This document shows positions 1 through 64,000 of a stretch of 64,000 nt of DNA, piece after piece. The stretch covers positions 62,259 through 126,258 of the forward strand of contig CALLJL010000017.1 in the NCBI GenBank assembly GCA_938092135.1, in the 5' to 3' direction. How positions within the stretch are numbered: position 1 is the stretch's first letter; each line of letters begins with the position of its first letter. The notes beneath the pieces were generated by a model. It was not told where the DNA came from, did no database searches, and worked only from the letters and a program-made list of their open reading frames with translations. The stretch is from an uncultured bacterium (GTDB lineage Bacteria > Acidobacteriota > Aminicenantia > Aminicenantales > CALLJL01). A program made the position numbers and the translations under genes.

Positions 1-86
1 CTTTCCACGGGCTTAGGCAAAAATTTTCTAATGCTCCGGCGGGAGCGGACTAATTCTAAGAATTTAGTTGATAAAAGTTTACTCAT
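1..86 (-). CDS. Nitroreductase-family protein, N-terminal fragment (gene continues off the left edge)
   Basis: Minus-strand ATG at 84-86, preceded by an AGGGAG RBS. It translates MSKLLSTKFLELVRSRRSIRKFLPKPVE, the typical nitroreductase N-terminus (RRSIRKF). The rest lies off-window. Confidence 0.45.
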   Translation of the reverse strand, partial: MSKLLSTKFLELVRSRRSIRKFLPKPVE

Positions 87-301
87 AGTTAACTCCCTCT
101 TCAACTTTATCTAAGTAACTTCCAGTTTTAAATTTAAAAATTTCTTTTGAATTCTAAACTATTTTGTATATTATCTGGGATAATTGTTTCTAAGTAAAAT
201 TAATAAAATAGAACCGCTGCAAGCCCGAATCTTTCGGTTAATTAGAGTTGATAAGACAAAATTATCAGCCAAGGTTTTGCAAGAGCAAAATTTGCGATTA
301 T

Positions 302-838
302 TTACTTTTCTTTTTGTATAGCAAACCAGTAGATAAAAAGCTCCTTTTCTAATTCCTTATAATTTTGGAATTTCCGTTGGATTATTTTCCAGAAATTCTC
401 ATTATGTTTTTTTTCGAGGAGATGAGCTAATTCATGATATATGATGTATTTAATAAGAAAAATGGGCAATTTTTGTATTTTTGTATTTAAGGTAAGATTT
501 TTCTTCGAGCTTATGCTTGCCCATTTTGTTTTCATATTTCTCCAGAAGATTCCATTTATTCTTACGCCTAAATCATCGGATGCATCCTTAATAAGCTTAT
601 TCAAAATTTCATCAATTTCATCTTTCTTCCTTTGATACAATTCCTTTTGGTAAGATTCTTTTAGACATTCATTTATAAAGCCAAGTTTTTTCATTATCCA
701 ATTTTTATACTTTTCGACGATAACTTCAGGAGAGTAGCCAAAAGGAAGGATTAAAAGAAGCTTTCCCGTTGAAAATTCTAGCCTTGGAAATTTTATATTG
801 CGAAAGGAGACTTCGTAAGGTATTTCAGGAAGCTCCAT
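302..838 (-). CDS. DUF45/YgjP-like (M48-related) HExxH metal-dependent hydrolase
   Basis: Contains the motif YIIYHELAHLLEKKHNENFW, matching the DUF45 signature HELxHLxxxNHxxxFW. The gene overlaps the hsdR 3' end by 14 nt, an arrangement often seen downstream of hsdR. Confidence 0.7.
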   Translation of the reverse strand: MELPEIPYEVSFRNIKFPRLEFSTGKLLLILPFGYSPEVIVEKYKNWIMKKLGFINECLKESYQKELYQRKKDEIDEILNKLIKDASDDLGVRINGIFWRNMKTKWASISSKKNLTLNTKIQKLPIFLIKYIIYHELAHLLEKKHNENFWKIIQRKFQNYKELEKELFIYWFAIQKEK

Positions 839-3800
839 AGTTTTTTACGCAGTCCATTAATTTTTCATGTAAAATATCCATTTCTTTCAACGATAATCCA
901 TATGTTTTCTTAATCATTCTTACAAACTTTCTTATCTCTCGTTCTATACTCCTCCTTGCTGTCGTTTGAGCAAGCCATCCAGGAAACATTAATACTCTTA
1001 ATTTTTCCGAAAGCTCCTTTATTTTATCAACAAATTCACCTTTCTTTTCAAGATTTTTCTCGAGCGTCAGAAGGAGAGAATACTCAAGGTCTGAAAAGTT
1101 TAGTGTTTTTTGTCTATGAGAGAGAGAATAGATTTCTTCAAATATTTTTACTCCTTCCTCATATATCTTTTCATAATCCTTTATTTTCTCTTTCCACATT
1201 TTAACAAGTCTTTCGACCTTCTCAACTAGAGTTTCATAAATCGGATTCCTGTGCCTTTCGACAAGAATTAATCTGTTAAGAGTAAAAAGAATATTAGCTG
1301 ACTTCTCTTTTTTATCCTTAATTTTTTCTTCTAATTGTTTAAGATACTGTTCATCAAGAGTAATTGAAGGAAGAGAACTTGAAAGCGTCTCAATCTCAGT
1401 AGATTTGTGAATTGACTCTATTGTTGTCTTATAATATTTCTCAATTTCAGCTTCATAAATTGATTTTTGGATGACCGTTTTCATGTAATAGGTGTAAATA
1501 GCCGAGAGCCATTTAAAGGAATCTAAATACTCAATTTTAACTATGTCTGGACCAAGAAGCTCAAAGAGTTTATTGAGCTTTCTATATTTACCTACAAATT
1601 CTTTTTCAGTAATCGGAGAAGATGTAAGAATATCAATTGCGTCGACCAAAGTTTTCCTCTGATAATCCCTTTTTAAGTCTTTAAATATTTCCAGGCTTTC
1701 CTGAAGCAAGTTCACAAATTCTTGCTGAATATTTTCATAACTAAAAAGGACTCCTTCAATGTCTTCTTTGCTGTAAATTTCAATAGCTCTTTTAAATTCT
1801 TTCAATATTCCAACATAATCTATGACCAGACCAGCTTCTTTTAAATCCCTATAAGGTCTGTTTGTTCTGGCTATTGCCTGAAGCAGTCTATGCTCTTTAA
1901 GAGGCTTATCAAGATATAACACTTGAAGAATCGGAGCATCAAATCCTGTTAAAAGCATATCAGTCACTATCAATATCTTGGGATACTCCTCCTCTTTAAA
2001 TTTTCCAATAATTTCTTTTCTAATAGTTTCAATATCTTTCCCTGCGTATCTTTGTCTTGTCTCTGCCACTGCTTTTAAGAGGCTGGGCTCATCTCTTTCT
2101 CTATAGGTCATTACAACTTCACAATATTCCTTTGGAAGAAGTTTATTCAGCTCAAGGCGATAAAGTTCGCAGGCTTTTCTGCTTCCAGCTACAACCATGG
2201 CTTTGAATCTTCCAACAACATTCTCCTTAAAATGTTTAACTATATCCTCTGAAATAACCTTTATTCTATTAGGATTTTCAAGAAAAGCTTTAATAGAATT
2301 GATTTTTTTTCGCACAGATTCTTCTATTTCTTCCCGCATTTCTTCTGGGATTTCTTCAAACTCCGATTCCAAGAATGCTTCCAGTTGTTCTTTTTTCAGG
2401 TGAACTTCCCTTTCAAGTCTTGGTTGATAGACAATTTTCACGGTAAAGCCATCTTTTATAGATTCCGTTATAAAATATTTATCGAGATAAAGCTCTTCTG
2501 GTGGATAACTAAATTCGAGATAAGTGTCTCTTTCCCTTTTTGAGATGGGAGTTCCAGTGAAGGCAAAAAAGAAAGCATTTCTTAAAATTGACTTCATTTG
2601 AGCTGCAAGGGTTCCATATTGTGTCCTATGCGCTTCATCGACAAAGACAATTACATTATTTCTATTCATAATAGTTTCTTTTGTCCTCGACATCTTTTCT
2701 ATTTCTTTTCCCAAATGATTCAGCTCATTGTATCTAAACTTATGAATCAGAGTTATAAATGCTCCTCTCTTTCCTCTGTAATCATCAGATTTTAAAATCT
2801 CTTTTAATTCTTCAACCGAATTTATTTTTTCAGGTTTTATAATATCAAGGGCATTAAATTCTCCGTCCAGTTGCTCTTCAAGGTCAATCCTATCCACAAT
2901 AAAAAAAACTGTGGGGTTTTGAAGTTCCTTTAAATAATAAAGTTTGTGAAAGGCAAAAATCATTGTAAGAGTTTTCCCACTACCTTGCCAGTGCCATACT
3001 AGCCCTTTATTCTTTTCATCTTCACCAATAACATTTTTCTTCACCCTTTCAACTATTTTGCTTACGGTTCTATATTGCATATATCTTGTGACAACCTTTG
3101 TTGCCTCTCCTCGCTCAATCCTGAAAAAAAGAAAATTCCTAAATATATCCAGAAGTACTTCAGGCAGAAGAAAAGAAGAGAAAATAGAATAGGAAGGATG
3201 AATCTCTTTTCTCTTTATTTTCTCTTCATTATTCTCTGTTCTTAATTCGCCTTCTTCCATTTTCCACTCTTCGGCATTCACCTCATCTTTCCATGGAACA
3301 ACTGGAAAGTACTTGGCCACTGCTTCAACGGCAACACCAATTTGAGCATATTTGAACAATTCAGGAACTTTCTTCTCGTAATCCTTTATTTGTCTGTAAG
3401 CATTGAACCAGCTTTCAGCAACATTTGTCGGGTCTTTGCCTTCAATTATTACAAGAGGTATTCCATTTATATACAAAACTAAATCCGTTCTAATCCTTTC
3501 TCTCCCATCATAAATTGCTTGTCTTGTTATTATAAACTCGTTATTATTAATGTCATTAAAATCAAAGAGCTGAACATATTTTACTACTCTTTCTTTTTCA
3601 AACTTAACGGGGATTCCAAATTTATAAAAATTTAAAATTTTCCTGGCTCCCTCAATGCCAGTGCCGGCAAGGGTCAGTTCATTAATTGCCTTTTTTATCT
3701 CTTCATCACCGATGTTAGCTTCTTTGTTGATTCTTTCAAGGGCTCGCGATAGGTTTGGAATTAGAAGAGGCTCTTTGTAGCTTTCCCTTTCGAGGCTATC

Positions 3801-3878
3801 AGCTGGAATAAAACTCCATCCTTTCTCCTGGAGTAGGCTGGAAATGTAATCTTCAACGATTTTCTTTTCTTTAAACAT
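825..3878 (-). CDS. hsdR: Type I restriction enzyme R subunit (HsdR)
   Basis: 1017 aa. Has a Walker A motif WQGSGKTLTM, a DEAH box VDEAHRTQ and SF2 helicase motifs, and sits with the other Type I R-M genes. Confidence 0.9.
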   Translation of the reverse strand: MFKEKKIVEDYISSLLQEKGWSFIPADSLERESYKEPLLIPNLSRALERINKEANIGDEEIKKAINELTLAGTGIEGARKILNFYKFGIPVKFEKERVVKYVQLFDFNDINNNEFIITRQAIYDGRERIRTDLVLYINGIPLVIIEGKDPTNVAESWFNAYRQIKDYEKKVPELFKYAQIGVAVEAVAKYFPVVPWKDEVNAEEWKMEEGELRTENNEEKIKRKEIHPSYSIFSSFLLPEVLLDIFRNFLFFRIERGEATKVVTRYMQYRTVSKIVERVKKNVIGEDEKNKGLVWHWQGSGKTLTMIFAFHKLYYLKELQNPTVFFIVDRIDLEEQLDGEFNALDIIKPEKINSVEELKEILKSDDYRGKRGAFITLIHKFRYNELNHLGKEIEKMSRTKETIMNRNNVIVFVDEAHRTQYGTLAAQMKSILRNAFFFAFTGTPISKRERDTYLEFSYPPEELYLDKYFITESIKDGFTVKIVYQPRLEREVHLKKEQLEAFLESEFEEIPEEMREEIEESVRKKINSIKAFLENPNRIKVISEDIVKHFKENVVGRFKAMVVAGSRKACELYRLELNKLLPKEYCEVVMTYRERDEPSLLKAVAETRQRYAGKDIETIRKEIIGKFKEEEYPKILIVTDMLLTGFDAPILQVLYLDKPLKEHRLLQAIARTNRPYRDLKEAGLVIDYVGILKEFKRAIEIYSKEDIEGVLFSYENIQQEFVNLLQESLEIFKDLKRDYQRKTLVDAIDILTSSPITEKEFVGKYRKLNKLFELLGPDIVKIEYLDSFKWLSAIYTYYMKTVIQKSIYEAEIEKYYKTTIESIHKSTEIETLSSSLPSITLDEQYLKQLEEKIKDKKEKSANILFTLNRLILVERHRNPIYETLVEKVERLVKMWKEKIKDYEKIYEEGVKIFEEIYSLSHRQKTLNFSDLEYSLLLTLEKNLEKKGEFVDKIKELSEKLRVLMFPGWLAQTTARRSIEREIRKFVRMIKKTYGLSLKEMDILHEKLMDCVKNYGAS

Positions 3879-4018
3879 GATATTTTAGAGCCTGAAAAAT
3901 GAATTTCTCATCAATTCTAGTTTATTAATGACTTAATCTTTTCTACAAAAGGTTTCGCTTTCTCAAGCCATTCTTCAACTTGCTTCTTTTCGAACTCAAC
4001 GAATTCTAAATAACCTCC

Positions 4019-4372
4019 TCACTGTCTTGCTTCAAATAATCTATTATAAAATCGCCCCTCTTCTGTCCCTATAAGACCTTGTTTTATAATGTATCTATGG
4101 AAATAGGCCTTAACACCGGAATGTTTTTTAAATTTTAATCCTTTTTGGAGCAATAATGCACTCACAATATAAAAGCAGGCATAACAAATTCTGTTCACAG
4201 AGAAGGAAAGCCTGTTTGCTTTTAGCTCATCTTCTGCAGAGCAAAGGGATTCTAGGGATCTTTCTACCCAGTATTTAATAATTTCTTTCTTCTTTTTAGC
4301 ACTTTCCTTCACAAGGGAATTCCTTCCTTTTCTATAAAATAATGAATAGGAAGAGGACTTAGTTTTTCCCAC
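4019..4372 (-). CDS. HEPN-domain protein (toxin-like partner of the MNT gene)
   Basis: 117 aa. The C-terminal region (CYACFYIVSALLLQKGLKFKKHSGVKAYFHRY) resembles HEPN (PF05168). The annotated start overlaps the upstream MNT gene by 64 nt, so the true start may be a non-ATG codon further in. Confidence 0.65.
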   Translation of the reverse strand: MGKTKSSSYSLFYRKGRNSLVKESAKKKKEIIKYWVERSLESLCSAEDELKANRLSFSVNRICYACFYIVSALLLQKGLKFKKHSGVKAYFHRYIIKQGLIGTEEGRFYNRLFEARQ

Positions 4373-4677
4373 TCCTTTTTTGATAGAATAAGAGGACTTA
4401 TATTTGTGTCAAATTCAATATTTATATCAAACACTATGTCTAAAATTTGCTTCCTAATCTTTTCATTTATTTCGCCAGATAGAATTATTAAAATATCAAG
4501 ATCAGATTCTTCATCAAACTTACCTGTTACCTTTGATCCAAAAAGTTTGATCTCGGTTCCATGATATAATTTTTCAACCGCAGATTTAAGTTTATAAAGA
4601 GCTTCTTGTTCGAGCTTAGTGAAATACTTCTTAACTCTATTTCTTTGCTTCAAAATACTTTTTCTTTTTATTGTCAT
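4309..4677 (-). CDS. Minimal nucleotidyltransferase (MNT) domain protein
   Basis: Carries the motif LFGSKVTGKFDEESDLDILII, i.e. GS...DxD of PF01909. It is paired with the HEPN gene. Confidence 0.75.
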   Translation of the reverse strand: MTIKRKSILKQRNRVKKYFTKLEQEALYKLKSAVEKLYHGTEIKLFGSKVTGKFDEESDLDILIILSGEINEKIRKQILDIVFDINIEFDTNISPLILSKKEWEKLSPLPIHYFIEKEGIPL

Positions 4678-4706
4678 TGTTTTGATTTTCTTTCATCCAT
4701 TAGGCT

Positions 4707-5975
4707 TCATGTTCCACTTTTATAATCTAATTTTACCCTTCTCCTTCCTGTAAGCAAATCTTCCATTAATCCTTTCTTAACTCTTTCAAGCTTATCTTTC
4801 CTTTTTTCCAGCATCTCCAATCCCTTGTCAATAGTACTCAGGATTTCAGCAATTTTTTGTTGCTCTGGGAGAGGGGGGAGGGGGAGAGGAAACCTTTTGA
4901 GGTCATCTTTTCTAATAGCTTGAAAAGTTGAACCTCCAGAAATACTCTCAAGCTTTTTGCCTTTATACTTTAAATAATAAAATAAAAACATATAATTTGA
5001 TTTATCTGCCTTACTTCTTATTGCCGCTAAACCTCTGCCAATGCAAACCTTTGCAAGAGAAATATTAACATCTCCAACCGGAGCTCTTACCGAAATTAAA
5101 ACGTCGTTTTTTTCTGCTATTTTTATTGGTTTAGAACAGTAAATACTAGGTAATGGATAAATTTCGCCAAATTCCATCTTCCCCTGAAGAAAAGGCAGTC
5201 CTTCATTTGAAGTATTATAGGTGGAGGAAGGAGGCGACTGACCCATTATTACTTCAAAAATTTTATTGTCCCCCAACCTCACCACCTCCCACTCCTTCGG
5301 AATCTTTCCAATCTCTGTGTCTTTAAACTCCTTATGTCCTATGCCTTTGGTAAGTAGCTTCTCCATCAAGCCTTTCTTTAGCCTCTCGGTCTTCTCAATA
5401 GCCAGCTTTACCTTCTCAATTGCCAAATCCACTGTGCTCAGAATTTCAGCAATCTTTTTCTGTTTAGGAAGAGGAGGGAGGATGACCTTAAAATTTTCTA
5501 ACTGATCTTTTGATAATTCTTTAAACGTGCTTCCGCTGCTCAGGTTTTGTAATTCCTTCTTTTTATTTAAGAAATAATAACAATAGAATTTTGGAAAAAT
5601 ATTCTTTTCATCTTTTGGTATTAATCCTTTGCATCCTTGATTAAATGTGGCCCTTTCTTTAAGTATAGCAACATAACCTACTGGAGCCCTGGTTGATATT
5701 ATAATTGAATTTATTGGCATCAAAGTTAAGTTACTCTCTTTCATTGCCTTTTCGGTAATTTTTCTTTCACTTTCTTTTATTTCTATTTGCCTATTTAATT
5801 TGCTTAAATCAGATGGTGTAATCCAATTTATTGTTCCATTTTTCCAATAATCGCTATTTTTAGTTGATGGCGTCGTGCCAGTTTCAACTATAAATAAATC
5901 GTTCACTTTATGAACCTCCCAATCTTCCGGTATCTTCCCTATGTCCGTAACTTTAAAATTATGTTTTTTTTTCAC
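4707..5975 (-). CDS. hsdS: Type I restriction-modification specificity subunit (HsdS), two target-recognition domains (TRDs)
   Basis: 422 aa. Two TRDs are each followed by a conserved repeat ([18 protein letters not shown].. and [18 protein letters not shown]..), the typical HsdS architecture. Confidence 0.85.
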
Positions 5976-5987
5976 TTTATTAATCTT

Positions 5988-6977
5988 TTAGGGGAAAATT
6001 CTTAATTGTTCTTTTTCTAAAATTTCATAATTTTGCGTCATTTTATTCTTAAATTCCCATATATTCTCAAATTTCCATTCACCATTTCTGATGTTCGCTT
6101 TTGAGATTGTAAAGGCCTTGAAATGTTTTGAATATTTAAAATTTTTCCCTCTTTTAAATTTTTCTAACATTAATTTTACAGGATATGAAATTATAGCCTT
6201 TTTGTCCTCTACCCTATCACCTACACGTGGATTTTTTTGATAATAGAGTTTTGTTTCTTTGAAACAAGATTGAACCACACTTCCAAGCAGCATGTCTGCT
6301 AATTGAAGAATATTAGCGTGTTTATATTCTTCAGAACACCTAACATATTTTTTATGATCAGAATTTAAATGAACTAATTCTGCTGTATCTGGGATTTCTA
6401 CATAAGAACGAACTTTTTTTCTTAGATCATAAATTATTCTAAATTCATTTAATTTTCGATGACAAGGCTGACCGTCTGTTATTATCTTTAAAATTTTTAC
6501 CTTGTGTTTATTGTCATAAAGATAATGAAGCGTGCCCTTTAATAGCATTCTTAGTAGAGTTTCCCCAAATCTCAATTCTTTTTCCTTCCTATTTTCTCCC
6601 CCATAACTCGATATCAGATCCAATTTTGGTTCCTCATAAAATATCACTCCTAATTTGCAAAAAGTATTTTTTTGTTTAAGATATTCTACCGCTATTTGAA
6701 CTATATTTTTTTCAGCATTATTTTGCTTAGTCCACTTCTGTCCTGAAATCTCAGAAAAATGAAATTTGTGATTTGCACCGAAATTATTTCTTACTTTCTC
6801 AATGTCATCAAAAAGATCAGTTAAAGGCTTGAATGTTATTGGTGGCATGCTTAATAAATTTCCTTTTTCTCTGATGGTGATTTTAACAGGAACCAAAAAT
6901 AATACATGTCCTTTTAAATTCTGATATTTTGTTTCATCGTGATATACGATAACTTCACTATAGGTTTCTTTGTTCAT
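5988..6977 (-). CDS. DUF3800-like protein embedded in the R-M operon
   Basis: 329 aa. The N-terminal VIVYHDETKY resembles the YIDESG start of DUF3800, and the internal ILQLADMLLG resembles its QLAD motif. The assignment is tentative. Confidence 0.4.
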   Translation of the reverse strand: MNKETYSEVIVYHDETKYQNLKGHVLFLVPVKITIREKGNLLSMPPITFKPLTDLFDDIEKVRNNFGANHKFHFSEISGQKWTKQNNAEKNIVQIAVEYLKQKNTFCKLGVIFYEEPKLDLISSYGGENRKEKELRFGETLLRMLLKGTLHYLYDNKHKVKILKIITDGQPCHRKLNEFRIIYDLRKKVRSYVEIPDTAELVHLNSDHKKYVRCSEEYKHANILQLADMLLGSVVQSCFKETKLYYQKNPRVGDRVEDKKAIISYPVKLMLEKFKRGKNFKYSKHFKAFTISKANIRNGEWKFENIWEFKNKMTQNYEILEKEQLRIFP

Positions 6978-7002
6978 ATTTCTACTTCCTCTTCAGGCAC
7001 AT

Positions 7003-7296
7003 TCAAGTCTTTCTCCTTGCTCTCTTTATAATGTCGCCCTTAGAATTTATTACTCCTATTCCTGTTCCTTTAGTTACAGCCAGAGCAGTGCGAAGATTTT
7101 TATCATTGGTAGCTATATATCTTGCTTTTGAGGATCTTTTTACCTGATTTATGCCATGATATATCCCACTTTTTGTAGTCTCTACTTCGATAGCTCTATT
7201 GGGTGTCACAATATCAATCCCTCTGTGCTTTTTATACTGGACACCCAGCTTCTTCGCTATGTTTTCAGCAATTTGGTCATGTCTACTCTTGCTCAT
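7003..7296 (-). CDS. Small hypothetical protein, possibly PD-(D/E)xK-like (YraN/Hjc-like core)
   Basis: 97 aa. The stretch RGIDIVTPNRAIEVETTKSG resembles the GEIDLI...VEVK core of YraN-type nucleases. This is weak. Confidence 0.3.
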   Translation of the reverse strand: MSKSRHDQIAENIAKKLGVQYKKHRGIDIVTPNRAIEVETTKSGIYHGINQVKRSSKARYIATNDKNLRTALAVTKGTGIGVINSKGDIIKRARRKT

Positions 7297-7343
7297 GTGT
7301 TCATCATCACCTCCTTTCTATTTCCCAAAAATTAATTAGCATT

Positions 7344-7571
7344 TTATCTTTCTTCCAATTCTTCTAAATATTCCTCAATCTTTTTGTCCACATCTTCAAG
7401 TTCCTTTTCAATTAACTTAATTTCTTCCCACTCTCTCTCCACATCAATTTCTTCCCTTTCCTCCTCTGGAAATACATAAAGAGTTACATTAAGGTTGTAA
7501 TCGTTTTCTCTTATCTTTTCAGCGTCAACAATTTTGGAGAAGCCCTCTATTTCTTTAAATTCGTGATACAC
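7344..7571 (-). pseudogene. hsdM: C-terminal tail of HsdM, in frame with the upstream hsdM ORF across a TAG codon
   Basis: Translates YHEFKEIEGFSKIVDAEKIRENDYNLNVTLYV, the conserved HsdM C-terminus (ENDYNLNxxRYV). Exactly 66 nt (22 sense codons) separate it from the TAG at 7638-7640. Confidence 0.7.
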
Positions 7572-7637
7572 CTTTGAAATCTTATTTATGTGTTCATCTG
7601 CGAGCCTATTTAATTTTCTAACTTCTGGATGTTGCTC

Positions 7638-9092
7638 CTATTCTTGGCTTGCATTTATAAATAGAATCTTTCCTTTCCTTCCTTCTGGTTTGCTCTTTCT
7701 GAGAATTAAAATTGCACCAGGAGCCCCAGTATTGTAGAAAAGCTTTTCCGGAAGCAAAATAACAGCTTCTATCAAATCTTTATTAAGAATTCCTGCTCTT
7801 ATTGCTCTTTCTCTTCCACCTCTAAAAAGACATCCATTGTCGATAACAACTCCTACCCGGCCATTCTTCTCATCTGCGGAAGATAGCATGTGCTGAATCC
7901 AGGCCCAATCCGCTGACTGATTAGGAGGAAATCCATATTTAAATCTTTCCTTCCAAAATTCTCCTTTTTTCAGAGTTTCCTCTCCATATCCATCCTGATT
8001 CCAGGGAGGATTGGCTATAACAATATCAAATTCCATTATTCGGTCAGCAGATTTAAACTTAGGATAAAACAAAGTATCCCCAAGAGAAAGGTGGACATTT
8101 CTTATATCATGTATGAAAAAATTCATTTCTGCTAAAGCAAGGGTCATATGATTTGCCTCCTGCCCGTAGAGGAAAAGTTTGTTGGCTTCATCCTTTCCAT
8201 GCTTCTCCTCTACATGTTTGTAAGCACCAATGAGCATACCGCCAGAACCCATTGCTAGGTCATAAACTTTCTCATTGGGTTTCGGGTCAAGAATTTTAAC
8301 AAGAAGCTTTATATCTTCCCGAGGAGTATAAACCTCGCCCTCTTTGGCCTTCTGAGGAGCAAAATATCTCAAAATCCATTCGTAGGCATCGCCAAGAAGG
8401 TCAGCAGAGACATGATGAAGGGGTTTAGCGCTAAAGAGCTCCACAAGCTGGCGCAATATTTCTGCATTTTCTCGGCTCACTGCGAATTGAATAAAGTCCA
8501 CATTTTCAAATACATCTTTAAGGTCAGGATTTCTTTCAGCAAGAATTTTCATAGCCTTAGAGAAATTCTCTGGTAACCTTGCAGGGTCTCTTCTTATATT
8601 TTCCCAGAGAAGTTCTGGTTCAATATCAAAATCATGATATAAAGATTTGCTGGCTTCTTCTCGCGCCTCTTCCTCAGATAGTCCATCAGAAATTGCTTCG
8701 TTGTATGCGGATTCAAACTCAATCTCCCATTTGTCACTTATTCTTTTGTAGAAAAGAAGAAAGAGAATGAAAGTATAATCAACCCTGGTTCTTATAAGAT
8801 CGGCAGCTCTTTTCAAAAGAGCTTCAAGCTCGCCTCTTGTAAGTTCACTTTCACCAATGGCAAGGAATTGCGATATTATTTTTTCACTCCTTTCAAGGGT
8901 ATATATCCTTTTTCTCGCATCCTCAGGGTCAAATTCAGCTCTGAGCCACCCTTTCTTTCTTAATTCAGAAAGAATTACATTCATCTGTTCTTCGCTGTCT
9001 TCAAAATCTCTTTTGAGGACATTAAAGGCATCTTCAAATCTAAAAGGAGAATCTTCATATTCTGTCCATAATGCCATGTACCTTTTCTCCAA
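7638..9092 (-). CDS. hsdM: Type I R-M DNA methyltransferase subunit (HsdM), truncated by an in-frame TAG
   Basis: 484 aa. Has the N6-adenine methyltransferase motifs DLAMGSGGML (motif I) and VIANPPW (motif IV). It ends ...ILFINASQE and then hits TAG. Confidence 0.85.
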   Translation of the reverse strand: MEKRYMALWTEYEDSPFRFEDAFNVLKRDFEDSEEQMNVILSELRKKGWLRAEFDPEDARKRIYTLERSEKIISQFLAIGESELTRGELEALLKRAADLIRTRVDYTFILFLLFYKRISDKWEIEFESAYNEAISDGLSEEEAREEASKSLYHDFDIEPELLWENIRRDPARLPENFSKAMKILAERNPDLKDVFENVDFIQFAVSRENAEILRQLVELFSAKPLHHVSADLLGDAYEWILRYFAPQKAKEGEVYTPREDIKLLVKILDPKPNEKVYDLAMGSGGMLIGAYKHVEEKHGKDEANKLFLYGQEANHMTLALAEMNFFIHDIRNVHLSLGDTLFYPKFKSADRIMEFDIVIANPPWNQDGYGEETLKKGEFWKERFKYGFPPNQSADWAWIQHMLSSADEKNGRVGVVIDNGCLFRGGRERAIRAGILNKDLIEAVILLPEKLFYNTGAPGAILILRKSKPEGRKGKILFINASQE

Positions 9093-9936
9093 CCATTTAG
9101 GAAGATATAAGTTTTTAGATTGTCTATTATTAAATAAGTTTTTTTATTCATACTTATTCAATGAATAGTATTAAGCTATTTGTCATGCCCAAGACGATAA
9201 TTTTTTTAATTATTATTAAGTTAGATTCCGAGGTAAAAATGTCAGAAATCTATCCCTCAGGCAGGCCGGAGGCTTAATTGCTACTTTCAGGCTTCTTATC
9301 TCATCTGCCCATAGAGATTTATTACATCTTTGTCTGTTCTTAGACAAAAACGGCAGTTTGAATATCTGCCCATAGGCTTTCTTGCGAATCCTTTTAGGCT
9401 TAAAGACTTGCCGAGAGTAAAATTTATGCTTGCTGAGGCATTAGAGAGCTACAACGTCACAAACTAACAATAAAGGTCTTTTTTTGTTCTAAAAAGGCAA
9501 TGGCATATTTTGTTTGCCAATTCGCCATCATAAATCCTCTATAGGTAACTGCTTCGACCGAAACTCCTTCACGCTCTCATTTTAGCGCTTCACCATAGCC
9601 AAGACCTGTGAAGCTACGCCTCTTTTTTCCCTAACGCCCTCCTAACTACTCTATTCTCCTAGGAAAAGCACCTTAATCAAATACTCCTGAACCAAACTAA
9701 TCAGCGCCACCTCAAAGTGATTCCTTTCCATTTCTTTATGCCAACGTAAAGTAACCTCTTTTATTTCGAGATTTTCTTCTTAAAAAGAGAGTTTTCGATG
9801 GCTCCCTTCCCATGATCAAATTGCAAACTATTTTGTCCACGGCAACTTTAAAGCATTTTGTATACCAGCTTTTTAAATAGCAAATAATTATTGCCACAGG
9901 CATCTGATTTAATTATTATAGGCATGTTTTTTCTCC

Positions 9937-10422
9937 TTGAGGAGGACTGAGCTTATGGAAAAAAGGATTATCACTTTTTGTTTGATTTTCTTTGGGATAA
10001 TATCGTCTCTTCCAGTTTCAGCCGAGAATTACGGCATAGGATTCATTTTTGTCGATCCTACTGGTCTGAGCGCTAAAATGTGGTTTGGCCACCGACAGTC
10101 TCTGGCTGGAGCGATTGGCTGGGCGAGTGAGAAAAACAATCCTCTTCTTATCCAAATCGATTATCTCCCCCCGTCTCTTCACCTTTTAAGCGACGTGAAT
10201 CTTAAAGTGAACTTTTACTATGGCCTCGGCGGACGTCTCGTTTTTAATGGCGAGGCCGAAGGAGGCTTTCGCTTTCCCCTTGGTTTTGACTTTCTTGCCC
10301 AGAAAGCTCCTCTGAATTTTTTCTTTGAAATAGTTCCAGTTTTCTTGTTTTCTCCTGAAGCTAAGCTTACTCTGAAGGGAGCTATTGGGATTAGGTATAT
10401 CTTCAGTCATCTAGGTCAATGA
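9937..10422 (+). CDS. Secreted/outer-membrane beta-barrel-like small protein
   Basis: Has a signal peptide and ends in aromatic residues (..IRYIF). The likely true start is the ATG at 9955, which has a GGAGGA RBS. Confidence 0.45.
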   Translation: MRRTELMEKRIITFCLIFFGIISSLPVSAENYGIGFIFVDPTGLSAKMWFGHRQSLAGAIGWASEKNNPLLIQIDYLPPSLHLLSDVNLKVNFYYGLGGRLVFNGEAEGGFRFPLGFDFLAQKAPLNFFFEIVPVFLFSPEAKLTLKGAIGIRYIFSHLGQ

Positions 10423-10529
10423 CCTTAATTTATTAATTTAAAAATTAGCTAAAAAATGTAAACAAGGCTAAATTCTTAATGAAAACTAAAATGGGTTTAT
10501 CCCCGTAAAAATAAAAGAAAGGAGATTAA

Positions 10530-11537
10530 ATGAATCTACGAAAAATTTTTGGCGTAGCTTGTATCGCCCTTCTCTTTCTTTTCCCTTTATCCTGTGCCCG
10601 GAGAGCCAAAGCCCCTCAAGCTGGCCGGGCTAAGGCAATGGATTTAATCCAGCTTCTCCCTAAAAATTGTTTTGGGATTTTTGCCTGGGATGTTCGGCGA
10701 ACCATGGACACTTCTTTAGCCCGCCATTCCCTCGAGGACAAGGAAGTAAAAACCAAAATTGAGGAAATCAAGAATCAAATCGGAATTGACCTAACTAAGG
10801 ATGTCTTTCTAATTGCTGGCGGTATAATGAGTGCGGAAGGAAAGGAGCAGCAGCCTGCAGCCATTATCAATTTGCGCTATAATCAAGATAAAATTTTAAA
10901 TTTCATCAAAGAAAAGATTCCTCAAGCCCTTGATGAAATTGTTTACGAGAAAAAAACCATTTTTAAAATAGCTTCTGAGAAAGAGCCCCCGACAGCCTTC
11001 ACCTTTTACAATGAATCGAATATTTTTGTCGGCACCATTGAAGGCATTGAGAAAATTATCGATGTTTGTGTCGGCAAAGCTGAAAGTATCCGCATGAACG
11101 ATGAATTTAATTCTCTGCTTAAAAAAACCAAAACCGAATCTTTAAGCTGGAGTGCTTTCCTTCTACCGCCTGAAGCCATGGCTGAATTAGCTAAAAGTAA
11201 TGTTATGCTCAGTTCCCTTGAGAAATTACAATCCCTAGCTATATCTTTTGATTACAAGAATAAAAATCTTGTTGCTGAAATTACGGCCAGGGGAAGCGAT
11301 GAAACCCATCATAAGCAATTAGCGGAATTCCTATCCGGGATGAGAAGTATGGGCGTAATGATGGCCAATAAATATCCTGAAGTGGTCGATGTCCTGAACA
11401 GGCTAGAAATAACGTCAACCCCCCAACAGGTAAGTCTCAGTTTTACTTTACCTGAGGACCTTCTGATTAAACTGAGTGATCGAATGAAAAAGGAAGTGGA
11501 GGCTAATTTACCTCGCCTTATGGAAAGAAACTTCTAA
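10530..11537 (+). CDS. Lipoprotein, function unknown
   Basis: Signal peptide with a lipobox (FPLSC). Confidence 0.5.
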   Translation: MNLRKIFGVACIALLFLFPLSCARRAKAPQAGRAKAMDLIQLLPKNCFGIFAWDVRRTMDTSLARHSLEDKEVKTKIEEIKNQIGIDLTKDVFLIAGGIMSAEGKEQQPAAIINLRYNQDKILNFIKEKIPQALDEIVYEKKTIFKIASEKEPPTAFTFYNESNIFVGTIEGIEKIIDVCVGKAESIRMNDEFNSLLKKTKTESLSWSAFLLPPEAMAELAKSNVMLSSLEKLQSLAISFDYKNKNLVAEITARGSDETHHKQLAEFLSGMRSMGVMMANKYPEVVDVLNRLEITSTPQQVSLSFTLPEDLLIKLSDRMKKEVEANLPRLMERNF

Positions 11538-12364
11538 TCCTCAGCTTTCGGTTCCTTAAACTCAAAAAGAAGGCAGGCGAGAGAAAGGAAAAAGAGGCTT
11601 ATGCCCAAAAGAACAAGAATAGCGTATAAAGGTTTAGTTGGCTCCAGCTGAAAGGTTAGGAAGGAAAAGCGTCCTGAGGAAGGAAGAGGAATAATTGATT
11701 TTATATAGTGAATAATCGCCAGACGCTGAGTCGAACCAGGGAAATACTGAATCACATTTTCCCAGCCGAAACTGAAAATAAGTCCAAAGAAGACGGAGCG
11801 ACGCATGGCTGCGCCCAGAAAGGCAAAGAAAGCAGTATAAGCCAAAAGGCCAAGGCCTAAAACCCCGATGTCCCTAATCAAAAAGCCATAAAGGGAAGTT
11901 TTAGACAAGCTTTCTAAATTCAAAATAACAAAAGAAACAACGAGTCCAGTTGCAATAAAAATACCCGCAAGAACGAGGGTGGATAAATATTTGCCAACAA
12001 CAATAGCGGGTCGCGGCACCGGCCTTGTCACTAAATAAGCCCAGGTGCCGGCTTCGAGATCCTCAGTACAAATAGAAGTGCCATAAAAGAGAGTTAAGAC
12101 TAAAATTAAAAATTGAAAAACAAAAAGAAGGACAGCATTGTTGAAGAAATACAGGCCGTCAAAACTGGTATCAGGGGATAATGTCTGGTGAATTCTTAAT
12201 GAAAGGGCAATAAAAATTGGTGAAAAACAGAGCAGAGCAAAAAGACGGCTTTTCTTGCTTCTCTTTCCCTGAAATAGTGAAAGCTGAAAAACAATTTTAG
12301 TTCCAGTCCAAAAAAGTGAACCCTTCTTTTCTCGCTCTCCTTGCTGAATCATTGCTCCGCTCAT
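11534..12364 (-). CDS. ABC-2 type transporter permease
   Basis: Multi-transmembrane protein whose start overlaps the upstream ATPase gene as ATGA. Confidence 0.55.
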   Translation of the reverse strand: MSGAMIQQGEREKKGSLFWTGTKIVFQLSLFQGKRSKKSRLFALLCFSPIFIALSLRIHQTLSPDTSFDGLYFFNNAVLLFVFQFLILVLTLFYGTSICTEDLEAGTWAYLVTRPVPRPAIVVGKYLSTLVLAGIFIATGLVVSFVILNLESLSKTSLYGFLIRDIGVLGLGLLAYTAFFAFLGAAMRRSVFFGLIFSFGWENVIQYFPGSTQRLAIIHYIKSIIPLPSSGRFSFLTFQLEPTKPLYAILVLLGISLFFLSLACLLFEFKEPKAED

Positions 12365-13290
12365 GCTTTTCCTATTAAATAATCAAAGACAGCCTGAAGA
12401 TTATCGTCAGGCGAAGTAATTTCTTCAATTGATATCTCGCCTTTGGCCACCAATTGGAGAAGAAATTCAAAAAATTTATCTCGGTCTCGGGTTTCAACGA
12501 GAAGGTCCTCATCATTTTCCCCAAAATAGGCCTTGACCACATAGGATTTCTGGATAAGAAAGGCGGCCAGCCGCCTCGAATCGACCGTTTTAATGGAAAC
12601 GACATGGGGATGGCGTTCAATTAAATCGCGAATCTCATGGATTTCTCCTTGAGCGAAAACTTTACCTTGATGAATGAGAATAATCTGCTTTGTGAGAGCC
12701 TCGATCTCAGGCAAAATGTGGCTCGAAACAATGACCAATCGACCCTCGCGGCCAAAGTCACGGATTAATCGGATCATCTTTCTTTTACCCAGCGGATCCA
12801 ACCCATTAAGCGGTTCATCGAGAATAAGTATTTCAGGGTCATGAGCAAGGGCTTGAGCTAATTTCAATCTCTGGCGCATTCCTCGGCTATAACTTCTTAT
12901 TGGTCGATCAGCATCAGCCTCGAGCTCAACAAGAATGAGCATTTCCTTTGCCTTTTCAGCTGCCTCTTTCTCGGAAAAATGATGAAGTCTGAGCATCCAG
13001 TAAAGAAATTCTCGGCCAGTAAAGCCCTCAAAAAAAGCATCCTGCTCGGGACAATAACCGAGCCGATAAAATAAATCAGCCCTTCCTCTCACCGGCCGAC
13101 CATCTATGGTAACCAACCCGAGGCTTGGTCTTATCTGGCCTGTAATTAATTTAAGGAGAGTTGACTTGCCGGCTCCGTTGGGACCTAAAAGCCCAGTGAT
13201 TCCAGGACCAATCTCAAGATTGACATCACTTAAGCCCAAGACATTGCCATACCAGCGAGAAAGATTCTTGGTCACAATCAGCGGCTTCAT
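12361..13290 (-). CDS. ABC transporter ATP-binding protein
   Basis: Walker A GPNGAGKST, the ABC signature LSGGMRQRL-like (YSRGMRQRLKLA), and Walker B ILILDEP. Confidence 0.85.
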   Translation of the reverse strand: MKPLIVTKNLSRWYGNVLGLSDVNLEIGPGITGLLGPNGAGKSTLLKLITGQIRPSLGLVTIDGRPVRGRADLFYRLGYCPEQDAFFEGFTGREFLYWMLRLHHFSEKEAAEKAKEMLILVELEADADRPIRSYSRGMRQRLKLAQALAHDPEILILDEPLNGLDPLGKRKMIRLIRDFGREGRLVIVSSHILPEIEALTKQIILIHQGKVFAQGEIHEIRDLIERHPHVVSIKTVDSRRLAAFLIQKSYVVKAYFGENDEDLLVETRDRDKFFEFLLQLVAKGEISIEEITSPDDNLQAVFDYLIGKA

Positions 13291-14159
13291 CGAATAACCT
13301 CAACGGCCTTGATCTTGCGAATTATGAAATAGCCGGCCAAAAAACAAAAAAGGCCTAGGGTAAGTAATGACCAAAACCAGGGAATTGGTTGCACCGGCTT
13401 AACTCTAAAGGCAAAAGAGGCTACCTGTTGTAGATTAAATTTAATCGAAAGGAGAGAAAGGAAAGGTCGGCGAAACCAGTTATAGAGAAAAGCATAGAGA
13501 AAATCGGAAAAAAAATAAACGGCAAAAACGATTACCGATACATATCTGGAATTGCGGCTAAGGCAGGAAAGAAAAAGGGTATAGAGGCAGAAGAATAAAG
13601 TTAAAAAAAGACTATAGCCTATGATTGATAGGGGAAGCCAGGGATAACTTCTAAGAAGGCTGAAATTGCCGGCAAAAAGCATCTTGATTAAAATAAAAAT
13701 AATTGCCGGAAAAATGGTCAATGTGAGAACAAAAAAAGCGACGACCGCTGCTTTTCCCACGAGATAATCCTTCTTTTTTAAAGGACGGCTAAAATAAAGA
13801 GGCAGAGCATTAAAACGAAAATCATCGGCTATTAAGCCGGCACCAGCAAAGACCATTATGAGGATTAACATAAAGAGGAGAAAATCGCTGGCGAGATAAC
13901 TTTTAAAAAAATTGGGATTAACCTCAAACAAAACCAGTCGGCCACCTCGCGTCATAAACTTAAAATCTTCAATTCTTTCTGAAATATATATAGCCACAAT
14001 AAAGAAAAAGGCAGGTAAAAAGGAAAGAGCAAAGACAGGTCGAAAATATTTTCGGCGGAATGCCAGTTTAAGATTAAGCCTAGTTATAGGCCACCAGGGC
14101 CAACGCCTTTCAATGAACTGACCATTCCAATGACTATATCCATGTTCTCTTATCATCAA
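13287..14159 (-). CDS. ABC transporter permease (membrane protein)
   Basis: Multi-transmembrane, translationally coupled to the genes on either side. Confidence 0.5.
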   Translation of the reverse strand: MMIREHGYSHWNGQFIERRWPWWPITRLNLKLAFRRKYFRPVFALSFLPAFFFIVAIYISERIEDFKFMTRGGRLVLFEVNPNFFKSYLASDFLLFMLILIMVFAGAGLIADDFRFNALPLYFSRPLKKKDYLVGKAAVVAFFVLTLTIFPAIIFILIKMLFAGNFSLLRSYPWLPLSIIGYSLFLTLFFCLYTLFLSCLSRNSRYVSVIVFAVYFFSDFLYAFLYNWFRRPFLSLLSIKFNLQQVASFAFRVKPVQPIPWFWSLLTLGLFCFLAGYFIIRKIKAVEVIR

Positions 14160-15067
14160 TCAACTCCCACAGCTCGGGCAAAAAAATCTTCCAAGCTATA
14201 TTGGCTCGGCTTAAAATGCCTGATTTGAATACCGGCTTTCAGGGCAGCCACAAATATTTCTTTTGAGTCGACCTCAGAAGGAAGATAAAGCCTGATCAAA
14301 CCGTCCTCAGTTATCTCAGCCCGACAGCCAAGAGGCCTAAGTTCCTCCAACCATTTCTCTTTCTCGCCTTTAATCTTAATTTCGTATAAACGAAAATTCA
14401 TTGTTTTTAATTCTTTTATTTTCCCCTGAGCCACCACCTTTCCCCGATTAAGAATAACCACATTTTCACAGACAGTTTCGATATCAGACAGGATATGAGA
14501 GGAGAGCAAGATTTGAATGCCCTTTCCATTAGCCAAATCCTTGATTAGCTCCAAAACCTCGACCCTTCCCTGGGGATCAAGATTACTGGTCGGCTCATCA
14601 AGGAAAAGAAGCTTCGGGTCGTGGACTAAAGCCTGAGCCAGTTTAAGTCGTTGCCTCATGCCGGCAGAATAGGTTTCGAGAAGTCGATAACGGGCCTCAC
14701 CTAAGCCGACATAAAATAGAACTTCATGGGCCCTTTTCATAGCTTCCTGGCGGGGCATACCGGCTAATTCGCCAAAAAAGGCCGTAAAGGTAACAGCATC
14801 CATGCCAGGAAGAAAGCAATCATCCTCAGGCATATAGCCAATAAATTGACGAATTTTTTTCTGCTCAGAAAGAATATCATAACCGAGAATCTGTCCATAA
14901 CCTTTTTCGGGTCTGAGAAAGCCAAGCAGAATTTTTATTAGAGTGGTTTTGCCAGCTCCATTGGGGCCAAGGAGACCAATTGCCCCACCTTCAAGAGACA
15001 AGCTAACATCATCGAGGGCCTTAATTGGCCCATAGCTAAAACTAATATGGTGAACCTCAAGGCTCAA
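14156..15067 (-). CDS. ABC transporter ATP-binding protein
   Basis: Walker A GPNGAGKTT, signature YSAGMRQRLKLA, Walker B LLFLDEP. Confidence 0.85.
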   Translation of the reverse strand: MSLEVHHISFSYGPIKALDDVSLSLEGGAIGLLGPNGAGKTTLIKILLGFLRPEKGYGQILGYDILSEQKKIRQFIGYMPEDDCFLPGMDAVTFTAFFGELAGMPRQEAMKRAHEVLFYVGLGEARYRLLETYSAGMRQRLKLAQALVHDPKLLFLDEPTSNLDPQGRVEVLELIKDLANGKGIQILLSSHILSDIETVCENVVILNRGKVVAQGKIKELKTMNFRLYEIKIKGEKEKWLEELRPLGCRAEITEDGLIRLYLPSEVDSKEIFVAALKAGIQIRHFKPSQYSLEDFFARAVGVD

Positions 15068-15152
15068 CTCTTATCCTTTCCTCTTTTTACAAAATCTTCA
15101 TAACTAAATTTAAAAAAATTGTTATCATAAAGGGGAAACAGGTTGCAACTGC

Positions 15153-16832
15153 TCATTCTTCTAATTTCTCAGAGCCAAATATTTCGGGACACACAGCATA
15201 CCCATCGCCTTCAACCAAAGCTCGATAGGCCCTTTCAATTCTATCCCAGTTCTTTTCCCGATCAAGGGACCAATACCTTCCCATAACAGTCACTAACTCG
15301 CCGCAATTTAACTCTTTCGTCTTTTCCTGCACCTTCTTCATGTAATGAATCCCACTTTCAGGTCTTTCCCCCCGGCGGCCGATAAAAGCATGGATATAAA
15401 CCTTTTTTAAATCCTGGGCGCGGGCCATTTCCAAAAGACCAAAAAGATGGCGGATAGTGCCATGGGAACTATAATGGGAAACAATGCCCATTAGATGAAG
15501 AGAGTGGTTGGAAAGAAGGGCCCGGCTCATGGCCTCGAGGAGAATTTCATTCTTAAAGAAACTCCCATCAGCCAGGCTATGGTCTATTCTTACTCGGTCA
15601 AGCCATAAACGGCGACCTGCCCCAAGATGAAGATGGCCAGCTTCGGAGTTACCCACTGTCCCAGGCGGCAGGCCCACCGCTTCTCCTGAAGCTTCAAGCA
15701 GAGAATGGGGAAAGGTGAACCATAAGAAATCAAAATTGGGGGTTAAAGCTTCGGTGATTAGATTGCCATAGGTATTTTCTCGGATTCCCCAGCCATCAAG
15801 AATTAATAGAACTAAAGGAGCTTGAGAAAAGGAATTTCGATTATAAAAATTGGAAATTCTTTCCTTTTTTTCTGAAGGAACATTTCGAGGAGGGTTGAGA
15901 ATAAGACTCTTCCCGGTCATCTCTTCAGGTTTAGGGAGACCAAGAAGCTCAAGGACGGTTGGCGCTACATCGGCCAGTTCACCCCTTTCTTTTAATTTAA
16001 TTTTTGTTGCCTCTTTAAAACGAAAATCGCCTAAAATGAAAGGGACAGGATTTTTAGTATGGCCAGTATTTATGGCTCCCTCTGGATAGAGCCATTCTTC
16101 TACGGTTCCATGGTCAGCGGTAACAATTAAACAGACTTGGGCCTGCGAACAGGCAGTCACTATTTTGCCTAAACAGCTATCTACTTTCTCCACGGCTCTA
16201 ATCACCGCCTCTTTATTTTCATAATGGCCGATGACATCCACGTTGGCCAGATTAGCGATAATTAAATGGTGGCTTCTCTCTTTTATTCTCCTTATGACCT
16301 CCTGGGAGATTTCTTCAGCCTTCATTTCGGGTTCATTTTCATGGGAATCAAGGGTTGAAGAAGGAATGATGATTCTTTCTTCCCCGGGAAAAGTGGCCTC
16401 TCTTTTTCCATTGAGGAAAAAACCAAGATGGGCTGCCTTTTCTGATTCAGTTATCTTAACAACTCTTAAACCATGGCGGCAGACAGTTTCGACTAAGGTA
16501 TTTCTCAGCTCAACCTCATTCGGAAAGGCTACTTTGACCTTTAGGGATGGAGCATAAGCCACGAGCGTGACAAAAAATAGCTTAGGAAATTTTCTTCTCT
16601 GGAAATGAGGGAAATCCTCTTCAGTCAGGCTCTGGGTTAGTTCTATTTCTCTTTCTCCTCTAAGATCGTAAAAAATGACGGAATCCCCATCTTCCAGACG
16701 ACCGACTGGCTGATAATAGGAATTATATCTGATAATCGGCTCCAGGGTTTCATCACCCTGCCCTTTCTGATAAAGAGTTCTGATGGCCGCAGTAAAACTG
16801 GGGAAAAATTTTTTTTCAGCCAAGGAGATCAC
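15153..16832 (-). CDS. gpmI: 2,3-bisphosphoglycerate-independent phosphoglycerate mutase (iPGM), apparently circularly permuted
   Basis: Residues 1-~310 match the canonical iPGM C-terminal half (ESEKAAHLGFF, ANLANVDVIGH, TADHGTVEE, NPVPFI, MTGKSL). Residues ~335-559 match the canonical N-terminal half (LILDGWG, ASGEAVGLPPGTVGNSEAGH, HLMGIVSHYSSHG, IHAFIGRRGERP, GRYWSLDREKNWDRIERAY). Confidence 0.8.
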   Translation of the reverse strand: MISLAEKKFFPSFTAAIRTLYQKGQGDETLEPIIRYNSYYQPVGRLEDGDSVIFYDLRGEREIELTQSLTEEDFPHFQRRKFPKLFFVTLVAYAPSLKVKVAFPNEVELRNTLVETVCRHGLRVVKITESEKAAHLGFFLNGKREATFPGEERIIIPSSTLDSHENEPEMKAEEISQEVIRRIKERSHHLIIANLANVDVIGHYENKEAVIRAVEKVDSCLGKIVTACSQAQVCLIVTADHGTVEEWLYPEGAINTGHTKNPVPFILGDFRFKEATKIKLKERGELADVAPTVLELLGLPKPEEMTGKSLILNPPRNVPSEKKERISNFYNRNSFSQAPLVLLILDGWGIRENTYGNLITEALTPNFDFLWFTFPHSLLEASGEAVGLPPGTVGNSEAGHLHLGAGRRLWLDRVRIDHSLADGSFFKNEILLEAMSRALLSNHSLHLMGIVSHYSSHGTIRHLFGLLEMARAQDLKKVYIHAFIGRRGERPESGIHYMKKVQEKTKELNCGELVTVMGRYWSLDREKNWDRIERAYRALVEGDGYAVCPEIFGSEKLEE

Positions 16833-16946
16833 TTTTTATTTCCTAGTTCCTTTCAATTTTTCTTGAAATAATTATTATAATCAAATCATTTTTTTGGCCA
16901 AAATTTAAAGTAGCCTTTCTAATCTGTTTAGGATTAAAATAATTAT

Positions 16947-17297
16947 ATGAAAGAAAATATCCATCTTTCTTCAGGTTTTTGGGTAATGTTAGCCTTTTTC
17001 TTCCTCGCTTTCTGGCTTGTTTCTCCTTTTATTAAAATTGATTCGTCTGATTATGAACACGCCCAAAGAAACATGTATCGTCTTTTTTTTGGCCTCTTCA
17101 TTTTAATTATTGAGCTAGGCATTCTATCTTTCGAAACCTTTTCACCTCAAGGATTCGCCCGAAAAGTCTCCAACATGAGAGCTGTCGCTGTCTTTGTCTT
17201 TGGTCTTCTTCTTCTTGCCTTCATTATTTTTATTGTCGCTCAATCGGCCGTTATCTATTTAAGAACCGGTCTAAATCAAATCGAATCTCCCTATTAA
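16947..17297 (+). CDS. Small integral membrane protein, function unknown
   Basis: Three to four hydrophobic helices. Confidence 0.35.
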   Translation: MKENIHLSSGFWVMLAFFFLAFWLVSPFIKIDSSDYEHAQRNMYRLFFGLFILIIELGILSFETFSPQGFARKVSNMRAVAVFVFGLLLLAFIIFIVAQSAVIYLRTGLNQIESPY

Positions 17298-17396
17298 TTT
17301 TTTCTTATTCTAGTCTTTTTTCTTTCCTATTTTTTAGGCATAAATTTTTTTAAAATGATTAAATCCTTCGAAAATATTTATGTCTTGAGAAAAAAT

Positions 17397-18401
17397 TTAT
17401 GGAGATTTATTTTTTTCGGGGAAAGAAAGGGTCAGTAGGCTCATCGGGTCAATTCGGCTTTCACCCACCCTGACACTCCAGTGAAGATGGGAACCAGTCG
17501 AAAGTCCGCTACTGCCAACAAGACCAATGACCTCTCCCTTTTTTATCCCTTGGCCCCGCCGGACAAGAATTTTGTCAAGATGATGATAGGAGGTAAAAAG
17601 CCCTAAACCATGATCGATAATAACCATTTTACCTGAAAAATAAAAATCGGAAGCTAAAACTATCCGCCCAGCGTTAGAGGCCACAACTGGCTCTCCCCGT
17701 GCCGCGGCTATATCAACCCCATTATGAAAAGAAGTTCTTTGATTATTATAAAGACGCCGGTCCCCAAACTGAGCAGTTAGCCTCCCGGAATGGGGCAGAA
17801 TAAAAGAACCATCTCCAAGCCATTCGGGCGTCACTATGGATAAAATTACCTTTAAAATTTCAGTTTCCCTTTCAATTCTTTCGCGCACTTCAAGGGGAGG
17901 CTTGATATACTGGGGGGCTACCTGAAGCTTTCTCGCTCGAAATTCTCTAGGTCTGAGATTAATAGGGAATTCAAATAATTCCCAGCTTTTATCTTCCCGC
18001 TGAGCAAAGAGTCGGAAGATGTGCTCGCCTGGTTCGAGCTCTCCATCAAGACCAATGAAGGCAAAATAAATTTGATCTGAGGATTGACGAAAGGGAAAAA
18101 AATAAAATTTTTGTCCCTTATAGGTTATCCAGGCCCTTTCAATTTTCGTCCAGCCATCAAGTCTAGCCAGGACTATCTCGCCAGGTTTAAAGGAGTGGGC
18201 CTCCAATCGAAGTCTTAAGCCAGAAGGTGTTGTCAGCTCAATTTGATTTTTATTCTCCTCAATTTTAATCGGATAAGAAAAACTTCCCTCGAAGGAAAAA
18301 TTCCGGCCGGCGGCCAATAGCCCGATAAAGGAAAAAATCAAAGAGTATGAAAATAAATTTTTTATTCTGGATAGGCAATCAATTTTATAGAAAACTATCA
18401 T
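17397..18401 (-). CDS. M23 family (LytM-type) peptidase
   Basis: C-terminal HLHWSVRVGESRIDP and HNGVDIAA motifs, plus an N-terminal signal/anchor. Confidence 0.8.
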   Translation of the reverse strand: MIVFYKIDCLSRIKNLFSYSLIFSFIGLLAAGRNFSFEGSFSYPIKIEENKNQIELTTPSGLRLRLEAHSFKPGEIVLARLDGWTKIERAWITYKGQKFYFFPFRQSSDQIYFAFIGLDGELEPGEHIFRLFAQREDKSWELFEFPINLRPREFRARKLQVAPQYIKPPLEVRERIERETEILKVILSIVTPEWLGDGSFILPHSGRLTAQFGDRRLYNNQRTSFHNGVDIAAARGEPVVASNAGRIVLASDFYFSGKMVIIDHGLGLFTSYHHLDKILVRRGQGIKKGEVIGLVGSSGLSTGSHLHWSVRVGESRIDPMSLLTLSFPEKNKSP

Positions 18402-18500
18402 AGTCTTATAAGCTTTTTATTCAAAAAAAAGAAATTTTCTTAAAGTTTGGGAATTTAAACTTCAAAAAGTACATCTTAAAATCTTTTAATCCTTTCTGGC

Positions 18501-20183
18501 CTAAGCTCTTTTTAAAATTTTTCCGGGAAGAATTTCTTTCTGGTCACCCTCTTCAATGACTAATTGTCCATTGACCATGACGGCCACAATTCCTTCTGAA
18601 AAAACATGAGGAGACGTCCAAGTAGCCCTGTCTTTAATCTTTGAAGGATCAAAGAGGACAAGATCGGCTTTATAACCAGGAGCAACAATTCCTCTATCCT
18701 TTAAACCAAGCTTGACTGCAGGTAAAGAAGTAATTCTTCGAACGGCTTCGCCCAGGGAACAAACCTTCTCTTCTCGGACATAGTGTCCAAGAAATCGGGG
18801 AAAGGAGCCATAACTACGGGGATGAGGCCGAGATTGACTGAGAATCCCAGAAGGTGAGTAGACAGAACCATCACAACCGATAAAAGTATAGGGTAACGAC
18901 AGAATGCGCTTTAGATTATCTTCACTCATGATAAAAGAAATCATTCCTACCTGCCCCTTTTCATCCACCAAGAGATTTCGCAGGAAGGTAAAAATGTCGA
19001 CACCGCTTTCCTGAGCTGCCTGAGCAATTGATTTACCCTGGAGATGGCGATTTTTTTCATTAAGAACTGATGAAATTAAAACTTCATTCCAGGAACCGAG
19101 CTTTTTCTCCTGTTCGGCAAGATGATTCCTCAATTCTGGTTCAAATCGCCTATCCTGAAGTCTTTTTAAAAAGGCTTCCACACCCCCTTCCCTAACCCAG
19201 AGTGGAAAAAAGATGCTTAGTCCTGTCGAAGCTGCCACATAGGGGTATCTATCTATAGTTAAATTCAAGCCTTCATTTCTCGCTTTATTAATTAATTCTA
19301 TAGCCTGATCAATTTTTGGCCAATTGCGACGATAGGCTGTTTTAAAATGGGAAATTTGAACCTTAACCCGGCTACGTTGGCCAATTTCGATAGCCTCCTC
19401 AAGGGCTTCAATGAGCCTATCGCCTTCATCTCTAAGATGGGTAGCATAAAGGCCATTATATTCGGCCACAACCTGGCACAATTCAATAATTTCATCTATA
19501 TTGGCGAAACTCCCGGGAGTATATTCAAGGCCAGTGGAAAGGCCCAGGGCTCCACCCTCGAGGCAGGTTCTAAGCCATCGCTTCATCTGGGCCATTTCCT
19601 GAGGGGTTGGTGGTCGATTATCTTCCCCGATAACAGCTGCCCTGATCGTTCCATGTCCTGATAAGGTTGCATAATTAACCGCCAATCCGCGCTTCTCAAG
19701 AAGCCCCAGAAATCCATTGATATCCTGCCAGGTAAGCTCAAGGTTATATTGCCTCCGAAGATTTTCCTTTTCTTTTTCAAAGAGAGACCCAATGAGAGGA
19801 AAGGGCGAGGAGCCACAATTACCAGATACAAGGGTAGTTATTCCCTGATGGATATGGCTTTCAGCTTTGGGATTAATTAAAAGTTGGACGTCAGTATGGT
19901 CATGGATATCGATGAATCCAGGACAAAGGACATAACCTCGACTATTAATGACCTTTTTAGCTCGCCTCTCCTCAAACTGACCAATGGCTATAATGGAATC
20001 CCCCTCAACGGCTACATCAGCTTCAAAGCCTTCTTCTTTCAATCCATTAAAAATAAGAGCGCCCTTAAAAAGAACATCAAATTCTTGACGGCTCCGACAA
20101 CCCTTGAGCAAAAGATTTGAGCTGGAGGTGGCCGACATAACTAAACTGGAAATTGTAGCCTTAAGAAAAGATCTTCGCTTCAT
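18501..20183 (-). CDS. Amidohydrolase-family N-acyl-D-amino-acid deacylase-like protein with a Tat signal
   Basis: RRSFLK twin-arginine motif and a GFIDIHDHTD metal-binding motif. Confidence 0.65.
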   Translation of the reverse strand: MKRRSFLKATISSLVMSATSSSNLLLKGCRSRQEFDVLFKGALIFNGLKEEGFEADVAVEGDSIIAIGQFEERRAKKVINSRGYVLCPGFIDIHDHTDVQLLINPKAESHIHQGITTLVSGNCGSSPFPLIGSLFEKEKENLRRQYNLELTWQDINGFLGLLEKRGLAVNYATLSGHGTIRAAVIGEDNRPPTPQEMAQMKRWLRTCLEGGALGLSTGLEYTPGSFANIDEIIELCQVVAEYNGLYATHLRDEGDRLIEALEEAIEIGQRSRVKVQISHFKTAYRRNWPKIDQAIELINKARNEGLNLTIDRYPYVAASTGLSIFFPLWVREGGVEAFLKRLQDRRFEPELRNHLAEQEKKLGSWNEVLISSVLNEKNRHLQGKSIAQAAQESGVDIFTFLRNLLVDEKGQVGMISFIMSEDNLKRILSLPYTFIGCDGSVYSPSGILSQSRPHPRSYGSFPRFLGHYVREEKVCSLGEAVRRITSLPAVKLGLKDRGIVAPGYKADLVLFDPSKIKDRATWTSPHVFSEGIVAVMVNGQLVIEEGDQKEILPGKILKRA

Positions 20184-20225
20184 TCCTCACTTTCCTAAAT
20201 CTTTTAATTTAAGCTTTCATATGCG

Positions 20226-21104
20226 TTAAAATAAGTTCTTAAAAGAAAAGAAAAGGCTTAGGGCTATCCCCTCTTTTACCGGATAAATAACTAAGGAAAA
20301 CCTTCTCTTTTCAGGCCGATGGAGGTTAACGACGCCTCGGCCGATAAAATAACCGAGGGCTGAACCAACTAAAACATCGGACATCCAGTGAGCTTCATCA
20401 TGGACGCGAGAAAGGGCAGCCAAGGAAGCTAAGGAATAAGCTAAAATATCGATTATTTGATTATCACTTTCGCCGGCAATTGAGGCCGCTACAGAAAAGG
20501 CGGCGCTCGCATGACCAGAAGGAAAAGAGGTATATCGGTGAGAAGTTGAAAAGGGGTGAAAACTCTGACTTCCTTCCCAGGCATGAGGCCTGGCGCGCCC
20601 GACGAGGAACTTCAAAGAAGCTACGGAAACCGATGAAATGGCCAGGCTTTCCAGACTTAAAAGGGCTGTTCGGCGCCATTTAGGTTTTTTCATGATCTCT
20701 CCAAAGCCATAGAGAGCTCCGCAAAAGCCTAAGAGCCAGCCGCCATCGCCGGCTCGAGTAAAAATTCGGGACAAATCATTACTGAAATCTGAGCGCCTTT
20801 CCGCCACCCAATTAAATATATCTTGATCAAGGGTAAAGAAAACGGTTCCTGTTCCGAAAACAGCAGCCAGATTCATTATATCTGGCCCTTCCCAGTTAAG
20901 GGGGGAAACCAAAAGGCGAAAAAAATCCTGGCCAATTTGAACAAAATAGGCCGGACCAATTCTATCCTCAGTTAAAGAAAGGCTTTTCTGCTCCCTTTTT
21001 TCTTGAAAATAGGATGGCGAAGCTGAAGAGGTTAAAAAAAGGGTTAAAATGGCCAAAATCAAAACTATTAGGACTAGATCCTTCCACTTAAAATAATTGG
21101 CCAT
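20226..21104 (-). CDS. PAP2-family phosphatase
   Basis: The PAP2 motifs KFLVGRARP, FPSGHAS and SRVHDEAHWMSD. Confidence 0.75.
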   Translation of the reverse strand: MANYFKWKDLVLIVLILAILTLFLTSSASPSYFQEKREQKSLSLTEDRIGPAYFVQIGQDFFRLLVSPLNWEGPDIMNLAAVFGTGTVFFTLDQDIFNWVAERRSDFSNDLSRIFTRAGDGGWLLGFCGALYGFGEIMKKPKWRRTALLSLESLAISSVSVASLKFLVGRARPHAWEGSQSFHPFSTSHRYTSFPSGHASAAFSVAASIAGESDNQIIDILAYSLASLAALSRVHDEAHWMSDVLVGSALGYFIGRGVVNLHRPEKRRFSLVIYPVKEGIALSLFFSFKNLF

Positions 21105-21291
21105 TTTTATATTCCTAATTTTTCCCTTTCAACACTTCTAAAATTTTTACTTTCATTTTCTCCCTGTTTTTCTTTTCTTCTGGCTATTTTTTTATTCTTT
21201 TTAATCCCTTCCTCTTTCTTCCTTCTACAAAAAGCTTCCAGGCTCATCTTTCCTTATTTAATCGTCAATCTCTTCCTTTTTTTAATCTCCA

Positions 21292-22581
21292 TTACTTCAT
21301 AAGCTCTTCAATTACGGTTACTGTTCTTTCAGTAGCTCCTTGCAATTCCCTGAGAATAGCTCGGGCTTTTTCCCCCATTCCTTTGAGATTCTTGTCCTCA
21401 GTTTTTAAGAAAACTTCCAAAAGCTCTTTTTCCCCTGAAACCTCAAGGGAAGCTTCTTTTTCGAGGAAATGACGGGCAAGATAAGCAAAGTTCTCCATAT
21501 GAGGACCGAAAATAATGGGCTTACTATAAAAAGCCGGCTCAAGGAGATTATGTCCCCCTCGTTTGATAAGACTTCCACCGATAAAAGTTAAATCGGCTAG
21601 CCAATAAAAAAGGGGTAAATCGCCAAGGGTATCAACAATTAATACCTCCCAGTTTAAATCAGGTGAATCGATGTTATCCTTTCCATTTTTTAACAGCGAC
21701 CATCTCTGCCAACGAAGGGAAAATTGAGAACAGAGGCGGCTAATTTCTTCCCATCTTGGTGGATGTCTCGGGGCAATAATTAATTTGAAGTCTGGCCTTT
21801 GTTGCTTTAACTTTGAAAAGGCTCTCAGCAAAATCAATTCTTCCCCTGCGTGAGTGCTACCGGCAGTAATAATTTTTTGTTGAGGTGAAAGACCAAGCTT
21901 CTGCCGAAAAAGCGGCATCTCCTTTTCATCAAATAAAGGAAGTTCCACTTCTGTTTTAAGGTTGCCACTAATATCTATTTTTTCGTTAGGCAGGTCAATT
22001 TCTAGAAGTCTCTGTTTGTCCGCCATAGATTGAACTAAAAATAGGTCAATTTGATTCAAAATAGGCAGAAAAAGAAACTTGAATTTTTTTATTCGCCGGA
22101 AGGATCTTCGACTTATCCTGCCATTGATAACGATTATTTTAAGACCGTTTCGGCGGGCCATACGGATTAGATTGGGCCAGAATTCAGATTCGGTCAGGGC
22201 TAAAACCCGTGGTTTCAACCTCCTTAGAAAACGATTTAGGCACCAGGGTATGTCGACGGGAATTGGCCATATTAGAGCATTGGAGCCCAGTTTTTCTCTG
22301 GCCAGCCTTATCCCTGCGGGGGTTAGACTGGTAACCACAAATCGCCAGGAAGGATGAGACTGCTTTAATTTATTAAGCAATCTCTGCAACGATAGAACCT
22401 CGCCAACAGAAACGGCGTGAAGCCATAGACAGGGCTGATCAATCCCGGCAGGTGGCAAGGAAAAAGTCAACCTCTCCGTCAATTCCAGTTTTTCTCTCTT
22501 TTTCCATTTGAAACGAAAAAAGAAAATGGGAAGATAAAACAAAAGAAAGAAAAAATAAAGCAAAGTATAAAAATAAATCAT
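21292..22581 (-). CDS. kdtA: 3-deoxy-D-manno-octulosonic acid transferase
   Basis: The WLHAVSVGE motif and a GT-B C-terminal domain. Confidence 0.8.
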   Translation of the reverse strand: MIYFYTLLYFFFLLFYLPIFFFRFKWKKREKLELTERLTFSLPPAGIDQPCLWLHAVSVGEVLSLQRLLNKLKQSHPSWRFVVTSLTPAGIRLAREKLGSNALIWPIPVDIPWCLNRFLRRLKPRVLALTESEFWPNLIRMARRNGLKIIVINGRISRRSFRRIKKFKFLFLPILNQIDLFLVQSMADKQRLLEIDLPNEKIDISGNLKTEVELPLFDEKEMPLFRQKLGLSPQQKIITAGSTHAGEELILLRAFSKLKQQRPDFKLIIAPRHPPRWEEISRLCSQFSLRWQRWSLLKNGKDNIDSPDLNWEVLIVDTLGDLPLFYWLADLTFIGGSLIKRGGHNLLEPAFYSKPIIFGPHMENFAYLARHFLEKEASLEVSGEKELLEVFLKTEDKNLKGMGEKARAILRELQGATERTVTVIEELMK

Positions 22582-22686
22582 TCTATTGGGAATATATCTT
22601 AAAGTTTATTTAGCCGCAATATCTGGAAAAGATATTTCCTTTTTGCTATTTTTATTTTTCTTTAAGATTTCTTTAAGGAGAAAGCG

Positions 22687-22891
22687 GATGGCCTCAGATG
22701 ATAAGGTTCAAACAGAAACTGAAAAAAAGAAAAAGAACAAAAAAATTAATAAAATGACCCTTGAGGAAATTGAAAAAAAAATCCAGGAAGTTCAACAAAC
22801 CCAGGGTGGCCTTAGCTCCATTTATGCCCGCCACTTGCTCCGGCGGCGGGAGGTTCTCCTTGGTCTGAAAAAAGAAAAGGGCAAGCCTTAA
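22687..22891 (+). CDS. Small lysine-rich hypothetical protein
   Basis: An AAGGAG RBS sits before the ATG at 22687. The product is 67 aa and basic. Confidence 0.3.
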
Positions 22892-22967
22892 AGGACTGCC
22901 TCCTTGAAGTTCAATTTTACATTTATTTATATTTCTGTTAGTATAGTTATCAATGAGGAGTTGAAAA

Positions 22968-23234
22968 GTGCTGGATAAAGAGACTAAAAGTAAAATCATT
23001 GAAACTCACCGCCGGAGTCCAGAGGACTCAGGTTCTCCGGAGGTTCAAATTGCTCTTCTCACCGAAAGAATAAATCTTTTGACCAAACATTTAGCTACCC
23101 ATCGTCACGATTTTTCGAGTCGGGTTGGTCTAATGAGACTTGTGGGCAAGAGAAAAAGGCTTCTCGCTTATTTGAAGCGAGAAGACCCAGATCGGTACCA
23201 AAATTTGCTGCAAAAACTTAATCTTAGAAAATAA
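22968..23234 (+). CDS. rpsO: 30S ribosomal protein S15
   Basis: Translates ...GSPEVQIALLTERINLLTKHLATHRHDFSSRVGLMRLVGKRKRLLAYLKR. Confidence 0.9.
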   Translation: MLDKETKSKIIETHRRSPEDSGSPEVQIALLTERINLLTKHLATHRHDFSSRVGLMRLVGKRKRLLAYLKREDPDRYQNLLQKLNLRK

Positions 23235-23256
23235 TTTTATTTTTAGCGGGGGTCAA

Positions 23257-25428
23257 ATGTCCGAAACTATTAGTCTTGAAATTGGCGGCCGCACCATGAC
23301 GATTGAAATAGGCAAAATAGGCCGTCAAGCTGACGGATCAGCCCTGGTCCGTTATGGCGATACCATAATGTTCTGTGCAGCGACCTCCAAGAAAGAAATC
23401 AAAGAACCGCGGAATTTCCTGCCGCTCATCGTCGATTATCGGGAGAATACTTATGCTGCCGGTAAAATTCCCGGAGGTTTCTTCAAGCGGGAAGGCAAGC
23501 CTTCAGAAAGGGAAATTCTGGTCAGCCGATTGATTGATCGCCCGATTAGGCCTCTTTTCCCTTCTGGTTATTATTATGACACCCAGATAGTGGCTCTTCT
23601 ACTTTCAGCCGATTTAGAAAATGAACCCGATACCTTAGGCATAATCGGGGCTTCAGCCGCCCTTTACTTTTCAGATATTCCTTTTTTTACCCCGGTTGGA
23701 GCGGTCAAGGTCGGCTTAATTGATAATCAATTGATTATTAATCCTACTGGCTCGCAGCTTGAGCAGAGCCTGCTAAACATGACTGTGGCTGGTACCGAAG
23801 ATGGTATTGTTATGATTGAAGCAGGGGCCATTGATGTGGAAGAGGAAAAAATTGTTGAGGCCATTGAATTAGCTCAAGAACCAATCCGCAAAATTATCGA
23901 GCAACAAAAAGAACTATATAGACGGCTAAATATTAAAAAGAGAGAATTTGTTCCTCTGGAAATTAACCAGGAAAAATTGCAGACAATGAAGGATAAAATC
24001 TCGGCTGAGCTCCTGGAGGCGATGCAGGGAAAAACAAAAAAGGAAAGAGAGGCTAATGTTGAAGCTATATTCAAAAAACTAATAGAACAAGTTCCCGCTG
24101 AAAATGAAGAGGAGATTGAGGAAATCAAAACCTATTTTTATGAACTGCAGCGCCAGCTTGTTCGTCAACTGATCCTGGATGAAGGCAAAAGAATAGATGG
24201 CCGAGGTTTCGATGATATTCGGCCCATAAGCATTGAAGTCGGTTTGCTTCCCCGAACCCATGGCTCAGCCCTCTTTACCCGGGGGGAAACCCAGTGTCTG
24301 GCCACTGTTACCTTAGGCACCTTTGAAGATGTCCAGATTCTTGATGGTATCGGAGAAGAAGCCGAAAAGAGATTTATGCTTCATTATAATTTCCCTCCTT
24401 TCTCTGTCGGCGAGGTGGCCTTCCTTCGAGCCCCTGGCCGAAGGGAAATTGGTCATGGAGCTTTAGCTGAAAGGGCTATCCTTCCTGCCATTCCGGACGA
24501 AGATAGCTTCCCCTATACGATTCGAATTGTCTCCGATATTCTTGAGTCCAATGGCTCTTCCTCCATGGCCACCGTCTGCGGCGGTGTTCTTTCCCTAATG
24601 GACGCGGGCGTTCCTTTGACAATGATGGTGGCTGGAATTGCTATCGGCTTGGTTAAAGAAGGTGATCGCTATGTTCTCCTCACTGATATTGCTGGCTACG
24701 AAGACCATTTTGGCGACATGGATTTTAAGGTTGCGGGAACTGAAAAAGGCGTAACGGCTATCCAGATGGATTTAAAAATACCTTCCATTTCAACCCAGAT
24801 TATTCACGAAGCCCTGATGAAAGCTAAAAAAGCCAGGGCCATTGTTTTAGAAAAAATGAAGGAAGTTTTACCTGCGCCCCGACCTGAACTTTCGCCCTAT
24901 GCTCCCAGGATAATTACCCTTTTTATTAACCCTGAGAAAGTCAGCGAGGTTATTGGCCCAGCAGGCAAGGTTATTAAAAAAATAATCGCTGCCACCAATA
25001 CGAAAATTGATATTGAAGAAACGGGGAAAATCACTATCGCCGCCCCTAATATGGAAGGAGCTGAAAGAGCCAAACAGATGATTCGAGAAATTACAGTTGA
25101 AGCCGAGGTGGGTAAAGTTTATACGGGAAAGATAGTCAGGCTTGAAGATTATGGAGCTTTTGTCGAAATTCTGCCGAACATTGTGGGTTTACTGCATATC
25201 TCCGAGGTAGCTCATCACCGAATCCGAAATATCAGAGATGTTTTTAAAATTGGCCAAACAGTAACCGTTAAGGTAATCAGCATAGATGAGGACCATAAGA
25301 TTCGATTAAGCAAAAAGGCCCTGGAAGAACCGCCTCCACGGCCAGCTGGAACCAAACCTTGGGGACAAAGAGAGCCGAAAAGGCGTGGCTTTTATCATCA
25401 GCCCTTTAAAAATTTAAGAAAATATTAA
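23257..25428 (+). CDS. pnp: Polynucleotide phosphorylase
   Basis: 723 aa with two RNase PH domains and C-terminal KH and S1 domains. Confidence 0.95.
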   Translation: MSETISLEIGGRTMTIEIGKIGRQADGSALVRYGDTIMFCAATSKKEIKEPRNFLPLIVDYRENTYAAGKIPGGFFKREGKPSEREILVSRLIDRPIRPLFPSGYYYDTQIVALLLSADLENEPDTLGIIGASAALYFSDIPFFTPVGAVKVGLIDNQLIINPTGSQLEQSLLNMTVAGTEDGIVMIEAGAIDVEEEKIVEAIELAQEPIRKIIEQQKELYRRLNIKKREFVPLEINQEKLQTMKDKISAELLEAMQGKTKKEREANVEAIFKKLIEQVPAENEEEIEEIKTYFYELQRQLVRQLILDEGKRIDGRGFDDIRPISIEVGLLPRTHGSALFTRGETQCLATVTLGTFEDVQILDGIGEEAEKRFMLHYNFPPFSVGEVAFLRAPGRREIGHGALAERAILPAIPDEDSFPYTIRIVSDILESNGSSSMATVCGGVLSLMDAGVPLTMMVAGIAIGLVKEGDRYVLLTDIAGYEDHFGDMDFKVAGTEKGVTAIQMDLKIPSISTQIIHEALMKAKKARAIVLEKMKEVLPAPRPELSPYAPRIITLFINPEKVSEVIGPAGKVIKKIIAATNTKIDIEETGKITIAAPNMEGAERAKQMIREITVEAEVGKVYTGKIVRLEDYGAFVEILPNIVGLLHISEVAHHRIRNIRDVFKIGQTVTVKVISIDEDHKIRLSKKALEEPPPRPAGTKPWGQREPKRRGFYHQPFKNLRKY

Positions 25429-25448
25429 AAACGACAAAAATACTGAAA

Positions 25449-25934
25449 TTGAGGTCGCACAAAATTAAAAGAAAAGGATTTACTCTCGTTGAATTACTTG
25501 TCACAGCAGCTATTCTGGCTATTCTGGCCGGGGCCATCTTGCCTATGGCTCAGGTAGCAATAAAAAGAGAAAAAGAAATTGAGCTGCGCCGGGCCTTAAG
25601 AACCATAAGAGAAGCTATTGACGCCTATAAAAAATTGGCCGATGAGAAAAAAATCGAGGTCAAAGAGGATAGTGATGGTTATCCCCCTGACCTTGAAACT
25701 TTGGTTAAAGGCGTAGAAATTACGGAACCTGGCGAAAAAGGCAGACAGAAAAAAGTTGTCGTCCGTTTTTTAAGGAAGATTCCCCTTGACCCCATGACCA
25801 ATTCCTATGATTGGGGATTATTATCTACCCGGGACAAACCCGACTCTGACACCTGGGGAGGGGAAAATGTCTTTGATGTTTATACCAAAAGTCCAGGCCG
25901 AGCCCTTGATGGGACAAGATACCGTGATTGGTAA
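25449..25934 (+). CDS. Type IV pilin / pseudopilin-like protein
   Basis: Prepilin leader and the KGFTLVELLV cleavage/N-methylation motif. Confidence 0.7.
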   Translation: MRSHKIKRKGFTLVELLVTAAILAILAGAILPMAQVAIKREKEIELRRALRTIREAIDAYKKLADEKKIEVKEDSDGYPPDLETLVKGVEITEPGEKGRQKKVVVRFLRKIPLDPMTNSYDWGLLSTRDKPDSDTWGGENVFDVYTKSPGRALDGTRYRDW

Positions 25935-26325
25935 AAAAAGGCCAGGTTTTACCTTGATTGAATTAATAATCGTTTTTACCCTAATAGGTATTCTTGTCAG
26001 TTTAGCTTTACCCCAATATAAATACGCGACAAAAAAAGCGAGGGAAGCTGTCCTCAAGGAAGATCTATATATATTAAGAAAATTGATCGATCAGTATTTT
26101 TCTGATAAAGGCAAATATCCCCCTTCTCTTCAGGCCTTGGTAGATGAAGGCTATTTAAGGCGATTACCGATCGATCCCTTTACAGGTTCCGATAAAACTT
26201 GGGAAGAAATTCGCGAAGAACTTTCAACTGAAGATATTATTAGTGGTCGGGAAGCTGGGGTAATTGACGTTCGCTCCGGTTCCAAAGAAATAGCCATAGA
26301 TGGTACCCCTTATAATACTTGGTAA
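25909..26325 (+). CDS. Type IV pilin / GspG-like pseudopilin
   Basis: Has the GFTLIELIIV motif. The start is uncertain: ATG at 25909 or GTG at 25924. Confidence 0.6.
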   Translation: MGQDTVIGKKRPGFTLIELIIVFTLIGILVSLALPQYKYATKKAREAVLKEDLYILRKLIDQYFSDKGKYPPSLQALVDEGYLRRLPIDPFTGSDKTWEEIREELSTEDIISGREAGVIDVRSGSKEIAIDGTPYNTW

Positions 26326-26327
26326 AG

Positions 26328-26843
26328 ATGAAACTCCAAGTTCGTGGCGTGATGCTCATTATGCTCATCATTCTTATTGCAACTCTAAATATAGGCTTAA
26401 TGGTAGCCGTTCCTGTCTGGCAGACCCAAATTCAGAGAGAAAAGGAAGAAGAGCTTATCTTCCGGGGCCGCCAATATGTAGAGGCTATTCGTCTTTATCA
26501 ATTAAAACATCCCGGTCAATTTCCTAATTCCCTGGATATCCTTTTAAAAGAGAGATGCCTGCGCCGACTTTTTAAAGATCCCATGACTGAAGATGGCGAA
26601 TGGGATTTAATTCTGGCGATAAGCTCTCCCTCAATCCGGGGAGGTAGCGCTCAACGAATAATGATTGCCCCCCCTGAAGCTACCAAAGGGATGGTCAATC
26701 CTCAAATCATTGGGGTCGTCAGCCGGTCCAGAAAAAAATCGATTAAAATTTACAACAATCAAAATTATTATAATCAATGGCTTTTCTATTACGGCCAAGA
26801 CCCCCAGAAAATGCCTGAGATAATTCGCTGGGGTGAAAAATAA
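26328..26843 (+). CDS. Pilin-like / GspG-domain protein lacking the canonical Glu5
   Basis: Hydrophobic N-terminal helix, then a GspG-like region (YVEAIRLYQLKHPGQFP). There is no G-F-T-L-I-E motif. Confidence 0.45.
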   Translation: MKLQVRGVMLIMLIILIATLNIGLMVAVPVWQTQIQREKEEELIFRGRQYVEAIRLYQLKHPGQFPNSLDILLKERCLRRLFKDPMTEDGEWDLILAISSPSIRGGSAQRIMIAPPEATKGMVNPQIIGVVSRSRKKSIKIYNNQNYYNQWLFYYGQDPQKMPEIIRWGEK

Positions 26844-26849
26844 TAGACA

Positions 26850-28007
26850 GTGAATTCAATTCTTATAGTCGCCGGTGAAAATTCGGGTGAAAAATATGGC
26901 GCTGATTTAATCCGAGCCTATTTAAGGCTAGATCCTCAGGCTAAATTTTTCGGTATTGGCGGCCAAGAAATGGCCGCTTGTGGCGCTGATATCCTCTTTC
27001 CCATTGAAGAATTAAATATTGTTGGGATTTACGAAGCTATTGTCAGCTACCCCAGAATCCGACGGATGCTTTCTTGCCTTAAAGAAGAAGCGCTTAAAAG
27101 AAAGGCCCAGGCGGCAGTCCTCATTGATTCACCTGATTTCAACCTCAGGCTGGCCAGGCTCCTTCATAATGTAAATATACCAGTTCTTTATTATATCAGT
27201 CCTACCATCTGGGCTTGGAGGCCAGGCCGTCTTAAGCTAATTAAGCGCTTTGTGAATAAAATGTTGCTTATTTTTCCTTTAGAAAAAGCCATATATGAAA
27301 AAGCTGGGATACCCGCAGTTTATGTAGGCCATCCTCTTCTGGCTCGCTTAAAAACAAAAATGACTCGTTCCGAATTCAGGCTTAAATATAAATTGCCTGA
27401 AGAAACCCCTTTAATTGCCCTCCTTCCCGGGAGCCGACCTTCTGAGATAAAAAATCATGGGTCGATTATTAATAAAGCATTAAAACTAATAAAAGCTAGA
27501 ATAAAAGCCAGCTTCATCCTTATCCAAGCTAAAACCGTAGATAAAAAAGTAATCGAAAAATTTTTCAGGCCAAGCGATGATCTTATTATTTTAGCTGAAG
27601 ATGAAGATAAATACGATGCCATGGCCTCCTCTGACCTTGTTCTCGCCGCTTGTGGCACAGCTAATATGGAAGCCTGCCTCCTTGAAGTTCCCCTCATTGC
27701 CTTTTATCGAATTTCTCCCCTTATTTATTCTCTAGGTAAAAAACTCGTTAAAATCGATACTTACAGCATAGTTAATATTTTAGCTGGAAAAAGGGTTGTG
27801 CCTGAACTTATTCAATCGCAATTTACGCCGGAAAAAGTATCAACCGAAGTTATTGAACTTTTATCATCTCCAGAAAAAATTGGAGCGATGAAAAGGGAAT
27901 TCAGGCTCATTCGCCAGCTCCTCGGTGAAGAAAAGGCGCCCCTTCGAGCCGCGGCTGAGCTTAGCCTTTTAATTGACCAAAGTCAAAAACAATTTTCTAA
28001 AACTTAA
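26850..28007 (+). CDS. lpxB: Lipid-A-disaccharide synthase
   Basis: GTG start. The N-terminal ILIVAGENSGEKYGADLI is typical of LpxB. Confidence 0.85.
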   Translation: MNSILIVAGENSGEKYGADLIRAYLRLDPQAKFFGIGGQEMAACGADILFPIEELNIVGIYEAIVSYPRIRRMLSCLKEEALKRKAQAAVLIDSPDFNLRLARLLHNVNIPVLYYISPTIWAWRPGRLKLIKRFVNKMLLIFPLEKAIYEKAGIPAVYVGHPLLARLKTKMTRSEFRLKYKLPEETPLIALLPGSRPSEIKNHGSIINKALKLIKARIKASFILIQAKTVDKKVIEKFFRPSDDLIILAEDEDKYDAMASSDLVLAACGTANMEACLLEVPLIAFYRISPLIYSLGKKLVKIDTYSIVNILAGKRVVPELIQSQFTPEKVSTEVIELLSSPEKIGAMKREFRLIRQLLGEEKAPLRAAAELSLLIDQSQKQFSKT

Positions 28008-28168
28008 AATTCGATTAAATTTAGATTAATTATTGAAAAGCAAAATTAAAATTGAGATTTTAAAAATCCTCGTTTTAAAATCTTTTTCAAAAATAAATAA
28101 GAATTCACCAGCAAAAACATATTGATTTTGAAATATATGGCTTTTAAGGTGAGATTTAAATAAGTCAT

Positions 28169-28222
28169 GGAAAGGAAAGGAAAGGAAAGGAAAGGAAAGA
28201 AAAGAAAAGAAAAGAAAAGGGA
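28169..28222. repeat. Pentanucleotide microsatellite (GGAAA)6(GAAAA)4
   Basis: Read directly from the sequence. It lies between the convergent 3' ends of lpxB and the yitJ-like gene. Confidence 0.9.
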
Positions 28223-28259
28223 AAAAACCGAACTATTTTTACCTCAAAATTTAGGAAAG

Positions 28260-30104
28260 CTAAAGAACCTCAAGTATCCTGAGAGCCGCATCATATCGGC
28301 CTAAGGGAGGCGAAATCTGGATGCCTTGAACCATATCCTTGATCTTCTCAACAATTTCTTGGGCAATTGCGATCCCCTCCTCTCGGGCTCTTTCGGGACC
28401 GATTGCTTGGGCTCGGCGCATACGCTCCATAATTTCCTCAGGAACTCTAGCCCCTGGAACCTCATTATGCATGAATTCAGCATTGCGCAGGCTGGCTAAA
28501 GGCCATACTCCCGCAATAATCGGCAGATGATACCTTTCAACTCGGTTTAAAAAATCTTCTAAGAGTTTGACGTCAAAAACAGGTTGAGTAATGGCAAATT
28601 CGGCGCCCGCCTCCACCTTCCAATGAAAGCGGGACATTTCATAATCGATGTTTACAGCTCCAGGATTAACGCCCACACCAATAAGAAAGCTTGTTGGCGA
28701 GGGTAAACGACGTCGGCCAATGTCAAGACCTTTATTAAGAAAACTGACCAGGTTGGTTAAACCAATTGAATCAATATCAAAAACAGCCGTGGCATCGGGG
28801 TAATCACCTAGCTTAGGGGGATCTCCAGTAATTAGCAGAAGGTTTCGGATTCCATGGGCATGAATCCCGAGAAGGTCGGATTGAATACCCAGGAGGTTTC
28901 GATCGCGACAAGTATAATGAAGAATGACTTCAATACCAGCTTTAGCCTGAAGAAGAAAAGCCAAAGCCATGGAGCTCATTCGGGCACTCGCCCGAGGACC
29001 ATCGGGGATATTAACGCAATCCACGCCTTTTTCCTTCAACTTTCTTGCCACTTCAATAGCCTCGGAGGGATCACAACCTCTGGGAGGCACGACTTCAATA
29101 CTTACCACGAATTTTCCTTCGCTAAGTTTCTTTCCTAAAGCCGATTTCTCAGCCATAGGCTTTGGTTTTAGCTCCTTAGCCTCTTCAATTTCCTCCTGAA
29201 TTAAAATAATTTGGGGCTTGGCGGGCTGAAGAGATCGGATAGCTCCTCTTATCGCTCGAATATGGGCAGGAGTTGTGCCACAGCAGCCGCCAACAATACG
29301 CACTCCGTTAAGGATAAAACGGCGGGAATATTCAGCCAAATAATCGGGTGAACAGAGATAAATATTTCTTCCTTCAATATTTCTCGGCACTCCCGCATTG
29401 GGCATAGCAGAAAGTGGCTTTGAAGTTACCTTAACCATTCTTTCAATGCATTGAAGCATCGCGGCCGGACCAACTGAACAATTCACCCCAATGACATGGG
29501 CCCCCCATTCCTCAAGTTTTCGAGTAAATACCTCAGGAGTGGTCCCATAGAGACTGTTTCCGTCCTCCTCAATGGTCATCTGGGCCACAATTAACTTATC
29601 AGGGGCCTCTTTCTTCACAGCTTTTATCGCCTGATGAATTTCATTGATATCCGAAAAGGTTTCTAAAATGAAAAGGTCAACCCCGCCAGAAAGAAGAGCG
29701 GCCACCTGTTCCCTAAAGGCTTCTTCAACTTCTTCAACCGAAGTAGGACCCCAAGGCTCTATTTTTACGCCAAGGGGACCGATTGACCCGGCGACCCAGA
29801 CTCTCTTCCCAGCTTCTTCCCTGGCAATGGCTGCTCCAGCCTGATTAATTTCCTTGACTTTATCCTCAAGTCCATATTTTTTTAATTTAAATCGATTGGC
29901 CCCGAAGGTATTGGTTTCAATTATTTCAGCTCCAGCCTCAATGTATTCCCGATGAATTGATCGAACCAAATCAGGATTCGTTAAATTTACTTCATCAAAA
30001 CATAAATTAAGATAAATTCCCTTATTATATAACATCGTGCCCATAGCCCCATCGGCCAGTAAAACCCTTTCCTGAAGCAGGCCCAACCACTCTTCAATTT
30101 TCAT
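28260..30104 (-). CDS. yitJ: Bifunctional homocysteine S-methyltransferase / 5,10-methylenetetrahydrofolate reductase (YitJ-like)
   Basis: An N-terminal homocysteine-binding domain with the zinc-ligand motif VGGCCGTTPAHI, fused to a C-terminal MetF (MTHFR) domain. Confidence 0.8.
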   Translation of the reverse strand: MKIEEWLGLLQERVLLADGAMGTMLYNKGIYLNLCFDEVNLTNPDLVRSIHREYIEAGAEIIETNTFGANRFKLKKYGLEDKVKEINQAGAAIAREEAGKRVWVAGSIGPLGVKIEPWGPTSVEEVEEAFREQVAALLSGGVDLFILETFSDINEIHQAIKAVKKEAPDKLIVAQMTIEEDGNSLYGTTPEVFTRKLEEWGAHVIGVNCSVGPAAMLQCIERMVKVTSKPLSAMPNAGVPRNIEGRNIYLCSPDYLAEYSRRFILNGVRIVGGCCGTTPAHIRAIRGAIRSLQPAKPQIILIQEEIEEAKELKPKPMAEKSALGKKLSEGKFVVSIEVVPPRGCDPSEAIEVARKLKEKGVDCVNIPDGPRASARMSSMALAFLLQAKAGIEVILHYTCRDRNLLGIQSDLLGIHAHGIRNLLLITGDPPKLGDYPDATAVFDIDSIGLTNLVSFLNKGLDIGRRRLPSPTSFLIGVGVNPGAVNIDYEMSRFHWKVEAGAEFAITQPVFDVKLLEDFLNRVERYHLPIIAGVWPLASLRNAEFMHNEVPGARVPEEIMERMRRAQAIGPERAREEGIAIAQEIVEKIKDMVQGIQISPPLGRYDAALRILEVL

Positions 30105-30149
30105 TTCTTTCCTCCCCGGCTCTTAGGAAAAGGAAGTTATATGATTTTC

Positions 30150-30608
30150 TTATCTCAAAGGCGGTAGAATAAAGTCAAGACGATCCCCAATTTTAAGACC
30201 ATGTTTTCTCACCGAACCGCTAACAAGTTCTAAAACATAACGGGCTGGTCTTTCTGGAGTATAGGAGGGGCAAGGTTCAGATGGACAGGGGGGCACATCT
30301 TCCTCAATGTGGACAATCAGGCGATTGGAATCGAGCCAGAGCATATCTAAAGGAAAATATGTGTTTTTCATCCAAAAAGAGTAGTAATCTTCTTCTTCAA
30401 ATATGAAAAGCATTCCCTGGTCCTCTTTCATTCCCTTTCTGAACATAAGCCCCAGCTGTCTCTGCTCTTCTGTAATCGCCAATTCGGCTGTAATTTTATA
30501 ACCATCAGGAAAGGTTATTTTGATAAATTTTCTTTCATTTATAGAAAGATTAACAATAATTAAAAGACAGAACCCAATAACCAGTAATTTTTGGCCCTCT
30601 TTTCTCAT
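30150..30608 (-). CDS. DUF192 domain protein
   Basis: Signal/anchor plus PLDMLWLDSNRLIV, a DUF192-like core. Confidence 0.55.
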   Translation of the reverse strand: MRKEGQKLLVIGFCLLIIVNLSINERKFIKITFPDGYKITAELAITEEQRQLGLMFRKGMKEDQGMLFIFEEEDYYSFWMKNTYFPLDMLWLDSNRLIVHIEEDVPPCPSEPCPSYTPERPARYVLELVSGSVRKHGLKIGDRLDFILPPLR

Positions 30609-30632
30609 TTCATCTTTTTATTTTTTTAAATT

Positions 30633-31265
30633 TTAATGGGCAGTAATTAAAGGAACAAAACGAACAGGTAACAACTTTTTCTTTCTAAGACCGGCTTTTT
30701 CTTTTGTTACCAGAAAAAGCTCCTGAAAGGTTGAACCTACGGGAATAACCATTCGTCCATTAAGTTTAAGTTGTTCCTCAAGCGGCCGAGGTATTCTGGC
30801 CGGGGCCGCAGTAACAATAATGGCATCATAAGGGGAATTTTCTTCCCAACCAAAAGACCCATCGCCAATCTTGAAATGGATATTCCGATAACCCAGTTTG
30901 GCCAGCAGTTCCTGAGCCCGAAGAGAAAGCGAGGCGATTATTTCAACGGTATAAACCTCACTGACGATTTCAGCCAAAATAGCGCTTTGATATCCAGAAC
31001 CTGTGCCCACTTCGAGAACTTTGTCCTCTTGCTTCAAATTAAGGGCTTCCGTCATATAAGCAACTATATAAGGTTGGGATATAGTTTGTCCCTCGCCAAT
31101 GGGAACAGGTTCATCATTATAGGCATAATCAATCATATCCGGAGGAACAAAAAGATGACGGGGTACTTTTTTCATGGCCGATATGACTCTTTCATCTTTG
31201 ATTCCCCGAGCCACAATTTGAGTCTCGACCATTCTTAATCGGTTTTCTAACCAGGGATCTTCCAT
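30633..31265 (-). CDS. pcm: Protein-L-isoaspartate O-methyltransferase
   Basis: SAM-binding motif VLEVGTGSGYQ and DAIIVTAAP. Confidence 0.85.
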   Translation of the reverse strand: MEDPWLENRLRMVETQIVARGIKDERVISAMKKVPRHLFVPPDMIDYAYNDEPVPIGEGQTISQPYIVAYMTEALNLKQEDKVLEVGTGSGYQSAILAEIVSEVYTVEIIASLSLRAQELLAKLGYRNIHFKIGDGSFGWEENSPYDAIIVTAAPARIPRPLEEQLKLNGRMVIPVGSTFQELFLVTKEKAGLRKKKLLPVRFVPLITAH

Positions 31266-31292
31266 TCCAGACCCCCCGAAATTTTAGAAATT

Positions 31293-32744
31293 TCAATAGG
31301 CCCGGGCAAAATAAACATATTCAGAGGCCAGCTGGCCACAGTAAACGCAATTTCCTTTGCCCTCCTTAACTTTTTCAAGGGGAATCACCCTGATCGTGGC
31401 CGCTGTCTCTTCTTTGATGGACTCTTCACAGGTTTCTTGACCACACCACCAGGCTCTGATAAAGCCACGTCTATCCTCAATTATTTTTTTGAAATCTTCA
31501 TAGTTATCGACATCGTGGGTGTTTCTTCGCTGGAACTCAAGAGCCTGATTAAACATATTTTTCTGGATTTCTTCTAAAAGATTGGTTATCTTCCCTTCTA
31601 AGTTATCCATACTTGTAGTCAATTTTTCACCATTATCCCGGCGAACAAGAACAACTTGCTGCTGATTGATATCTTTTGGTCCTATTTCGAGACGAAGGGG
31701 AACGCCTCTCATTTCATATTCAGCAAATTTCCATCCCGGAGTGTATTCTTCTCGGCTATCAAGCTTTACTCTGATTTTCGCAGCCATTAATCTCCTTTCC
31801 AAGTCAACGGCCACAGGGAGAACAGTTTCTTTCCACCGGCCAATGGAGATGGGGACGATTATAACTTGAATCGGAGCAATATGAGGAGGCAACCTAAGCC
31901 CCGAATCATCTCCATGACTCATAATTATTGCTCCAATTAAACGAGTTGAAACTCCCCACGATGTCTGCCAGACGTATTGAAGATTCTGATTGGAATCTTC
32001 AAAGCGAATATTAAAAACTCGGGAGAAATGCTGACCAAGATGATGGGAGGTGCCCATCTGCAAAGCTCGTCCATCCGACATCAAAGCTTCCACTGAATAA
32101 GTCTCTAAGGCACCAGCAAATTTCTCGCGGGATGTCTTTTTTCCGACAACGACTGGAATGGCCAACTCAGTTTCGATGAATTCCCGATAGAGATTTAAAA
32201 TTTTGAGTGTTTCCTCTCGAGCTTCTTCTTCAGTGGCGTGAGCCGTATGTCCTTCCTGCCATAAGAATTCAGTTGTACGAAGAAATGGTCGCGTTACTTT
32301 TTCCCAGCGAACAACATTGGCCCACTGATTGATTAAAATCGGCAAATCTCTCCAAGATTGAATCCATTTAGAGTACATGGCGCCAATAATGGCCTCAGAA
32401 GTAGGCCTCACTGCCAGCCTTTCTTCAAGCTCTTCCTGACCACCATGGGTTACCCAAGCAACCTCAGGAGCAAATCCCTTAAGATGCTCCATCTCCTTTT
32501 TGAGAAAGCTTTCAGGAATGAAAAGGGGAAAATAGGCATTAACGTGACCTGAAGCTTTAATCCTTCGATCAAGGAGCTGTTGAATATTCTCCCAAATAGC
32601 ATATCCATAAGGACGAATTACCATCATCCCTTTCATGGGAGCATAATCCGCCAGCTCTGCTCGGCGAATGACATCCACATACCATCGAGAGAAATCTTCG
32701 CTTTTTGGAGTTATTTGGGTTACCAGACGTTCTTCCTTCTTCAC
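31293..32744 (-). CDS. proS: Proline--tRNA ligase, archaeal/eukaryotic-type
   Basis: Class II aaRS motifs, no bacterial insertion domain, a C-terminal Zn ribbon (CVYCGQ), and a terminal Tyr. Confidence 0.9.
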   Translation of the reverse strand: MKKEERLVTQITPKSEDFSRWYVDVIRRAELADYAPMKGMMVIRPYGYAIWENIQQLLDRRIKASGHVNAYFPLFIPESFLKKEMEHLKGFAPEVAWVTHGGQEELEERLAVRPTSEAIIGAMYSKWIQSWRDLPILINQWANVVRWEKVTRPFLRTTEFLWQEGHTAHATEEEAREETLKILNLYREFIETELAIPVVVGKKTSREKFAGALETYSVEALMSDGRALQMGTSHHLGQHFSRVFNIRFEDSNQNLQYVWQTSWGVSTRLIGAIIMSHGDDSGLRLPPHIAPIQVIIVPISIGRWKETVLPVAVDLERRLMAAKIRVKLDSREEYTPGWKFAEYEMRGVPLRLEIGPKDINQQQVVLVRRDNGEKLTTSMDNLEGKITNLLEEIQKNMFNQALEFQRRNTHDVDNYEDFKKIIEDRRGFIRAWWCGQETCEESIKEETAATIRVIPLEKVKEGKGNCVYCGQLASEYVYFARAY

Positions 32745-32997
32745 CGCTTAACCTCTCCGTTTAAACGCTGTCATTCTAACGATTTATGAGGAATTTTGTC
32801 AAGGATTGGATTTATCAAAATCTTAATAAAGTATATGCTTTTTTTATTATAAGAAATGGTTAAGATTAATTAAGTAGGGTGAAAGAAGAGAAGTTATCCT
32901 CAAGCCTATTTTCACCCCTTATTTCATCGACAGAGGTGATTGACCCTTTATTTTCCAGCCGACATGATAAAAATGAAAAAATAAGAGGAAGAAATCC

Positions 32998-33357
32998 ATG
33001 AATTTTGATAGAGTGAATAATGATGGGCCAATAACTATTGGCGGCGACAAAGTTTTTAATCTCCCCTTACCTACCCTGGTCGAAGGAGAAACTCCTACCG
33101 GCGAGAGCTTCCAAGAAAAGACAGTGCTTAATTACATAAGCCACCAAGGAGCTATTTTTCAGCTTAAAAGTCCAGTAACTATAGGCACTCGATTGCGGCT
33201 GGCCATCGATCTGCCGCGTGCCCTGGCTGAAGACAGAAATCTTAAACTGATCATCCGGGGTCAGGTAATTTTAGTTGAAAGGTTGATGAACAGGAAAAAA
33301 CGACAGCGAATAACCCTAAAATTTGAAAATAAATATTTTATTAAAGAAAAAATTTAA
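32998..33357 (+). CDS. PilZ-like domain protein, degenerate paralog of 34337..34768
   Basis: Aligns with the downstream PilZ protein but lacks the RxxxR motif. NYISHQG stands in for the D/NxSxxG motif. Confidence 0.45.
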   Translation: MNFDRVNNDGPITIGGDKVFNLPLPTLVEGETPTGESFQEKTVLNYISHQGAIFQLKSPVTIGTRLRLAIDLPRALAEDRNLKLIIRGQVILVERLMNRKKRQRITLKFENKYFIKEKI

Positions 33358-33541
33358 TTTTTGAGAATATTTCTTTTTTAAATCGTCATATTATTGTCTT
33401 TATTTCTTAGCTCATCCAAGGCGTTGCCGGAGGAGAAGAAAGATTAAATTCTTTCCTCTCCTCCAGTTCAAAAAATTAAATTCATTAATCCCTAATATAT
33501 TTTTAAAGGTTAATATATAAATCCGTTAATTTGAATCTCCC

Positions 33542-33570
33542 TTGACAATCCTTTTTTCTCTCAATAAAAT
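33542..33570 (+). promoter_or_regulatory. Sigma70-like promoter: TTGACA, 17-nt spacer, TAAAAT
   Basis: TTGACA at 33542-33547 and TAAAAT at 33565-33570, 48 nt upstream of the regulator's start codon. Confidence 0.4.
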
Positions 33571-33617
33571 CACTTTGAAAAGAGATTCATTTTGAGCGGC
33601 GAAGGGAGCAAAAAGTA

Positions 33618-34307
33618 ATGCCTAGGAGAAGCCAAAAAGCCCCGGAAATTGAAAAAATAAAGTTGCTTGTTTTTTGCCCTTCGGAGCTTGTTTTGGCCGG
33701 CATTCTCAAATCGCTTGAGCTGGCTAAGGATATCACTGTTATCCACATCGAAAGGGGCCCAATTGAAAATCTTATGGAAGCGATGAAGAAATTGAAACCG
33801 CAGGTCATTCTTTTTGCCAATACAGAAATGCTTCCTAATCTCAAGGAAATCTGCAAGGCCATAAAGGAATTCCTCAAAGCCCAAGGGCAGGGCCATCTTC
33901 TTCTTCTTGGCAATATTTCTTCCCATGAAGAAATTGTAGGGTTGATGAACGCCGGGGCCCGCGGCTATTTTGACCTAAATAATCCCTCGCAGGAGCTCCC
34001 TGAAGCCATTCGAGTTGTCCAGCGAGGCGAAATTTGGCTTCCCCGCGATAAAATGAGTTCAATTATGGATAGAATTATCTCGGTCGTGGGCCGAGATTTC
34101 AAAGAAAAAACCCTCGATCAGTTAACCCCTATGGAATTTCAAGTCCTGAAGCTTATCGGCCAAGGTCGATCAAATGATGAAATTGCCAAAATTTTGTTCA
34201 TAAGCAAAAATACAGTTCGCTCCCATATCAAAAGTATTTATGCTAAATTAAATACCCATAGCCGTCTTCAGCTTGCCCTTTATGCCATTAACTCGGCCCT
34301 CTTTTAA
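33618..34307 (+). CDS. LuxR-family transcriptional regulator with a pseudo-receiver domain
   Basis: C-terminal LuxR HTH (SNDEIAKILFISKNTVRSHIKSIY). The N-terminal receiver-like fold lacks the acidic pocket and phospho-Asp (ILFANTEM where D is expected). WLPR at residues 140-143 resembles the VpsT W[FLM][TS]R c-di-GMP motif. Confidence 0.7.
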   Translation: MPRRSQKAPEIEKIKLLVFCPSELVLAGILKSLELAKDITVIHIERGPIENLMEAMKKLKPQVILFANTEMLPNLKEICKAIKEFLKAQGQGHLLLLGNISSHEEIVGLMNAGARGYFDLNNPSQELPEAIRVVQRGEIWLPRDKMSSIMDRIISVVGRDFKEKTLDQLTPMEFQVLKLIGQGRSNDEIAKILFISKNTVRSHIKSIYAKLNTHSRLQLALYAINSALF

Positions 34308-34336
34308 ATCAACACCTGTTTTCGAGGAGAAAGTCA

Positions 34337-34768
34337 ATGAGAAATGGTCAAGAAGGAGGGAAAAAAAGAGCGAAATTTAGCCAGAAAAAAACTTCTTTAA
34401 AAAGGTCAGTCCGCTTACCCATCATAGTCAGCAATCGTCGCCGAGAATGGCGTTTCGATTTGCCGCTTGAGGCTGTGGTCAAAGGACAATTGCCCCAGGG
34501 TAAGCCCTTTGAAGAAACAACCACCATTGAAAATATTAGCTCGGGCGGTGCCTATTTTGGCCTCAACTCAGAAGTTGTTATCGGCTCCAAGCTTGACCTC
34601 ACTATTAATTTACCTGAGAAACTAACCGAGGGAAGGAAAATGCAGCTTGTGGTCAGTGGCACCACTGTCCGCTTGGAAAAAGCAGAGAAAAAAGGCAAAA
34701 AACAGGGAGTGGCCGTGCGCTTCGGCCGGAATTATAAATTTGTAGCTGTTGGCAAATCAGAAAGTTAA
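34337..34768 (+). CDS. PilZ domain protein (c-di-GMP receptor-like)
   Basis: RRREWR (the RxxxR motif) and NISSGG (the D/NxSxxG motif). Confidence 0.6.
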   Translation: MRNGQEGGKKRAKFSQKKTSLKRSVRLPIIVSNRRREWRFDLPLEAVVKGQLPQGKPFEETTTIENISSGGAYFGLNSEVVIGSKLDLTINLPEKLTEGRKMQLVVSGTTVRLEKAEKKGKKQGVAVRFGRNYKFVAVGKSES

Positions 34769-34798
34769 ATTAAATTTTGTTAATAGCCCACCTTAATT

Positions 34799-35437
34799 AT
34801 GCCTTTTCTTAAAGTGGCCCTAACCGGTGGAATTGCTTGTGGCAAATCCATTGTCGGTCAATACTTAAAAAAGAAAGGCTGCTACTGGCATCAGGCTGAT
34901 GTTGTCGCCCACCGGCTCATGGCTCCAGGAAAAAAAGCATGGAAAGCTATTGTTGACCATTTCGGCCTCGAAATTCTCAATGACGATGGAACCATAAATC
35001 GTCGTAGGTTGGGAGATATAGTTTTTTCTAATCCAAAAGAAAGAGAATTTCTCAATCACCTCATTCATCCCCTCGTCTTGAAGAAAAAAGAAGAAACTCT
35101 CCGGCGGCTCGAGAAAACTGGTAAAAGTGGCATTTTTATTTCTGAGGCTGCCCTAACCATTGAAGCTGGCTTTGCCTCCTTTTTCGATAAAATCATTGTA
35201 GTCTATTGCCCAGAGGAGATCCAGGTTGAACGCCTCATGGCAAGAAACAATCTTTCCCGGGAAGAAGCCTTAAAGAGAATTAAGGCTCAATTGCCGTTGG
35301 AGGAAAAGCTTAAATATGCTGATTATATTATTGATGCTTCAGGAACAATCGAACAAACAATTGCCCAGACTGAAAAGGTTTATCAATCCCTTCTCCAGGA
35401 TCTTGAAGCTAAAAAGTTAGCCCTTTCAACTTTTTAA
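34799..35437 (+). CDS. coaE: Dephospho-CoA kinase
   Basis: P-loop VALTGGIACGKS. Confidence 0.85.
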   Translation: MPFLKVALTGGIACGKSIVGQYLKKKGCYWHQADVVAHRLMAPGKKAWKAIVDHFGLEILNDDGTINRRRLGDIVFSNPKEREFLNHLIHPLVLKKKEETLRRLEKTGKSGIFISEAALTIEAGFASFFDKIIVVYCPEEIQVERLMARNNLSREEALKRIKAQLPLEEKLKYADYIIDASGTIEQTIAQTEKVYQSLLQDLEAKKLALSTF

Positions 35438-36391
35438 ACAGGCGGCCAAAAGGGGGATCATAATTTCGTGGTGACCAATAAAATAATATCCTTTGCCTTT
35501 ATTGCCCACTATCCTTCTGATGACATTCTGTTCGGGCCGATAATGACGGATAAAATCAAAAACAGCTGTGGTAAAATTTTCCAGCAACTTCCCCTGATTA
35601 CGAACATAGCTGACAGCTTTTAGAAAAACTTCGGGCAGGATAACCGCTGAGCCAACATTGAGGTAAACGCCACCTCCCTCAAGTTTCTCCACCTGGGAGC
35701 AGAAAATAAAAAAATCGCGCAGGGAAGTCTTACCAATGGCTTCACCACTAGCCTGGGGATGCATATGAATGACGTCAGTGCCAATGGCCACATGAACTGT
35801 GACCGGTAAATTTAAACGAAAGGCGGAAGCAAGGAGACTCAAATTTTTATAGGGAAAATCAGAGCCAGCAATCATTTCTCCCACAGCTTCGCCCAAACCT
35901 AAACTTTTTTCAGCTCCGCGGATTATAGCCTGATTTAAAAACTGCGCCGTTTCTCTGGTCATTCCAAAGGAACCCGATTCAAGCTGGCTGGAAACATCTT
36001 CAGAGGTCTGACCACAATAGGCAATTTCAAAATCATGGATAATACCTGCCCCATTTAAGGCCAGAGCCGAAATAAACCCTCTTTCCATCAAATCAATAAG
36101 GATGGAATTTAAGCCAACTTTAATAACATGGGCGCCCATTCCCAAAATAGTCGGTTTTCTTAACGAAACAGCTTTTCTGATCGCGGCGACGAGTTCCCGA
36201 AAATTCTTAGCTGCCAGAATATCAGGCCAGCTTTCAAGAAATTGATTAAAGGGTTTATCCGGTGAAAAAGGGGAGCCAAATTGAGTCACATTGACCTTGC
36301 TTAATCTTTCTTTAATTGAAATTGTTTTTAGATCTGAGGGCATAATTTCTTCCGTTAAGAACCAATTAATCCTGTGTGTCTTCAGATTCAA
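35426..36391 (-). CDS. Deoxyhypusine synthase-like protein
   Basis: VGLNSILIDLMERGFISALALNGAGIIHDFE aligns with the deoxyhypusine synthase (DHS) core [31 protein letters not shown]. The start may be the internal Met, since the annotated 5' end overlaps the HU gene. Confidence 0.45.
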   Translation of the reverse strand: MNLKTHRINWFLTEEIMPSDLKTISIKERLSKVNVTQFGSPFSPDKPFNQFLESWPDILAAKNFRELVAAIRKAVSLRKPTILGMGAHVIKVGLNSILIDLMERGFISALALNGAGIIHDFEIAYCGQTSEDVSSQLESGSFGMTRETAQFLNQAIIRGAEKSLGLGEAVGEMIAGSDFPYKNLSLLASAFRLNLPVTVHVAIGTDVIHMHPQASGEAIGKTSLRDFFIFCSQVEKLEGGGVYLNVGSAVILPEVFLKAVSYVRNQGKLLENFTTAVFDFIRHYRPEQNVIRRIVGNKGKGYYFIGHHEIMIPLLAACLKS

Positions 36392-36659
36392 GGATCAATC
36401 CCTTCAATTCTCGTCCACAAAAGAATTTTATCCTTTTCCCTTCAGGAATCGCGATCTGGCTCTTACGGCGAATATCCCGGCCAAAACCTGTTTTTTTATT
36501 CAATACCCGGAAACTACCAAAGCCTCTTATCTCGATCTTACCGGTCTCGATAAGTCCTTTTTTTAAATATTTAAGAATGACTTCAACGAAAGCAACTGAT
36601 TTTGAATGACTCAAATTGATGTTTTTTTCTATAGCTGCAACAAGATCATTTTTAATCAT
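36366..36659 (-). CDS. HU/IHF-family DNA-binding protein
   Basis: GFGSF arm motif; 97 aa. Confidence 0.8.
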   Translation of the reverse strand: MIKNDLVAAIEKNINLSHSKSVAFVEVILKYLKKGLIETGKIEIRGFGSFRVLNKKTGFGRDIRRKSQIAIPEGKRIKFFCGRELKGLILESEDTQD

Positions 36660-36792
36660 TGGGATTCCTCCCGTTTGAAAAATTAACGATATGATTATTT
36701 AAATTCAAACTTTCTGTCAAGAGTTAAAGAAAATAGCTGACTCGATTATTTCCATTGACTTAAAATCATTTCCCTTTTATAATTTTAACATC

Positions 36793-38082
36793 GTGGTTAA
36801 ACTTTTTCTCCCTGTTTTAATTTTTCTCTCCCTATTTGCATCGGTAGTCCAGGGGGCGATCTTATTAATTGAAGTGGATGCACCTATCCACCCCATCACC
36901 TCTGAATATATCCGTCAGGCCATTGATCGGGCTGAAAAAGAAGACGTCAAGCTTTTAATTATTCAGCTCAACACACCCGGTGGACTCGACTCCTCAATGA
37001 GAGAGATAATTTCCCGAATTTTAAGCTCAAAAATACCTGTCGCCACCTATGTTAGCCCAAGTGGAGCCAGAGCTGCCTCCGCAGGCTTTTTCATTGGGAT
37101 CGCCTGTGATCTTTTTGTTATGGCTCCAGGAACAAATACCGGGGCAGCTCATCCGGTAGGTATTTCTATTACTGGACAGCAAATGGATAAAACTATGGAG
37201 GAGAAGGTTCTTCAAGATTCTATCTCCTATATAAAAACAATTGCTGAGAAAAGAGGTCGCAATGTGCAAGCCGCGGTAAGAGCGGTAAAAGAAAGCACTT
37301 CTTATACCGAAAAGGAGGCCTTGGAAAACAAATTAATTGATTATATTGCCAGCAATATAAACGACCTTATCGGTTATTTCGATGGGAAAAAAATTAAGCG
37401 CTTTGACGGCCAGGAAATTCTTTTAAGCTTGAAAGATGAGCCTCTTATTACTATGCCTATGTCGAAGAGACAAAAATTCTTAATCACCATTTCCAACCCT
37501 AATTTTGCCTATATATTATTAATGCTTGGGCTTCTTGGGCTTTACTTTGAATTTTCTAATCCCGGAGCCATTCTCCCTGGGGTTCTGGGAGGTATTTCGC
37601 TCCTTCTGGCAATTTTCGCTTTCCAGATTTTGCCTATAAATTATGTTGGCCTCCTCCTTATTCTTTTGGCTATTGGTCTTTTGATCCTTGAAGTTAAAGT
37701 CCAAAGTTATGGAGTTTTAACCGTCGGCGGAATTATTGCCATGATTATTGGCTCAATGATGTTAGTCAACTCACCTTTGCCTGAATTGCGTCCGAGCATT
37801 CATATCATCATCCCGGTAGCTATAAGCCTGTCGCTAATTTTTCTCTTTCTCATCATTCTGGTGGTTAAGGCCCATATGAGACGAGCAATTACCGGTCGTG
37901 AAGGCTTGATTGGCGAAACCGGAACAGCCCAAACTGACCTTAATCCTTCGGGTAAGGTATTTGTTCATGGGGAAATCTGGAATGCTGAAGCCCCTGAATT
38001 CATCCCTAAGGGAACAAAGGTTCAGGTGGTTGAGGTGCTTAACGGATTGAAAATCAGGGTAAAGAAGGCACAGGCTAATTGA
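36793..38082 (+). CDS. NfeD-family membrane-bound ClpP-class serine protease
   Basis: N-terminal ClpP-like domain, transmembrane segments and a C-terminal OB domain, upstream of an SPFH gene. Confidence 0.8.
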   Translation: MVKLFLPVLIFLSLFASVVQGAILLIEVDAPIHPITSEYIRQAIDRAEKEDVKLLIIQLNTPGGLDSSMREIISRILSSKIPVATYVSPSGARAASAGFFIGIACDLFVMAPGTNTGAAHPVGISITGQQMDKTMEEKVLQDSISYIKTIAEKRGRNVQAAVRAVKESTSYTEKEALENKLIDYIASNINDLIGYFDGKKIKRFDGQEILLSLKDEPLITMPMSKRQKFLITISNPNFAYILLMLGLLGLYFEFSNPGAILPGVLGGISLLLAIFAFQILPINYVGLLLILLAIGLLILEVKVQSYGVLTVGGIIAMIIGSMMLVNSPLPELRPSIHIIIPVAISLSLIFLFLIILVVKAHMRRAITGREGLIGETGTAQTDLNPSGKVFVHGEIWNAEAPEFIPKGTKVQVVEVLNGLKIRVKKAQAN

Positions 38083-38109
38083 TAAATTAACTTTCTAAAG
38101 GAGGGAAAA

Positions 38110-38871
38110 GTGATTACCTTTCCCACAATCATAGGAGCTTTGATTCTTCTTTACATTCTCAATTCCATTAAGATTCTAAGGGAATATGAAAGAGGAGTCA
38201 TTTTTCGTCTCGGAAGAGCTTTACCCAGGCCAAAAGGACCAGGAATTATTCTTGTTTTCGCTCCCATTGACCGCATGGTTAGAGTTAGTCTTCGACTCGT
38301 CACTATGGATATTCCCCCTCAAGATGTTATTACCAGAGATAATGTTTCAGTCAAGGTTAATGCGGTCGTATATTTTCGGGTCATGGATCCTTTAAAGGCA
38401 ATTATTGAAGTTCAGGATTATCTTTATGCGACTTCCCAGCTCGCTCAAACCACGCTGAGAAGTGTCTTAGGAGAGGTTGAGCTTGATGAGCTTCTGGCTG
38501 AAAGAGAGAAGCTCAATACCAAGCTTCAGGAAATAATCGATCGGCAAACTGACCCGTGGGGCATAAAGGTTCAATTAGTGGAAATTAAACATGTGGATCT
38601 TCCTGATACCATGATTAGAGCTATTGCCCGCCAAGCTGAAGCTGAAAGAGAAAGAAGGGCAAAAATTATTCATGCCGATGGTGAATTCCAAGCCGCCGAA
38701 AAACTCACCCAGGCAGCTACCATCCTTTCCCAGAATCCCACTGCCCTTCAATTGCGTTTTCTGGGAACTTTGACTGAAATCGCCAGTGAAAAAAGTTCAA
38801 CTATAATTTTCCCCTTACCTATTGAGCTCTTGAGGGCTTTCACCTGGAGAGAACAGAAACCTCAAAGCTGA
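38110..38871 (+). CDS. SPFH/band-7 (stomatin-like) protein
   Basis: Band-7 core. This is the classic NfeD-stomatin gene pair. Confidence 0.85.
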
Positions 38872-38872
38872 A

Positions 38873-39514
38873 ATGAAAACAAAGCAAATTAGAGAACTCC
38901 AGGTTTCGAGTTCTCAGTTGGCCCTAATTTTCCTGTCTATTCTTGGGGTTGCCATTGTAATTTTTCTTTTAGGCGTTTCTGTAGGTAAAAAATATAGAGA
39001 ATCTCAATTTGAAGCCTCAGAACATAAGGCTACCGCCTTGCCTAAGGTAAAGACTTTATCTTCTGATATTCTCCCTGAAAAAAAAGCTGAATCGAGCTTG
39101 GTCGCTGAAAAAATAGCTGAGCCTGAGCTGCAAACGCAAGTTCAAAAAACTACATCAGAGCCAAAGAAACTCCTTGAAACTCCACCGGCCAACAAAGAAA
39201 TAAAGGCAGAGAAACCTGAATTTAAGCCACCCATTAAGGTCATGCAGGAGATTAAAATTGCCCAACCGAGCCCCCAGAATTATTTTGTTCAGATAGCTGC
39301 TTTTAGCCGGAAAGAGGCTTGCAATTCTGTGGTTCAAGAATTAAAAAAAGCTGGCTATCAGACAGTTGTTCTTGATCCTTTTCCTAACGATAAAACGCCT
39401 TTATATCGGATAAGAATAGGTCCATTTAGCTCCGAAAAAGAAGCTGAAGCTGCTCGAAACAAAGTAAGGACATTAATTCCAGCTGCATCTAAAGCCTTTA
39501 TCGTTCGCTATTAA
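38873..39514 (+). CDS. SPOR-domain protein
   Basis: C-terminal SPOR repeat (YFVQIAAFSRKEA...YRIRIGPFSSEKEAEAA). Confidence 0.65.
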   Translation: MKTKQIRELQVSSSQLALIFLSILGVAIVIFLLGVSVGKKYRESQFEASEHKATALPKVKTLSSDILPEKKAESSLVAEKIAEPELQTQVQKTTSEPKKLLETPPANKEIKAEKPEFKPPIKVMQEIKIAQPSPQNYFVQIAAFSRKEACNSVVQELKKAGYQTVVLDPFPNDKTPLYRIRIGPFSSEKEAEAARNKVRTLIPAASKAFIVRY

Positions 39515-39680
39515 GAATCTGGCTGATTAATCCAATTCTAAAATTTATATAAAACTTTTTAAATCAATTTAAATTTAAAAATTTATTCTTTTTAATTGAG
39601 GCTTCAGTATAAAGCTTAAAAGGATTTATTTTAAAATTGGATTGAAATAACCCAAAAAAGAAAGCAGAATATAAAATTCG

Positions 39681-41201
39681 ATGAGAAGGAATATTCCCTC
39701 GCTCTGGCTAGCCATAGTTTCAGGAATTTTGGCGGCTTTAGCCTTTCCAAAGTTTAATTTCAATTTCTTAATCTGGATTGCTCTAATCCCTCTTTTTTTC
39801 ATTCTTTATCAATCGGGCCAAAAAAAAGCTTTTTTGGCTGGTTGGCTGGCGGGCCTTAGCTTTTATGGTCTCCTTCTTTATTGGATTCCCTATGTTCCGG
39901 CCCATTATGGTAACCTATCCCCTTTTCTAAGTTTCATCATTTACTTGATTTTTATTTCATTCCTGGCTCTTTTCTGGGCTCTGTTCTCGTGGCTACAGGC
40001 GAGACTCAATCAATATTTTCACAGTTTAGCTTATCTTCTGGCAGGCCTCCTTTGGGTTTCCTTTGAGTATATTCTAACCTTTTTTTTAACTGGTTTTCCC
40101 TGGGGTTTGCTTGGCTATGCCCAGGCTCAAAATTTACCTCTTATTCAAATATCAACGATAACGGGAGTTTATGGAGTTTCCTTTCTCATTGTCCTTGTGT
40201 CGGCTTCTTTTGTTCAATCATTTCTCACTCGAAAAAAATCTCCCTTTTTTTTGAGCCTAACCTTAGTATTGTCTCTACACCTCATCGGTTTTCTCCAATT
40301 GAAAAAGCCCATATATTCTTCCTTTTCGGAGTTTAAAGCGGCTGTGATCCAGGGCAATGTTTCCTCCGATGTTTATTGGGATTTTACTCCTGAGACTGAA
40401 ATTGAAAGGCTTTTTGAGCACCACCTAAATCTTTCCCAAGAGGCTATAAATCGGGGAGCAACTTTTGTCGTCTGGCCCGAATTTTCAGTCCCTCTTTGCT
40501 TTAGCTGTCCTGAAGAAAGGTATGTTAACTTCAGGCAAAGGCTCGAAAATTTGGTTAAAGAGACAAAAGCTACTTTGCTTCTTGGAACAAACGAAAGATC
40601 TGCCGGGCCTGAAGAGACTGAATTCTACAATACGGCTCTTTGTTTGAACCCCGATCTTTCCTTTTCCACCTATTACAAAATGCATCTTGTTCCCTTTGGT
40701 GAATATGTTCCATATAAAAAAATTTTTTATTTTATTGAAAAAGTCACCCATGCCATCGGTGATGTAACTCCAGGAAAGGAACACCGTCTCCATAACTTTC
40801 AAGGTTTGGCTTTTGGTTCACCCATCTGTTACGAAATAATTTTCCCTGATCTCGTTAGAAAATTTGTCGCTAAGGGGGCAACTTTTCTGGTAACTATTAC
40901 TAATGATGGCTGGTATGGCCGATCTTCAGCCCCATATCAGCATTTTCAAATTGCCCTTTTCCGGGCGGTGGAAAATCGGCGATATTTACTCCGTTCAGCA
41001 ACAACAGGCATAAGCGGAATAATCGATCCCTATGGCCGGGTCATTGAGCGCTCCAAATTGATGACAGTTGATTGTCTTGTTGCTTCGATCAAACCTCTAA
41101 AAAACTTGACCTTCTATTCCCGTTATGGCGACATCTGGAGCTGGTTCAGCTTGACTTTAAGCTTGCTTCTCGTTATTCTTTCTTTGTTAAAAAAACGATG
41201 A
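39681..41201 (+). CDS. lnt: Apolipoprotein N-acyltransferase
   Basis: N-terminal transmembrane region plus a CN-hydrolase domain with the E/K/C triad (WPEFS, KMHLVPFGEYVP, PICYEI). Confidence 0.85.
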   Translation: MRRNIPSLWLAIVSGILAALAFPKFNFNFLIWIALIPLFFILYQSGQKKAFLAGWLAGLSFYGLLLYWIPYVPAHYGNLSPFLSFIIYLIFISFLALFWALFSWLQARLNQYFHSLAYLLAGLLWVSFEYILTFFLTGFPWGLLGYAQAQNLPLIQISTITGVYGVSFLIVLVSASFVQSFLTRKKSPFFLSLTLVLSLHLIGFLQLKKPIYSSFSEFKAAVIQGNVSSDVYWDFTPETEIERLFEHHLNLSQEAINRGATFVVWPEFSVPLCFSCPEERYVNFRQRLENLVKETKATLLLGTNERSAGPEETEFYNTALCLNPDLSFSTYYKMHLVPFGEYVPYKKIFYFIEKVTHAIGDVTPGKEHRLHNFQGLAFGSPICYEIIFPDLVRKFVAKGATFLVTITNDGWYGRSSAPYQHFQIALFRAVENRRYLLRSATTGISGIIDPYGRVIERSKLMTVDCLVASIKPLKNLTFYSRYGDIWSWFSLTLSLLLVILSLLKKR

Positions 41202-42350
41202 TGAAAGAAGAAAGTATCAAAAAAACCCAATTGCCAGATCTTCTCGTTCGCTTAAAAGAAGCTTTAGCTAGGTTTGACGAAGTTAGAGGTTTTCTTTGAC
41301 CCAGAGGCGAAAGAAAAAGAAATTGCCTCTATAAATCAAGAGCTTAATCAGCCGGAAATCTGGAAGAATTCCAGTAAATACCAGTTTTTGCAACAGACTA
41401 AAAAGCGTCTCGAAAAAGATTTAAGTTCCTATTATCGTCTTCAGGAAAAAAAAGAAGAGCTTGAGGTCCTCGCCGAACTTGCCCATGAAGGGGAAAATGT
41501 TGAGGAAGAAATACAAAAGACGCTAACTACCTTTGAAAAAGAAATTGAAGAGGCTGAGCTTAGAACCCTCTTTTTTGAAGCTGACGACGCCCGCAATGCG
41601 ATTCTGACAATCCATCCGGGAGCCGGAGGAACTGAGTCTCAGGATTGGGCTCAAATTCTCCTTCGTATGTATCTTCGCTATGCCGAAAGAAAAGGTTTTA
41701 AGACGGAAATTCTTGACCTTCTGGTTGGGGAAGAGGCTGGAATCAAAAGTGCGACCATTCGTATAGAAGGCGATTACGCCTATGGATACCTCCATCAAGA
41801 GTCAGGAGTTCATCGTCTTGTCCGCATCTCCCCCTTTGATGCCAACAAGCGCCGCCATACCTCTTTTGCCGCTGTTTTTGTTTATCCTGAGGTTGAGGAA
41901 GATATTGAGATTGAAATAAATCCAGAGGATTTGAAAATAGAAACTTTTCGGGCTTCAGGTCATGGCGGCCAGCATGTCAATGTCACCGATTCAGCTGTTC
42001 GCATTACCCATCTGCCAACGGGTATTGTGGTTCAGTGTCAGAATGAAAGATCCCAGCATAAAAATAAAGCTATGGCCATGAAAATTTTAAGAGCGAGACT
42101 TTATGAATATGAAAAGAAAAAACAGCTCGAGAAATGGGAGAAAATCGAAGCCAGCAAGACTGAAATTGCCTGGGGCAACCAGATTCGTTCCTACGTGCTT
42201 CATCCTTACAAATTGATTAAAGATTTGAGGACTAAAGTTGAAACTTCCGATGTTGACAGCGTTCTCGATGGTGACCTCGATGAATTCATCAAAGCCAGTC
42301 TTATCTGGCGAAAGAAAAACATGAGCCAGATAACGAATAAAAATAAATAA
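41198..42350 (+). CDS. prfB: Peptide chain release factor 2, with a programmed +1 frameshift at CTT TGA C (41294-41300)
   Basis: Frame 0 reads MMKEESIKKTQLPDLLVRLKEALARFDEVRGFL and then TGA. The +1 frame continues DPEAKEK...SGQHVNVTDSAVRITHLPTGIVVQCQNERSQHKN. An SD-like AGAGGT lies 3 nt upstream of CTT. Confidence 0.9.
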
Positions 42351-43157
42351 TTATTCTTTTAAAGACTTCTCCCTTTTTTTTATCTCTTCCCAAATTTCAT
42401 CCATTTCCTGGAGATTGGCCTGCCCCAGTTCTTTACCTCTGCTTTTTAAAATTTTTCGGAGCCAATTAAAGCGACGCCTGAATTTCTGATTAGCCTGCCT
42501 TAAGGCTAATTCGGGATTAACTCCCTTAAGACGGCAGACATTGACCAAAGAAAAAAGGAAATCGCCTATTTCTTCTCTAAATATTTTTTCATCGGCGGAA
42601 TAAATTCCAGCCTTAAGCTCAACCAATTCCTCTTCTAGTTTTTCTAAGGCTGCTTCAGCCGAGGGCCAATCAAAGCCAAACTGAGCGGCTCGTCGGCCAA
42701 GGAAAAAGGCTTCAAGAAGAGCTGGCATTTCCCTAAAAATGCCCCCTAGGGGATCCTCTCTTGCTTTTTCTCTGATTTTAGCTTTTGACCACTCATTTCT
42801 TACCTCTTGAGCACTTTCAAGCTTGGCTGATCCAAAAACGTGGGGATGGCGGCTGATCATTTTCTGGTTGATACCCTCAAGGACTCGATTTAAATCAAAC
42901 AATCTCTTTTCCTCATAAATTCGAGCTAAAAAGACTATTTCCATGAGAACATCACCAAGTTCTTCGGCTACCTCTTCAGGCTTGCCTTCTAAAATGGCTG
43001 CAGCCAGTTCATAAGCTTCTTCCAGGAAAAAATTAAGGATCGACTTTTCATCCTGAATTCTGTCCCAAGGACATCCTTTTTCACTTCGCAAAGTGGCCAT
43101 AATATTAACAAGCTGATCAAATTTTTCCGCCACGCTTGAACCTGGCGCCATAATCAC
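42351..43157 (-). CDS. mazG: MazG nucleoside triphosphate pyrophosphohydrolase
   Basis: Two MazG EExxE-type motifs (EEAYELAAAI, EELGDVLMEIVF). Confidence 0.85.
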   Translation of the reverse strand: MIMAPGSSVAEKFDQLVNIMATLRSEKGCPWDRIQDEKSILNFFLEEAYELAAAILEGKPEEVAEELGDVLMEIVFLARIYEEKRLFDLNRVLEGINQKMISRHPHVFGSAKLESAQEVRNEWSKAKIREKAREDPLGGIFREMPALLEAFFLGRRAAQFGFDWPSAEAALEKLEEELVELKAGIYSADEKIFREEIGDFLFSLVNVCRLKGVNPELALRQANQKFRRRFNWLRKILKSRGKELGQANLQEMDEIWEEIKKREKSLKE

Positions 43158-43269
43158 CTCCTTGAATTGGTCCTTAAGAAGAGCTATTATATTTATCTAA
43201 TAAATCAACCTAAAATAATTAAAAATCATATTCTCCTAAAAATTCCAGTAGAAAAAAACGGAAATAATT

Positions 43270-43566
43270 ATGGGGGCCGAAAAAGAAAAGGAAGAAAAGG
43301 AACAATTCCTTCCGCCTCTTGAATTTAGTTCCATAGTTATGCCCCTTTATACGCAAGCCCTTGTCAGTTTAGGCATGCTGACTGATCCAAAAACTGGAAA
43401 TAAAAATGAAAACCTAAAACTGGCGCAGCGACTCATCGATCTGCTCGATCTTTTAAAAGATAGGACTCAGGGACGGTTAAAAGCGGAAGAAGAGGAATTC
43501 CTCTCAACCTGTCTTTACCAGCTAAAATGGCATTATCTCGAAAAAATAAAATATATAAAAACCTAA
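43270..43566 (+). CDS. DUF1844-like small protein
   Basis: The pattern F..L..SLGMLTDPKTGNKNENL..AQRLIDLL..L matches the DUF1844 consensus as recalled from memory. Confidence 0.4.
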   Translation: MGAEKEKEEKEQFLPPLEFSSIVMPLYTQALVSLGMLTDPKTGNKNENLKLAQRLIDLLDLLKDRTQGRLKAEEEEFLSTCLYQLKWHYLEKIKYIKT

Positions 43567-43571
43567 ACACC

Positions 43572-44492
43572 ATGAGAATTTTCACTTCCCTTGATGAAAA
43601 CTTTGTTTCCTTAGGGTCAACTGCTGTCGCCATTGGTAATTTTGATGGCTTACATTTAGGCCATCAAAAAATTATTAAAACTTTAGTTAGCGAGGCTAAG
43701 GAACTTGGTCTAAAATCGGTTGTTTTAACCTTTTCTCCCCATCCAGAAAAAATTTTAGGCCAGGAAACTATCCGGATGATCCAAACAATCAACCAACGCC
43801 TTGAAGGTTTAAAAGGCCTTGGAGTTGAAGCCGCTCTGGTCATTCCTTTTAACGATCATTTTTTCCGACTTCAACCAGAGGAATTTATTCAGGAAATATT
43901 GATTTTTCGTCTTCAGGCCAAACTGGTAGTTGTCGGCAAAGATTTTCGCTTTGGTTATGGCCGCCAAGGAAACCCAGATTATCTCGCCGAGGCTGGAAAA
44001 AAATCTGGCTTTAAAGTTAAGATAATTCCTCCTGTAATGATCAATAATGAAGTTGTTAGCAGCAGTTTAATTCGGACCATGCTCGAAAAGGGTCAAGTAG
44101 ATAAAGCAGCTATTTACCTTGGGCATCCCTATGAAATTGAGGGTACTGTGGTTCAGGGTGATTCAAGGGGTCAAATCTTGGGCATACCCACAGCTAATAT
44201 TGCCCCAAGAAATGAGATCTTACCCTCAGGGGTTTTTATTACTGAAAGCGAAATTCAGGATAAACTTTTTCCATCAGTAACCAACATAGGTAAAAGACCT
44301 ACCATTAGCTCATCATCTCAGACCATGGAGTCCCATCTTCTGAACTTCAGGGGGACAATTTACGGCCAAGAAATCAAAACCAAACTGCTCAAGAAAATAA
44401 GAGACGAAAGAAAATTTCCCGACCTTGAATCCCTGCGCCAGCAAATCCTCCAGGATATCGAACAGGCCCGTCAGTTCTGGGCTAAGAGGTAA
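43572..44492 (+). CDS. ribF: Bifunctional riboflavin kinase / FMN adenylyltransferase
   Basis: VAIGNFDGLHLGHQ motif and a C-terminal riboflavin kinase domain. The start is taken as the ATG at 43572. Confidence 0.85.
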   Translation: MRIFTSLDENFVSLGSTAVAIGNFDGLHLGHQKIIKTLVSEAKELGLKSVVLTFSPHPEKILGQETIRMIQTINQRLEGLKGLGVEAALVIPFNDHFFRLQPEEFIQEILIFRLQAKLVVVGKDFRFGYGRQGNPDYLAEAGKKSGFKVKIIPPVMINNEVVSSSLIRTMLEKGQVDKAAIYLGHPYEIEGTVVQGDSRGQILGIPTANIAPRNEILPSGVFITESEIQDKLFPSVTNIGKRPTISSSSQTMESHLLNFRGTIYGQEIKTKLLKKIRDERKFPDLESLRQQILQDIEQARQFWAKR

Positions 44493-44565
44493 ATCTTCAG
44501 ACATGATAGCCCCTCTTTCTTGACTTTTTAAATTAGATATAGCATTTTATCGGCAAACCATCTGA

Positions 44566-46089
<1,524 letters not shown>

Positions 46090-46106
<17 letters not shown>

Positions 46107-47367
46107 GAATGGCCGGGTAATTGATCCAGCCTCAAAAACCGACGAAACCTTAGATATCCTGATTGAGAATGGTCAGATTGCGGCCATCGATTCTCGAATC
46201 GATATAAAAGATGCTGAAATAGTTGATGCCTCCCGTTTGGTTGTGGCCCCCGGTTTTATCGATATGCATGTACATTTAAGAGAACCAGGTCAAGAATATA
46301 AGGAAGATATTGCCAGTGGCTCTTTAGCGGCAGCTAGAGGCGGTTTTACTTCTATTTGTTGCATGCCTAATACCAGGCCACCTAATGATAATAGCGGTAT
46401 AACTGAATACCTTTTGACTGAAGCCAAAAAAAGGGCAGTGGTTAATATTTTCCCCATAGCGGCCATCACCCGTGGTCTCGCCGGCGAAGAGCTTACTGAT
46501 ATGGCTGACTTGAGTCAGGCCGGGGCCGTAGCTTTCTCTGATGATGGCCAGCCCCTATCTAATAGTTTGGTTATGCGCCGAGCTCTTGAATACAGTCTAC
46601 TTCTGGATAAATTAATCATCGACCATTGTGAAGATAAGAATCTTTCGGCCGGCGGAGCAATGCATGAAGGGGAAATATCAATTCGTCTTGGCCTTCCCGG
46701 TATACCTGCAGCAGCTGAGGAAATAATGATCGCCCGAGATCTCATTCTCGCCGAATCAACCCGAAGCCGCATCCACATCGCCCATATTAGCACAAAAGGC
46801 GGCATCGAGCTTGTTCGTTTGGCCAAGAAAAAAGGAATAAATATCACCGCCGAAGTTACTCCCCATCATCTCATCCTTTCCGATGAATATTTAGTTAATT
46901 ATGACCCTAACTTCAAGGTTAACCCTCCTTTACGCAGTCAAGAGCACCGGCAGGCCCTTATTGAAGGCCTTAAAGATGGAACAATTGACACTATCGCTAC
47001 TGATCATGCTCCCCATGCCCCTGAAGAAAAGGAGGTTGAATTTGACCAAGCCCCCTTTGGTCTGATTGGCCTGGAAACAGCTGTTTCTTTGATGCTTGAT
47101 CGCTTTGTCCACAAGAATATAATTTCCTTAGAAAAGCTGATTCACCTTATGTCTTTTCAACCAGCCCAGCTTCTCAAGCTTAAAAACAAGGGAAGAATTG
47201 CCATTGGGGCCGACGCTGATCTAACCATTCTTAATCTTCGAAAAGAGGTGGTGGTTGATGTTAATAAGTTTGCCTCTAAGAGCCGCAATTGTCCCTTCCA
47301 TGGCTGGAAGCTTCGGGGATCGGTAGCTATGACAATAGTAGGGGGAAAAATCGTTTATCGAGCCTGA
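46090..47367 (+). CDS. pyrC: Dihydroorotase
   Basis: [10 protein letters not shown] motif. The start is probably the GTG at 46090, which overlaps the pyrB stop. Confidence 0.8.
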
Positions 47368-47378
47368 AATTAATCATA

Positions 47379-48137
47379 ATGTCTGTTTCAACTGGAGATA
47401 AACTCAAAAATTTGCAAAAACGGCTTGGATTTAATTTTTTTGATCCCTCTTTACTTCGCCAGGCTCTCACCCATAGCTCCTATGCTTATGAACATCCAGA
47501 GGAAGACTTGCGGGATAACGAGATTCTCGAATTTCTGGGGGATTCAGTCGTCGGTTTGATTATTGCCGATTACTTCTATCATCTTTATCCCGATTTTTCT
47601 GAGGGCGATTTGTCGAAATACAAATCCTTGGCGGCCAGCACTGACTTCTTAGCCAATCTGGCCCGCAAAATAGGTCTGAACAACTTTATTTTTTTGGGTA
47701 AGGGAGAAGAAAAAAGCGGTGGCCGCAAGAAAAAGACTATTTTGGCCGGCGCTTTTGAGGCCTTGATTGGGGCTATTTACCTTGATCGCGGATTTGAAGA
47801 GGCCAAAGCTTTTCTCTATCGTTTATTGCGACTTTTCTTCCAACAAAAAATTCTTCCTTCGAGGTTGATTAACAATTATAAATCGGCTTTGCAGGAACAT
47901 TTTCAAAAGGCAAAGCTTCCTCCTCCTCGATACCGAACAGTCAAAGAAACTGGACCTAATCACGATAAAAGCTTCTTAGTTGAAGTTTGTCTAGAAGATA
48001 TTCCTTTAGCCCGAGCCACGGGCTCCTCTAAAAAAGAGGCCGAGCAAAGAGCCGCTGAAAAGGCTCTTAAAGGCCTACTCGGCAAAAAATTAAAAGGCTT
48101 ACATCACAGGAGCTTCTCTTTTGAAAGCGAAGATTGA
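47379..48137 (+). CDS. rnc: Ribonuclease III
   Basis: NEILEFLGDSV signature and a C-terminal dsRBD. Confidence 0.85.
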   Translation: MSVSTGDKLKNLQKRLGFNFFDPSLLRQALTHSSYAYEHPEEDLRDNEILEFLGDSVVGLIIADYFYHLYPDFSEGDLSKYKSLAASTDFLANLARKIGLNNFIFLGKGEEKSGGRKKKTILAGAFEALIGAIYLDRGFEEAKAFLYRLLRLFFQQKILPSRLINNYKSALQEHFQKAKLPPPRYRTVKETGPNHDKSFLVEVCLEDIPLARATGSSKKEAEQRAAEKALKGLLGKKLKGLHHRSFSFESED

Positions 48138-48468
48138 TCTTTATGAATTTGGCCTAATGGTTATTGAGGGGCAGGAATACCGGCGCGATCTCATTATTTT
48201 GCCTGATCGAATCATCTATCCTTGGTGGCGACTTGAAGGCCATAGCCTCGATTTAGAGGACTTGAAAGATGCCTGGCAGGAAAAAGCAGATTTTCTCGTG
48301 GTTGGAACAGGAGCCTACGGCCTGATGAAAGTAAAAGAAACTGTTAAAAAAAAGGCTCTTGAACTTGGTCTAACTTTAATTATTCAACCGACTTATCAGG
48401 CCGTCGAAAGCTATAATCAAAATCTAAAGGTGGGAAAGGTCATCGGAGCCTTTCACTTAACTTGTTGA
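48121..48468 (+). CDS. Mth938-like domain protein
   Basis: 115 aa, with the pattern LIILPD...ADFLVVGTG typical of the Mth938/DUF498 fold. Confidence 0.45.
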   Translation: MKAKIDLYEFGLMVIEGQEYRRDLIILPDRIIYPWWRLEGHSLDLEDLKDAWQEKADFLVVGTGAYGLMKVKETVKKKALELGLTLIIQPTYQAVESYNQNLKVGKVIGAFHLTC

Positions 48469-48484
48469 TTGAAGGATAGAAAAA

Positions 48485-49108
48485 ATGGCTATGTGTCATC
48501 AATGCGGTCGAAGAAAAGCCAAGAGGCATTGTCCGGCTTTGAGAGCCGAACTCTGTCAGCTTTGCTGTGGAGAAATACGGCAAAAAAGAATAAATTGTCC
48601 ATCTTCCTGTCCTTATCTCAAGCATCAAACTTATCAGGAACAAAGAAAATGGGAAAAATTTAAAGGCCAAGCAAAAGAGACTTTATCCGATGAGAAATTG
48701 GCCTGGCTGGCCGCTCAAATCGAAATGGCCCTTTACCAAATTGCCAAGCATCAAAGGGACTTCAACGACTATGAGGCTTTTCGAATCCTTAGTAATGCCC
48801 GCGATAAAATTGCCGCTGGTGATAAAAGAATAATTCTTCCTAAGGAAAAAATTGAAGAAAAAACCAACCCTGCAGATCTCATTATTGAACTTATTAATAA
48901 AGCACGCTACGAAAAGGGACTCCTGCTTTCTGTCCCTTCTTCTGGATATAGTCGTGAAGAAAAATTGCGCTGTCTCGATGCTTTAATGGGCATAATTTAT
49001 GAAATCACTGGGGGGGATTTCAATCAGCAAATTTATCTTAAAGATCTGGCAAGAAGAGCTGAGAGGGCTAAAAAAGAGCAACGCAGCCAGAAAATCATTG
49101 TTCCTTAG
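48485..49108 (+). CDS. Cys-rich hypothetical protein (N-terminal zinc-ribbon-like)
   Basis: CHQCG...HCP...CQLCCG...CPSSCP. Confidence 0.4.
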   Translation: MAMCHQCGRRKAKRHCPALRAELCQLCCGEIRQKRINCPSSCPYLKHQTYQEQRKWEKFKGQAKETLSDEKLAWLAAQIEMALYQIAKHQRDFNDYEAFRILSNARDKIAAGDKRIILPKEKIEEKTNPADLIIELINKARYEKGLLLSVPSSGYSREEKLRCLDALMGIIYEITGGDFNQQIYLKDLARRAERAKKEQRSQKIIVP

Positions 49109-49166
49109 GTTAATTTCTTAAACCATAAAGGTTAAATTAAAGGAAAACTGTTATCTTTGATCTCAC

Positions 49167-50186
49167 CTATTTTCCAAGAAGGGAAGATAGGACTCGAAGA
49201 GAAGGAAAATGGTCAACCACAATTTTTATTGTCGCCAAGATAGGCACAGCTAGGATCATTCCAGGAATTCCCCATAGCCAGCCCCAGAAAAAAAGGAAAA
49301 AGAGAACAACCAAGGGGCTGAGACCCAAACTCTGGCCCATTATTTTTGGTTCAAGTATATTGGCCACGACAAAATCAGTAGCCACAAGCAAAAGGAAAAT
49401 CCAGAGGGCTCGCCAAAAACTACCAAACTGAAGAATTGCATAAAGGGAAGGCAAGATGATTGATATTATTGTACCAAGGCTAGGAATGTAATTAAGAATA
49501 AAGGCCAAAACTCCAAAAAGCAAGGCAAAATCGACTCCAAAAAGGGCTAATATGAAAGCCAACATTGATCCAGAAAAAAAACTAATAAGAGTTTTAATAA
49601 GAAGGTATTTTTGAATTTCTTTATCAATCTGATCGATCAGATTAGCTATAAATTGGGACCGTTCAGATTCTAAATATTTCAGAACCTTTAACTTCAATTT
49701 GCCTCGGCCAGCTAACATAAAAAAGAGGAAAACCAAAATTAGGAGCAGTTTTGTCAAAAAAGAAAAAAAGGTTCCAAGAGAGGCCAAAATAAAGTTGGCC
49801 AGTCGGTTAAAGTCTAGGTTTTCGAGCAAAGCATATCTTGAATAATTGATGCCTATTTCAATCATCTTTTTCTTAACCCATTCAAGAAAGAAGTTGAATT
49901 GATGGCTGTAAGTGGGAAGTTTATCCGCTAGGGCTTTCCCGCTTGCGTAGATTAAAATACCAAGGAAATAAAGAACTGTAAAAGCAATGGCCACAGAAAA
50001 AATAAGGGCAATTGAACGAGGAATTTTTAACCGAGCCGAAAGGTCGATCAAAGGAGAAAATAAAAAATATAAGAAAAGAGCGATAAAAAATGGGAAAAGC
50101 ACCGGCTTCGCTAAGCGGAGAATAAGACCACAGATGAAAATTAAAAGAAGAACTTCAATAATTAATCTTATAGGCTTTTCGGTCAT
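49167..50186 (-). CDS. AI-2E family transporter (UPF0118)
   Basis: About 340 aa, 7-8 transmembrane segments, and a C-terminal GIPGMILAVP. Confidence 0.65.
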   Translation of the reverse strand: MTEKPIRLIIEVLLLIFICGLILRLAKPVLFPFFIALFLYFLFSPLIDLSARLKIPRSIALIFSVAIAFTVLYFLGILIYASGKALADKLPTYSHQFNFFLEWVKKKMIEIGINYSRYALLENLDFNRLANFILASLGTFFSFLTKLLLILVFLFFMLAGRGKLKLKVLKYLESERSQFIANLIDQIDKEIQKYLLIKTLISFFSGSMLAFILALFGVDFALLFGVLAFILNYIPSLGTIISIILPSLYAILQFGSFWRALWIFLLLVATDFVVANILEPKIMGQSLGLSPLVVLFFLFFWGWLWGIPGMILAVPILATIKIVVDHFPSLRVLSSLLGK

Positions 50187-50190
50187 CCAG

Positions 50191-51165
50191 TTAATTGAGC
50201 CTTTGAGAATTAATTAGGGAAAGCATCTCCCTAATAAAGGCATAGGCCAGGTCGTCGTCAGCTTTAGGCAAGCGGATAAGACCAAGTAGAAACGAACTAT
50301 GCCGAATTAAATAAATATTAGCAAAGTGCCTTGTAAAAGCCTGAAAAAATGAATCTTTTTCTCGGTATACTTCTGCTGATAGAGCCAGCTCTTTTCTCCA
50401 TCTTGATTCCATGGTTTCAGCTTCAGCCTCATCCTGGGCTTTAATAAAAAAAGCTTCGAAATTAACCCCCTCCCTTTCATAACTAGCCAAAAAACCATGG
50501 TGAAGATAATCAAAACCTAAAAAGTTTTTTAAAATAAATTTAACCGAATTTCTTTTAAGCCCCAAAGGCGGAAAAAAAGCAAGGGGCGATCCCCAGTTTT
50601 TATCAGCCGGAATAAGCCTGGCAATTTCCTGACCGAAAAGCAAAAGCGTTTCCTCTCCTTCTTTGCCCTCAAGAAAGGAGAAAATCTTGACATAATAGGA
50701 ACTAACAAAAAAATGAAGAGTCCCTTGTTCCAGGTAGCCTTCAAAACCAAGGTCAATAAAATTTCCCTCAGGTGGTTTTTCCGAACTGTAAATGCCAAAG
50801 GCATTCAGAGTTTGACCTAAATCATAAATTTCAATTGTAATCGCAGGCTCCTTATCCTTTTCTCGCTTATAAAAGGCTACGATTAATCCCTGAAAATCAT
50901 AGGCCAGATAAGCTTCTGAGGCTCCATTGATATACTCAAAAAGATTTTCCGGTCCATAGAATTCTGGATTCTGACTAAGAACCCAGCCTGAAATTTTCGG
51001 CAAAAAGTTGATTAGCTTCTCTCTTACAGTTGCGGCTAATAATAAGTCGGTGAAAATAAACAAACCTAAAAAAACAAAAATAAGAATTTTTTTATAACCC
51101 ATCTTTTTCCAGCTCATACTTAATAATTTAGCTAATTTAATTACCTCATTCAAGGTAAATTTCAA
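50191..51165 (-). CDS. Secreted hypothetical protein
   Basis: N-terminal signal/anchor. No recognised domain. Confidence 0.4.
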   Translation of the reverse strand: MKFTLNEVIKLAKLLSMSWKKMGYKKILIFVFLGLFIFTDLLLAATVREKLINFLPKISGWVLSQNPEFYGPENLFEYINGASEAYLAYDFQGLIVAFYKREKDKEPAITIEIYDLGQTLNAFGIYSSEKPPEGNFIDLGFEGYLEQGTLHFFVSSYYVKIFSFLEGKEGEETLLLFGQEIARLIPADKNWGSPLAFFPPLGLKRNSVKFILKNFLGFDYLHHGFLASYEREGVNFEAFFIKAQDEAEAETMESRWRKELALSAEVYREKDSFFQAFTRHFANIYLIRHSSFLLGLIRLPKADDDLAYAFIREMLSLINSQRLN

Positions 51166-51293
51166 GGAATAAACTTATCAATCAGTTTGATCAGGTGAAT
51201 TTGATCTTATTGGAAAAAATTGGGGGAAAGAATTCAATCGATTAAAACCATCAAGGTTTGACTTAATTCAATTTAAGCGATACCTTTAAATAT

Positions 51294-52190
51294 ATGTCTA
51301 GTAGACCGAAAGTTGTTATCATCAGAGCAAGAGGGCTTTTTTCTGAATTTCGGCCTGATCCAAAACGCCTTCAGGCCATGATAATTAAAGGTCTCACTTT
51401 GCTTACCTCTGAAAACGAGATTAAGCAGGCTATAGAAAAAATTTTTTCGCCTTCTGATCGAATTGGAATTAAAATCAACACAATTGCTGGACCTAGGTTG
51501 TCCACTCTGCCTGAGCTAGCTTTGGCTTTAGTCTCAGTTCTTACCGCGGGGGGAATACTCCAAAGAAACATGATTATTTGGGATAGAACCAATCGTGAAC
51601 TCAGAGATGCTGGTTATCCCATTCAAACAGCCCGAGACAAGCTCAAAATCTTTGGCACTGATAATCCTGGAGCCGGTTACGAGCAAGAGCCCTATTCTTT
51701 CCGCAATATAGGCAGCCTTTTTTCTACTATCCTAACCAATTTTGTTACCGCTTCAATCAGTCTGGCCATCCTTAAAGATCATGGCTTAGCAGGAATTACA
51801 GCAGGAATGAAGAATTATTTTGGTGCTGTCCATAATCCAAATAAATATCATGACAACCACTGTGATCCCTTCGTGGCCGAGCTTTTGGCTTGCCCGCCAA
51901 TTAAATCTAGACACCGACTAACTATTCTCGATGCTCTCGTCGTCCAATTCCATAAAGGCCCATCATTTCATCCCCGCTGGGCTGCTCAATATGAAGGGCT
52001 TATTTTTGGCCTCGACCCTGTAGCCACCGATACTGTAGGCTGGAGCATTATCGAAAAATTAAGATCAGAAAAGGGATTACCCAGTTTAAAAGAAGAAGGA
52101 CGGTCGCCCAACTATTTAGAAACAGCCCGTGTCCTTGGTTTAGGAGAAAATGATTTAACAAAAATTCAAATTATTGAAGAAGAAGTGTAA
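51294..52190 (+). CDS. DUF362-like domain protein
   Basis: The pattern KVVIIRA....GIKINT is DUF362-like. The assignment is tentative. Confidence 0.45.
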   Translation: MSSRPKVVIIRARGLFSEFRPDPKRLQAMIIKGLTLLTSENEIKQAIEKIFSPSDRIGIKINTIAGPRLSTLPELALALVSVLTAGGILQRNMIIWDRTNRELRDAGYPIQTARDKLKIFGTDNPGAGYEQEPYSFRNIGSLFSTILTNFVTASISLAILKDHGLAGITAGMKNYFGAVHNPNKYHDNHCDPFVAELLACPPIKSRHRLTILDALVVQFHKGPSFHPRWAAQYEGLIFGLDPVATDTVGWSIIEKLRSEKGLPSLKEEGRSPNYLETARVLGLGENDLTKIQIIEEEV

Positions 52191-52202
52191 AATAAAAATA
52201 GA

Positions 52203-53324
52203 ATGAAAAGAAGAGATTTTCTTAAGTTAAGTTGTGGATTGTGTTTATCCCTCCGCCCTGGGAAACTTTGCAGCGAAAGTCTTTTCCCTTTAAATCTTAA
52301 ACAACCCAATTTGTCAAAGGTCGAAGCCCGTTATTATGAAAAGCTCCCCGATCGTGAAATTAAATGTACCCTTTGTCCTCGTTATTGCCATTTGGGAGAT
52401 AAAGAAAGAGGATATTGTGGGGTCAGAGAAAACGATGGCGGAATCTACTATACGCTGGTTTATGGCAAGGTTTGCGCTGTTAATGTTGACCCTATTGAAA
52501 AAAAACCCTTTTTTCATTTTCTGCCCGGCACCCTGGCCTTTTCTCTGGCTACAGCTGGCTGTAATGTCAATTGCAAATTCTGCCAGAACTGGCAGATTTC
52601 CCAGGTCAGACCCGAACAGGTTGAGGCTTTTGATTTGCCACCAGAAGCTGTGGCCTTAGCCGCTCAAAGAAACAATTGCCTTTCGGTGGCTTACACTTAT
52701 ACTGAACCTGTTATCTTTTTTGAGTATATGGTCGACAGTTCTATCGCCTCAAGGAAACGGGGCTTAAAAAATGTGGTTGTTACAGGAGGACATATCAACC
52801 CTGAACCCCTTGAGGATCTTATTAAAGTTGTGGATGCCATTAAGGTTGATCTCAAATCCTTTTCCGAAGCTTTCTATAAAGAATATGTGCGGGGGGAATT
52901 GAAGCCAGTTCTGGAAGCTATAAAATTAATTCATCAGAGAAAAATGTGGCAAGAAATTGTTTATCTAGTAATTCCAACGCTTAATGACCAAGAAACGATG
53001 ATCCGTCAAATGTGCCGGTGGCTACTCAAGGAGGTCGGTCCAGACGTTCCCCTTCATTTTTCTCGCTTCCATCCCATGTATCTCCTTAAAAACCTCCCTC
53101 CAACGCCTATTTCTACCCTAGAAAAGCTTTACTCAATCGCCAAGCAAGAGGGTCTGCGTTATGTTTACATAGGCAATGTGCCCGGCCATAAGGCCGAAAG
53201 TACCTATTGTCCATTCTGCGGTCAGTTGCTTATTGAAAGGGTAGGCTATCAGATTGAGAGGATTGAATTGCGGGATGGGAAATGTCGCTATTGTCACGCT
53301 CCCATTCCAGGAATTTGGACTTGA
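52203..53324 (+). CDS. Radical SAM enzyme of the AmmeMemoRadiSam family (PflA-like)
   Basis: CTLCPRYCHLGDKERGYCGVREN followed by CNVNCKFCQNW (CxxxCxxC). The annotated N-terminus carries an RRDFLK extension. Confidence 0.7.
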   Translation: MKRRDFLKLSCGLCLSLRPGKLCSESLFPLNLKQPNLSKVEARYYEKLPDREIKCTLCPRYCHLGDKERGYCGVRENDGGIYYTLVYGKVCAVNVDPIEKKPFFHFLPGTLAFSLATAGCNVNCKFCQNWQISQVRPEQVEAFDLPPEAVALAAQRNNCLSVAYTYTEPVIFFEYMVDSSIASRKRGLKNVVVTGGHINPEPLEDLIKVVDAIKVDLKSFSEAFYKEYVRGELKPVLEAIKLIHQRKMWQEIVYLVIPTLNDQETMIRQMCRWLLKEVGPDVPLHFSRFHPMYLLKNLPPTPISTLEKLYSIAKQEGLRYVYIGNVPGHKAESTYCPFCGQLLIERVGYQIERIELRDGKCRYCHAPIPGIWT

Positions 53325-53332
53325 GCCAGATT

Positions 53333-55465
53333 ATGTTTCCTTTCCTTCTTGGTTTTCTTTCCATTTCTATGCAAATTTTTCTTCTTCGGGAATTTCTCGT
53401 TCAGTTCTATGGCAATGAAATCATTTATGGCTTTGTCCTTGGCTTTTGGCTGCTCTGGGGTTCTTTAGGAAGTTTGCTAGCATCAAAATTCAGTCTTCAA
53501 AAAAAGCACCTTCCTCTTTTATTTGAGATCGCAATTTTCTCAAGCCTGGTGGTCTTTTCTGGCCTTCGTTTCATTCGATTTCTTTGGGGAAAGCCGTTTG
53601 GAGAAAGCCTAGGGATAAGTTCATCCTTTTTTACTGCCCTTATCTGTTGCTTTTTACTCAGTTTTCCCTTCGGTCTGCTTTTTTTTCTCAACGTTGCTTA
53701 TCTAAAGGGAGATCTTACCAAGGTTTATCTTCTTGAATCCCTTGGAGCCTGTCTAGCTGGCCTTATCGTCGATCTTGGACTTATTCCCTTCTTTACCTGC
53801 TGGCAGTCGATCGCCCTTCTGGGAATTTTCTCTCTTTTATTATTATTATTATTTTCTCCCAATAAAATTAATTTGGTTGCTTCAGCCTTAATTTCTATTG
53901 CTCTTTTCCTATTTATTATCTTTGATTTTCAGACTCAGAAAATAGCCACCAAACCCCTTCCCCTAATAAAAAGCCATGACAGCCCCTTTGGTCGTTGGCA
54001 AGTAGTTAAAATTGATGAGCAAATTACTCTTTATCAGGACGGGCTAGCAGCGGCCTCTATCCCTGACCCCGCCGAAGCTGAAGAAATCACCCATTTTGCC
54101 CTTCTTCAGAGACCGGAAGCTAAAAAAATACTTCTAATTGGGGGGGGCTTCAGTGGGGCCATCGAAGAAATTTTAAAGTATCCTCAGACTTCCCTGGACT
54201 ACGTTGAAATCGATCCTGACATTATTCCTCTTCTGAAAAGTCTTTTGCCCTCTGAAAAAAAATCTTTTTTTGATTCGCCAAGATTGACAATTCATCATTT
54301 AGATGGCCGAGCCTTTCTTCAAAAAACAAAAGAAATCTTTGATGTCGTCATTGTGGCCATTCCAGAGCCAGCCACCGCTCAGCTTAATCGATTTTACACT
54401 CGCGAATTCTATTCTTTAATTAAAGATCGACTTTCCAATGATGGGGTTGTCTCGATAAGGGTTTCTTCAGCCGAGAATTACCAAAGCCTGAGTCTGACTC
54501 TTTATTTAAATAATATCTATGCCACTTTGTCTTCTGTTTTCTCTAATATTGAAATAATCCCAGGGGACACCAATATTTTCTTGGCTTCCGATGGTCAGCT
54601 GTCCATTAATCCCGATTTTCTCGTTACCAATCTCAAAAAATATCAGATAGAAACCCGATTTATCCGAGCCCAGACTTTAGCCGCTAGATTGAGTCCTCTT
54701 AGAGTCGAAAGACTAAAATCGAAAGTTTCCTCTCTTTCTTCCTCCATTAATAGCGATTTGCAACCGAAAGGATTTTTTTATTTTCTAATTCATTGGGCCT
54801 CTCAGTTCGGCCTAAACGAAGCTAGAATTCTGGAATTTTTCGCCAAGATTCCTCAGATTTTTCTAATTTTTTTACCTCTTCTTCTTTGTCTAACTATTTT
54901 TTTCTTCCTCTTCATTGTCAGGGGAAAGGCCGCCTTGCCAGGATTGCCCTTAATTGTTCTTGGCTTTACAAGCCTGATGGCCGAGGTTTTAATTCTTCTC
55001 TGGTTTCAGATAAGATTTGGCTATATTTATGAAAAAATAGCTCTCCTCATTGCCTTTTTTATGTTTGGCCTCTTTGCCGGCGCTTTCTTTAGCCAGAAAT
55101 TTACTTCCCCTAAAGGCCAAAGTCTTTTGGCCGATCAGACCCTGATCTTAGTAATTCTCATTTTCCTCCTTATTCTCTTACCCGTCAAAATAAGCAGCTT
55201 TATTCCCTATTTCTTTCTTTTTCTTCTCGGAGTAGCCGGGGGGCATCTTTTTGTAGTTAGCAACCTGCCTTTGATAAAAGGGGGACAGAGTTATGGTTTA
55301 GGTTATGGTCTTGACCTCGCCGGTTCATTTCTGGGAGCTATTCTGGGATCTCCTCTGTTCTTCCCCATTCTTGGCCTACCGAAATCAATTCTTAGCCTTC
55401 TTATTCTTAACTTAAGCTGCCTTTTTCTTCTTCTCTTCTATCGACCAGGTTTCAACCACAAATAA
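53333..55465 (+). CDS. Polytopic membrane protein fused to a spermidine-synthase-like (SpeE-fold) domain
   Basis: The central ILLIGGGFSGAIEE...VEIDPDII...FDVVIVAIPEP forms an aminopropyltransferase fold, flanked by many transmembrane helices. Confidence 0.65.
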   Translation: MFPFLLGFLSISMQIFLLREFLVQFYGNEIIYGFVLGFWLLWGSLGSLLASKFSLQKKHLPLLFEIAIFSSLVVFSGLRFIRFLWGKPFGESLGISSSFFTALICCFLLSFPFGLLFFLNVAYLKGDLTKVYLLESLGACLAGLIVDLGLIPFFTCWQSIALLGIFSLLLLLLFSPNKINLVASALISIALFLFIIFDFQTQKIATKPLPLIKSHDSPFGRWQVVKIDEQITLYQDGLAAASIPDPAEAEEITHFALLQRPEAKKILLIGGGFSGAIEEILKYPQTSLDYVEIDPDIIPLLKSLLPSEKKSFFDSPRLTIHHLDGRAFLQKTKEIFDVVIVAIPEPATAQLNRFYTREFYSLIKDRLSNDGVVSIRVSSAENYQSLSLTLYLNNIYATLSSVFSNIEIIPGDTNIFLASDGQLSINPDFLVTNLKKYQIETRFIRAQTLAARLSPLRVERLKSKVSSLSSSINSDLQPKGFFYFLIHWASQFGLNEARILEFFAKIPQIFLIFLPLLLCLTIFFFLFIVRGKAALPGLPLIVLGFTSLMAEVLILLWFQIRFGYIYEKIALLIAFFMFGLFAGAFFSQKFTSPKGQSLLADQTLILVILIFLLILLPVKISSFIPYFFLFLLGVAGGHLFVVSNLPLIKGGQSYGLGYGLDLAGSFLGAILGSPLFFPILGLPKSILSLLILNLSCLFLLLFYRPGFNHK

Positions 55466-55486
55466 ATTTAAAAAAAGATAATTTTC

Positions 55487-55516
55487 TTGACACAAAAATT
55501 ATTTTGTGCTTAATTG
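55487..55516 (+). promoter_or_regulatory. Putative sigma70-type promoter of the hdr-kor operon (TTGACA, 18-nt spacer, TAATTG)
   Basis: TTGACA at 55487-55492 with an AT-rich -10 region, about 75 nt upstream of hdrC. Confidence 0.3.
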
Positions 55517-55590
55517 TATTCTCATTTTGGCTTTAAGGTAGAGAGTATCCCCTTGATAAAAATAGAGCCCGCCAGGAAAGGAAAAAACCA

Positions 55591-55998
55591 ATGAAAGTTA
55601 ATATTTCCCAGAAAAAAATACGTGATTCCTTTGTTCAAAAGGTTCAGGAGTTAAGTGGCCAGAATCTTCTGGTCTGTTATCAATGTGGCAAATGCTCGGC
55701 TGGCTGCCCGGCCGTGTCTGAGATGGATATTTTACCTAATCAAGTGATTCGCTTTGCCCAGCTGGGTTTAAAGGAGGAACTCCTTAATTGCCGGGCCATC
55801 TGGGCCTGTGCCTCCTGTTTGACCTGCAATGTCCGTTGTCCCAAGGGAATTAAAATAGCCGAGGTTATGGAGGCTATAAGACAGATCCTCCTGCGTCAAA
55901 GGCTGGATCACGTTGATATTAATAAGATTCCCCCTGAGAAAAGGAAAGAATTTCCGGCTATTGCATTGATCAGTAATTTTAGAAAATTTACCTCGTGA
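55591..55998 (+). CDS. hdrC: Heterodisulfide reductase subunit C
   Basis: Two CxxCxxCxxxCP motifs (CYQCGKCSAGCP, CASCLTCNVRCP). Confidence 0.8.
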   Translation: MKVNISQKKIRDSFVQKVQELSGQNLLVCYQCGKCSAGCPAVSEMDILPNQVIRFAQLGLKEELLNCRAIWACASCLTCNVRCPKGIKIAEVMEAIRQILLRQRLDHVDINKIPPEKRKEFPAIALISNFRKFTS

Positions 55999-56058
55999 AT
56001 CTAAATATGAACAAAAATAAATTAATTATAAATTTTCAGTTTCAAAGGAATAATAATA

Positions 56059-56937
56059 ATGAAAATAGCCTATTACCCAGGCTGTACGCTTAAAGCCCAT
56101 GGAAAAAATTTTGAAGAATCGGCTCTCTGCACCTTAAAAGAACTAGGATTTGAAGTCATTGAACTGCCTCGCTGGAATTGCTGTGGTACCGTTTTCTCCC
56201 TTACCGCTGATGATGTTATCCATCACGTGGCTCCTCTTCGGAATTTAATTCGCGCTAAGGACGCGGGTTTTAATTCAGTCGTTACGCTTTGCGCAATGTG
56301 CTATAATACTTTAAAGCGCTCCAAGGCCCGCTACGAGGAAAATCCTGACATCCGAGACAAGATCAATCGGTTTATGGATGAAGAAAAAATTAATTTCAAC
56401 GGATCCTTTAAAATACTTCACTACCTGGAGCTTATTCGAGATGAAGTAAAATTAGAAAACCTAGCCTTTAAGATCGTCAAGCCTTTAAAGGGGCTTAAAG
56501 TCGCCAGCTATTATGGCTGCCTCCTGGTGAGGCCTAGAGAAATAGGCTTTGACGACATGGAGAACCCCACCATTATGGACAAGCTGGTGGATACCCTTCA
56601 GGCTGACTCAGTTGATTTTCCCTATAAAACAGAATGCTGCGGGGCTTATCAGACTGTTGACAAACCTCAGGTGGTTATCCTCAGAGCTGCCCAAATTCTG
56701 AAGTCAGCTCGGGAAAGAGGAGCCGAGATTGTGGAGGTAAGCTGTCCTCTTTGCTTTTTTAACCTTGATTACCGCCAGAAAGAAATTCAGCAGATAGAAG
56801 CTGACTTCAAACCGATTCCTGTTCTCTATTTCACCCAGCTGATAGCCATAGCTCTGGGATGTCCGGAGAATAGCCTCAGGTTCGATCTCCATGAGGTCGA
56901 TCCCAGGCCAATCTTGAAACAAAAAGGTCTCATCTGA
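56059..56937 (+). CDS. hdrB: Heterodisulfide reductase subunit B
   Basis: Two CCG domains (WNCCGTVF, ECCGAYQ). Confidence 0.85.
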   Translation: MKIAYYPGCTLKAHGKNFEESALCTLKELGFEVIELPRWNCCGTVFSLTADDVIHHVAPLRNLIRAKDAGFNSVVTLCAMCYNTLKRSKARYEENPDIRDKINRFMDEEKINFNGSFKILHYLELIRDEVKLENLAFKIVKPLKGLKVASYYGCLLVRPREIGFDDMENPTIMDKLVDTLQADSVDFPYKTECCGAYQTVDKPQVVILRAAQILKSARERGAEIVEVSCPLCFFNLDYRQKEIQQIEADFKPIPVLYFTQLIAIALGCPENSLRFDLHEVDPRPILKQKGLI

Positions 56938-56944
56938 GGGAACC

Positions 56945-57223
56945 ATGATCTATTTTGGTGAATTAAAACCAAAAAAAGGATTAATTCATATCAATAAAGA
57001 TCGCTGCAAGGGATGTGGTTTTTGCGTCGAATACTGTCCGCGAGATGTGCTCGAAATGTCAGAAGAATTTAATATCAAAGGCTATCATCCCCCTCGAGTT
57101 GTTAACCCTGATAATTGCTGTTACTGCCAGCTTTGTGAAGCCATCTGCCCAGAATTTGCCATTTTTGTAACTCTCAAAGAGGAGGAAGAACGTGAGCGTG
57201 AGAAAGAAATCAGCCGACCCTAA
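56945..57223 (+). CDS. korD: 2-oxoacid:ferredoxin oxidoreductase delta subunit (2x[4Fe-4S] ferredoxin)
   Basis: CKGCGFCVEYCP and CCYCQLCEAICP. Confidence 0.75.
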   Translation: MIYFGELKPKKGLIHINKDRCKGCGFCVEYCPRDVLEMSEEFNIKGYHPPRVVNPDNCCYCQLCEAICPEFAIFVTLKEEEEREREKEISRP

Positions 57224-58364
57224 GGGCGTCCTCACTGGAGTCCATTATCTTGATGGCGATTATGCCATTGCGGAAGGGGCTCTGGCGGCAGGATGCCGAT
57301 TTTTTGCAGGCTATCCCATAACCCCATCAACTGAAACAGCGGAAAGGTTTGCTGAACGCATCCCTTTAGTGGGAGGTGTCTTCATTCAAATGGAGGATGA
57401 AATTGCCTCGATTGCAGCTTTAATCGGGGCATCCTGGGCGGGCGTGAAATCAATGACTGTGACTTCAGGCCCTGGCTTTTCTCTTATGATGGAAAACATA
57501 GGCTTGGCCTGCATGATGGAAGTCCCAATCGTCATTGCCAATGTTCAGCGGGGAGGCCCTTCCACAGGCTTACCAACTTTAACCGGTCAGGGAGATATGA
57601 TGCAGGTTAAATGGGGTTCCCATGGCGACTATGAAATAATTGCCCTTTCACCAGATTCACCCCAGGAATGCTTTGACTTAACTATAAAGGCCTTTAATCT
57701 ATCGGAAATGTATCGAGTTCCTGTCTTTATTATGACTGATGAATGTGTCGGTCATATGCATGAAAAAGTGGTCATTCCTCCAGCCGAAGAAATTGAAATC
57801 ATCGAAAGAAAGTGGTATGAAGGACCAAAAGATAAATATCTTCCCTATCAGCCCGACGTTGATTTAGTTCCTTTCATGGTTAAAGCCGGAGATGGTTATC
57901 GTTTCCATACAACGGGATTAACCCATGACCAAAGAGGTTATCCAGTTATTAATGCTGAGGCTCAGGATTGGTGCGTCCGTCATATCTGCGACAAAATTCG
58001 CCTTAATGCTGATAAAATAATTGAATATAAGGAAGACGAAACTGATAATGCTGAAATTGTTGTCGTTTCCTATGGAATCACTTCCCGGGTAGCCTGGAAG
58101 GCTATTCAGGATGCCAGGAAAGCAGGAATCAAGGTTGGTTCTTTAAGATTGATCACTGTCTGGCCTTTTCCTGAAAAAAGAATTGAAGAATTGGCAGGGA
58201 AAATTAAAGCCTTCGTTGTGCCTGAAATTAATCTTGGTCAGATAAAAAGGGAAGTTGAAAGAGCTGCTAAAGGCAAAGCTCCCGTCTATCCAGTTTCCCA
58301 CTGCGGTGGCTGGGTTCATAACCCTGATGATATTTTAAAAGTAATCAAGGAGGCGGCAAAATGA
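57192..58364 (+). CDS. korA: 2-oxoacid:ferredoxin oxidoreductase alpha subunit
   Basis: N-terminal EGALAAGCRFFAGYPITPSTE, typical of the POR/KOR alpha subunit. GTG start overlapping the korD 3' end. Confidence 0.85.
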   Translation: MSVRKKSADPKGVLTGVHYLDGDYAIAEGALAAGCRFFAGYPITPSTETAERFAERIPLVGGVFIQMEDEIASIAALIGASWAGVKSMTVTSGPGFSLMMENIGLACMMEVPIVIANVQRGGPSTGLPTLTGQGDMMQVKWGSHGDYEIIALSPDSPQECFDLTIKAFNLSEMYRVPVFIMTDECVGHMHEKVVIPPAEEIEIIERKWYEGPKDKYLPYQPDVDLVPFMVKAGDGYRFHTTGLTHDQRGYPVINAEAQDWCVRHICDKIRLNADKIIEYKEDETDNAEIVVVSYGITSRVAWKAIQDARKAGIKVGSLRLITVWPFPEKRIEELAGKIKAFVVPEINLGQIKREVERAAKGKAPVYPVSHCGGWVHNPDDILKVIKEAAK

Positions 58365-59230
58365 GGCCTGAGGATCGTCTCGAAAAAAAGCATCCCATGG
58401 AAGAATTTCTGCGAATGGATAGAATGCCCCATATATGGTGTTCCGGCTGCGGAATTGGTATTGTGGTAACTTCATTTATAGAGGCCTTGCAAAAAAGTGA
58501 AATTAATCCCGACAAGGTTTGCGTTGTTTCGGGCATTGGTTGCACCGGTCGAGTAGCTGGCTATTTAAGACTTGATTCCTTTCACACAACTCATGGTCGA
58601 CCAATACCTTTTGCTACCGGTTTAAAGTTAGCCAACCCTGACCTAAAGGTTGTGGTTTTCAGTGGTGATGGAGATATTGTTGGGATTGGTGGTAACCACT
58701 TTATTCATGCTGCCCGCCGCAATATGGATTTAGTTGTCATTTGTGTCAATAATTTTAATTATGCAATGACTGGCGGTCAGGTGGCTGCTACCTCGCCCAT
58801 AGGTGCCAACCTTTCAACAGCTCCCTACGGTAACTTTGAATACCCCTTTAATCTTCCCTATCTTGCTGAAGCTTGTGGAGCTACTTATGTCGCCCGCTGG
58901 ACCTGCCTCCATATTAGACGATTGACCAAGAGTATTCAGGAAGCCCTCCAGAAAAGGGGTTTTTCCTTTATTGAGGTAATAACACCTTGTGTTACTCTTT
59001 ATGCCCGTCGTAATCGATTGGGCGATGGTCTTAATCTCCTTAGGTACTATTATGAAAATTCAGAAATCAGGCACGGAGCTGACACTCGCACTCTGGACAT
59101 TGGCTATCAAGGGAAAATAATAGTAGGTAAGTTTGTGGATATTGAAAAACCAACATTCCTCGATTGTATGAATAATCATTTGCGCAAGGTTCTTGGCAAT
59201 AAATACCAACCTTGGGGAGTTAAATCATGA
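58361..59230 (+). CDS. korB: 2-oxoacid:ferredoxin oxidoreductase beta subunit (TPP-binding)
   Basis: CSGCGIG and the TPP motif SGDGD...N. Confidence 0.85.
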   Translation: MRPEDRLEKKHPMEEFLRMDRMPHIWCSGCGIGIVVTSFIEALQKSEINPDKVCVVSGIGCTGRVAGYLRLDSFHTTHGRPIPFATGLKLANPDLKVVVFSGDGDIVGIGGNHFIHAARRNMDLVVICVNNFNYAMTGGQVAATSPIGANLSTAPYGNFEYPFNLPYLAEACGATYVARWTCLHIRRLTKSIQEALQKRGFSFIEVITPCVTLYARRNRLGDGLNLLRYYYENSEIRHGADTRTLDIGYQGKIIVGKFVDIEKPTFLDCMNNHLRKVLGNKYQPWGVKS

Positions 59231-59847
59231 ATGAAATTCGGTTCTCTGGATTCGGTGGTCAAGGAATAATTCGCCAAGGGCTAATCCTTGGTAAAGCCTT
59301 ATCCCTTTATGACAATAAATTTGCGACCATGACCCAAAGCTTTGGTCCAGAGGCTAGGGGAAGTGCCTGCAGTTCTCAAGTCGTTGTTTCGGACGAGAGA
59401 GTGCTCTATCCCTATGTAACCAAGCCAGAAATTCTTGTCGCTATGTCCCAGGAGGCCTATGAAAAATATGAACCTGAGCTAAGAGAAGGAGGTACTCTCA
59501 TTATTGATTCAGATCTGGTTCGGCTTAAGCCTTCTAAAAGAAAAATAAAAATTTATAGCATTCCCTCAACTCGCTTTGCTGAAGAAATTGGAAACCGAAT
59601 TTATGCCAACCTTGTTATGCTCGGCTTTTTTGCCGCTGTTACTAAAATTGTCTCCCCTGAAGCCATCAAAAAGGCTTTACCTGGACTGGTTCCATCCCGT
59701 TATCTTGATATGAACATTAAAGCATTCGATAGGGGCTTTAATTATGGCCTTGAAGTTTTAGAAAAGGAAGCTCAATCTAAGGTGGAAAAAGAACCTAAAG
59801 CTGAAAAAAAGACAGCTAAAGCCAAAAATGAGGGGATGGAAAAATGA
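59227..59847 (+). CDS. korC: 2-oxoacid:ferredoxin oxidoreductase gamma subunit
   Basis: GFGGQG motif. Confidence 0.8.
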   Translation: MNEIRFSGFGGQGIIRQGLILGKALSLYDNKFATMTQSFGPEARGSACSSQVVVSDERVLYPYVTKPEILVAMSQEAYEKYEPELREGGTLIIDSDLVRLKPSKRKIKIYSIPSTRFAEEIGNRIYANLVMLGFFAAVTKIVSPEAIKKALPGLVPSRYLDMNIKAFDRGFNYGLEVLEKEAQSKVEKEPKAEKKTAKAKNEGMEK

Positions 59848-61796
59848 AGCGGACCGGCGTCTTTGTCTGTCATTGCGGAATAAATATTGCCGGCACGGTT
59901 GATGTAAAAAAAGTAGCCGCTGAATTGGCCAAGCACCCCGGAGTAGTTCATGCTGAAGACTATGTTTATATGTGCTCTGACCCCGGCCAGAACTTGATCA
60001 TTCAGGCTATAAAAGAGAAAAAACTGGACTCAGTGGTCGTGGCTTGCTGCTCCCCGACCCTTCATGAAACCACTTTTCGGAATGCAACTAAAAAAGCTGG
60101 TTTAAATCCCTATCGATGTGAAATAGCCAATATTCGAGAGCAATGTAGCTGGGTCCATCGGGAAAAAAGCAAAGCCACACAAAAAGCTATCAGCATAACT
60201 CGTGGTGTGGTCGAAAAAGTTAGAAGGAATGAATCTCTTGAAGATGTCAGCGTTCCGGTAACTAAGAGGGCCTTGGTAATCGGCGGAGGTATTGCCGGTA
60301 TTCAGGCTTCCTTAGACATCGCCGATGCTGGCTATGAAGTTATCCTGGTTGAAAAATCGCCTTCCATCGGCGGTCATATGAGCCAACTTTCGGAAACCTT
60401 CCCTACCCTTGACTGTTCCCAATGCATTCTAACCCCGAAAATGGTGGAAGTCTCAAAACATCCCCGAATCAAATTAATGACTTACAGTGAAGTTCAAGAA
60501 GTTTCTGGTTATGTTGGCAATTTCAAGGTTAAAATTCTAAAAAAGCCCACCTATGTGGATCCCGATAAATGCACTCTTTGCGACGAATGTACCAAGGTTT
60601 GCCCCATTGTTGTTCCTAATGAATTTGATATGGGCCTAACAGGAAGAAGGGCTATTTATATTCCCTTCCCTCAGGCTATTCCTGCCTCTTACACCATTGA
60701 TGAAAAAGCCTGTCCAGGGATGTTTGATACAGCTATTGCCTGTGGCAAATGTGCCGATGTCTGTAAGCCTGGGGCCATTAACTTTGATATGAAGCCAGAG
60801 ATTGTTGAGGTTGATGTGGGGGCTATCGTTGTGGCCACAGGCTATGACCTTTACGATAAATCAATGATGGCTGAATATGGTTACGGCCAATACCCCGATG
60901 TGCTCGATGGGCTCCAGTTCGAACGTCTGCTTTCGGCATCCGGTCCCACCGGAGGCAGAATTCTGAGGCCTTCCGATAAGAAAGAACCAAAAGAAGTGGT
61001 TTTTATTCAGTGTGTAGGTTCCCGTGATCCTGAACTCCATTGGCCTTATTGCTCAAAAATCTGCTGCATGTACACGGCCAAACACGCTATGCTTTACAAA
61101 CATCATGTTCACGATGGCCAGGCCTATGTTTTTTATATAGATATCCGCTCAGGGGGCAAAAACTATGAGGAATTTGTTCACCGAGCGGTCGAAGAGGACG
61201 GAGTTCTCTACCTTCGGGGAAAGGTATCCCGAGTCTTTGAAGACAATGGAAAACTCATCGTCTGGGGGGTAGATACGCTTACGGGTAAACAAATCGAAAT
61301 TGCTGCCGATATGGTTGTTCTCGCCATGGCCATTCGACCTTCCAAAGGAATGGATGAACTAGCCAAGAAGCTCAAAATTGCCCTTGATAAGGATGGCTTT
61401 TTAGCCGAAGCCCATCCCAAGTTAAGGCCCGTCGAAAGTATGACCTCAGGAATATTTTTGGCCGGTGCAGCTCAGGCTCCCAAGGATATACCTGAGGCAG
61501 TTGGTCAGGCTTCCGGGGCAGCGGCCAAAGCTATGGCCATTTTATCCAGGGACAGGCTTTTCCATTCCCCCACTGTGGCCCGGGTAATTCGCAATCTATG
61601 CACAGGCTGTGGTATGTGTGTTAGCGTTTGTCCCTTTGAAGCTATTTCCTTAAAAGAAGGCAAAGCTGAGGTTAATGAAATCCTCTGTGAAGGATGCGGA
61701 ACCTGCTCGGCCTCCTGTCTGCGTAATGCCATCCAGGTTAAGAATCTTACTCCTCATCATATCCAAGAAATGATTAAAGCTTGTCTTGGAGGCTAA
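59844..61796 (+). CDS. hdrA: Heterodisulfide reductase subunit A (FAD and Fe-S clusters)
   Basis: FAD motif VIGGGIAGIQASLDIADAGYEVILVEK and four ferredoxin-like CxxCxxCxxxC(P) motifs. Confidence 0.9.
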   Translation: MKRTGVFVCHCGINIAGTVDVKKVAAELAKHPGVVHAEDYVYMCSDPGQNLIIQAIKEKKLDSVVVACCSPTLHETTFRNATKKAGLNPYRCEIANIREQCSWVHREKSKATQKAISITRGVVEKVRRNESLEDVSVPVTKRALVIGGGIAGIQASLDIADAGYEVILVEKSPSIGGHMSQLSETFPTLDCSQCILTPKMVEVSKHPRIKLMTYSEVQEVSGYVGNFKVKILKKPTYVDPDKCTLCDECTKVCPIVVPNEFDMGLTGRRAIYIPFPQAIPASYTIDEKACPGMFDTAIACGKCADVCKPGAINFDMKPEIVEVDVGAIVVATGYDLYDKSMMAEYGYGQYPDVLDGLQFERLLSASGPTGGRILRPSDKKEPKEVVFIQCVGSRDPELHWPYCSKICCMYTAKHAMLYKHHVHDGQAYVFYIDIRSGGKNYEEFVHRAVEEDGVLYLRGKVSRVFEDNGKLIVWGVDTLTGKQIEIAADMVVLAMAIRPSKGMDELAKKLKIALDKDGFLAEAHPKLRPVESMTSGIFLAGAAQAPKDIPEAVGQASGAAAKAMAILSRDRLFHSPTVARVIRNLCTGCGMCVSVCPFEAISLKEGKAEVNEILCEGCGTCSASCLRNAIQVKNLTPHHIQEMIKACLGG

Positions 61797-61798
61797 AA

Positions 61799-62221
61799 AT
61801 GGCCGCCGAATTTGAACCCAGAATAGTTGCTTTTCTGTGTAAATGGTGCTCTTCAGCTGGTGCTGATTTGGCTGGAGTAAGCCGAATGGAATATCCCCCC
61901 AATGTTATCCCTATTCAGGTCATGTGTTCTGGCAGTGTCTCTCCCCTTTATGTTTTTTCAGCCCTGAGCCATGGAGCTGATGGCGTCTTGGTTTCCGGAT
62001 GTCACCCCGGTGATTGTCATTACATAAAAGGAAACTATTATGCCCGTCGCCGTTTAGCTTTGGTTAAAAAACTTCTGGAATATATTGGTTTAGAACCCCA
62101 GAGATTTCAGATGTCCTGGGTCTCAGCGACGGAAGGAGTTAAATTTAGCCAGTTAATATATGATTTGGTTAAAGAACTTAAACCTCTTGGACCTCAAACT
62201 AAATTCAGGAGAAATTACTAA
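61799..62221 (+). CDS. mvhD: MvhD/FlxD-like [2Fe-2S] protein
   Basis: FLCKWCSSAGADLAG...MCSG...GCHPGDCHY. ATG at 61799 with a GGAGG RBS. Confidence 0.85.
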   Translation: MAAEFEPRIVAFLCKWCSSAGADLAGVSRMEYPPNVIPIQVMCSGSVSPLYVFSALSHGADGVLVSGCHPGDCHYIKGNYYARRRLALVKKLLEYIGLEPQRFQMSWVSATEGVKFSQLIYDLVKELKPLGPQTKFRRNY

Positions 62222-63252
62222 TGGTCAGCCTCGATCAATTAAAAGAAGAGGTAAAGAAGGCGCTCAGTTCGGGAAAAGTAAAATATTTTATCGGCTATGA
62301 AAATATTGGTTCTGGCTGGCAGGTTCGACCAGCCTTTATTCGCCAGCCCGAGGATGTTGATCGTTTGGTGTGGACGCCGGCTTGCTTCCACAATCTTGTT
62401 CGTTTTCTTCATGACGAGAAGAGACGCCGGGCTCGAGAGAAAAATCCTGACATCCGGCCCGTGGGTTTAGTCGTCAAAGGATGCGATTCAAGATCTATCA
62501 ATGTTCTCCTTCAGGAAAAATACATTGAAAGAAACGATGTTTATATTATCGGAGTTTCCTGTGAATTAACCGGCGTGATCAATATCACCAAGCTCAATCA
62601 ACATCTTAATGGTCTCAAACCTCAGAAAGTTCTTTTCGGATCAAAGGGAACATTTAAGGTTATCGTTGATGACAGAGAAATAGAAATTGAAGCTCCGGAC
62701 ATTTTAGCTGATCGCTGTCTTGAATGCCCGGCTAATTTTCCGGTGATCGCTGATGTTATTTTAGGTGAAGAAATTAAGAGAAATCCTGGCAATCGCTACC
62801 AATCAATATCAGCTTATGAAAAAATGGCCCTTGACGAAAGATGGTCCTTCTGGCAGCAACAATTTAGCCGATGTTTGCGCTGCTATGCTTGCCGTTCTGT
62901 TTGCCCGATGTGTTATTGTGATGAATGCGTTGCCGATAGCATCGCCTATGCGGTCACGGCCGAGACCACTGCTGACGAAAAAGCCCAAAAAACAAGATGG
63001 GTCGAAAGAAATCCTGAGCTTTCTGAAAATATTTTTTATCATCTTGTAAGGGCTATTCATTTAGCCGGGCGATGCGTCGATTGTGGTGAATGCGAACGAG
63101 TTTGTCCAGTCGAAATTCCCCTCCGCTTATTAAATAAAAAAATGGAAAAGGAGGCCAAAGAGCTCTTTGGCTATGAGGTTGGTTTTGATCCTGCCCAACC
63201 TCCTCTAATTGCCTGTTTTCGCGATAATGATCCTCAAGATTTTATCAGGTGA
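62221..63252 (+). CDS. Fe-S oxidoreductase, FlxC/FrhB/HydB-like
   Basis: VKGCDSRS plus C-terminal CxxCxxCxxxCP-type clusters (CLRCYACRSVCP, CVDCGECERVCP). Confidence 0.55.
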   Translation: MVSLDQLKEEVKKALSSGKVKYFIGYENIGSGWQVRPAFIRQPEDVDRLVWTPACFHNLVRFLHDEKRRRAREKNPDIRPVGLVVKGCDSRSINVLLQEKYIERNDVYIIGVSCELTGVINITKLNQHLNGLKPQKVLFGSKGTFKVIVDDREIEIEAPDILADRCLECPANFPVIADVILGEEIKRNPGNRYQSISAYEKMALDERWSFWQQQFSRCLRCYACRSVCPMCYCDECVADSIAYAVTAETTADEKAQKTRWVERNPELSENIFYHLVRAIHLAGRCVDCGECERVCPVEIPLRLLNKKMEKEAKELFGYEVGFDPAQPPLIACFRDNDPQDFIR

Positions 63253-63255
63253 AAA

Positions 63256-64000
63256 ATGATGGAGAAAACAATCCTCAAATCATCCTTTCCTCAATGGATT
63301 AAATCCCTCCAATCATTTAAGGTTTTTATTCCCAAAAGAGAAAATTTTGGCTGGGAACTGAGCTCGAACAATCAAATTCTAGAAATTGCATCTGATTATA
63401 CTTATCCTGTAGTTCCACCTAAAAAATTAATTTTTCCCCAGGAAGAAATCTTTTTCGAATTTGAACAAAATCCCGATAATGGAATAGAGCTCAAAGAAGT
63501 TTTACCTGAAGAATCGCCTCAGGTAATTTTTGGCGTCAGACCCTGTGACGGTCGAGCAGTTGAGGCTATGGACCTCGTTTTCGGTGGCTCCTTTGAAGAT
63601 CTTTATTATTGGCGAAGACGCCGCCAGACCACTCTCGTTGGCCTCGCCTGCCATCAGCCGCCTTCTGAAAACTGTTTCTGTCTTTCTGTTGAAGGAAGTC
63701 CCTATTCAGAAGATGGTTTGGACATTCTTTTAACCGATCTTGGTGACCGCTATTTCGTTAAAGCCTTGACCGAAAAAGGGGAAAAATTGCTGAGCGAGGC
63801 GCCTTCTCTTTTTAAAGAGATTACCCCTAAAGATAGGGAGGAAAAAGAAAGGGTTCATCTTGAAGCCCAGGGTAAAATAAAGCGTCACCTTAATGGGGCT
63901 AGAGAATTGCCTGAAAAGATAAAGGCTATCTTTGATTCCAATTTCTGGGACGAAGAATCATCGAACTGCCTTCGCTGTGGCATCTGCACATATCTCTGCC
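63256..64000 (+). CDS. Fe-S oxidoreductase, FlxB/HydB/AsrA-like, 3' partial (runs off the right edge)
   Basis: ATG at 63256 with an uninterrupted ORF to the window end (translated by hand; not in the supplied ORF track). Has VIFGVRPCDGRA and a downstream CLRCGICTYLC cluster motif. Confidence 0.55.
   Translation, partial: MMEKTILKSSFPQWIKSLQSFKVFIPKRENFGWELSSNNQILEIASDYTYPVVPPKKLIFPQEEIFFEFEQNPDNGIELKEVLPEESPQVIFGVRPCDGRAVEAMDLVFGGSFEDLYYWRRRRQTTLVGLACHQPPSENCFCLSVEGSPYSEDGLDILLTDLGDRYFVKALTEKGEKLLSEAPSLFKEITPKDREEKERVHLEAQGKIKRHLNGARELPEKIKAIFDSNFWDEESSNCLRCGICTYLC

Follow-up and report, generated by a model that had tools for sequence, protein, structure and literature searches.

Restriction-modification (R-M) operons with embedded second-line effectors, among them PrrC, Ronin and the BREX backup nucleases, provide layered immunity that counters phage anti-restriction, and restriction-linked ORFs (rlo) were reportedly described in the Type I loci of Campylobacter by Miller in 2005 (as cited in PMC3632139). 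PrrC is encoded within a Type IC locus (PMC3874165, PMC12707154), and BREX-type loci carry embedded backup nuclease effectors (PMC12839542). Embedded effectors of the HEPN, Schlafen, PD-(D/E)xK, Fic and Abi classes have been described in such systems (PMC12839542; bioRxiv 10.1101/2023.04.06.535777). A further domain of relevance is DUF3800, a domain of RNase-H-like type that serves as an effector in type VII retrons and in Cas12a2 loci (PMC7736814, PMC10910872) and for which N-terminal DE and C-terminal QxxD motifs have been described (PMC7736814); structured RNA motifs are frequent, although not obligatory, near DUF3800 genes (PMC5737381).

The locus analysed here occupies positions 302-9092 of a 64,000-nt stretch of DNA (the window) and is a composite R-M island of a known kind whose cargo families are new. 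As with the BREX backup effectors, the rlo genes and Ronin (RonA with HsdMS), variable effectors lie between the core genes of a methylation-based system; however, neither DUF3800-type RNase-H-fold proteins nor the 97-aa family described below appears as an effector class in the section of PMC12839542 consulted. The genes form a tightly packed array on the minus strand, in the order hsdM, the genes for a 97-aa and a 329-aa protein, hsdS, an MNT-HEPN pair, hsdR and a YgjP-like (DUF45) gene. An ORF check returned the same eight minus-strand ORFs as the original prediction, and these coordinates together with the domain assignments bore out its gene order and composite architecture. Gene-to-gene spacing ranged from -14 to +47 nt and no terminator-like site was found between the genes of the array, consistent with a single operon. 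The G+C content of the island (0.28–0.36) is lower than that of the remaining window (0.40–0.46), and the island extends leftward at least to the window start. Beside hsdM, the region at 9093..9936 (no strand assigned) contains no ORF of at least 60 aa, one ORF of 55 aa and no match in an Rfam search, and G+C rises past it.

The Type I core begins with hsdM (7344..9092, minus strand), which probably starts at either an ATG at 9077 or a TTG at 9092 and encodes a gamma-class N6-adenine methyltransferase with an HsdM_N domain (Pfam PF12161, 5e-15; PF02384, 1e-90), the motifs NPPW and GSGG, and an N-terminal extension, about 85 aa long and without annotation. Although an ‘hsdM-tail’ had been proposed as a gene in its own right, the two segments (7344-7571 and 7638-9092) are one reading frame, split at 7638-7640 by a lone in-frame TAG, and the Pfam N6_Mtase profile is matched at positions 2-249 in the body and at positions 271-310 in the ‘tail’. 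This amber codon stands where all five close homologs examined have tyrosine (TAT), and it cuts off about the last 98 residues. The three Type I subunit genes are therefore not all intact, hsdM being broken while hsdS and hsdR are whole. The hsdS gene (4707..5975, minus strand) encodes two target-recognition domains (Methylase_S twice, 1.2e-76; PADLOC Specificity_I), and hsdR (825..3878, minus strand; 1017 aa) encodes a PD-(D/E)xK nuclease and SF2 motor with HSDR_N, SWI2_SNF2, ResIII and T1R_D3 domains (PADLOC REase_I, 4.6e-115), the motifs D...ExK, GSGKT and DEAH being present in the translation. The start of the ygjP-like gene (302..838, minus strand) overlaps the hsdR stop by 14 nt; its product has an HExxH zinc metallopeptidase fold (PF01863, 2.1e-27; 96.9 bits against a cut-off of 26) with the motif HELAH. 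The hsdR-ygjP order is repeated in four related loci (L001, L022, L029, L030) and on Aeromonas and Runella plasmids, in agreement with the earlier claim that DUF45 genes recur next to hsdR.

Two genes of nuclease fold lie between hsdM and hsdS. The 97-aa protein (7003..7296, minus strand) belongs to a conserved, unannotated family (s97) with a minimal PD-(D/E)xK (restriction-endonuclease-like) fold, and has the alpha-beta-beta-beta-alpha-beta core. Residues D28 and E37-V-E39 are invariant in the family, giving ExE and not ExK, and K57 nearby is also invariant. BamHI likewise uses ExE. In most of the distinct contexts read, relatives of this protein were found in Type I operons or beside methyltransferases.

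The 329-aa protein (5988..6977, minus strand) is a divergent DUF3800 protein with an RNase H or RNase H2-like fold, whose predicted acidic active site is intact. Its score against PF12686 (12.1 bits) is below the Pfam gathering threshold of 21; PF12686 matched 36 of 44 relatives, weakly (E<=0.1; best 1.4e-5), and a precomputed match exists for 4 of 108. Among the 44 sequences, D14 and E15 of the N-terminal DE are at least 90% conserved and Q225 and D228 of the C-terminal QxxD are invariant, and among viral structures a DUF3800 protein matches best. Taken with the fold and the PF12686 matches, these features sustain the original DUF3800-like call. To our knowledge, no activity is known for DUF3800. 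The clade is small, separate and divergent (206 representatives among 1.84 billion), and has members in multiple bacterial phyla and in one archaeon. It shares the DE and QxxD motifs and the RNase H2-like fold with the DUF3800 proteins of type VII retrons, the Cas12a2-linked TPR-DUF3800 proteins and the genes linked to the DUF3800-I to XI RNAs; in contrast to these, it is extended by about 90 aa at the C terminus, the window protein falls below the Pfam threshold, and the genes sit within R-M, BREX-related and DISARM-like operons. Neither a reverse transcriptase or Cas12 gene nor a known DUF3800 RNA motif was found near the DUF3800-like genes, and a search for DUF3800-associated structured RNA gave no Rfam match in the window or in 20 related loci.

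Comparison of genomic contexts indicated that the closest relatives keep both the 97-aa and the DUF3800-like genes between hsdM and hsdS; the two co-occur only in this closest clade and are therefore not obligate partners. The original prediction would have been refuted had homologs of the embedded genes never co-localised with defence genes, but homologs adjoin defence genes elsewhere. DUF3800-like genes are hosted by Type I, Type ISP, Type III, PglZ plus DUF1156-methylase, and MmeI-like methylase plus DEAD-MZB operons, the more distant relatives sitting within Type ISP, Type III, PglZ/DUF1156 and DISARM-like operons. Of the 39 non-redundant DUF3800-like loci with 4 kb or more of flank, 21 have a DNA methyltransferase within 6 kb, as do 14 of the 23 with 8 kb or more; these are raw counts, uncorrected for background. 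About 40% of the loci with adequate flank have no R-M gene by seed-based annotation. Within the same R-M lineage, the hsdM-hsdS slot (slot 1) holds Fic, Schlafen/AlbA_2, ORF6N, AbiJ_NTD4 or SDH_protease genes in other operons, and the hsdS-hsdR slot (slot 2) holds MNT-HEPN or is empty. An HsdM of 89% identity is encoded at a different chromosomal site with other cargo.

The explanation that we consider fairly likely is that the locus is a Type I operon, horizontally acquired by an uncultivated Aminicenantes-like bacterium, with two cargo slots filled by second-line effectors and with the present copy decaying. The core would comprise hsdM, hsdS, hsdR and the translationally coupled gene for the YgjP-like metallopeptidase, and the two inter-gene slots would serve as insertion sites for swappable accessory cassettes: the minimal PD-(D/E)xK-fold and divergent DUF3800 RNase-H-fold proteins in slot 1, and the MNT-HEPN toxin-antitoxin pair in slot 2. 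In an intact copy, following established Type I biology, the host genome would be methylated by M2S and DNA lacking the methylation would be cleaved by R2M2S. The most likely role of the cargo would be that of second-line nuclease effectors or toxins, supplementing or backing up restriction. This role for the cargo is inferred from the folds, the conserved catalytic residues and the repeated embedding in R-M-like operons. We further raise, tentatively, the possibility that the DUF3800 RNase-H-fold family, perhaps together with the 97-aa mini-REase, is an unrecognised effector class that acts as a guardian or backup nuclease in many methylation-based systems. If so, the class would span Type I, ISP, III, BREX-related and DISARM-like systems, and the PrrC/Ronin principle would extend to an RNase-H-type enzyme, which might act on RNA-DNA hybrids or R-loops.

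The same contexts bear on a different reading, in which the cargo genes, namely a toxin-antitoxin pair and stand-alone nucleases, would be selfish or addictive passengers. R-M operons would give them safe landing sites with which they are transferred together, and they would stabilise the island without contributing to phage defence. In favour of this reading are the fast cargo turnover between near-identical hsdM genes, the low island G+C, the tRNA genes found near some of the related loci and the lone insertions of DUF3800-like genes among housekeeping genes (e.g. L014). However, insertion has occurred repeatedly inside, and not beside, the operons of five different methylation-based systems, flanking repeats are absent, the intergenic gaps are just 12–47 nt and the predicted catalytic residues are conserved across phyla, so that we regard passengers as a somewhat unlikely account of the cargo.

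The MNT-HEPN pair (3917-4677), situated between hsdS and hsdR, invites comparison with described systems. The MNT, a minimal nucleotidyltransferase and putative antitoxin (4309..4677, minus strand; 122 aa), matches NTP_transf_2 (3e-9), Polbeta and the PADLOC candidate PDC-S09 (2e-16) and has a GS...DxD motif. The gene for the putative toxin, a HEPN protein of UPF0332 type (PF05168; 3917..4312, minus strand; 131 aa), is adjacent and co-oriented, its true start being a GTG at 4312 that overlaps the MNT stop by 4 nt (GTGA). The HEPN gene is interrupted by an in-frame TGA (4019-4021), after which the frame resumes and runs to 3917; the read-through match covers profile positions 2-116 of 117 (64.6 bits as against 43.9 bits; 1.2e-17). 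The conserved R-x3-DY motif is not intact in the window copy, since the TGA falls within it in the place of Arg/Thr and GDY reads GGY (D-to-G), giving R-Q-stop-G-G-Y where homologs have EARQRGDY (L026) and EHRRTGDY (L034) and solved HEPN relatives have RNRSDY (9xbd) and REESDY (2hsb). The pair resembles described HEPN-MNT modules (COG2250/COG1895 with COG1708/1669) in its upstream MNT, stop/start overlap and GS...DxD motif (PMC3632139) and in the full-length PF05168 match on read-through, and differs from them in its location inside a Type I operon, the TGA and the change from GDY to GGY. Type VII HepT/MntA (DUF86) was considered and rejected, as the NCBIfam MntA score was 22.9 bits against a cut-off of 60 and the HEPN is PF05168 and not DUF86.

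The original prediction likened this pair to PrrC, and the slot was correctly identified: as in EcoprrI (prr), an accessory gene between hsdS and hsdR encodes a protein with a HEPN-superfamily domain, and the ‘guardian’ concept for R-M is common to both (PMC3874165, PMC12707154). On such a view the HEPN RNase would be held latent on the Type I complex and freed by a phage anti-restriction protein. Recurrence of MNT-HEPN in the hsdS-hsdR slot of two other loci (L026, L103), its presence immediately upstream of the DUF3800-like gene in L034/L035, a DUF1156-methylase locus, and the HEPN-MNT modules reported as BREX-type backup effectors (PMC12839542) all speak in its favour. The likeness to PrrC is nevertheless positional: in PrrC an ABC-ATPase-like domain at the N terminus is joined to a HEPN anticodon-nuclease domain at the C terminus, whereas here a separate MNT accompanies a minimal HEPN, with no PrrC-type ABC-ATPase domain. 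The HEPN has its own putative neutraliser in the MNT, overlapping by 4 nt as in free-standing toxin-antitoxin pairs (PMC3632139), the module is absent from most sister operons (L001, L022, L029, L030, L032), and the HEPN of the window genome is truncated within its conserved motif. We therefore consider the guardian role improbable and assign MNT-HEPN to the self-contained toxin-antitoxin type, not to a PrrC-like one.

Both nonsense codons, the TAG of hsdM and the TGA of HEPN, are in frame, with conserved sequence continuing beyond them. Given these two codons and the loss of the HEPN Asp, the R-M core and HEPN toxin are probably inactive, as judged from their sequences, and this copy of the island is probably decaying, while the DUF3800-like, 97-aa, hsdS, hsdR, MNT and ygjP-like genes stay intact. 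That both stops might be non-inactivating (through a suppressor tRNA, recoding, errors or minority alleles), leaving the island fully functional, would accord with their exact placement in frame, the apparently undegraded sequence downstream and the intactness of every other island gene, but is very unlikely given that TGA and TAG end other genes of the window normally (ordinary stops: TAA 25, TGA 24, TAG 5), that the 64 kb of the window yielded neither a tRNA nor a SECIS-like RNA, that an independent Logan assembly (L112, 99.984% identical) has the same hsdM TAG, that the truncated 97-aa HEPN product and tail products are on record in Logan, and that the HEPN additionally lacks its conserved Asp.

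With its methylase and HEPN toxin broken, the window copy has limited value, and the island, if cloned unrepaired, would probably show nothing. The locus nonetheless contributes two unannotated cargo families with nuclease folds, and as DUF3800 is already tied to retrons, Cas12a2 and orphan structured RNAs, the R-M-embedded clade offers a simple genetic setting for learning the role of the domain. Intact orthologous operons are found at four loci (L001, L022, L026, L103), and these are more useful than the window copy for functional work.

The eight co-directional minus-strand open reading frames that the original prediction listed across 302-9092 were confirmed as a Type I restriction-modification (R-M) operon with embedded accessory genes: hsdM (7638-9092; HsdM_N and N6_Mtase in Pfam and PADLOC); a 97-aa gene (7003-7296) whose product has a minimal PD-(D/E)xK fold; a gene for a DUF3800-like protein of 329 aa (5988-6977); hsdS (4707-5975), with two target-recognition domains in Pfam and PADLOC; a minimal nucleotidyltransferase, MNT (4309-4677; NTP_transf_2, PADLOC candidate PDC-S09); a HEPN gene whose GTG start at 4312 overlaps the MNT stop (GTGA); hsdR (825-3878; HSDR_N, SWI2_SNF2 and T1R_D3, PADLOC REase_I at 5e-115); and a YgjP-like (DUF45) gene (302-838; PF01863 at 2e-27, HELAH motif). 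Predicted catalytic residues are conserved in the families of the DUF3800-like and 97-aa proteins. HsdM additionally carries an N-terminal extension of ~85 residues ahead of HsdM_N (residues 1-85, 8838-9092) with no Pfam match. Intergenic spacing ranges from -14 to +47 nt, and a promoter/terminator scan, which is uninformative in such AT-rich DNA, found no terminator-like sites between the island genes. The G+C content of the island is 0.28-0.36 versus 0.40-0.46 deeper into the window, and the best named matches of a flanking housekeeping gene are from Candidatus Aminicenantes (57-70% identity). The 844 bp upstream of hsdM (9093-9936), which lack a convincing ORF and match nothing in Rfam, may contain the promoter of the operon and the island's right-hand border. 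Downstream of the ygjP-like gene, the AT-rich stretch 1-301 (G+C 0.29) has stops in all six frames, and the left border is at the window edge or beyond it.

The separate "hsdM-tail" gene proposed earlier (7344-7571) does not exist as such: it shares the hsdM reading frame and is split from it by one in-frame TAG (7638-7640), which divides the N6_Mtase profile into positions 2-249 before and 271-310 after the stop. Five homologs have Tyr at this position, encoded by TAT in all three inspected at codon level. The HEPN gene is likewise interrupted, by an in-frame TGA (4019-4021); read-through extends the PF05168 match to full length (positions 2-116 of 117; 64.6 bits versus 43.9). This TGA falls within the conserved R-x3-DY motif of the subfamily, in which the window copy also has an Asp to Gly change; homologs have RQRGDY and RRTGDY at this place, and 9xbd and 2hsb, relatives with solved structures, have RNRSDY and REESDY. 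An assembly artefact was rejected as the source of these stops: an independent contig from Logan assembly ERR9287632 (L112), 99.984% identical over 12.7 kb, has the same hsdM TAG, and the truncated HEPN and hsdM-tail products are both recorded in Logan, so both nonsense codons are real. An alternative genetic code was also rejected, since TAA, TGA and TAG terminate 25, 24 and 5 other ORFs of the window, respectively, and the code is therefore standard. Type I enzymes require M2S for methylation and restriction alike, and HsdM depends on its C-terminal region to assemble with HsdS; the R-M system of the window copy is therefore probably inactive, and the HEPN toxin is probably inactive too.

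The HEPN gene had been likened to PrrC. The analogy holds for position, in the hsdS-hsdR slot, but not for mechanism, the window protein being a minimal UPF0332-type HEPN with its own MNT and without an ATPase domain, putatively neutralised by that MNT as in free-standing HEPN-MNT pairs (PMC3632139). Whereas control of PrrC (PMC3874165, PMC12707154) and of RonA (bioRxiv 10.1101/2023.04.06.535777) is tied to HsdMS, nothing links the window HEPN to HsdMS in this way. Among the other loci found to carry relatives of the window's proteins (L numbers), MNT-HEPN also occupies this slot in L026 and L103 and is absent from it in L001, L022, L029, L030 and L032; in L034 and L035 the pair lies directly upstream of the DUF3800-like gene.

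The 329-aa protein alone matched DUF3800 only below threshold (E 0.31). Its family (108 matches, members ~330 aa) is small, a profile search finding only 206 representatives among 1.84 billion, and 36 of 44 aligned members match PF12686 at E<=0.1 (best 1.4e-5) with no other family recurring; the "DUF3800-like" label is therefore right, the family being a divergent clade that is extended by ~90 residues at the C terminus. Distant representatives failed as a bridge to canonical DUF3800, only one of the ten matching PF12686, and that weakly, so that the family stands as a separate clade. In type VII retrons and Cas12a2 loci, DUF3800 serves as an RNase-H-like effector domain (PMC7736814, PMC10910872); the section consulted of a recent BREX survey (PMC12839542) does not list it with the embedded effector classes. 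RNA motifs associated with DUF3800 are known (PMC5737381); these were absent from the window and from 20 related loci. The protein had no match in PADLOC, PHROGs or NCBIfam, nor by tblastn in plasmid or phage collections. Transposon-like mobility of the gene was considered unlikely because its flanking gaps of 12-25 nt leave no space for terminal repeats. Hosts of the family comprise Acidobacteriota, Chloroflexota, Bacteroidota, Planctomycetota, Zixibacteria, WOR-3, Lentisphaeria and one Archaeoglobaceae archaeon.

Neighbourhoods were compared across 98 loci for the DUF3800-like gene and several further loci for the 97-aa gene, and the expectation that homologs of the embedded genes co-localise with defence genes elsewhere was borne out in several R-M-like operon types. 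Most DUF3800-like relatives of at least 50% identity belong to the same Type I lineage and lie directly upstream of hsdS (L001, L020-L026, L029, L030, L032); in six of these Type I loci the 97-aa gene comes immediately before the DUF3800-like gene, in many cases overlapping it by 4 nt. A few relatives of this identity (L027, L028, L031, L033-L035) are found instead in a PglZ/DUF1156-methylase setting. Distant relatives adjoin Type ISP enzymes or Type III mod/res genes, or lie beside other N6/N4 methylases. Yet others are placed between PglZ and a DUF1156 methylase, the BREX-related arrangement described in PMC12839542, or, in a DISARM-like setting, have an MmeI/Eco57I-like methylase on one side and a DEAD-MZB helicase on the other. 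Of the 39 non-redundant loci whose flanks span at least 4 kb, 21 have a methyltransferase within 6 kb of the DUF3800-like gene (14/23 when the flank was at least 8 kb); given the methyltransferase density usual in prokaryotic genomes, this looks like strong enrichment. The literature examined contained no mention of this clade as recurrently embedded across several methylation-based defence classes. In three loci a tRNA gene (L049:3174-3244, L058:6432-6505, L082:597-671) is located no more than a few kb from the DUF3800-like gene, consistent with island insertion sites.

In other loci the place between hsdM and hsdS is taken by Fic, a Schlafen/AlbA_2-HATPase protein, ORF6N, AbiJ_NTD4 or an SDH-type protease, and an HsdM 89% identical to that of the window is accompanied by other cargo at another place in the chromosome, which marks the slot as a hot spot for the turnover of cassettes. 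The loci with this HsdM (L110:7019-12255 and L111) carry it full length (601 aa) beside the rpsM-rpoA-rplQ cluster of another genome, followed downstream by SDH_protease, ORF6N and AbiJ_NTD4, none shared with the window. The claimed recurrence of the YgjP-like gene after hsdR also stood, the two overlapping or lying within ~10 nt in L001, L022, L029 and L030, and the same order occurs on annotated Aeromonas and Runella plasmids; the literature searched for DUF45, YgjP or COG1451 in connection with Type I R-M yielded no usable record of the association. On the Aeromonas veronii plasmid (L114; NZ_CP136591.1, 48136-62417) the YgjP/SprT-like gene overlaps the hsdR stop, the hsdS-hsdR slot holds a 438-aa hypothetical and a SLATT-domain gene, and a DUF86/nucleotidyltransferase pair lies just downstream.

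The best-supported reading is that this Type I R-M operon is mobile and collects interchangeable accessory cassettes in two internal slots, the window copy being in decay. The system is of a known kind, in which accessory effectors are embedded in an R-M operon; its cargo families are new and uncharacterised. We infer that the cargo proteins probably act as second-line effectors (toxin-antitoxin, abortive-infection or backup nucleases) and that the YgjP-like protein may modulate HsdR; the DUF3800-like protein might also serve as a guardian, though this is less likely than not. The general principle is already established and the window copy is broken, yet its cargo families offer concrete candidates, best pursued in intact orthologs.

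The 97-aa protein matched no profile library searched (including Pfam, PADLOC, PHROGs and NCBIfam) and had no tblastn match in the plasmid collection. Its 133 homologs are of near-identical length (52-76% identity), with H6, D7, D28, E37, E39, Q51, K57 and G-I-G79-81 invariant. Relatives occur in Type I operons (L100, L103) and, in a Parcubacteria genome (L101; AP024682.1), adjoining an S24-peptidase::N6-methyltransferase fusion; there (L101:6067-9397) the fusion and a LexA_DNA_bind gene are divergent from the homolog, which is followed by a 224-aa unknown and a Hypoth_Ymh protein. Others lie in a LexA-like/helicase cluster beside an MvaI/BcnI-type R-M (L105-L107), which may be an uncharacterised defence system; its order in L105:7385-13363 is LexA-like/S24 peptidase, 97-aa gene, 103-aa gene, 1035-aa DEAD/ResIII helicase and 546-aa unknown, and is conserved in L106 and L107. 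In L108 and L109, relatives are found in an island with a Fic-domain gene.

What the first reader, a model, noticed from the sequence alone, without database searches (positions are those of the whole stretch)
7569..7640. hsdM interrupted by a single in-frame TAG; the downstream ORF is the conserved HsdM C-terminus
The 484-aa HsdM ORF ends ...FINASQE-TAG. Then 22 sense codons (EQHPEVRKLNRLADEHINKISK) and the 75-aa ORF (YHEFKEIEGFSKIV...ENDYNLNVTLYV) continue in the same frame, reconstituting a full-length HsdM. TAG is a genuine stop elsewhere in the window, for example the gene at 18501. This is therefore a nonsense mutation or sequencing error, a phase-variable OFF state, or programmed read-through. 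It would inactivate the R-M system while leaving hsdR intact.
Basis: seen in the sequence. Interest (0 to 1): 0.6.

Follow-up and report, generated by a model that had tools for sequence, protein, structure and literature searches.

The report
Broken, decaying hsdM restriction-modification gene
The methylase gene of a type I restriction-modification system in an uncultivated Aminicenantes bacterium really is cut short by a TAG stop codon, but it is an ordinary decaying pseudogene in a partly degraded defence island, not a recoding or switching device.

Summary
hsdM lies on the minus strand. An in-frame TAG at window 7640..7638 is followed by 97 sense codons that encode the conserved HsdM C-terminus.

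TAG is a normal stop in this window: five other genes end with it. All 201 orthologues examined have a sense codon at this position, mostly Tyr (TAT or TAC). The nearest relative has TAT, so the change is a single T>G.

The TAG also appears in a separate assembly of the same organism (Logan, run ERR9287632). That assembly differs from the window at 3 of about 22,600 bases, so a chance consensus error is unlikely.

The gene shows further decay:
- A 1-nt deletion puts the sister-type ATG start out of frame.
- There are 10 lineage-specific substitutions at columns at least 95% conserved, against 0-1 in sister alleles. One of them, K311M, is polymorphic between the two assemblies.

No repeat tract, invertible hsdS, downstream RNA structure or suppressor tRNA was found.

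The neighbouring HEPN toxin gene also carries an in-frame stop (TGA, 4021..4019).

By homology with EcoKI and PacII, losing the C-terminal tail stops HsdM binding HsdS, which should abolish both methylation and restriction.

Verdict: a known kind of event, of low interest.

The parts
7638..7640 (-). In-frame TAG, codon 480 counted from the ATG at 9077. Orthologues have Tyr or Phe here.
   Evidence: In 120 homologous proteins the column is Y 92, F 21, H 4, S 3. In 81 orthologous loci the codon is TAT 39, TAC 16, TTT 13, TTC 11, CAT 1, TCT 1. The closest relative, L001, has TAT.
7641..9077 (-). hsdM upstream part, 479 codons from ATG 9077 (alternative TTG at 9092). It holds an N-terminal extension, HsdM_N, and the catalytic N6_Mtase domain with NPPW.
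   Evidence: Pfam HsdM_N E 5e-15 and N6_Mtase E 1e-90. The identical 479-aa product is on record as P0243 (NCBI/ENA).
7347..7637 (-). 97 sense codons in the same frame: the HsdM C-terminal region, including the C-terminal helical tail. The natural stop TAA is at 7346..7344.
   Evidence: Pfam N6_Mtase profile 255-310/311, E 1.2e-14. It aligns to residues about 404-497 of PacII M (7vru_B).
9139..9151 (-). Sister-type start codon ATG (9151..9149) followed by an A7 run (9145..9139) that lacks one base relative to both sister alleles. The ATG is now out of frame and opens only a 56-aa ORF (9151..8981).
   Evidence: DNA alignment A3; ORF list; coordinates checked. All other homologues start M[IVL]PKW[IVL]EKRY, which the window cannot encode from any start codon.
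8145..8147 (-). Codon 311 is ATG (Met) in the window and AAG (Lys) in the Logan assembly of the same organism. Lys is invariant in 120 of 120 homologues.
8256..8258 (-). Codon 274 is CTA (Leu) where 120 of 120 homologues have Pro, in the SAM-binding motif I 'YDPxxGxGG'. It is one of 10 window-specific changes at columns at least 95% conserved. The others are codons 163, 196, 199, 225, 255, 311, 337, 462 and 493.
7003..7296 (-). 97-aa ORF of unknown function (p97), first gene after hsdM.
   Evidence: No hit in Pfam, NCBIfam, PADLOC, PHROGs or PDB. Orthologues at 66-72% identity lie directly downstream of hsdM in related loci.
5988..6977 (-). 329-aa ORF of unknown function (p329), with sub-threshold similarity to DUF3800.
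   Evidence: Pfam DUF3800 E 0.31 only. It follows p97 in L093, L106 and L109 and also occurs in L131. There is no PDB hit.
4707..5975 (-). hsdS, 422 aa, with two target-recognition domains; the ORF is intact.
   Evidence: Pfam Methylase_S E 1e-76, two stretches.
4309..4677 (-). MNT-type nucleotidyltransferase (antitoxin-like), intact.
   Evidence: Pfam NTP_transf_2; PADLOC PDC-S09.
3917..4372 (-). HEPN gene interrupted by an in-frame TGA at 4021..4019. 33 further sense codons (4018..3920) run to TAG at 3919..3917. The motif EARQRADY of the sister reads EARQ*GGY here.
   Evidence: The Pfam HEPN match grows from profile 2-84 (43.9 bits) to 2-116/117 (64.6 bits) when the stop is read as X.
825..3878 (-). 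hsdR, 1017 aa, intact ORF.
   Evidence: Pfam HSDR_N, SWI2_SNF2, ResIII and T1R_D3-like. The identical protein P0121 is on record in NCBI, ENA and Logan. The relative-rate test against sister P0122 is symmetrical.
302..838 (-). YgjP-like metallopeptidase gene overlapping the end of hsdR.
   Evidence: Pfam YgjP-like E 2e-27. The same arrangement occurs in related loci.

Best explanation
A real point mutation (TAT/TAC Tyr to TAG, one transversion) truncates HsdM 97 residues before its end, in a type I restriction-modification island of an uncultivated Aminicenantes bacterium. The gene is a pseudogene that has been drifting for some time. It has also lost the reading-frame link to its sister-type start codon through a 1-nt deletion. 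It has collected substitutions at otherwise invariant residues as well. The truncated protein keeps the catalytic domain but lacks the C-terminal tail. In solved type I enzymes that tail packs against the HsdS coiled coil. So (inferred) no M2S core forms, and the cell has neither methylation nor restriction from this system. HsdR alone is harmless, so the loss costs nothing. The neighbouring HEPN toxin gene is broken in the same way, so the island as a whole is partly degraded. Shown: the lesions, their presence in two assemblies, and the excess of changes at conserved sites. Inferred: loss of assembly and of activity.
For: The frame and the conserved downstream part are confirmed. The stop replaces Tyr/Phe in 120 proteins and 81 DNA loci, none of which has an internal stop. 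The nearest allele has TAT. TAG, TAA and TGA all serve as ordinary stops in the window. The same organism was assembled separately in Logan run ERR9287632. There the gene is called as 479 aa plus 75 aa with the same TAG, while the two assemblies differ at 3 of 22,646 compared bases. In the relative-rate test, the window has 10 unique changes at columns at least 95% conserved, against 0-1 in sisters P0001 and P0242 (binomial p 0.002-0.012). Overall branch lengths are equal at 17 versus 15 (Fisher p 0.003). K311M, at an invariant Lys, is polymorphic between the two assemblies. A 1-nt deletion behind the sister-type ATG is shown. A second in-frame stop lies in HEPN, in the same island. These are the only two such cases among 65 likely genes in 64 kb. 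Removing about 43 C-terminal residues of EcoKI HsdM stops it binding M1S1 (PMC2647291). Deleting the C-terminal tails of PacII M1/M2, the closest solved relatives (7VRU), abolishes M1M2S assembly (PMC9613975). Disrupted hsdM genes are documented in other bacteria (bioRxiv 10.1101/2022.09.01.506293).
Against: No reads were available, so allele frequency at the TAG is unknown. The two assemblies may derive from the same read set. The 97 codons after the stop carry no further stop or indel. Their dN/dS against the nearest relative (0.08) is still low, so the nonsense mutation cannot be very old relative to the split from the sisters. The excess of derived changes in the downstream part alone (6 vs 2) is not significant (p 0.25). 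hsdR shows no acceleration (8 vs 10), which is odd if the whole system had been useless for as long as hsdM seems to have drifted. Two new in-frame start codons exist just downstream of the frameshift: TTG 9092 and ATG 9077, where the sisters have CTG and CAA. The 5' lesion may therefore have been compensated rather than disabling.
Confidence: 0.85

Rival explanations
1. The TAG is a base-calling or assembly error, and the gene is intact in the cell.
For: It is a single-base difference from a sense codon. The downstream 97 codons are clean. The source is a metagenome-assembled contig, and the reads could not be inspected.
Against: The same TAG is in a separately built assembly that differs elsewhere by 3 SNPs. 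The gene also carries a 5' 1-nt deletion and 10 substitutions at near-invariant sites, 9 of them shared by both assemblies. The rest of the window shows no broken genes apart from HEPN in the same island.
Confidence: 0.04
2. The stop is read through, either at a low natural level, by a suppressor tRNA or by pyrrolysine, so some full-length HsdM is made and the system still works, perhaps at a tuned-down level.
For: The downstream frame is open and still conserved (dN/dS 0.08). hsdR and hsdS are intact, and hsdR evolves at the normal rate. The rest of the genome, where a suppressor or pyl genes could lie, was not available.
Against: TAG ends five other genes with short or nonsensical extensions. 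There is no tRNA and no Rfam element in the window. There is no downstream structure (z 0.05). The stop is not conserved in any of 201 orthologues. The gene shows relaxed rather than maintained constraint, including changes in motif I and at an invariant Lys.
Confidence: 0.03
3. The stop is the OFF state of a phase-variable type I system.
For: Type I systems with switching hsdM or hsdS are known (PMC7383803, listed). A short C/G-rich run sits in hsdS at 4867-4889.
Against: A point substitution is not a reversible high-frequency switch. There is no simple-sequence repeat in or before hsdM beyond an A7 run that arose by deletion of a T. There is no second hsdS, no inverted repeats and no recombinase in the locus.
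Confidence: 0.01
4. The TAG allele is real, but the population also holds an intact allele, or the genome holds a second compatible hsdM. In that case hsdS and hsdR of this locus would still be used.
For: hsdR shows no relaxed constraint while hsdM does. Strain-level polymorphism exists in the locus. Subunit exchange within a type I family is established knowledge (PMC2647291).
Against: No intact allele closer than 89.6% identity exists among the 5.8 billion protein clusters searched. The 90% cluster holds only the two truncated forms and two sisters. There is no second hsdM in the 64-kb window.
Confidence: 0.1

Closest known systems
Type I R-M methyltransferase subunit HsdM; the closest solved relatives are PacII M1/M2 (PDB 7VRU/7VS4), then the 3LKD HsdM and EcoR124I HsdM (7BST)
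   Same: It has the HsdM_N and N6_Mtase domains, the NPPW motif and a C-terminal helical tail. It sits in an operon with hsdS and hsdR. It is 70-89% identical to a very large family of 585-601-aa HsdM proteins from sediment and subsurface metagenomes.
   Different: It is interrupted by TAG at codon 480. The sister-type start is out of frame. Motif I Pro is replaced by Leu and an invariant Lys by Met.
Naturally disrupted type I systems, such as the fragmented XfaIII hsdM in Xylella fastidiosa M12 and the universally mutated XfaIV (bioRxiv 10.1101/2022.09.01.506293)
   Same: An hsdM gene is broken by a premature stop or frameshift while hsdS and hsdR stay in place. The expected phenotype is loss of both restriction and modification.
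   Different: This case is in an uncultivated Aminicenantes lineage known only from metagenome assemblies. No methylome confirms the loss.
C-terminal truncations of HsdM made in vitro (EcoKI minus about 43 residues; PacII M1/M2 tail deletions)
   Same: The part removed by the TAG includes the region homologous to the deleted tails.
   Different: The natural truncation is larger, at 97 residues. It also removes the conserved segment between the last strand of the catalytic domain and the tail.
Phase-variable type I systems (repeat tracts in hsdM/hsdS, invertible hsdS)
   Same: Only the outcome is shared: an OFF hsdM.
   Different: There is no repeat tract, no invertible hsdS and no recombinase.

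Membership tests
Type I R-M HsdM (functional member) | HsdM_N plus N6_Mtase domains with the catalytic NPPW motif | tested here: met
   Pfam E 5e-15 and 1e-90; NPPW is present in the translation.
Type I R-M HsdM (functional member) | Operon partners hsdS and hsdR | tested here: met
   hsdS at 4707-5975 and hsdR at 825-3878, on the same strand.
Type I R-M HsdM (functional member) | Uninterrupted reading frame through the C-terminal tail that binds HsdS | tested here: not met
   TAG at codon 480. The tail is needed for assembly in EcoKI and PacII.
Type I R-M HsdM (functional member) | Methylation of a bipartite target in vivo | not testable with these tools
   No methylome or read-level data were available.
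Pseudogene (decaying gene) | A disabling lesion absent from orthologues | tested here: met
   0 of 81 loci and 0 of 120 proteins have a stop at this column. There is also a 5' 1-nt deletion relative to the sisters.
Pseudogene (decaying gene) | Relaxed purifying selection on the lineage | tested here: met
   10 versus 0-1 derived changes at columns at least 95% conserved, with equal total branch lengths. The test on the post-stop segment alone is inconclusive.
Pseudogene (decaying gene) | The lesion reproducible outside one assembly | tested here: met
   The Logan ERR9287632 contig carries the same TAG and differs by SNPs elsewhere. Independence of the underlying reads is not known.
Phase-variable type I R-M system | Simple-sequence repeat tract in the coding region or promoter of hsdM/hsdS | tested here: not met
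   TRF finds only 2-3-copy low-score arrays and none at the stop.
Phase-variable type I R-M system | Multiple hsdS copies with inverted repeats and a recombinase | tested here: not met
   There is one hsdS and no significant inverted repeats or recombinase in 1-10500.
Programmed stop-codon read-through or TAG recoding | The stop conserved at the same position in orthologues | tested here: not met
   All orthologues have a sense codon there.
Programmed stop-codon read-through or TAG recoding | TAG not used as a terminator, or rarely so, elsewhere; or a cognate tRNA(CUA)/pyl genes present | tested here: not met
   Five other genes end in TAG. There is no tRNA in the window. The rest of the genome could not be searched.
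Programmed stop-codon read-through or TAG recoding | A stimulatory RNA structure or context after the stop | tested here: not met
   MFE -13.2 kcal/mol against a shuffle mean of -13.35, z 0.05.

The most novel reading that the evidence does not exclude
The TAG is tolerated because a genome-encoded suppressor or natural read-through supplies a trickle of full-length HsdM. That would keep hsdS and hsdR, which are intact and normally constrained, in use at a reduced, self-limiting level. This would be a point-mutation 'dimmer' for a type I system.
Probability: 0.02. Interest if true: 0.5.

Novelty: already known. Interest (0 to 1): 0.08.

Why it matters
It matters little beyond annotation. The locus should be labelled as an inactive type I R-M system (hsdM pseudogene and HEPN pseudogene), so it should not be counted as active defence or used to predict a methylation motif for this Aminicenantes lineage. 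It adds one more example of the rapid decay and turnover of defence islands. The one slightly odd point is that hsdM shows relaxed constraint while hsdR does not. That could be settled with the complete genome and reads.

Tried and rejected
1. I scanned genome contigs and metagenome contigs for an exact 35-nt pattern around the TAG, with N at the third codon base, to find TAG/TAY variants. Neither collection had a match.

2. An exact look-up of the 329-aa neighbour and of the window's 479-aa product found nothing. The organism was then found through hsdR, p97 and PNPase.

3. dN/dS of the post-stop segment against the nearest relative (0.08, against 0.048 upstream) is uninformative, because dS is about 1 and the comparison spans the whole divergence.

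4. Counting deviations from consensus against the distribution of all homologues (14 against a mean of 3.5) proved confounded by clade divergence when the same test was run on HsdR (27 for the window, 29 for its sister). I replaced it with the sister-based relative-rate test.

5. A small local HsdR set of 8 sequences had no power.

6. Re-initiation giving a separate C-terminal fragment is unlikely. The only in-frame start after the stop is the GTG at 7571, which has no upstream Shine-Dalgarno-like sequence (read). No split HsdM with this break point is known to me.

7. The two unknown cargo proteins were searched against Pfam, NCBIfam, PADLOC, PHROGs and PDB without a significant hit.

8. Rfam and tRNA scans of the whole window were empty.
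Full report
OBSERVATION

Translating window 9152..7341 (minus) gives an HsdM sequence that reads ...GKILFINASQE, then TAG (7640..7638), then EQHPEVRKLNRLADEHINKISK VYHEFKEIEGFSKIVDAEKIRENDYNLNVTLYV...EELEER. It ends at TAA 7346..7344.

The ORF list shows the 484-aa ORF (TTG 9092; 479 aa from ATG 9077) and the 75-aa ORF (GTG 7571) in the same frame. Pfam N6_Mtase covers profile positions 2-249 before the stop (E 1e-90) and 255-310 of 311 after it (E 1.2e-14). One domain is therefore cut in two.

GENETIC CODE

The window uses the standard code. Of 55 long ORFs, 26 end in TAA, 23 in TGA and 6 in TAG. Reading through the other five TAG codons would add only 2-9 residues before another stop. In one case it would add 74 residues of nonsense overlapping a convergent gene. 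No tRNA gene and no Rfam family is detected anywhere in the 64 kb.

ORGANISM AND LOCUS

The window is a chromosomal stretch of a diderm anaerobe. It carries genes for PNPase, LpxB, KdtA, Lnt, ProRS and pyruvate:ferredoxin oxidoreductase. The PNPase is 86-88% identical to those of Candidatus Aminicenantes MAGs.

The R-M island runs on the minus strand in this order:
- hsdM
- a 97-aa unknown gene
- a 329-aa unknown gene
- hsdS (422 aa)
- MNT
- HEPN
- hsdR (1017 aa)
- a YgjP-like peptidase gene

WHAT STOOD AT THE STOP

The fused protein, with X at the stop, finds about 3000 relatives. The best 120 are all 585-601 aa and 70-89% identical. At the stop column they have Tyr 92, Phe 21, His 4 and Ser 3.

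In 81 orthologous DNA loci the codon is TAT 39, TAC 16, TTT 13, TTC 11, CAT 1 and TCT 1. None of these genes has an internal stop. The nearest allele is 89% identical in protein and 84% in DNA, and it has TAT. One T>G (or C>G) transversion therefore explains the TAG.

IS IT AN ERROR?

The same organism is present in an independently built assembly, the Logan assembly of run ERR9287632.
- Contig _31722 equals window 1..4875 exactly.
- The stretches of contig _20927 that were fetched cover window 6378-18332 and 21257-27428.
- In that contig hsdM is called as 479 aa plus 75 aa, and the sequence reads ...GAATAGGAG... as in the window.

The two assemblies differ at 3 of 22,646 compared bases, so they are not copies of one consensus. 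A cluster look-up shows the truncated product in two forms. P0243 (NCBI and ENA, on a 183,707-bp contig) is the window allele. P0241 (Logan) is the other.

No intact allele closer than the 89-90% sisters exists in the collection. I could not inspect reads, and the two assemblies may share reads.

SIGNS OF DECAY BEYOND THE STOP

(a) One of the two mismatches in the hsdM stretch falls in hsdM codon 311. The window has ATG (Met) and Logan has AAG (Lys). Lys is invariant in 120 of 120 homologues.

(b) I ran a relative-rate test with two intact sister alleles, P0001 and P0242, and 119 outgroups. The sisters are 98.8% identical to each other and 89.5% to the window.
- At columns at least 95% conserved, the window has 10 private derived changes against 0-1 on the sister path (binomial p 0.002-0.012).
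- At columns at least 50% conserved the counts are 17 against 15.
- The branches are thus equally long, but the window's changes fall disproportionately on constrained sites (Fisher p 0.003).
- The changes include P274L in the SAM-binding motif 'YDPxxGxGG' and V255D next to 'YTPR'.

(c) At the 5' end both sisters read ATGAATAAAAATAACTT, while the window reads ATGAATAAAAAAACTT. The missing base puts the sister-type ATG (9151..9149) out of frame, so that it opens only a 56-aa ORF. All other homologues begin M[IVL]PKW[IVL]EKRY. The window can start only at TTG 9092 or ATG 9077, where the sisters have CTG and CAA, and so loses the conserved PKW. These two new start codons may be a past compensation. 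I therefore count the frameshift as a second lesion, but not as proof of inactivation on its own.

(d) The post-stop segment alone is uninformative. Its dN/dS is 0.08 against 0.048 upstream, at a saturated dS. It has 6 derived changes against 2 in the sister (p 0.25).

CONTROL: hsdR

The same test on HsdR, against sister P0122 (81% identity), is symmetrical at every threshold: 8 vs 10, 32 vs 27 and 57 vs 47. The decay signal is thus specific to hsdM.

This is mildly puzzling if the whole system has been useless for as long as hsdM has drifted. Possible reasons are low numbers, different histories of the two genes (89% versus 81% to their sisters), or a second compatible M subunit elsewhere in the genome. 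I could not test these.

A SECOND BROKEN GENE IN THE ISLAND

The HEPN gene has an in-frame TGA at 4021..4019. The sister reads FEARQRADYIEF where the window reads FEARQ*GGYLEF. After the stop, 33 sense codons continue to TAG 3919..3917. With the stop read as X, the Pfam HEPN match extends from profile 2-84 (43.9 bits) to 2-116 of 117 (64.6 bits).

I scanned 65 likely genes for same-frame extensions of at least 25 codons that do not overlap another gene. The scan returns only hsdM, HEPN and one ordinary adjacent gene at the window's end. The lesions are therefore concentrated in the defence island rather than spread over a poor assembly.

ALTERNATIVES

Phase variation:
- Tandem Repeats Finder shows no repeat tract in or before hsdM.
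- There is one hsdS, and there are no inverted repeats or recombinase.

Read-through:
- The context is GAA TAG GAG.
- The 120 nt after the stop fold no better than shuffles (z 0.05).
- The stop is unique to this lineage.
- The gene shows relaxed, not maintained, constraint.

Re-initiation:
- The only in-frame start after the stop is GTG 7571, which has no Shine-Dalgarno-like sequence before it (read).

CONSEQUENCE (INFERRED)

The closest solved relatives are PacII M1/M2 (7VRU/7VS4, E 5e-76), and the alignment runs to the end of the chain. In PacII the C-terminal tails of the M subunits form a four-helix bundle with the HsdS coiled coil, and deleting them abolishes M1M2S assembly (PMC9613975). 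Removing about 43 C-terminal residues of EcoKI HsdM leaves a folded protein that cannot bind M1S1 (PMC2647291).

The TAG removes 97 residues, including this tail. Type I restriction needs the M2S core, so the expected phenotype is r- m-, with HsdR harmless on its own. The same reasoning is used for the disrupted Xylella systems.

COMPARISON AND NOVELTY

Broken hsdM genes with hsdS and hsdR left in place are documented, for example XfaIII in X. fastidiosa M12 and the universally mutated XfaIV. This case is the same kind of event in an uncultivated lineage. Nothing about it is new in kind.

The sister allele sits at another chromosomal site, next to rpsM-rpsK-rpsD-rpoA-rplQ, with different cargo genes. 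DNA homology with the window covers only 9185..7294, which is the hsdM cassette. This fits a mobile, fast-turnover defence locus.

VERDICT

Interest is low.

The most interesting things seen lie outside the finding: a circularly permuted iPGM at 15153-16832 and a conserved unknown two-gene cargo between hsdM and hsdS. Both are listed under things noticed in passing.

Noticed in passing
window 15153-16832 (minus): The cofactor-independent phosphoglycerate mutase gene (559 aa) is circularly permuted. Residues 17-312 align to residues 220-510 of PDB 1EJJ, and residues 330-544 align to residues 4-217 of 4MY4. The old termini are joined by a linker of about 25 residues. The motifs I recall as catalytic (LILDGWG, GNSEAGH, NVDVIGH, TADHG) are all present in the translation. 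There is no remnant half-copy nearby. The identical protein is in the Logan assembly. About a dozen of the best 150 50%-identity cluster representatives are collinear with the permuted order, for example P0246 (58% identity, 537 aa), so it is a natural family and not an artefact. No paper in the held library links circular permutation with iPGM.
   Followed up: partly
window 3917-4372 (minus): The HEPN gene of the MNT-HEPN pair has an in-frame TGA (4021..4019) inside the conserved EARQRADY motif, which here reads EARQ*GGY. 33 more in-frame codons follow. This is a second pseudogene in the same island.
   Followed up: yes
window 5988-7296 (minus); L093 4501-5753, L106, L109, L131, L145, L105: A gene pair of unknown function lies directly downstream of hsdM, and copies of it recur in related type I loci. 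The first gene is 97 aa, with conserved HDQ...GIDIV...IEVETTK that is reminiscent of a small PD-(D/E)XK nuclease. The second is 329 aa, with YHDET and HFSEISG motifs and a sub-threshold DUF3800 match (E 0.31). There is no significant hit in Pfam, NCBIfam, PADLOC, PHROGs or PDB.
   Followed up: partly
window 8146, 6749 and one site in 21257-27428: The window and the Logan ERR9287632 assembly of the same organism differ at three bases in 22.6 kb. Two are in the R-M island: hsdM K311M and p329 I77V. This points to strain-level polymorphism.
   Followed up: yes
window 4867-4889 (hsdS): A G/C-rich run (AGGGGGGAGGGGGAG on the plus strand) encodes the PLPLPPLP stretch at the start of the terminal conserved region of HsdS. 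The Logan contig _31722 ends inside it, at 4875. The sister contig L165 appears to start a short way upstream of its MNT gene, about where hsdS would end (not verified). Poly-C tracts at the equivalent place cause frameshifts in Xylella XfaII hsdS.
   Followed up: no
L166 / L167 (sister locus), 7019-8824: The intact sister hsdM (601 aa) lies next to the rpsM-rpsK-rpsD-rpoA-rplQ operon. It is followed by different cargo: an SDH-family protease, ORF6N and an AbiJ-like gene. DNA homology with the window is limited to the hsdM cassette (window 9185..7294). The cassette has therefore moved or been exchanged between islands.
   Followed up: partly
window 9152-9936: An AT-rich stretch of about 800 nt (36% GC) upstream of hsdM holds no ORF of 60 aa or more, no tRNA and no Rfam match. 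It may be the edge of the island.
   Followed up: no

Follow-up and report, generated by a model that had tools for sequence, protein, structure and literature searches.

A widespread circular permutation in the cofactor-independent phosphoglycerate mutase family

Does the gene at positions 15153..16832, on the minus strand, encode a cofactor-independent phosphoglycerate mutase (iPGM) whose two ends have exchanged places, and if so, how might such a protein have arisen and what does it do? We addressed these questions for the gene itself, for its 64-kb window (the whole stretch of DNA that was analysed) and for its relatives. A sequence-only reading of the window had proposed that a single 559-aa ORF carries a circularly permuted iPGM with its native termini joined through a linker. 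It had asked for both halves to be aligned with the canonical enzyme, for homologs to be searched for the same order and for a structure prediction, and it had itself raised an assembly artefact as the alternative. The ORF call, together with profile matches and matches to sequences of known structure, returned a complete iPGM-family ORF at exactly these coordinates, with a GTG start and 559 codons followed by a stop. A possible Shine-Dalgarno sequence, AGGAAA (16839..16844, minus strand), ends 6 nt 5' of the GTG, its AGGA core lying at -12 to -9. No second iPGM or ApgM-like gene was found in the 64-kb window, and no Rfam match at the gathering threshold.

The encoded protein (hereafter the query) was compared with the iPGM of G. 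stearothermophilus (PDB 1EJJ), which serves as the reference for residue numbering. A phmmer search against PDB aligned query residues 17-312 with 1EJJ residues 220-510 (231 bits, i-E 2e-67) and query residues 336-545 with 1EJJ residues 2-211 (217 bits, i-E 5e-63), and tblastn against the window gave the same swapped order of the 1EJJ halves. The two collinear but exchanged stretches bore out the proposed permutation. TIGR01307 matched the query in two stretches with 498.2 bits against a cutoff of 330.65, as did PF01676 (Metalloenzyme, 217.8) and PF06415 (iPGM_N, 183.5), each far over its cutoff; the stricter equivalog NF003897 stayed below threshold (402 bits vs 862). Along the query, the family motifs appear as ESEKAAHLGFF (129-139), NLANVDVIGH (194-203), TADHG (237-241) and MTGKSL (305-310), then LILDGWG (343-349), GNSEAGH (394-400), HLMGIVSHYSSHG (446-458) and GRYWSLDREKNWDR (518-531). 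The motifs quoted in the sequence-only reading are therefore present in the order it gave, but what it called the DGRD equivalent is GRRG, in which both Asp151 and Asp154 are lost.

Mapped onto the minus strand, the chain opens with a variable new N-terminal head, delimited from the homologs and the model (residues 1-16, 16785..16832; pLDDT <50 for residues 1-5). It continues with the second half of the transferase domain (residues 17-106, 16515..16784; 1EJJ 220 to ~310) and the C-terminal part of the phosphatase (alkaline-phosphatase-like) domain (residues 107-312, 15897..16514; 1EJJ ~311-510). A linker (residues 313-335, 15828..15896; pLDDT <50 for residues 316-336) leads from the ancestral C-terminus to the ancestral N-terminus. 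The N-terminal part of the phosphatase domain (residues 336-410, 15603..15827; 1EJJ 2-76) and the first half of the transferase domain (residues 411-545, 15198..15602; 1EJJ 77-211) follow, and a poorly conserved new C-terminal tail closes the ORF (residues 546-559 and the stop codon, 15153..15197). A linker had been expected after the first ~310 residues and lies there, at about 313-335. Those ~310 residues had been assigned to the phosphatase segment; they are the C-terminal part of iPGM, but ~90 of them form the second half of the transferase domain.

The new termini had been assigned to the loop that connects the transferase and phosphatase segments. This was wrong, because PF06415 is itself cut: of its 217 profile positions, 1-129 or thereabouts correspond to query residues 416-544 and the remainder to the query N-terminus. 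In the C. elegans enzyme the phosphatase domain comprises residues 27-95 and 339-538 and the transferase domain residues 96-338 (PMC8113725), and the metal ligands are D37, S86, D426, H430, D467, H468 and H485 (PMC5382265), which shifts its numbering by about +23 to +25 against that of 1EJJ. With these domain limits and this offset, the break at 1EJJ ~211-219 falls in the middle of the transferase domain. AF2 modelling confidently predicted a two-domain iPGM fold for the query, in which a short strand (query 545-547) and a helix (query 13-22) lie on either side of the break. The chain runs transferase-2 / hinge / phosphatase-C / linker / phosphatase-N / hinge / transferase-1, and not in the canonical linear order phosphatase-N / transferase / phosphatase-C. 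Its phosphatase domain is contiguous (query ~107-410, apart from the linker) and its transferase domain is built from both chain ends. The insertion topology is inverted: whereas in the canonical enzyme the transferase domain is inserted in the phosphatase domain, here a split transferase domain encloses the phosphatase domain. As both hinges persist, the open/closed motion of the domains should be retained.

We then considered whether the rearrangement exists beyond this contig. A search of 5.8 billion proteins yielded at least 120 homologous clusters at 90% identity, drawn from NCBI, JGI, ENA and Logan assemblies; their identity to the query is 56-100% and their length 522-572 aa, and each spans at least 94% of the query in one local alignment. 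When both halves were mapped explicitly, the permuted order was found in 120/120 best homologs. A scan of GTDB with one genome per species gave 80 loci, 53 of them permuted with the same break, 26 canonical and 1 partial. The 53 include a complete chromosome and a record without a MAG label, that of Butyricicoccus pullicaecorum strain ET57. Among the carriers of the gene is the complete Aminicenantes genome OY969586.1. Among the best 150 matches from 1.84 billion representatives at 50% identity, 12 were permuted, all cut at the same place. The titles of the permuted loci name Aminicenantes/Aminicenantia, Chloroflexi/Anaerolineae/Thermoflexia, Syntrophus/Syntrophales/Smithellaceae, Thermoanaerobaculaceae, Omnitrophota, Cloacimonadota, Sphaerochaetaceae and many Clostridia; these phylum labels are record titles, and some MAG titles are probably mislabelled. 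A 70%-identical homolog in a 'Candidatus Aminicenantes' MAG has the same gene neighbourhood as the window, in the order pnp, Kdo transferase, PAP2, M23 peptidase, a small divergent gene for a membrane protein (82% identical between the two), the permuted gene and ABC-2 transporter genes. Judged by the names of its homologs and this synteny, the window most probably derives from a bacterium of Aminicenantes type.

These data bear on two trivial explanations. A chimeric join or a collapsed tandem duplication would have produced the C-N order in this contig only; the identical order and break in 120 independent protein clusters and 53 GTDB species genomes, the uninterrupted ORF in every homolog, and the 82%-identical neighbouring gene with conserved synteny in another MAG refute such an artefact, which we regard as extremely improbable. 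Nor is the gene at all likely to be a decaying, functionless remnant of a tandem gpmI duplication, even though tandem gpmI pairs exist and one of them, at locus L039, has a broken first copy. The ORF is intact and of full length, its fold is predicted with confidence, and 16 catalytic positions are kept across homologs that are 56-100% identical, which indicates strong purifying selection. The permutation is thus confirmed as real, evolutionarily fixed and conserved, and it occurs in MAGs and genomes that bear the labels of many phyla.

How could the permuted order have come about? We propose that gpmI was duplicated in tandem, that the copies were fused in frame head to tail, and that the outer N- and C-terminal portions were then lost. 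Losing one stop codon in such a pair would give an N-C-N-C fusion, and trimming both ends would leave the C-N order. At five GTDB loci, enolase is followed by a head-to-tail pair of canonical iPGM genes (eno-gpmI-gpmI); the loci bear the titles of a Falkowbacteria MAG, a Buchananbacteria MAG, two 'uncultured Gammaproteobacteria bacterium' MAGs, which are possibly mislabelled, and an unclassified bacterium. The tandem genes are spaced by 0 nt (L030, L036) or 3 nt (L047), and the copies are 41-51% identical to each other and both keep all catalytic residues. In the neighbour-joining (NJ) tree these pairs do not branch as sister to the permuted clade, so they illustrate the duplication route and do not prove it. 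No fused N-C-N-C ORF was found. The linker offers a further comparison. The distance from MTGxSL to xDGxG is 13-20 residues (mode 18) in most permutants and 34 in the query. Canonical C-tails (2-5 residues) and N-tails (2-12 residues) add up to about the usual distance, and the typical linker length appears consistent with direct fusion of canonical tails. The ~16 residues by which the query exceeds the family mode are predicted from the model to be a lineage-specific disordered insertion.

We next examined the active site after un-permuting the sequences computationally and aligning them to 1EJJ. The following residues (query numbers in brackets) were invariant in 120/120 homologs: R261 (R58) and R264 (R61) in the second half of the transferase domain, where they lie in a clade-specific 'RGERE'; K336 (K132), D403 (D199), H407 (H203), D444 (D240), H445 (H241) and H462 (H258) in the C-terminal part of the phosphatase domain; D12 (D346), the nucleophile S62 (S396) and H66 (H400) in its N-terminal part; and H123 (H457, in SSHG), R153 (R487, in GRRG), R185 (R519) and R191 (R525) in the first half of the transferase domain. 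The query thus has all ligands of the binuclear metal site (D12, S62, D444 and H445; D403, H407 and H462), the Ser62 nucleophile, and all of the basic substrate residues H123, R153, R185, R191, R261, R264 and K336. The exception is the DGRD motif (151-154), which is GRRG in the query, with G488 in place of Asp154, a residue that we take to contact the glycerate moiety. Across all sequences collected, DGRD with Asp154 was present in 313/317 canonical-order proteins, whereas Asp154 was absent from 129/134 permuted ones; in the clade of the query it is replaced in 63/63 members. Five further columns are diagnostic of the clade (at least 85% in the clade and at most 5% in canonical proteins), namely V122S, P262G, D263E, A265E and M404V, and all five adjoin H123, R261/R264 or D403. 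The active-site shell has thus been remodelled in the clade with the first-shell catalytic residues kept, and substrate preference or kinetics may differ from those of canonical iPGM. The loss of DGRD and the remodelled shell had both escaped the sequence-only reading.

Phylogenetic analysis of the un-permuted alignments placed 63 permuted sequences in one clade, with NJ bootstraps of 200/200 and 100/100. Within it fall the query family, the SSHG-type representatives and every one of the 52 permuted GTDB loci used for the tree, and it has two main subfamilies. Subfamily I, that of the query, carries GRRG and [HF][YF]SSHG and includes loci labelled Aminicenantes, Anaerolineae, Syntrophales, Thermoanaerobaculaceae, Omnitrophota and Cloacimonadota. 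Subfamily II carries DGRS and KSSHG in loci labelled Clostridia/Oscillospiraceae, Anaerolineae and Sphaerochaetaceae. Its members, including that of B. pullicaecorum, share with the query the clade, the break, SSHG and the loss of Asp154, but they have Ser and not Gly in place of Asp154, retain Asp151 and Gly152, and are 35-41% identical to the query. Outside the clade, permuted proteins with canonical DGRD and GVHS were found in the P0165/P0396 family, in the orphan P0174 (on 2 contigs), and in P0162 and P0275; all of these have 0/5 of the clade-diagnostic residues. The P0165/P0396 family (GCA_040960375.1) is small, with members 83-85% identical on contigs of up to 512 kb. It has the same break point and domain order as the query, but differs from it in its canonical DGRD and GVHS, its ~40% identity and its operon, which overlaps pgi. 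Monophyly of all permuted sequences was recovered in 3/200 NJ bootstraps in one dataset; in a denser dataset it appeared in the point-estimate NJ tree but in 0/100 bootstraps.

The genomic context differs among these groups. The P0396 gene overlaps the upstream glucose-6-phosphate isomerase (pgi) gene by 8 nt, so the permuted topology is evidently compatible with a glycolytic role. At 15 loci of subfamily II, 1-3 HAD-hydrolase paralogs lie upstream of the permuted gene on the same strand. Often a divergent LacI regulator flanks the gene, and a PRK/uridine-kinase-family protein or an ApgM-like mutase (PF10143) is encoded after it; UxaE, RpiR, MFS transporters and xylose-isomerase-like TIM barrels are found nearby. 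The context of subfamily II is one of carbohydrate (sugar or sugar-acid) utilisation and is not glycolytic. In subfamily I, synteny is only lineage-specific, with an ABC-2 transporter and an M23 peptidase, and with PCMT in Syntrophales-labelled loci, and no glycolytic neighbour was found among 106 flanking genes. Two His_Phos_1 neighbours in Anaerolineae loci were considered as dPGMs and set aside as uninformative, since they are small 'RHA'-motif proteins and not typical dPGMs. In E. coli, the M23/LytM gene envC comes after gpmM, which parallels the M23-iPGM adjacency at the locus of the query; the gene order differs, and the parallel is weak evidence.

What reaction, then, does the query catalyse? 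The conserved residues suggest that it is a functional permuted iPGM that probably interconverts 3-PGA and 2-PGA. As in iPGM, the phosphoryl group would pass from the substrate to Ser396 at the metal site, and the glycerate would reorient on the transferase domain and then regain the phosphoryl group, the most likely net reaction being the interconversion of 3-PGA and 2-PGA. With Asp154 lost and substitutions beside active-site residues, this activity is likely and not certain. The alternative is that the Asp154-less clade has been neofunctionalised, acting as a metal-dependent phosphomutase or phosphatase on another phosphorylated sugar acid or a related substrate and not as a glycolytic PGM. 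The clade-wide loss of the near-universal Asp154 speaks for it, as do the five substitutions beside catalytic or substrate residues, a pattern expected for a change of specificity. So do the operons of subfamily II, which combine HAD hydrolases and an ApgM-like mutase with a PRK-family kinase, MFS transporters, xylose-isomerase-like TIM barrels, UxaE and LacI/RpiR regulators, and the occurrence of both canonical and permuted genes within Oscillospiraceae and Oscillibacter genomes. The lack of a glycolytic neighbour in subfamily I and the NF003897 score below threshold also count against the glycolytic assignment. On the other hand, the whole metal site and all other substrate-binding Arg, Lys and His residues are invariant, the TIGR01307 cutoff is passed, and the subfamily of the query has no catabolic-operon context and lies among housekeeping genes with conserved synteny. 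Moreover, one permuted family whose active site is unaltered is encoded in a pgi operon, so permutation alone does not imply a new function. Taken together, we consider neofunctionalisation of the clade possible but rather unlikely, and favour a permuted iPGM with PGM activity. A broader proposal is more speculative still: that the Asp154-less clade has a new phosphomutase activity on another phosphorylated acid or sugar, enabled by the placement of both termini in the substrate-binding transferase domain, and that the same break became fixed on more than one independent occasion as iPGM evolved.

We compared the query with known systems. Canonical GpmI/GpmM (TIGR01307; PDB 1EJJ, 1O98 and 2IFY) is about 42-47% identical over both halves and shares the two domains, the binuclear metal ligands, the Ser nucleophile, the Arg/Lys/His substrate residues and the two inter-domain hinges. 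The query differs from it in being permuted, with the break inside the transferase domain (1EJJ ~211-219) and the old termini linked, and in the changes DGRD to GRRG, GVHS to SSHG, RPDRA to RGERE and DM to DV. ApgM (PF10143, TIGR00306) has the same alkaline-phosphatase-superfamily metal-binding core but a different inserted domain. The query was rejected as an archaeal-type iPGM of this kind, matching it weakly and over part of its length, scoring 33.7 bits with TIGR00306 against a cutoff of 320 and giving no PF10143 match. Natural circular permutants attributed to duplication and truncation include DNA methyltransferases, transaldolases and swaposins. Like the query, these have swapped collinear halves and fused native termini, with tandem genes as plausible intermediates; unlike them, the query is a two-domain enzyme of central metabolism in which the inserted and the receiving domain have exchanged roles.

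A search of the full-text literature, with subscription-only literature outside its scope, found nothing relevant on circular permutation together with phosphoglycerate mutase or iPGM, which agrees with the initial view that this permutation is not known to have been described. A 702-genome survey of bacterial PGM evolution does not mention permutation and describes iPGM paralogs as rare (PMC2964296). Natural permutation is known in other families, and the iPGM case, which was not found in the literature searched, is widespread. NCBIfam has no dedicated model for permuted iPGM, and its best matches are canonical equivalogs in two pieces. Six of eight named members are called 'alkaline phosphatase family protein' or 'sulfatase-like hydrolase/transferase' at NCBI, whereas JGI names them iPGM; because of the generic NCBI names, the PGM step may be counted as absent when metabolism is reconstructed from genomes of Aminicenantes, Anaerolineae, Syntrophales and others. 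With both hinges kept, the family provides a natural test case of how domain-closure enzymes tolerate altered chain connectivity. Engineering of iPGM, a drug target in nematodes and trypanosomatids, can draw on it as well. The missing Asp154 of the clade and the sugar operons of subfamily II hint at a possible new, testable specificity within the iPGM fold.

The gene for the circularly permuted cofactor-independent phosphoglycerate mutase (iPGM) in the window is separated from an M23 peptidase gene by an ORF on the opposite strand (16947-17297, plus strand), which encodes a small predicted membrane protein of 116 aa. An ORF at the equivalent position in the syntenic locus of a 'Candidatus Aminicenantes' MAG (L084, 4529-4885) has no recorded Pfam family, and its product is 82% identical to the 116-aa protein. 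The permuted iPGMs of the two loci share 70% identity, and the small membrane protein is therefore better conserved than the iPGM itself. The window also encodes a type I restriction-modification system on the minus strand (825-9092), comprising hsdR (825-3878), hsdS (4707-5975), an unannotated 329-aa ORF (5988-6977) and hsdM (7638-9092). The GC content of this stretch is 0.32-0.35, compared with ~0.41 elsewhere, and both GC skew and AT skew are strongly negative across it. These compositional features indicate that the stretch is probably a horizontally acquired island.

Among the best 120 homologs of the window protein (P0001-P0120), source names were inconsistent between NCBI and JGI. Most permuted members are named 'alkaline phosphatase family protein' or 'sulfatase-like hydrolase/transferase' by NCBI, and 2,3-bisphosphoglycerate-independent phosphoglycerate mutase by JGI. 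One homolog cluster, P0061, is assigned to Candidatus Desulfaltia (Desulfobacterales), an attribution that suggests lateral transfer or a binning error. A complete permuted iPGM module showing the canonical motifs is embedded in a database homolog of 5027 aa (P0275), close to the C-terminal quarter of that protein (residues 3859-4371). The Ala/Leu/Arg-rich composition of P0275 suggests a high-GC source, and its length may reflect either a true giant fusion or read-through in gene calling. In a second Aminicenantes MAG (MFD10007.bin.2.27; L031, 10016-11548), a divergent (~41%) permuted iPGM is broken across reading frames, with its first part joined to a 1069-aa stop-free stretch; the break reflects either pseudogenisation or an indel error in the assembly.

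iPGM is a monomeric enzyme. Five loci contained eno-gpmI-gpmI operons with two iPGM genes in tandem: L030 (1151-5664), L036 (8083-12493), L047 (8637-13147), L050 (1-3057) and L039 (1889-5070), the last with its first gpmI copy split into two ORFs. The paired copies are in canonical order, abut at 0-3 nt and have diverged to 41-51% identity, and all catalytic residues are retained in both. The records are titled as a Falkowbacteria MAG, a Buchananbacteria MAG, one unclassified bacterium and two 'uncultured Gammaproteobacteria bacterium' MAGs, the last two titles possibly being mislabelled.

Two Anaerolineae loci encode, directly after the permuted iPGM and on the same strand, a histidine-phosphatase-superfamily (His_Phos_1) protein of ~210 aa with an unusual 'RHA' motif (L010, 11545-12171; L043, 835-1491). 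The permuted iPGM-like genes of the DGRS-type subfamily occupy conserved loci, at about 6-16 kb in each of L028, L029, L032, L034, L035, L037, L045, L049, L051 and L053. These loci carry one to three HAD hydrolase paralogs, a LacI or RpiR regulator, an ApgM-like mutase (PF10143), a PRK/uridine-kinase-family protein, MFS transporters and xylose-isomerase-like TIM barrels, together with the tagaturonate epimerase UxaE in L053. The DGRS-type loci may encode an uncharacterised pathway of sugar-phosphate or sugar-acid-phosphate metabolism.

Follow-up and report, generated by a model that had tools for sequence, protein, structure and literature searches.

In the window (the whole 64-kb stretch of DNA that was analysed), a LuxR-type transcription regulator whose receiver domain has lost its catalytic residues is encoded between a degenerate and a canonical PilZ gene, and the three genes, which stay side by side in each Aminicenantes genome sampled, form a genuine unit that the class has conserved. 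The initial annotation had read the three genes as a c-di-GMP-controlled transcription switch, of which the three-gene unit and the intact ligand site of the canonical PilZ protein have stood, while the direct route through the regulator has not; a c-di-GMP switch is possible and would most plausibly operate through the canonical PilZ protein acting in trans. This explanation taken as a whole, with a signal-blind regulator, PilZ-based sensing in trans and the module as a core-genome regulatory unit of class Aminicenantia (Acidobacteriota), is tentative, and we place it somewhat short of even.

The three open reading frames all lie on the forward strand and comprise PilZ-A (PilZ-like A, class A1; 32998..33357, 119 aa), which has a degenerate c-di-GMP site, the regulator (LuxR/GerE type with a pseudo-receiver; 33618..34307, 229 aa) and PilZ-C, the canonical PilZ protein (34337..34768, 143 aa). 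They are followed on the same strand by coaE (dephospho-CoA kinase; 34799..35437), which starts 30 nt past the end of PilZ-C and for which Pfam CoaE is recorded on an ortholog; the gene calls for the locus were taken from the record of a homolog 89% identical to the window's regulator. Among related genomes, 80 from Aminicenantes carry the trio with proS on one side and coaE on the other, and all of them keep the order pcm-proS / A1-[A2]-regulator-PilZ-C-coaE, A2 being a second degenerate PilZ gene that is present upstream of the regulator in most of them. The regulator is about as conserved as ProS (69-90% and 66-86% identity across the class, respectively). PilZ-C is always found 3' of the regulator and within about 20 nt of it. 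The median gap is 20 nt between the regulator and PilZ-C and 16 nt between PilZ-C and coaE (69 loci), a spacing which suggests that the three genes form an operon with coaE as its probable last gene, and a scan of the locus found no terminator-like site between them.

Upstream of the regulator, the sigma70 promoter described in the initial annotation is indeed near-consensus (TTGACA-17-TAAAAT at 33542..33570, forward strand, 11/12) and would serve the regulator, PilZ-C and coaE; a simple pattern for such promoters is matched ahead of the regulator gene at 51 of the 79 related loci, with the remainder of the spacer unconserved. PilZ-A has a promoter-like site of its own (TTGACC-17-CATGAT at 32940..32968, forward strand, 9/12), the -35 element of which is kept as GATTGACC across loci, and this site is overlapped by an operator-like block of conserved heptamers (32876..32945, forward strand): AGGGTGA at 32876-32882, the inverted TCACCCC at 32912-32918 and GAGGTGA at 32933-32939, the last abutting the -35 element. 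The block can be written as AAT.TC.CCC(N5)TTCAYC(N3)AGGGGTGATTGACC and recurs at 70 of the 81 loci. The two promoter regions have 3.6 copies of GGGGTGA or TCACCCC per kb, 25 times the density in the remainder of the same loci (0.146 per kb). In many lineages GGGGTGA heptamers also abut the -35 element of the regulator promoter, an arrangement not seen in the window's own lineage. These heptamers are candidate binding sites of the regulator. Enrichment across the 64-kb window was seen neither for CATCCAAGG nor for RGGGTGA, so the window does not reveal a regulon.

PilZ-C matches the Pfam PilZ model (PF07238) with 33.5 bits at a cut-off of 22.5, and the same match is precomputed for most of its orthologs. 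It consists of a canonical PilZ barrel with a Lys-rich N-terminal tail, and the two motifs attributed to it in the initial annotation are both present, RRxxxR as R34-R35-R36-E37-W38-R39 (nt 34436-34453) and NxSxxG as N66-I67-S68-S69-G70-G71 (nt 34532-34549), RRxEWR and NISSxG being kept in about 70 orthologs. PilZ-A has no Pfam match; its paralogy with PilZ-C, as proposed earlier, is upheld by 38% identity (BLASTP 1e-24), and the reported loss of RxxxR is plain, with GGDKV in place of RREWR and YISHQG in place of NISSGG (Y for D/N). The A1 class generally lacks RxxxR. A PilZ profile gave no match to PDB sequences at E values up to 1, and the fold was compared instead: PilZ-A has the PilZ fold, with MrkH among its structural neighbours. 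PilZ-C alone among the three thus has an intact predicted c-di-GMP site; it is, as far as motifs can tell, the one credible sensor, and it may be expected to bind c-di-GMP. Purifying selection on its site is the only indication that c-di-GMP is probably made in this organism; a regex search of the 64-kb window returned no GGDEF, EAL or HD-GYP gene.

The alternative that survives best is that the genes are neighbours and nothing more, which we regard as doubtful. The regulator would then be a constitutive or otherwise controlled global factor, the PilZ proteins would have unrelated targets (nucleoid, envelope or motility), and their co-location would represent frozen gene order. The housekeeping genes pcm, proS and coaE are just as syntenic, so that synteny alone singles out no link between the PilZ proteins and the regulator. 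Since coaE belongs to the same operon, co-transcription need not mean shared function, and the Lys/Ala/Pro-rich tails of PilZ-C hint at nucleic-acid binding of its own. The nearest outgroup regulator (P0136), which is 31% identical and carries WAPR in place of WLPR, has no PilZ neighbour on its single 4.6-kb contig, and the pairing of regulator and PilZ has therefore not been seen outside the class Aminicenantia. Two observations speak against mere proximity. In 58 of the 80 loci the regulator is bracketed on either side by PilZ genes, three paralogues in all, and PilZ-C follows it closely throughout. One and the same heptamer occurs at the promoter of PilZ-A and, in many lineages, at that of the regulator, and this links both transcription units to a single factor.

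The regulator itself carries a GerE/LuxR HTH (PF00196) at residues 168-223 (E 1.6e-19), a region that is mostly invariant among 81 orthologs, and has no match to Pfam Response_reg; a B12-binding Pfam match in the same scan (E 0.063) was dismissed as generic similarity of flavodoxin-like folds. It can be aligned along its entire length with LiaR/VraR 5hev (1.5e-22) and with NarL. Its AF2 model (pLDDT 78) shows a (beta-alpha)5 receiver, running from beta1 (14-19) to alpha5 (124-135), then an extra helix alpha6 (143-157) as found in VpsT-type proteins, and then the HTH (168-223); LiaR, VraR, RcsB, ChrA and VpsT are among its Foldseek matches, VpsT ranking ninth, behind the other four. When the catalytic positions were placed by pairwise alignments (LiaR/VraR, NarL) and by a family-profile alignment, the DD pocket was found to be replaced by C20-P21, the phospho-acceptor Asp by A67 (followed by N68), the Thr/Ser by G98 and the Lys by L120. 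C20, P21 and G98 are invariant in the 81 orthologs, L120 is kept in 78 of them and A67, at the end of predicted beta3 (63-68), in 80, so that no Asp occupies the phospho-acceptor position there. Of the features of a canonical NarL/FixJ response regulator, the acidic DD pair, the phospho-acceptor Asp, the Thr/Ser and the Lys are all absent and only the C-terminal GerE/LuxR HTH is present. The earlier claims that the receiver lacks its DD pocket, phospho-Asp and Lys, and that the protein cannot be a canonical phospho-accepting response regulator, are therefore confirmed. In structure, by its receiver-like domain, additional alpha6 and GerE HTH, it belongs to the class of VpsT and CsgD.

Within this architecture WLPR occupies residues 140-143 (nt 34035..34046) and, on alignment to the VpsT receiver, falls residue for residue on the WLTR of VpsT 3kln, exactly where the initial annotation had put it. 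The GE pair does directly precede the motif but does not lie inside alpha6, as had been stated; it comes before that helix, WLPR sits in the alpha5-alpha6 loop and R143 is the first residue of alpha6. The motif is part of a block of 23 residues (137-159), every one of them invariant in the 81 orthologs.

Should the regulator be a VpsT-type c-di-GMP receptor, in which ligand bound at WLPR drives alpha6 dimerisation and DNA binding and the PilZ proteins are accessory, the position of the motif with W, L and R kept, the invariance of its block and the predicted alpha6 would all be accounted for. The published motif, W[F/L/M][T/S]R accompanied by K120 (PMC7288161), is nevertheless departed from twice: position 3 is P142, which is neither Thr nor Ser, and VpsT K120 aligns to E129, invariant in the family, which inverts the charge at a residue that contacts the nucleotide. 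The proline variant WLPR is known from QstR of V. cholerae and BrpT of V. vulnificus, which are both characterised and both reported to be c-di-GMP-independent, and the P129T substitution restores c-di-GMP dependence to QstR (PMC6237807). In addition, G-E-x-W-x-P-R-[KR] is common in metagenomic non-canonical receivers, some of which have no HTH, and this points to a structural junction and not to a ligand site. BrpT does bind c-di-GMP measurably though weakly (a review tabulates a Kd of 135 uM, against 3.2 uM for VpsT), and weak or cooperative binding by the regulator stays conceivable on that account. With the proline variant and the change of K120 to an invariant Glu, direct sensing of c-di-GMP by the regulator is unlikely, the earlier use of WLPR as a sign of binding has to be given up, and we consider a VpsT-type receptor improbable; by analogy with PMC6237807, the only source for this point, the regulator would function independently of c-di-GMP. 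More generally, when genomes are annotated, a W-x-x-R motif should not by itself be taken to mark a c-di-GMP site.

It is very improbable that the pseudo-receiver senses another cue, whether redox state or a metal at the invariant Cys20 of the former acidic pocket and the likewise invariant Cys79 or some other small ligand, as no family, motif or structural match for a metal or redox site was found and protein-protein interfaces would explain equally well the invariant C20-P21-S22 in place of the DD pocket and the strong constraint on the whole receiver-like domain, despite its absent catalytic residues, in the 81 orthologs.

According to the explanation that we prefer, sensing in trans, the regulator would be a phosphorylation-independent transcription factor of the LuxR family, of the VpsT/CsgD/QstR class, in which the receiver-like domain, its catalytic residues gone, may serve as a scaffold for dimerisation and interaction. 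The invariant G-E-I-W-L-P-R junction and alpha6 would constitute the dimer interface, and because of the proline variant and the Glu at the position of VpsT Lys120 the dimer would most likely form without c-di-GMP, leaving the regulator itself blind to the signal. The strong conserved sigma70 promoter would give one transcript for the regulator, PilZ-C and coaE. As PilZ-C alone has an intact RRxxxR / NxSxxG site, control by c-di-GMP would most likely be exerted in trans: PilZ-C in its c-di-GMP-bound form could bind the pseudo-receiver, or adjacent DNA or RNA polymerase, and in this way alter the activity of the regulator. The degenerate upstream PilZ-like paralogue or paralogues may be c-di-GMP-blind partners or competitors, and the regulator, when seated on the GGGGTGA heptamers, would feed back on the PilZ genes.

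Between PilZ-A and the regulator there lies a further conserved element (33413..33464, forward strand), in which the invariant CATCCAAGGCG is followed by a 14-bp hairpin with arms at 33429-33443 and 33450-33464. The fold has a z of -5.2, and within the lineage the arms vary in sequence with pairing maintained. In other genomes the same element is found inside the codons of A2, with a stem of about 22 bp whose pairs covary; pairing there reached 84% of cells, compared with 38-57% for slid controls, in a test that used a manually specified structure, RNAalifold on the codon alignment having missed the long stem. No matching structure occurs in the paralogous codons of A1 and PilZ-C. The hairpin in the window is what remains, in non-coding form, of the 5' end of A2, a gene lost in this lineage. 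Rfam covariance models gave no relevant match at E values up to 1 in the window region and in five related loci, neither to a c-di-GMP riboswitch nor to another Rfam family.

A more elaborate version of the scheme, rather improbable in all its parts, would make the module a split VpsT. Here the proline variant would fix the alpha6 dimer and the co-translated PilZ protein would dock on the pseudo-receiver and sense c-di-GMP, while one or two degenerate PilZ decoys would be ligand-blind, with their own expression fed back through the GGGGTGA operators and the conserved RNA hairpin. If true, this would be a PilZ-based partner switch in command of a core regulator throughout an entire bacterial class. 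The two known routes by which c-di-GMP reaches LuxR-type regulators are direct binding (VpsT) and its loss (QstR, BrpT), and an operon present across the class in which a proline-variant regulator is coupled to a canonical PilZ protein and to degenerate PilZ paralogues would represent a third way, that of a trans-acting adaptor. Aminicenantes are uncultured and abundant, and live in sediments and subsurface habitats; our literature search found no paper on c-di-GMP in them, and the module would provide a first concrete handle on second-messenger signalling in this group.

Among known systems, VpsT of V. cholerae (PDB 3KLN/3KLO) resembles the regulator in its receiver-like domain, extra alpha6, GerE/LuxR HTH, independence from phosphorylation and W-L-x-R at the same position, with sequence similarity confined to residues 115-226. 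It differs in having WLTR with K120 and in needing c-di-GMP, whereas the regulator has WLPR with E129, and no PilZ neighbours of VpsT are described in the literature covered. QstR and BrpT share the identical WLPR and are LuxR-type proteins that dimerise and act without c-di-GMP, a likeness of motif and description; unlike the regulator they belong to Vibrio competence and biofilm circuits, and no PilZ partner of QstR is described in the same source (PMC6237807). Both are distant Vibrio proteins, which limits them as precedents. CsgD of Enterobacteria, which controls biofilm, is likewise an unphosphorylated member of the LuxR family whose N-domain is receiver-like. The regulator scores 64 bits (1.4e-17) with the NCBIfam CsgD model, far short of the cut-off of 250, and is therefore no CsgD ortholog. 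The 11-bp CsgD box, which we take to be CGGGKGAGNKA, resembles GGGGTGATTGA at the PilZ-A promoter, a resemblance that serves as a lead only.

For the pairing of the genes, a precedent is found in MrkH-MrkI-MrkJ of Klebsiella pneumoniae, where one transcript carries the gene for the PilZ protein MrkH, which senses c-di-GMP, and that for the LuxR-type MrkI, in which the VpsT motif is absent (PMC3161979). MrkH differs from the PilZ proteins of the present module in being a DNA-binding activator and a single protein of 234 aa, whereas here there are separate genes for proteins of 119-143 aa, no adjacent EAL gene, and the regulator precedes its PilZ gene. In P. aeruginosa, the stand-alone PilZ protein HapZ relays the c-di-GMP state to a receiver-fold domain, that of SagS, by direct contact; the target of HapZ is the receiver of a histidine kinase and that of the proposed module would be a transcription factor, so that the likeness is one of concept.

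Three forward-strand ORFs encoding a PilZ-like protein (PilZ-A, 32998..33357, 119 aa), a LuxR/GerE regulator (33618..34307, 229 aa) and a canonical PilZ protein (PilZ-C, 34337..34768, 143 aa) were found exactly where the initial annotation had placed them, and the promoter it had claimed ahead of the regulator, TTGACA-17-TAAAAT, was located at 33542..33570 (+ strand, score 11/12). A promoter-like match, TTGACC-17-CATGAT, precedes PilZ-A (32940..32968, + strand), the divergent proS lies upstream of PilZ-A (31293..32744, - strand), and coaE, probably the final gene of the regulator operon, begins 30 nt past PilZ-C (34799..35437, + strand). The 3' end of coaE shares 12 nt with a convergent ORF of 321 aa (35426-36391), which is kept in part of the class (Candidatus Aminicenantes) and has an ortholog without a recorded Pfam match. 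Elsewhere in the window, positions ~300-9100 have a GC of 0.32-0.35 (about 0.41 outside) and a strong negative skew; this stretch, which encodes type I restriction-modification proteins on the - strand (HsdR, 825-3878; HsdS, 4707-5975; HsdM, 7638-9092), is probably an acquired island.

Relatives are encoded on 281 matched stretches of the genome collection, and the trio, when sought in these genomes, showed the same gene order wherever the contig was long enough: pcm and proS (-), then PilZ-like, regulator, PilZ-C and coaE (+). Identity across the class is 69-90% for the regulator, 66-86% for ProS, 48-79% for CoaE and mostly 50-75% for PilZ-C, with median gaps of 20 nt between the regulator and PilZ-C and 16 nt between PilZ-C and coaE. 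Two classes of degenerate PilZ-like genes, A1 and A2, occur together upstream of the regulator in 67 of 80 loci, the median A2/regulator gap of 180 nt holding the conserved promoter; PilZ-A belongs to A1, and A2 has been lost in the window's lineage (window, L081, L001-L003). Because the entire neighbourhood is syntenic and coaE is part of the same operon, the alternative that no functional link exists between the PilZ genes and the regulator still stands.

The regulator has, as initially annotated, no canonical phospho-acceptor. Its sole Pfam match is the GerE/LuxR HTH (residues 168-223, 1.6e-19), with no match to the Pfam receiver domain, and it aligns over its full length to LiaR/VraR (5hev, 1.5e-22) and NarL, the same alignment being obtained from a profile of 36 homologs. 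The DD pocket is thereby placed at C20-P21, the phospho-Asp at A67 (followed by N68), the Thr/Ser at G98 and the Lys at L120; since C20, P21 and G98 are invariant among 81 orthologs, and A67 and L120 are kept in 80/81 and 78/81, no conserved acceptor Asp is present. The AF2 model (pLDDT 78) has a regular (beta-alpha)5 fold, in which A67 ends beta3 (63-68), and an additional helix alpha6 (143-157) ahead of the HTH, while Foldseek ranked LiaR, VraR and RcsB on top and VpsT ninth. C20, which lies in the former acidic pocket as C-P-S, and C79 are both invariant in the pseudo-receiver (33618-34307); they may serve a redox or metal function, and a different signal, sensed at these two residues, remains an alternative to c-di-GMP.

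In both pairwise and profile alignments, W140-L141-P142-R143 of the regulator falls exactly on W131-L132-T133-R134 of VpsT, within a 23-residue block (G137 to R159) identical in 81/81 orthologs. The VpsT-type c-di-GMP motif is, however, W[F/L/M][T/S]R plus K120 (PMC7288161), whereas the regulator has Pro at the third position and aligns an invariant E129 with K120, reversing the charge at a nucleotide contact. WLPR is the 'proline variant' of V. cholerae QstR and V. vulnificus BrpT; QstR retains full function at low c-di-GMP, its R130A substitution is almost neutral and P129T makes it strictly c-di-GMP dependent (PMC6237807). The same paper, citing Chodur et al. 2017, gives BrpT action as independent of c-di-GMP, and the title of that work, as cited there, states that the proline variant 'suppresses dependence on signal association'. 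Tables in reviews list a c-di-GMP Kd of 135 uM for BrpT versus 3.2 uM for VpsT.

A search with the N-terminal 165 residues of the regulator against 1.84 billion representative proteins yielded only ~12 close relatives, all orthologs or fragments, followed by generic receivers at ~30% identity. G-E-x-W-[VIAL]-[PSE]-R-[KR] is very common in generic receivers, often without the conserved Lys, and also occurs in ~150-aa proteins without an HTH, so that the junction motif appears to be a widespread structural trait of alpha6-bearing receivers and alone no c-di-GMP signature. Many environmental receiver-like proteins from this search (P0136-P0270) carry G-E-x-W-[VIAL]-P-R-[KR] at the alpha5-alpha6 junction without the conserved Lys, and the proline variant is common in nature. 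P0136, the closest regulator from beyond the class (31% identity, WAPR), is encoded on a 4.6-kb contig without a neighbouring PilZ gene. Weak direct binding of c-di-GMP by the regulator remains an alternative; the initial reading of WLPR as a sign of c-di-GMP binding runs counter to the published QstR/BrpT evidence.

The downstream PilZ protein does have the intact motifs attributed to it: PilZ-C scores 33.5 bits against a Pfam PilZ cut-off of 22.5 and contains R34-R35-x-x-x-R39 and N66-x-S68-x-x-G71, its orthologs keeping RRxEWRF[DE]LPL and ENISS[GT]GA[YF]F. PilZ-A, a paralogue (38% identity over 94 residues, BLASTP 1e-24) with no matched Pfam domain, has GGDKV in place of RREWR, confirming the loss of RxxxR, and YISHQG in place of NISSGG. 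The N-terminal tails of PilZ-C orthologs are Lys/Ala/Pro-rich (20-90 residues), and some orthologs end in a basic tail as well. The tails directly ahead of the RRxxxR switch are of low complexity and very variable length (window 34337-34435; P0374, P0389, P0323); similar tails occur in histone-like proteins, and the PilZ-C tails may have a nucleic-acid-binding role.

A block, AAT.TC.CCC(N5)TTCAYC(N3)AGGGGTGATTGACC, lies upstream of PilZ-A in 70/81 loci and terminates in the -35, the window copy occupying 32912 to 32945 within a heptamer region at 32876-32945. GGGGTGA/TCACCCC occurs at 3.6 per kb in the locus's two promoter regions versus 0.146 per kb in the remainder of these loci (25 times), with no enrichment in the rest of the 64-kb window. 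A + copy adjoins the A1 -35 in 42/60 loci and an inverted copy lies ~20 nt upstream in 21/60, while high-GC lineages (e.g. L051, L034, L080) have one or two TCACCCC just upstream of the regulator's -35; at the regulator promoter TCACCCC falls into two position bins, which hold 13 and 17 copies across 67 loci. As the regulator's C-terminal HTH region is mostly invariant across the class and the site equally so, we infer that the regulator is the obvious candidate to bind the heptamers. The site may resemble the CsgD box.

Between PilZ-A and the regulator, an invariant CATCCAAGGCG (33413-33423) precedes a hairpin (arms 33429-33443 and 33450-33464; -25.5 kcal/mol, z -5.2) without a subsequent U-tract or an Rfam match. 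Its arms vary in sequence among four relatives of the window's lineage, and folding of three of them (L001-L003) gave a strong hairpin in every case (z -3.1 to -5.6); the structure was kept, with compensatory changes in the arms, after A2 had gone. In A2-bearing genomes the 5' region of the A2 ORF contains the sequence (e.g. L057:3448-3513), across the codons S-I-Q-G ... G-K-R-E-R-x-F-E-L-S-L-P-A-L-V, as a ~22-bp stem of -40 to -52 kcal/mol per 96 nt. In a 59-sequence codon alignment this stem pairs in 84% of cells, versus 38-57% with the 3' partners slid, and clearly covaries (e.g. pair 15-57: GC 24, AU 22, GU 8; pair 25-48: AU 37, GC 10). No comparable structure occurs in the corresponding codons of the paralogues A1 and PilZ-C (median z 0.0 and -0.5, versus -4.15 for A2). 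Having outlived its host gene, the element functions as nucleic acid; it may terminate or stabilise the A1 transcript, be cut by RNase III or bind a protein as RNA.

The c-di-GMP switch proposed initially thus survives only via PilZ-C, the WLPR argument for direct sensing being at odds with published evidence. The regulator would be a signal-blind transcription factor, dimerizing through alpha6 and expressed constitutively along with PilZ-C; the promoter of the degenerate PilZ paralogues beside it carries a likely operator, and c-di-GMP would act in trans through PilZ-C. With one operon for both genes, paralogues on either side and the mrkH/mrkI precedent, such trans-acting input would be the most economical model. 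The module is undescribed and confined to one class but assembled from known parts: the regulator shares its WLPR with QstR and BrpT and differs from VpsT, which has WLTR and K120 where the regulator has WLPR and E129. As predicted here for PilZ-C and the regulator, the PilZ gene mrkH is co-transcribed with mrkI, whose LuxR-type product has no VpsT motif (PMC3161979).
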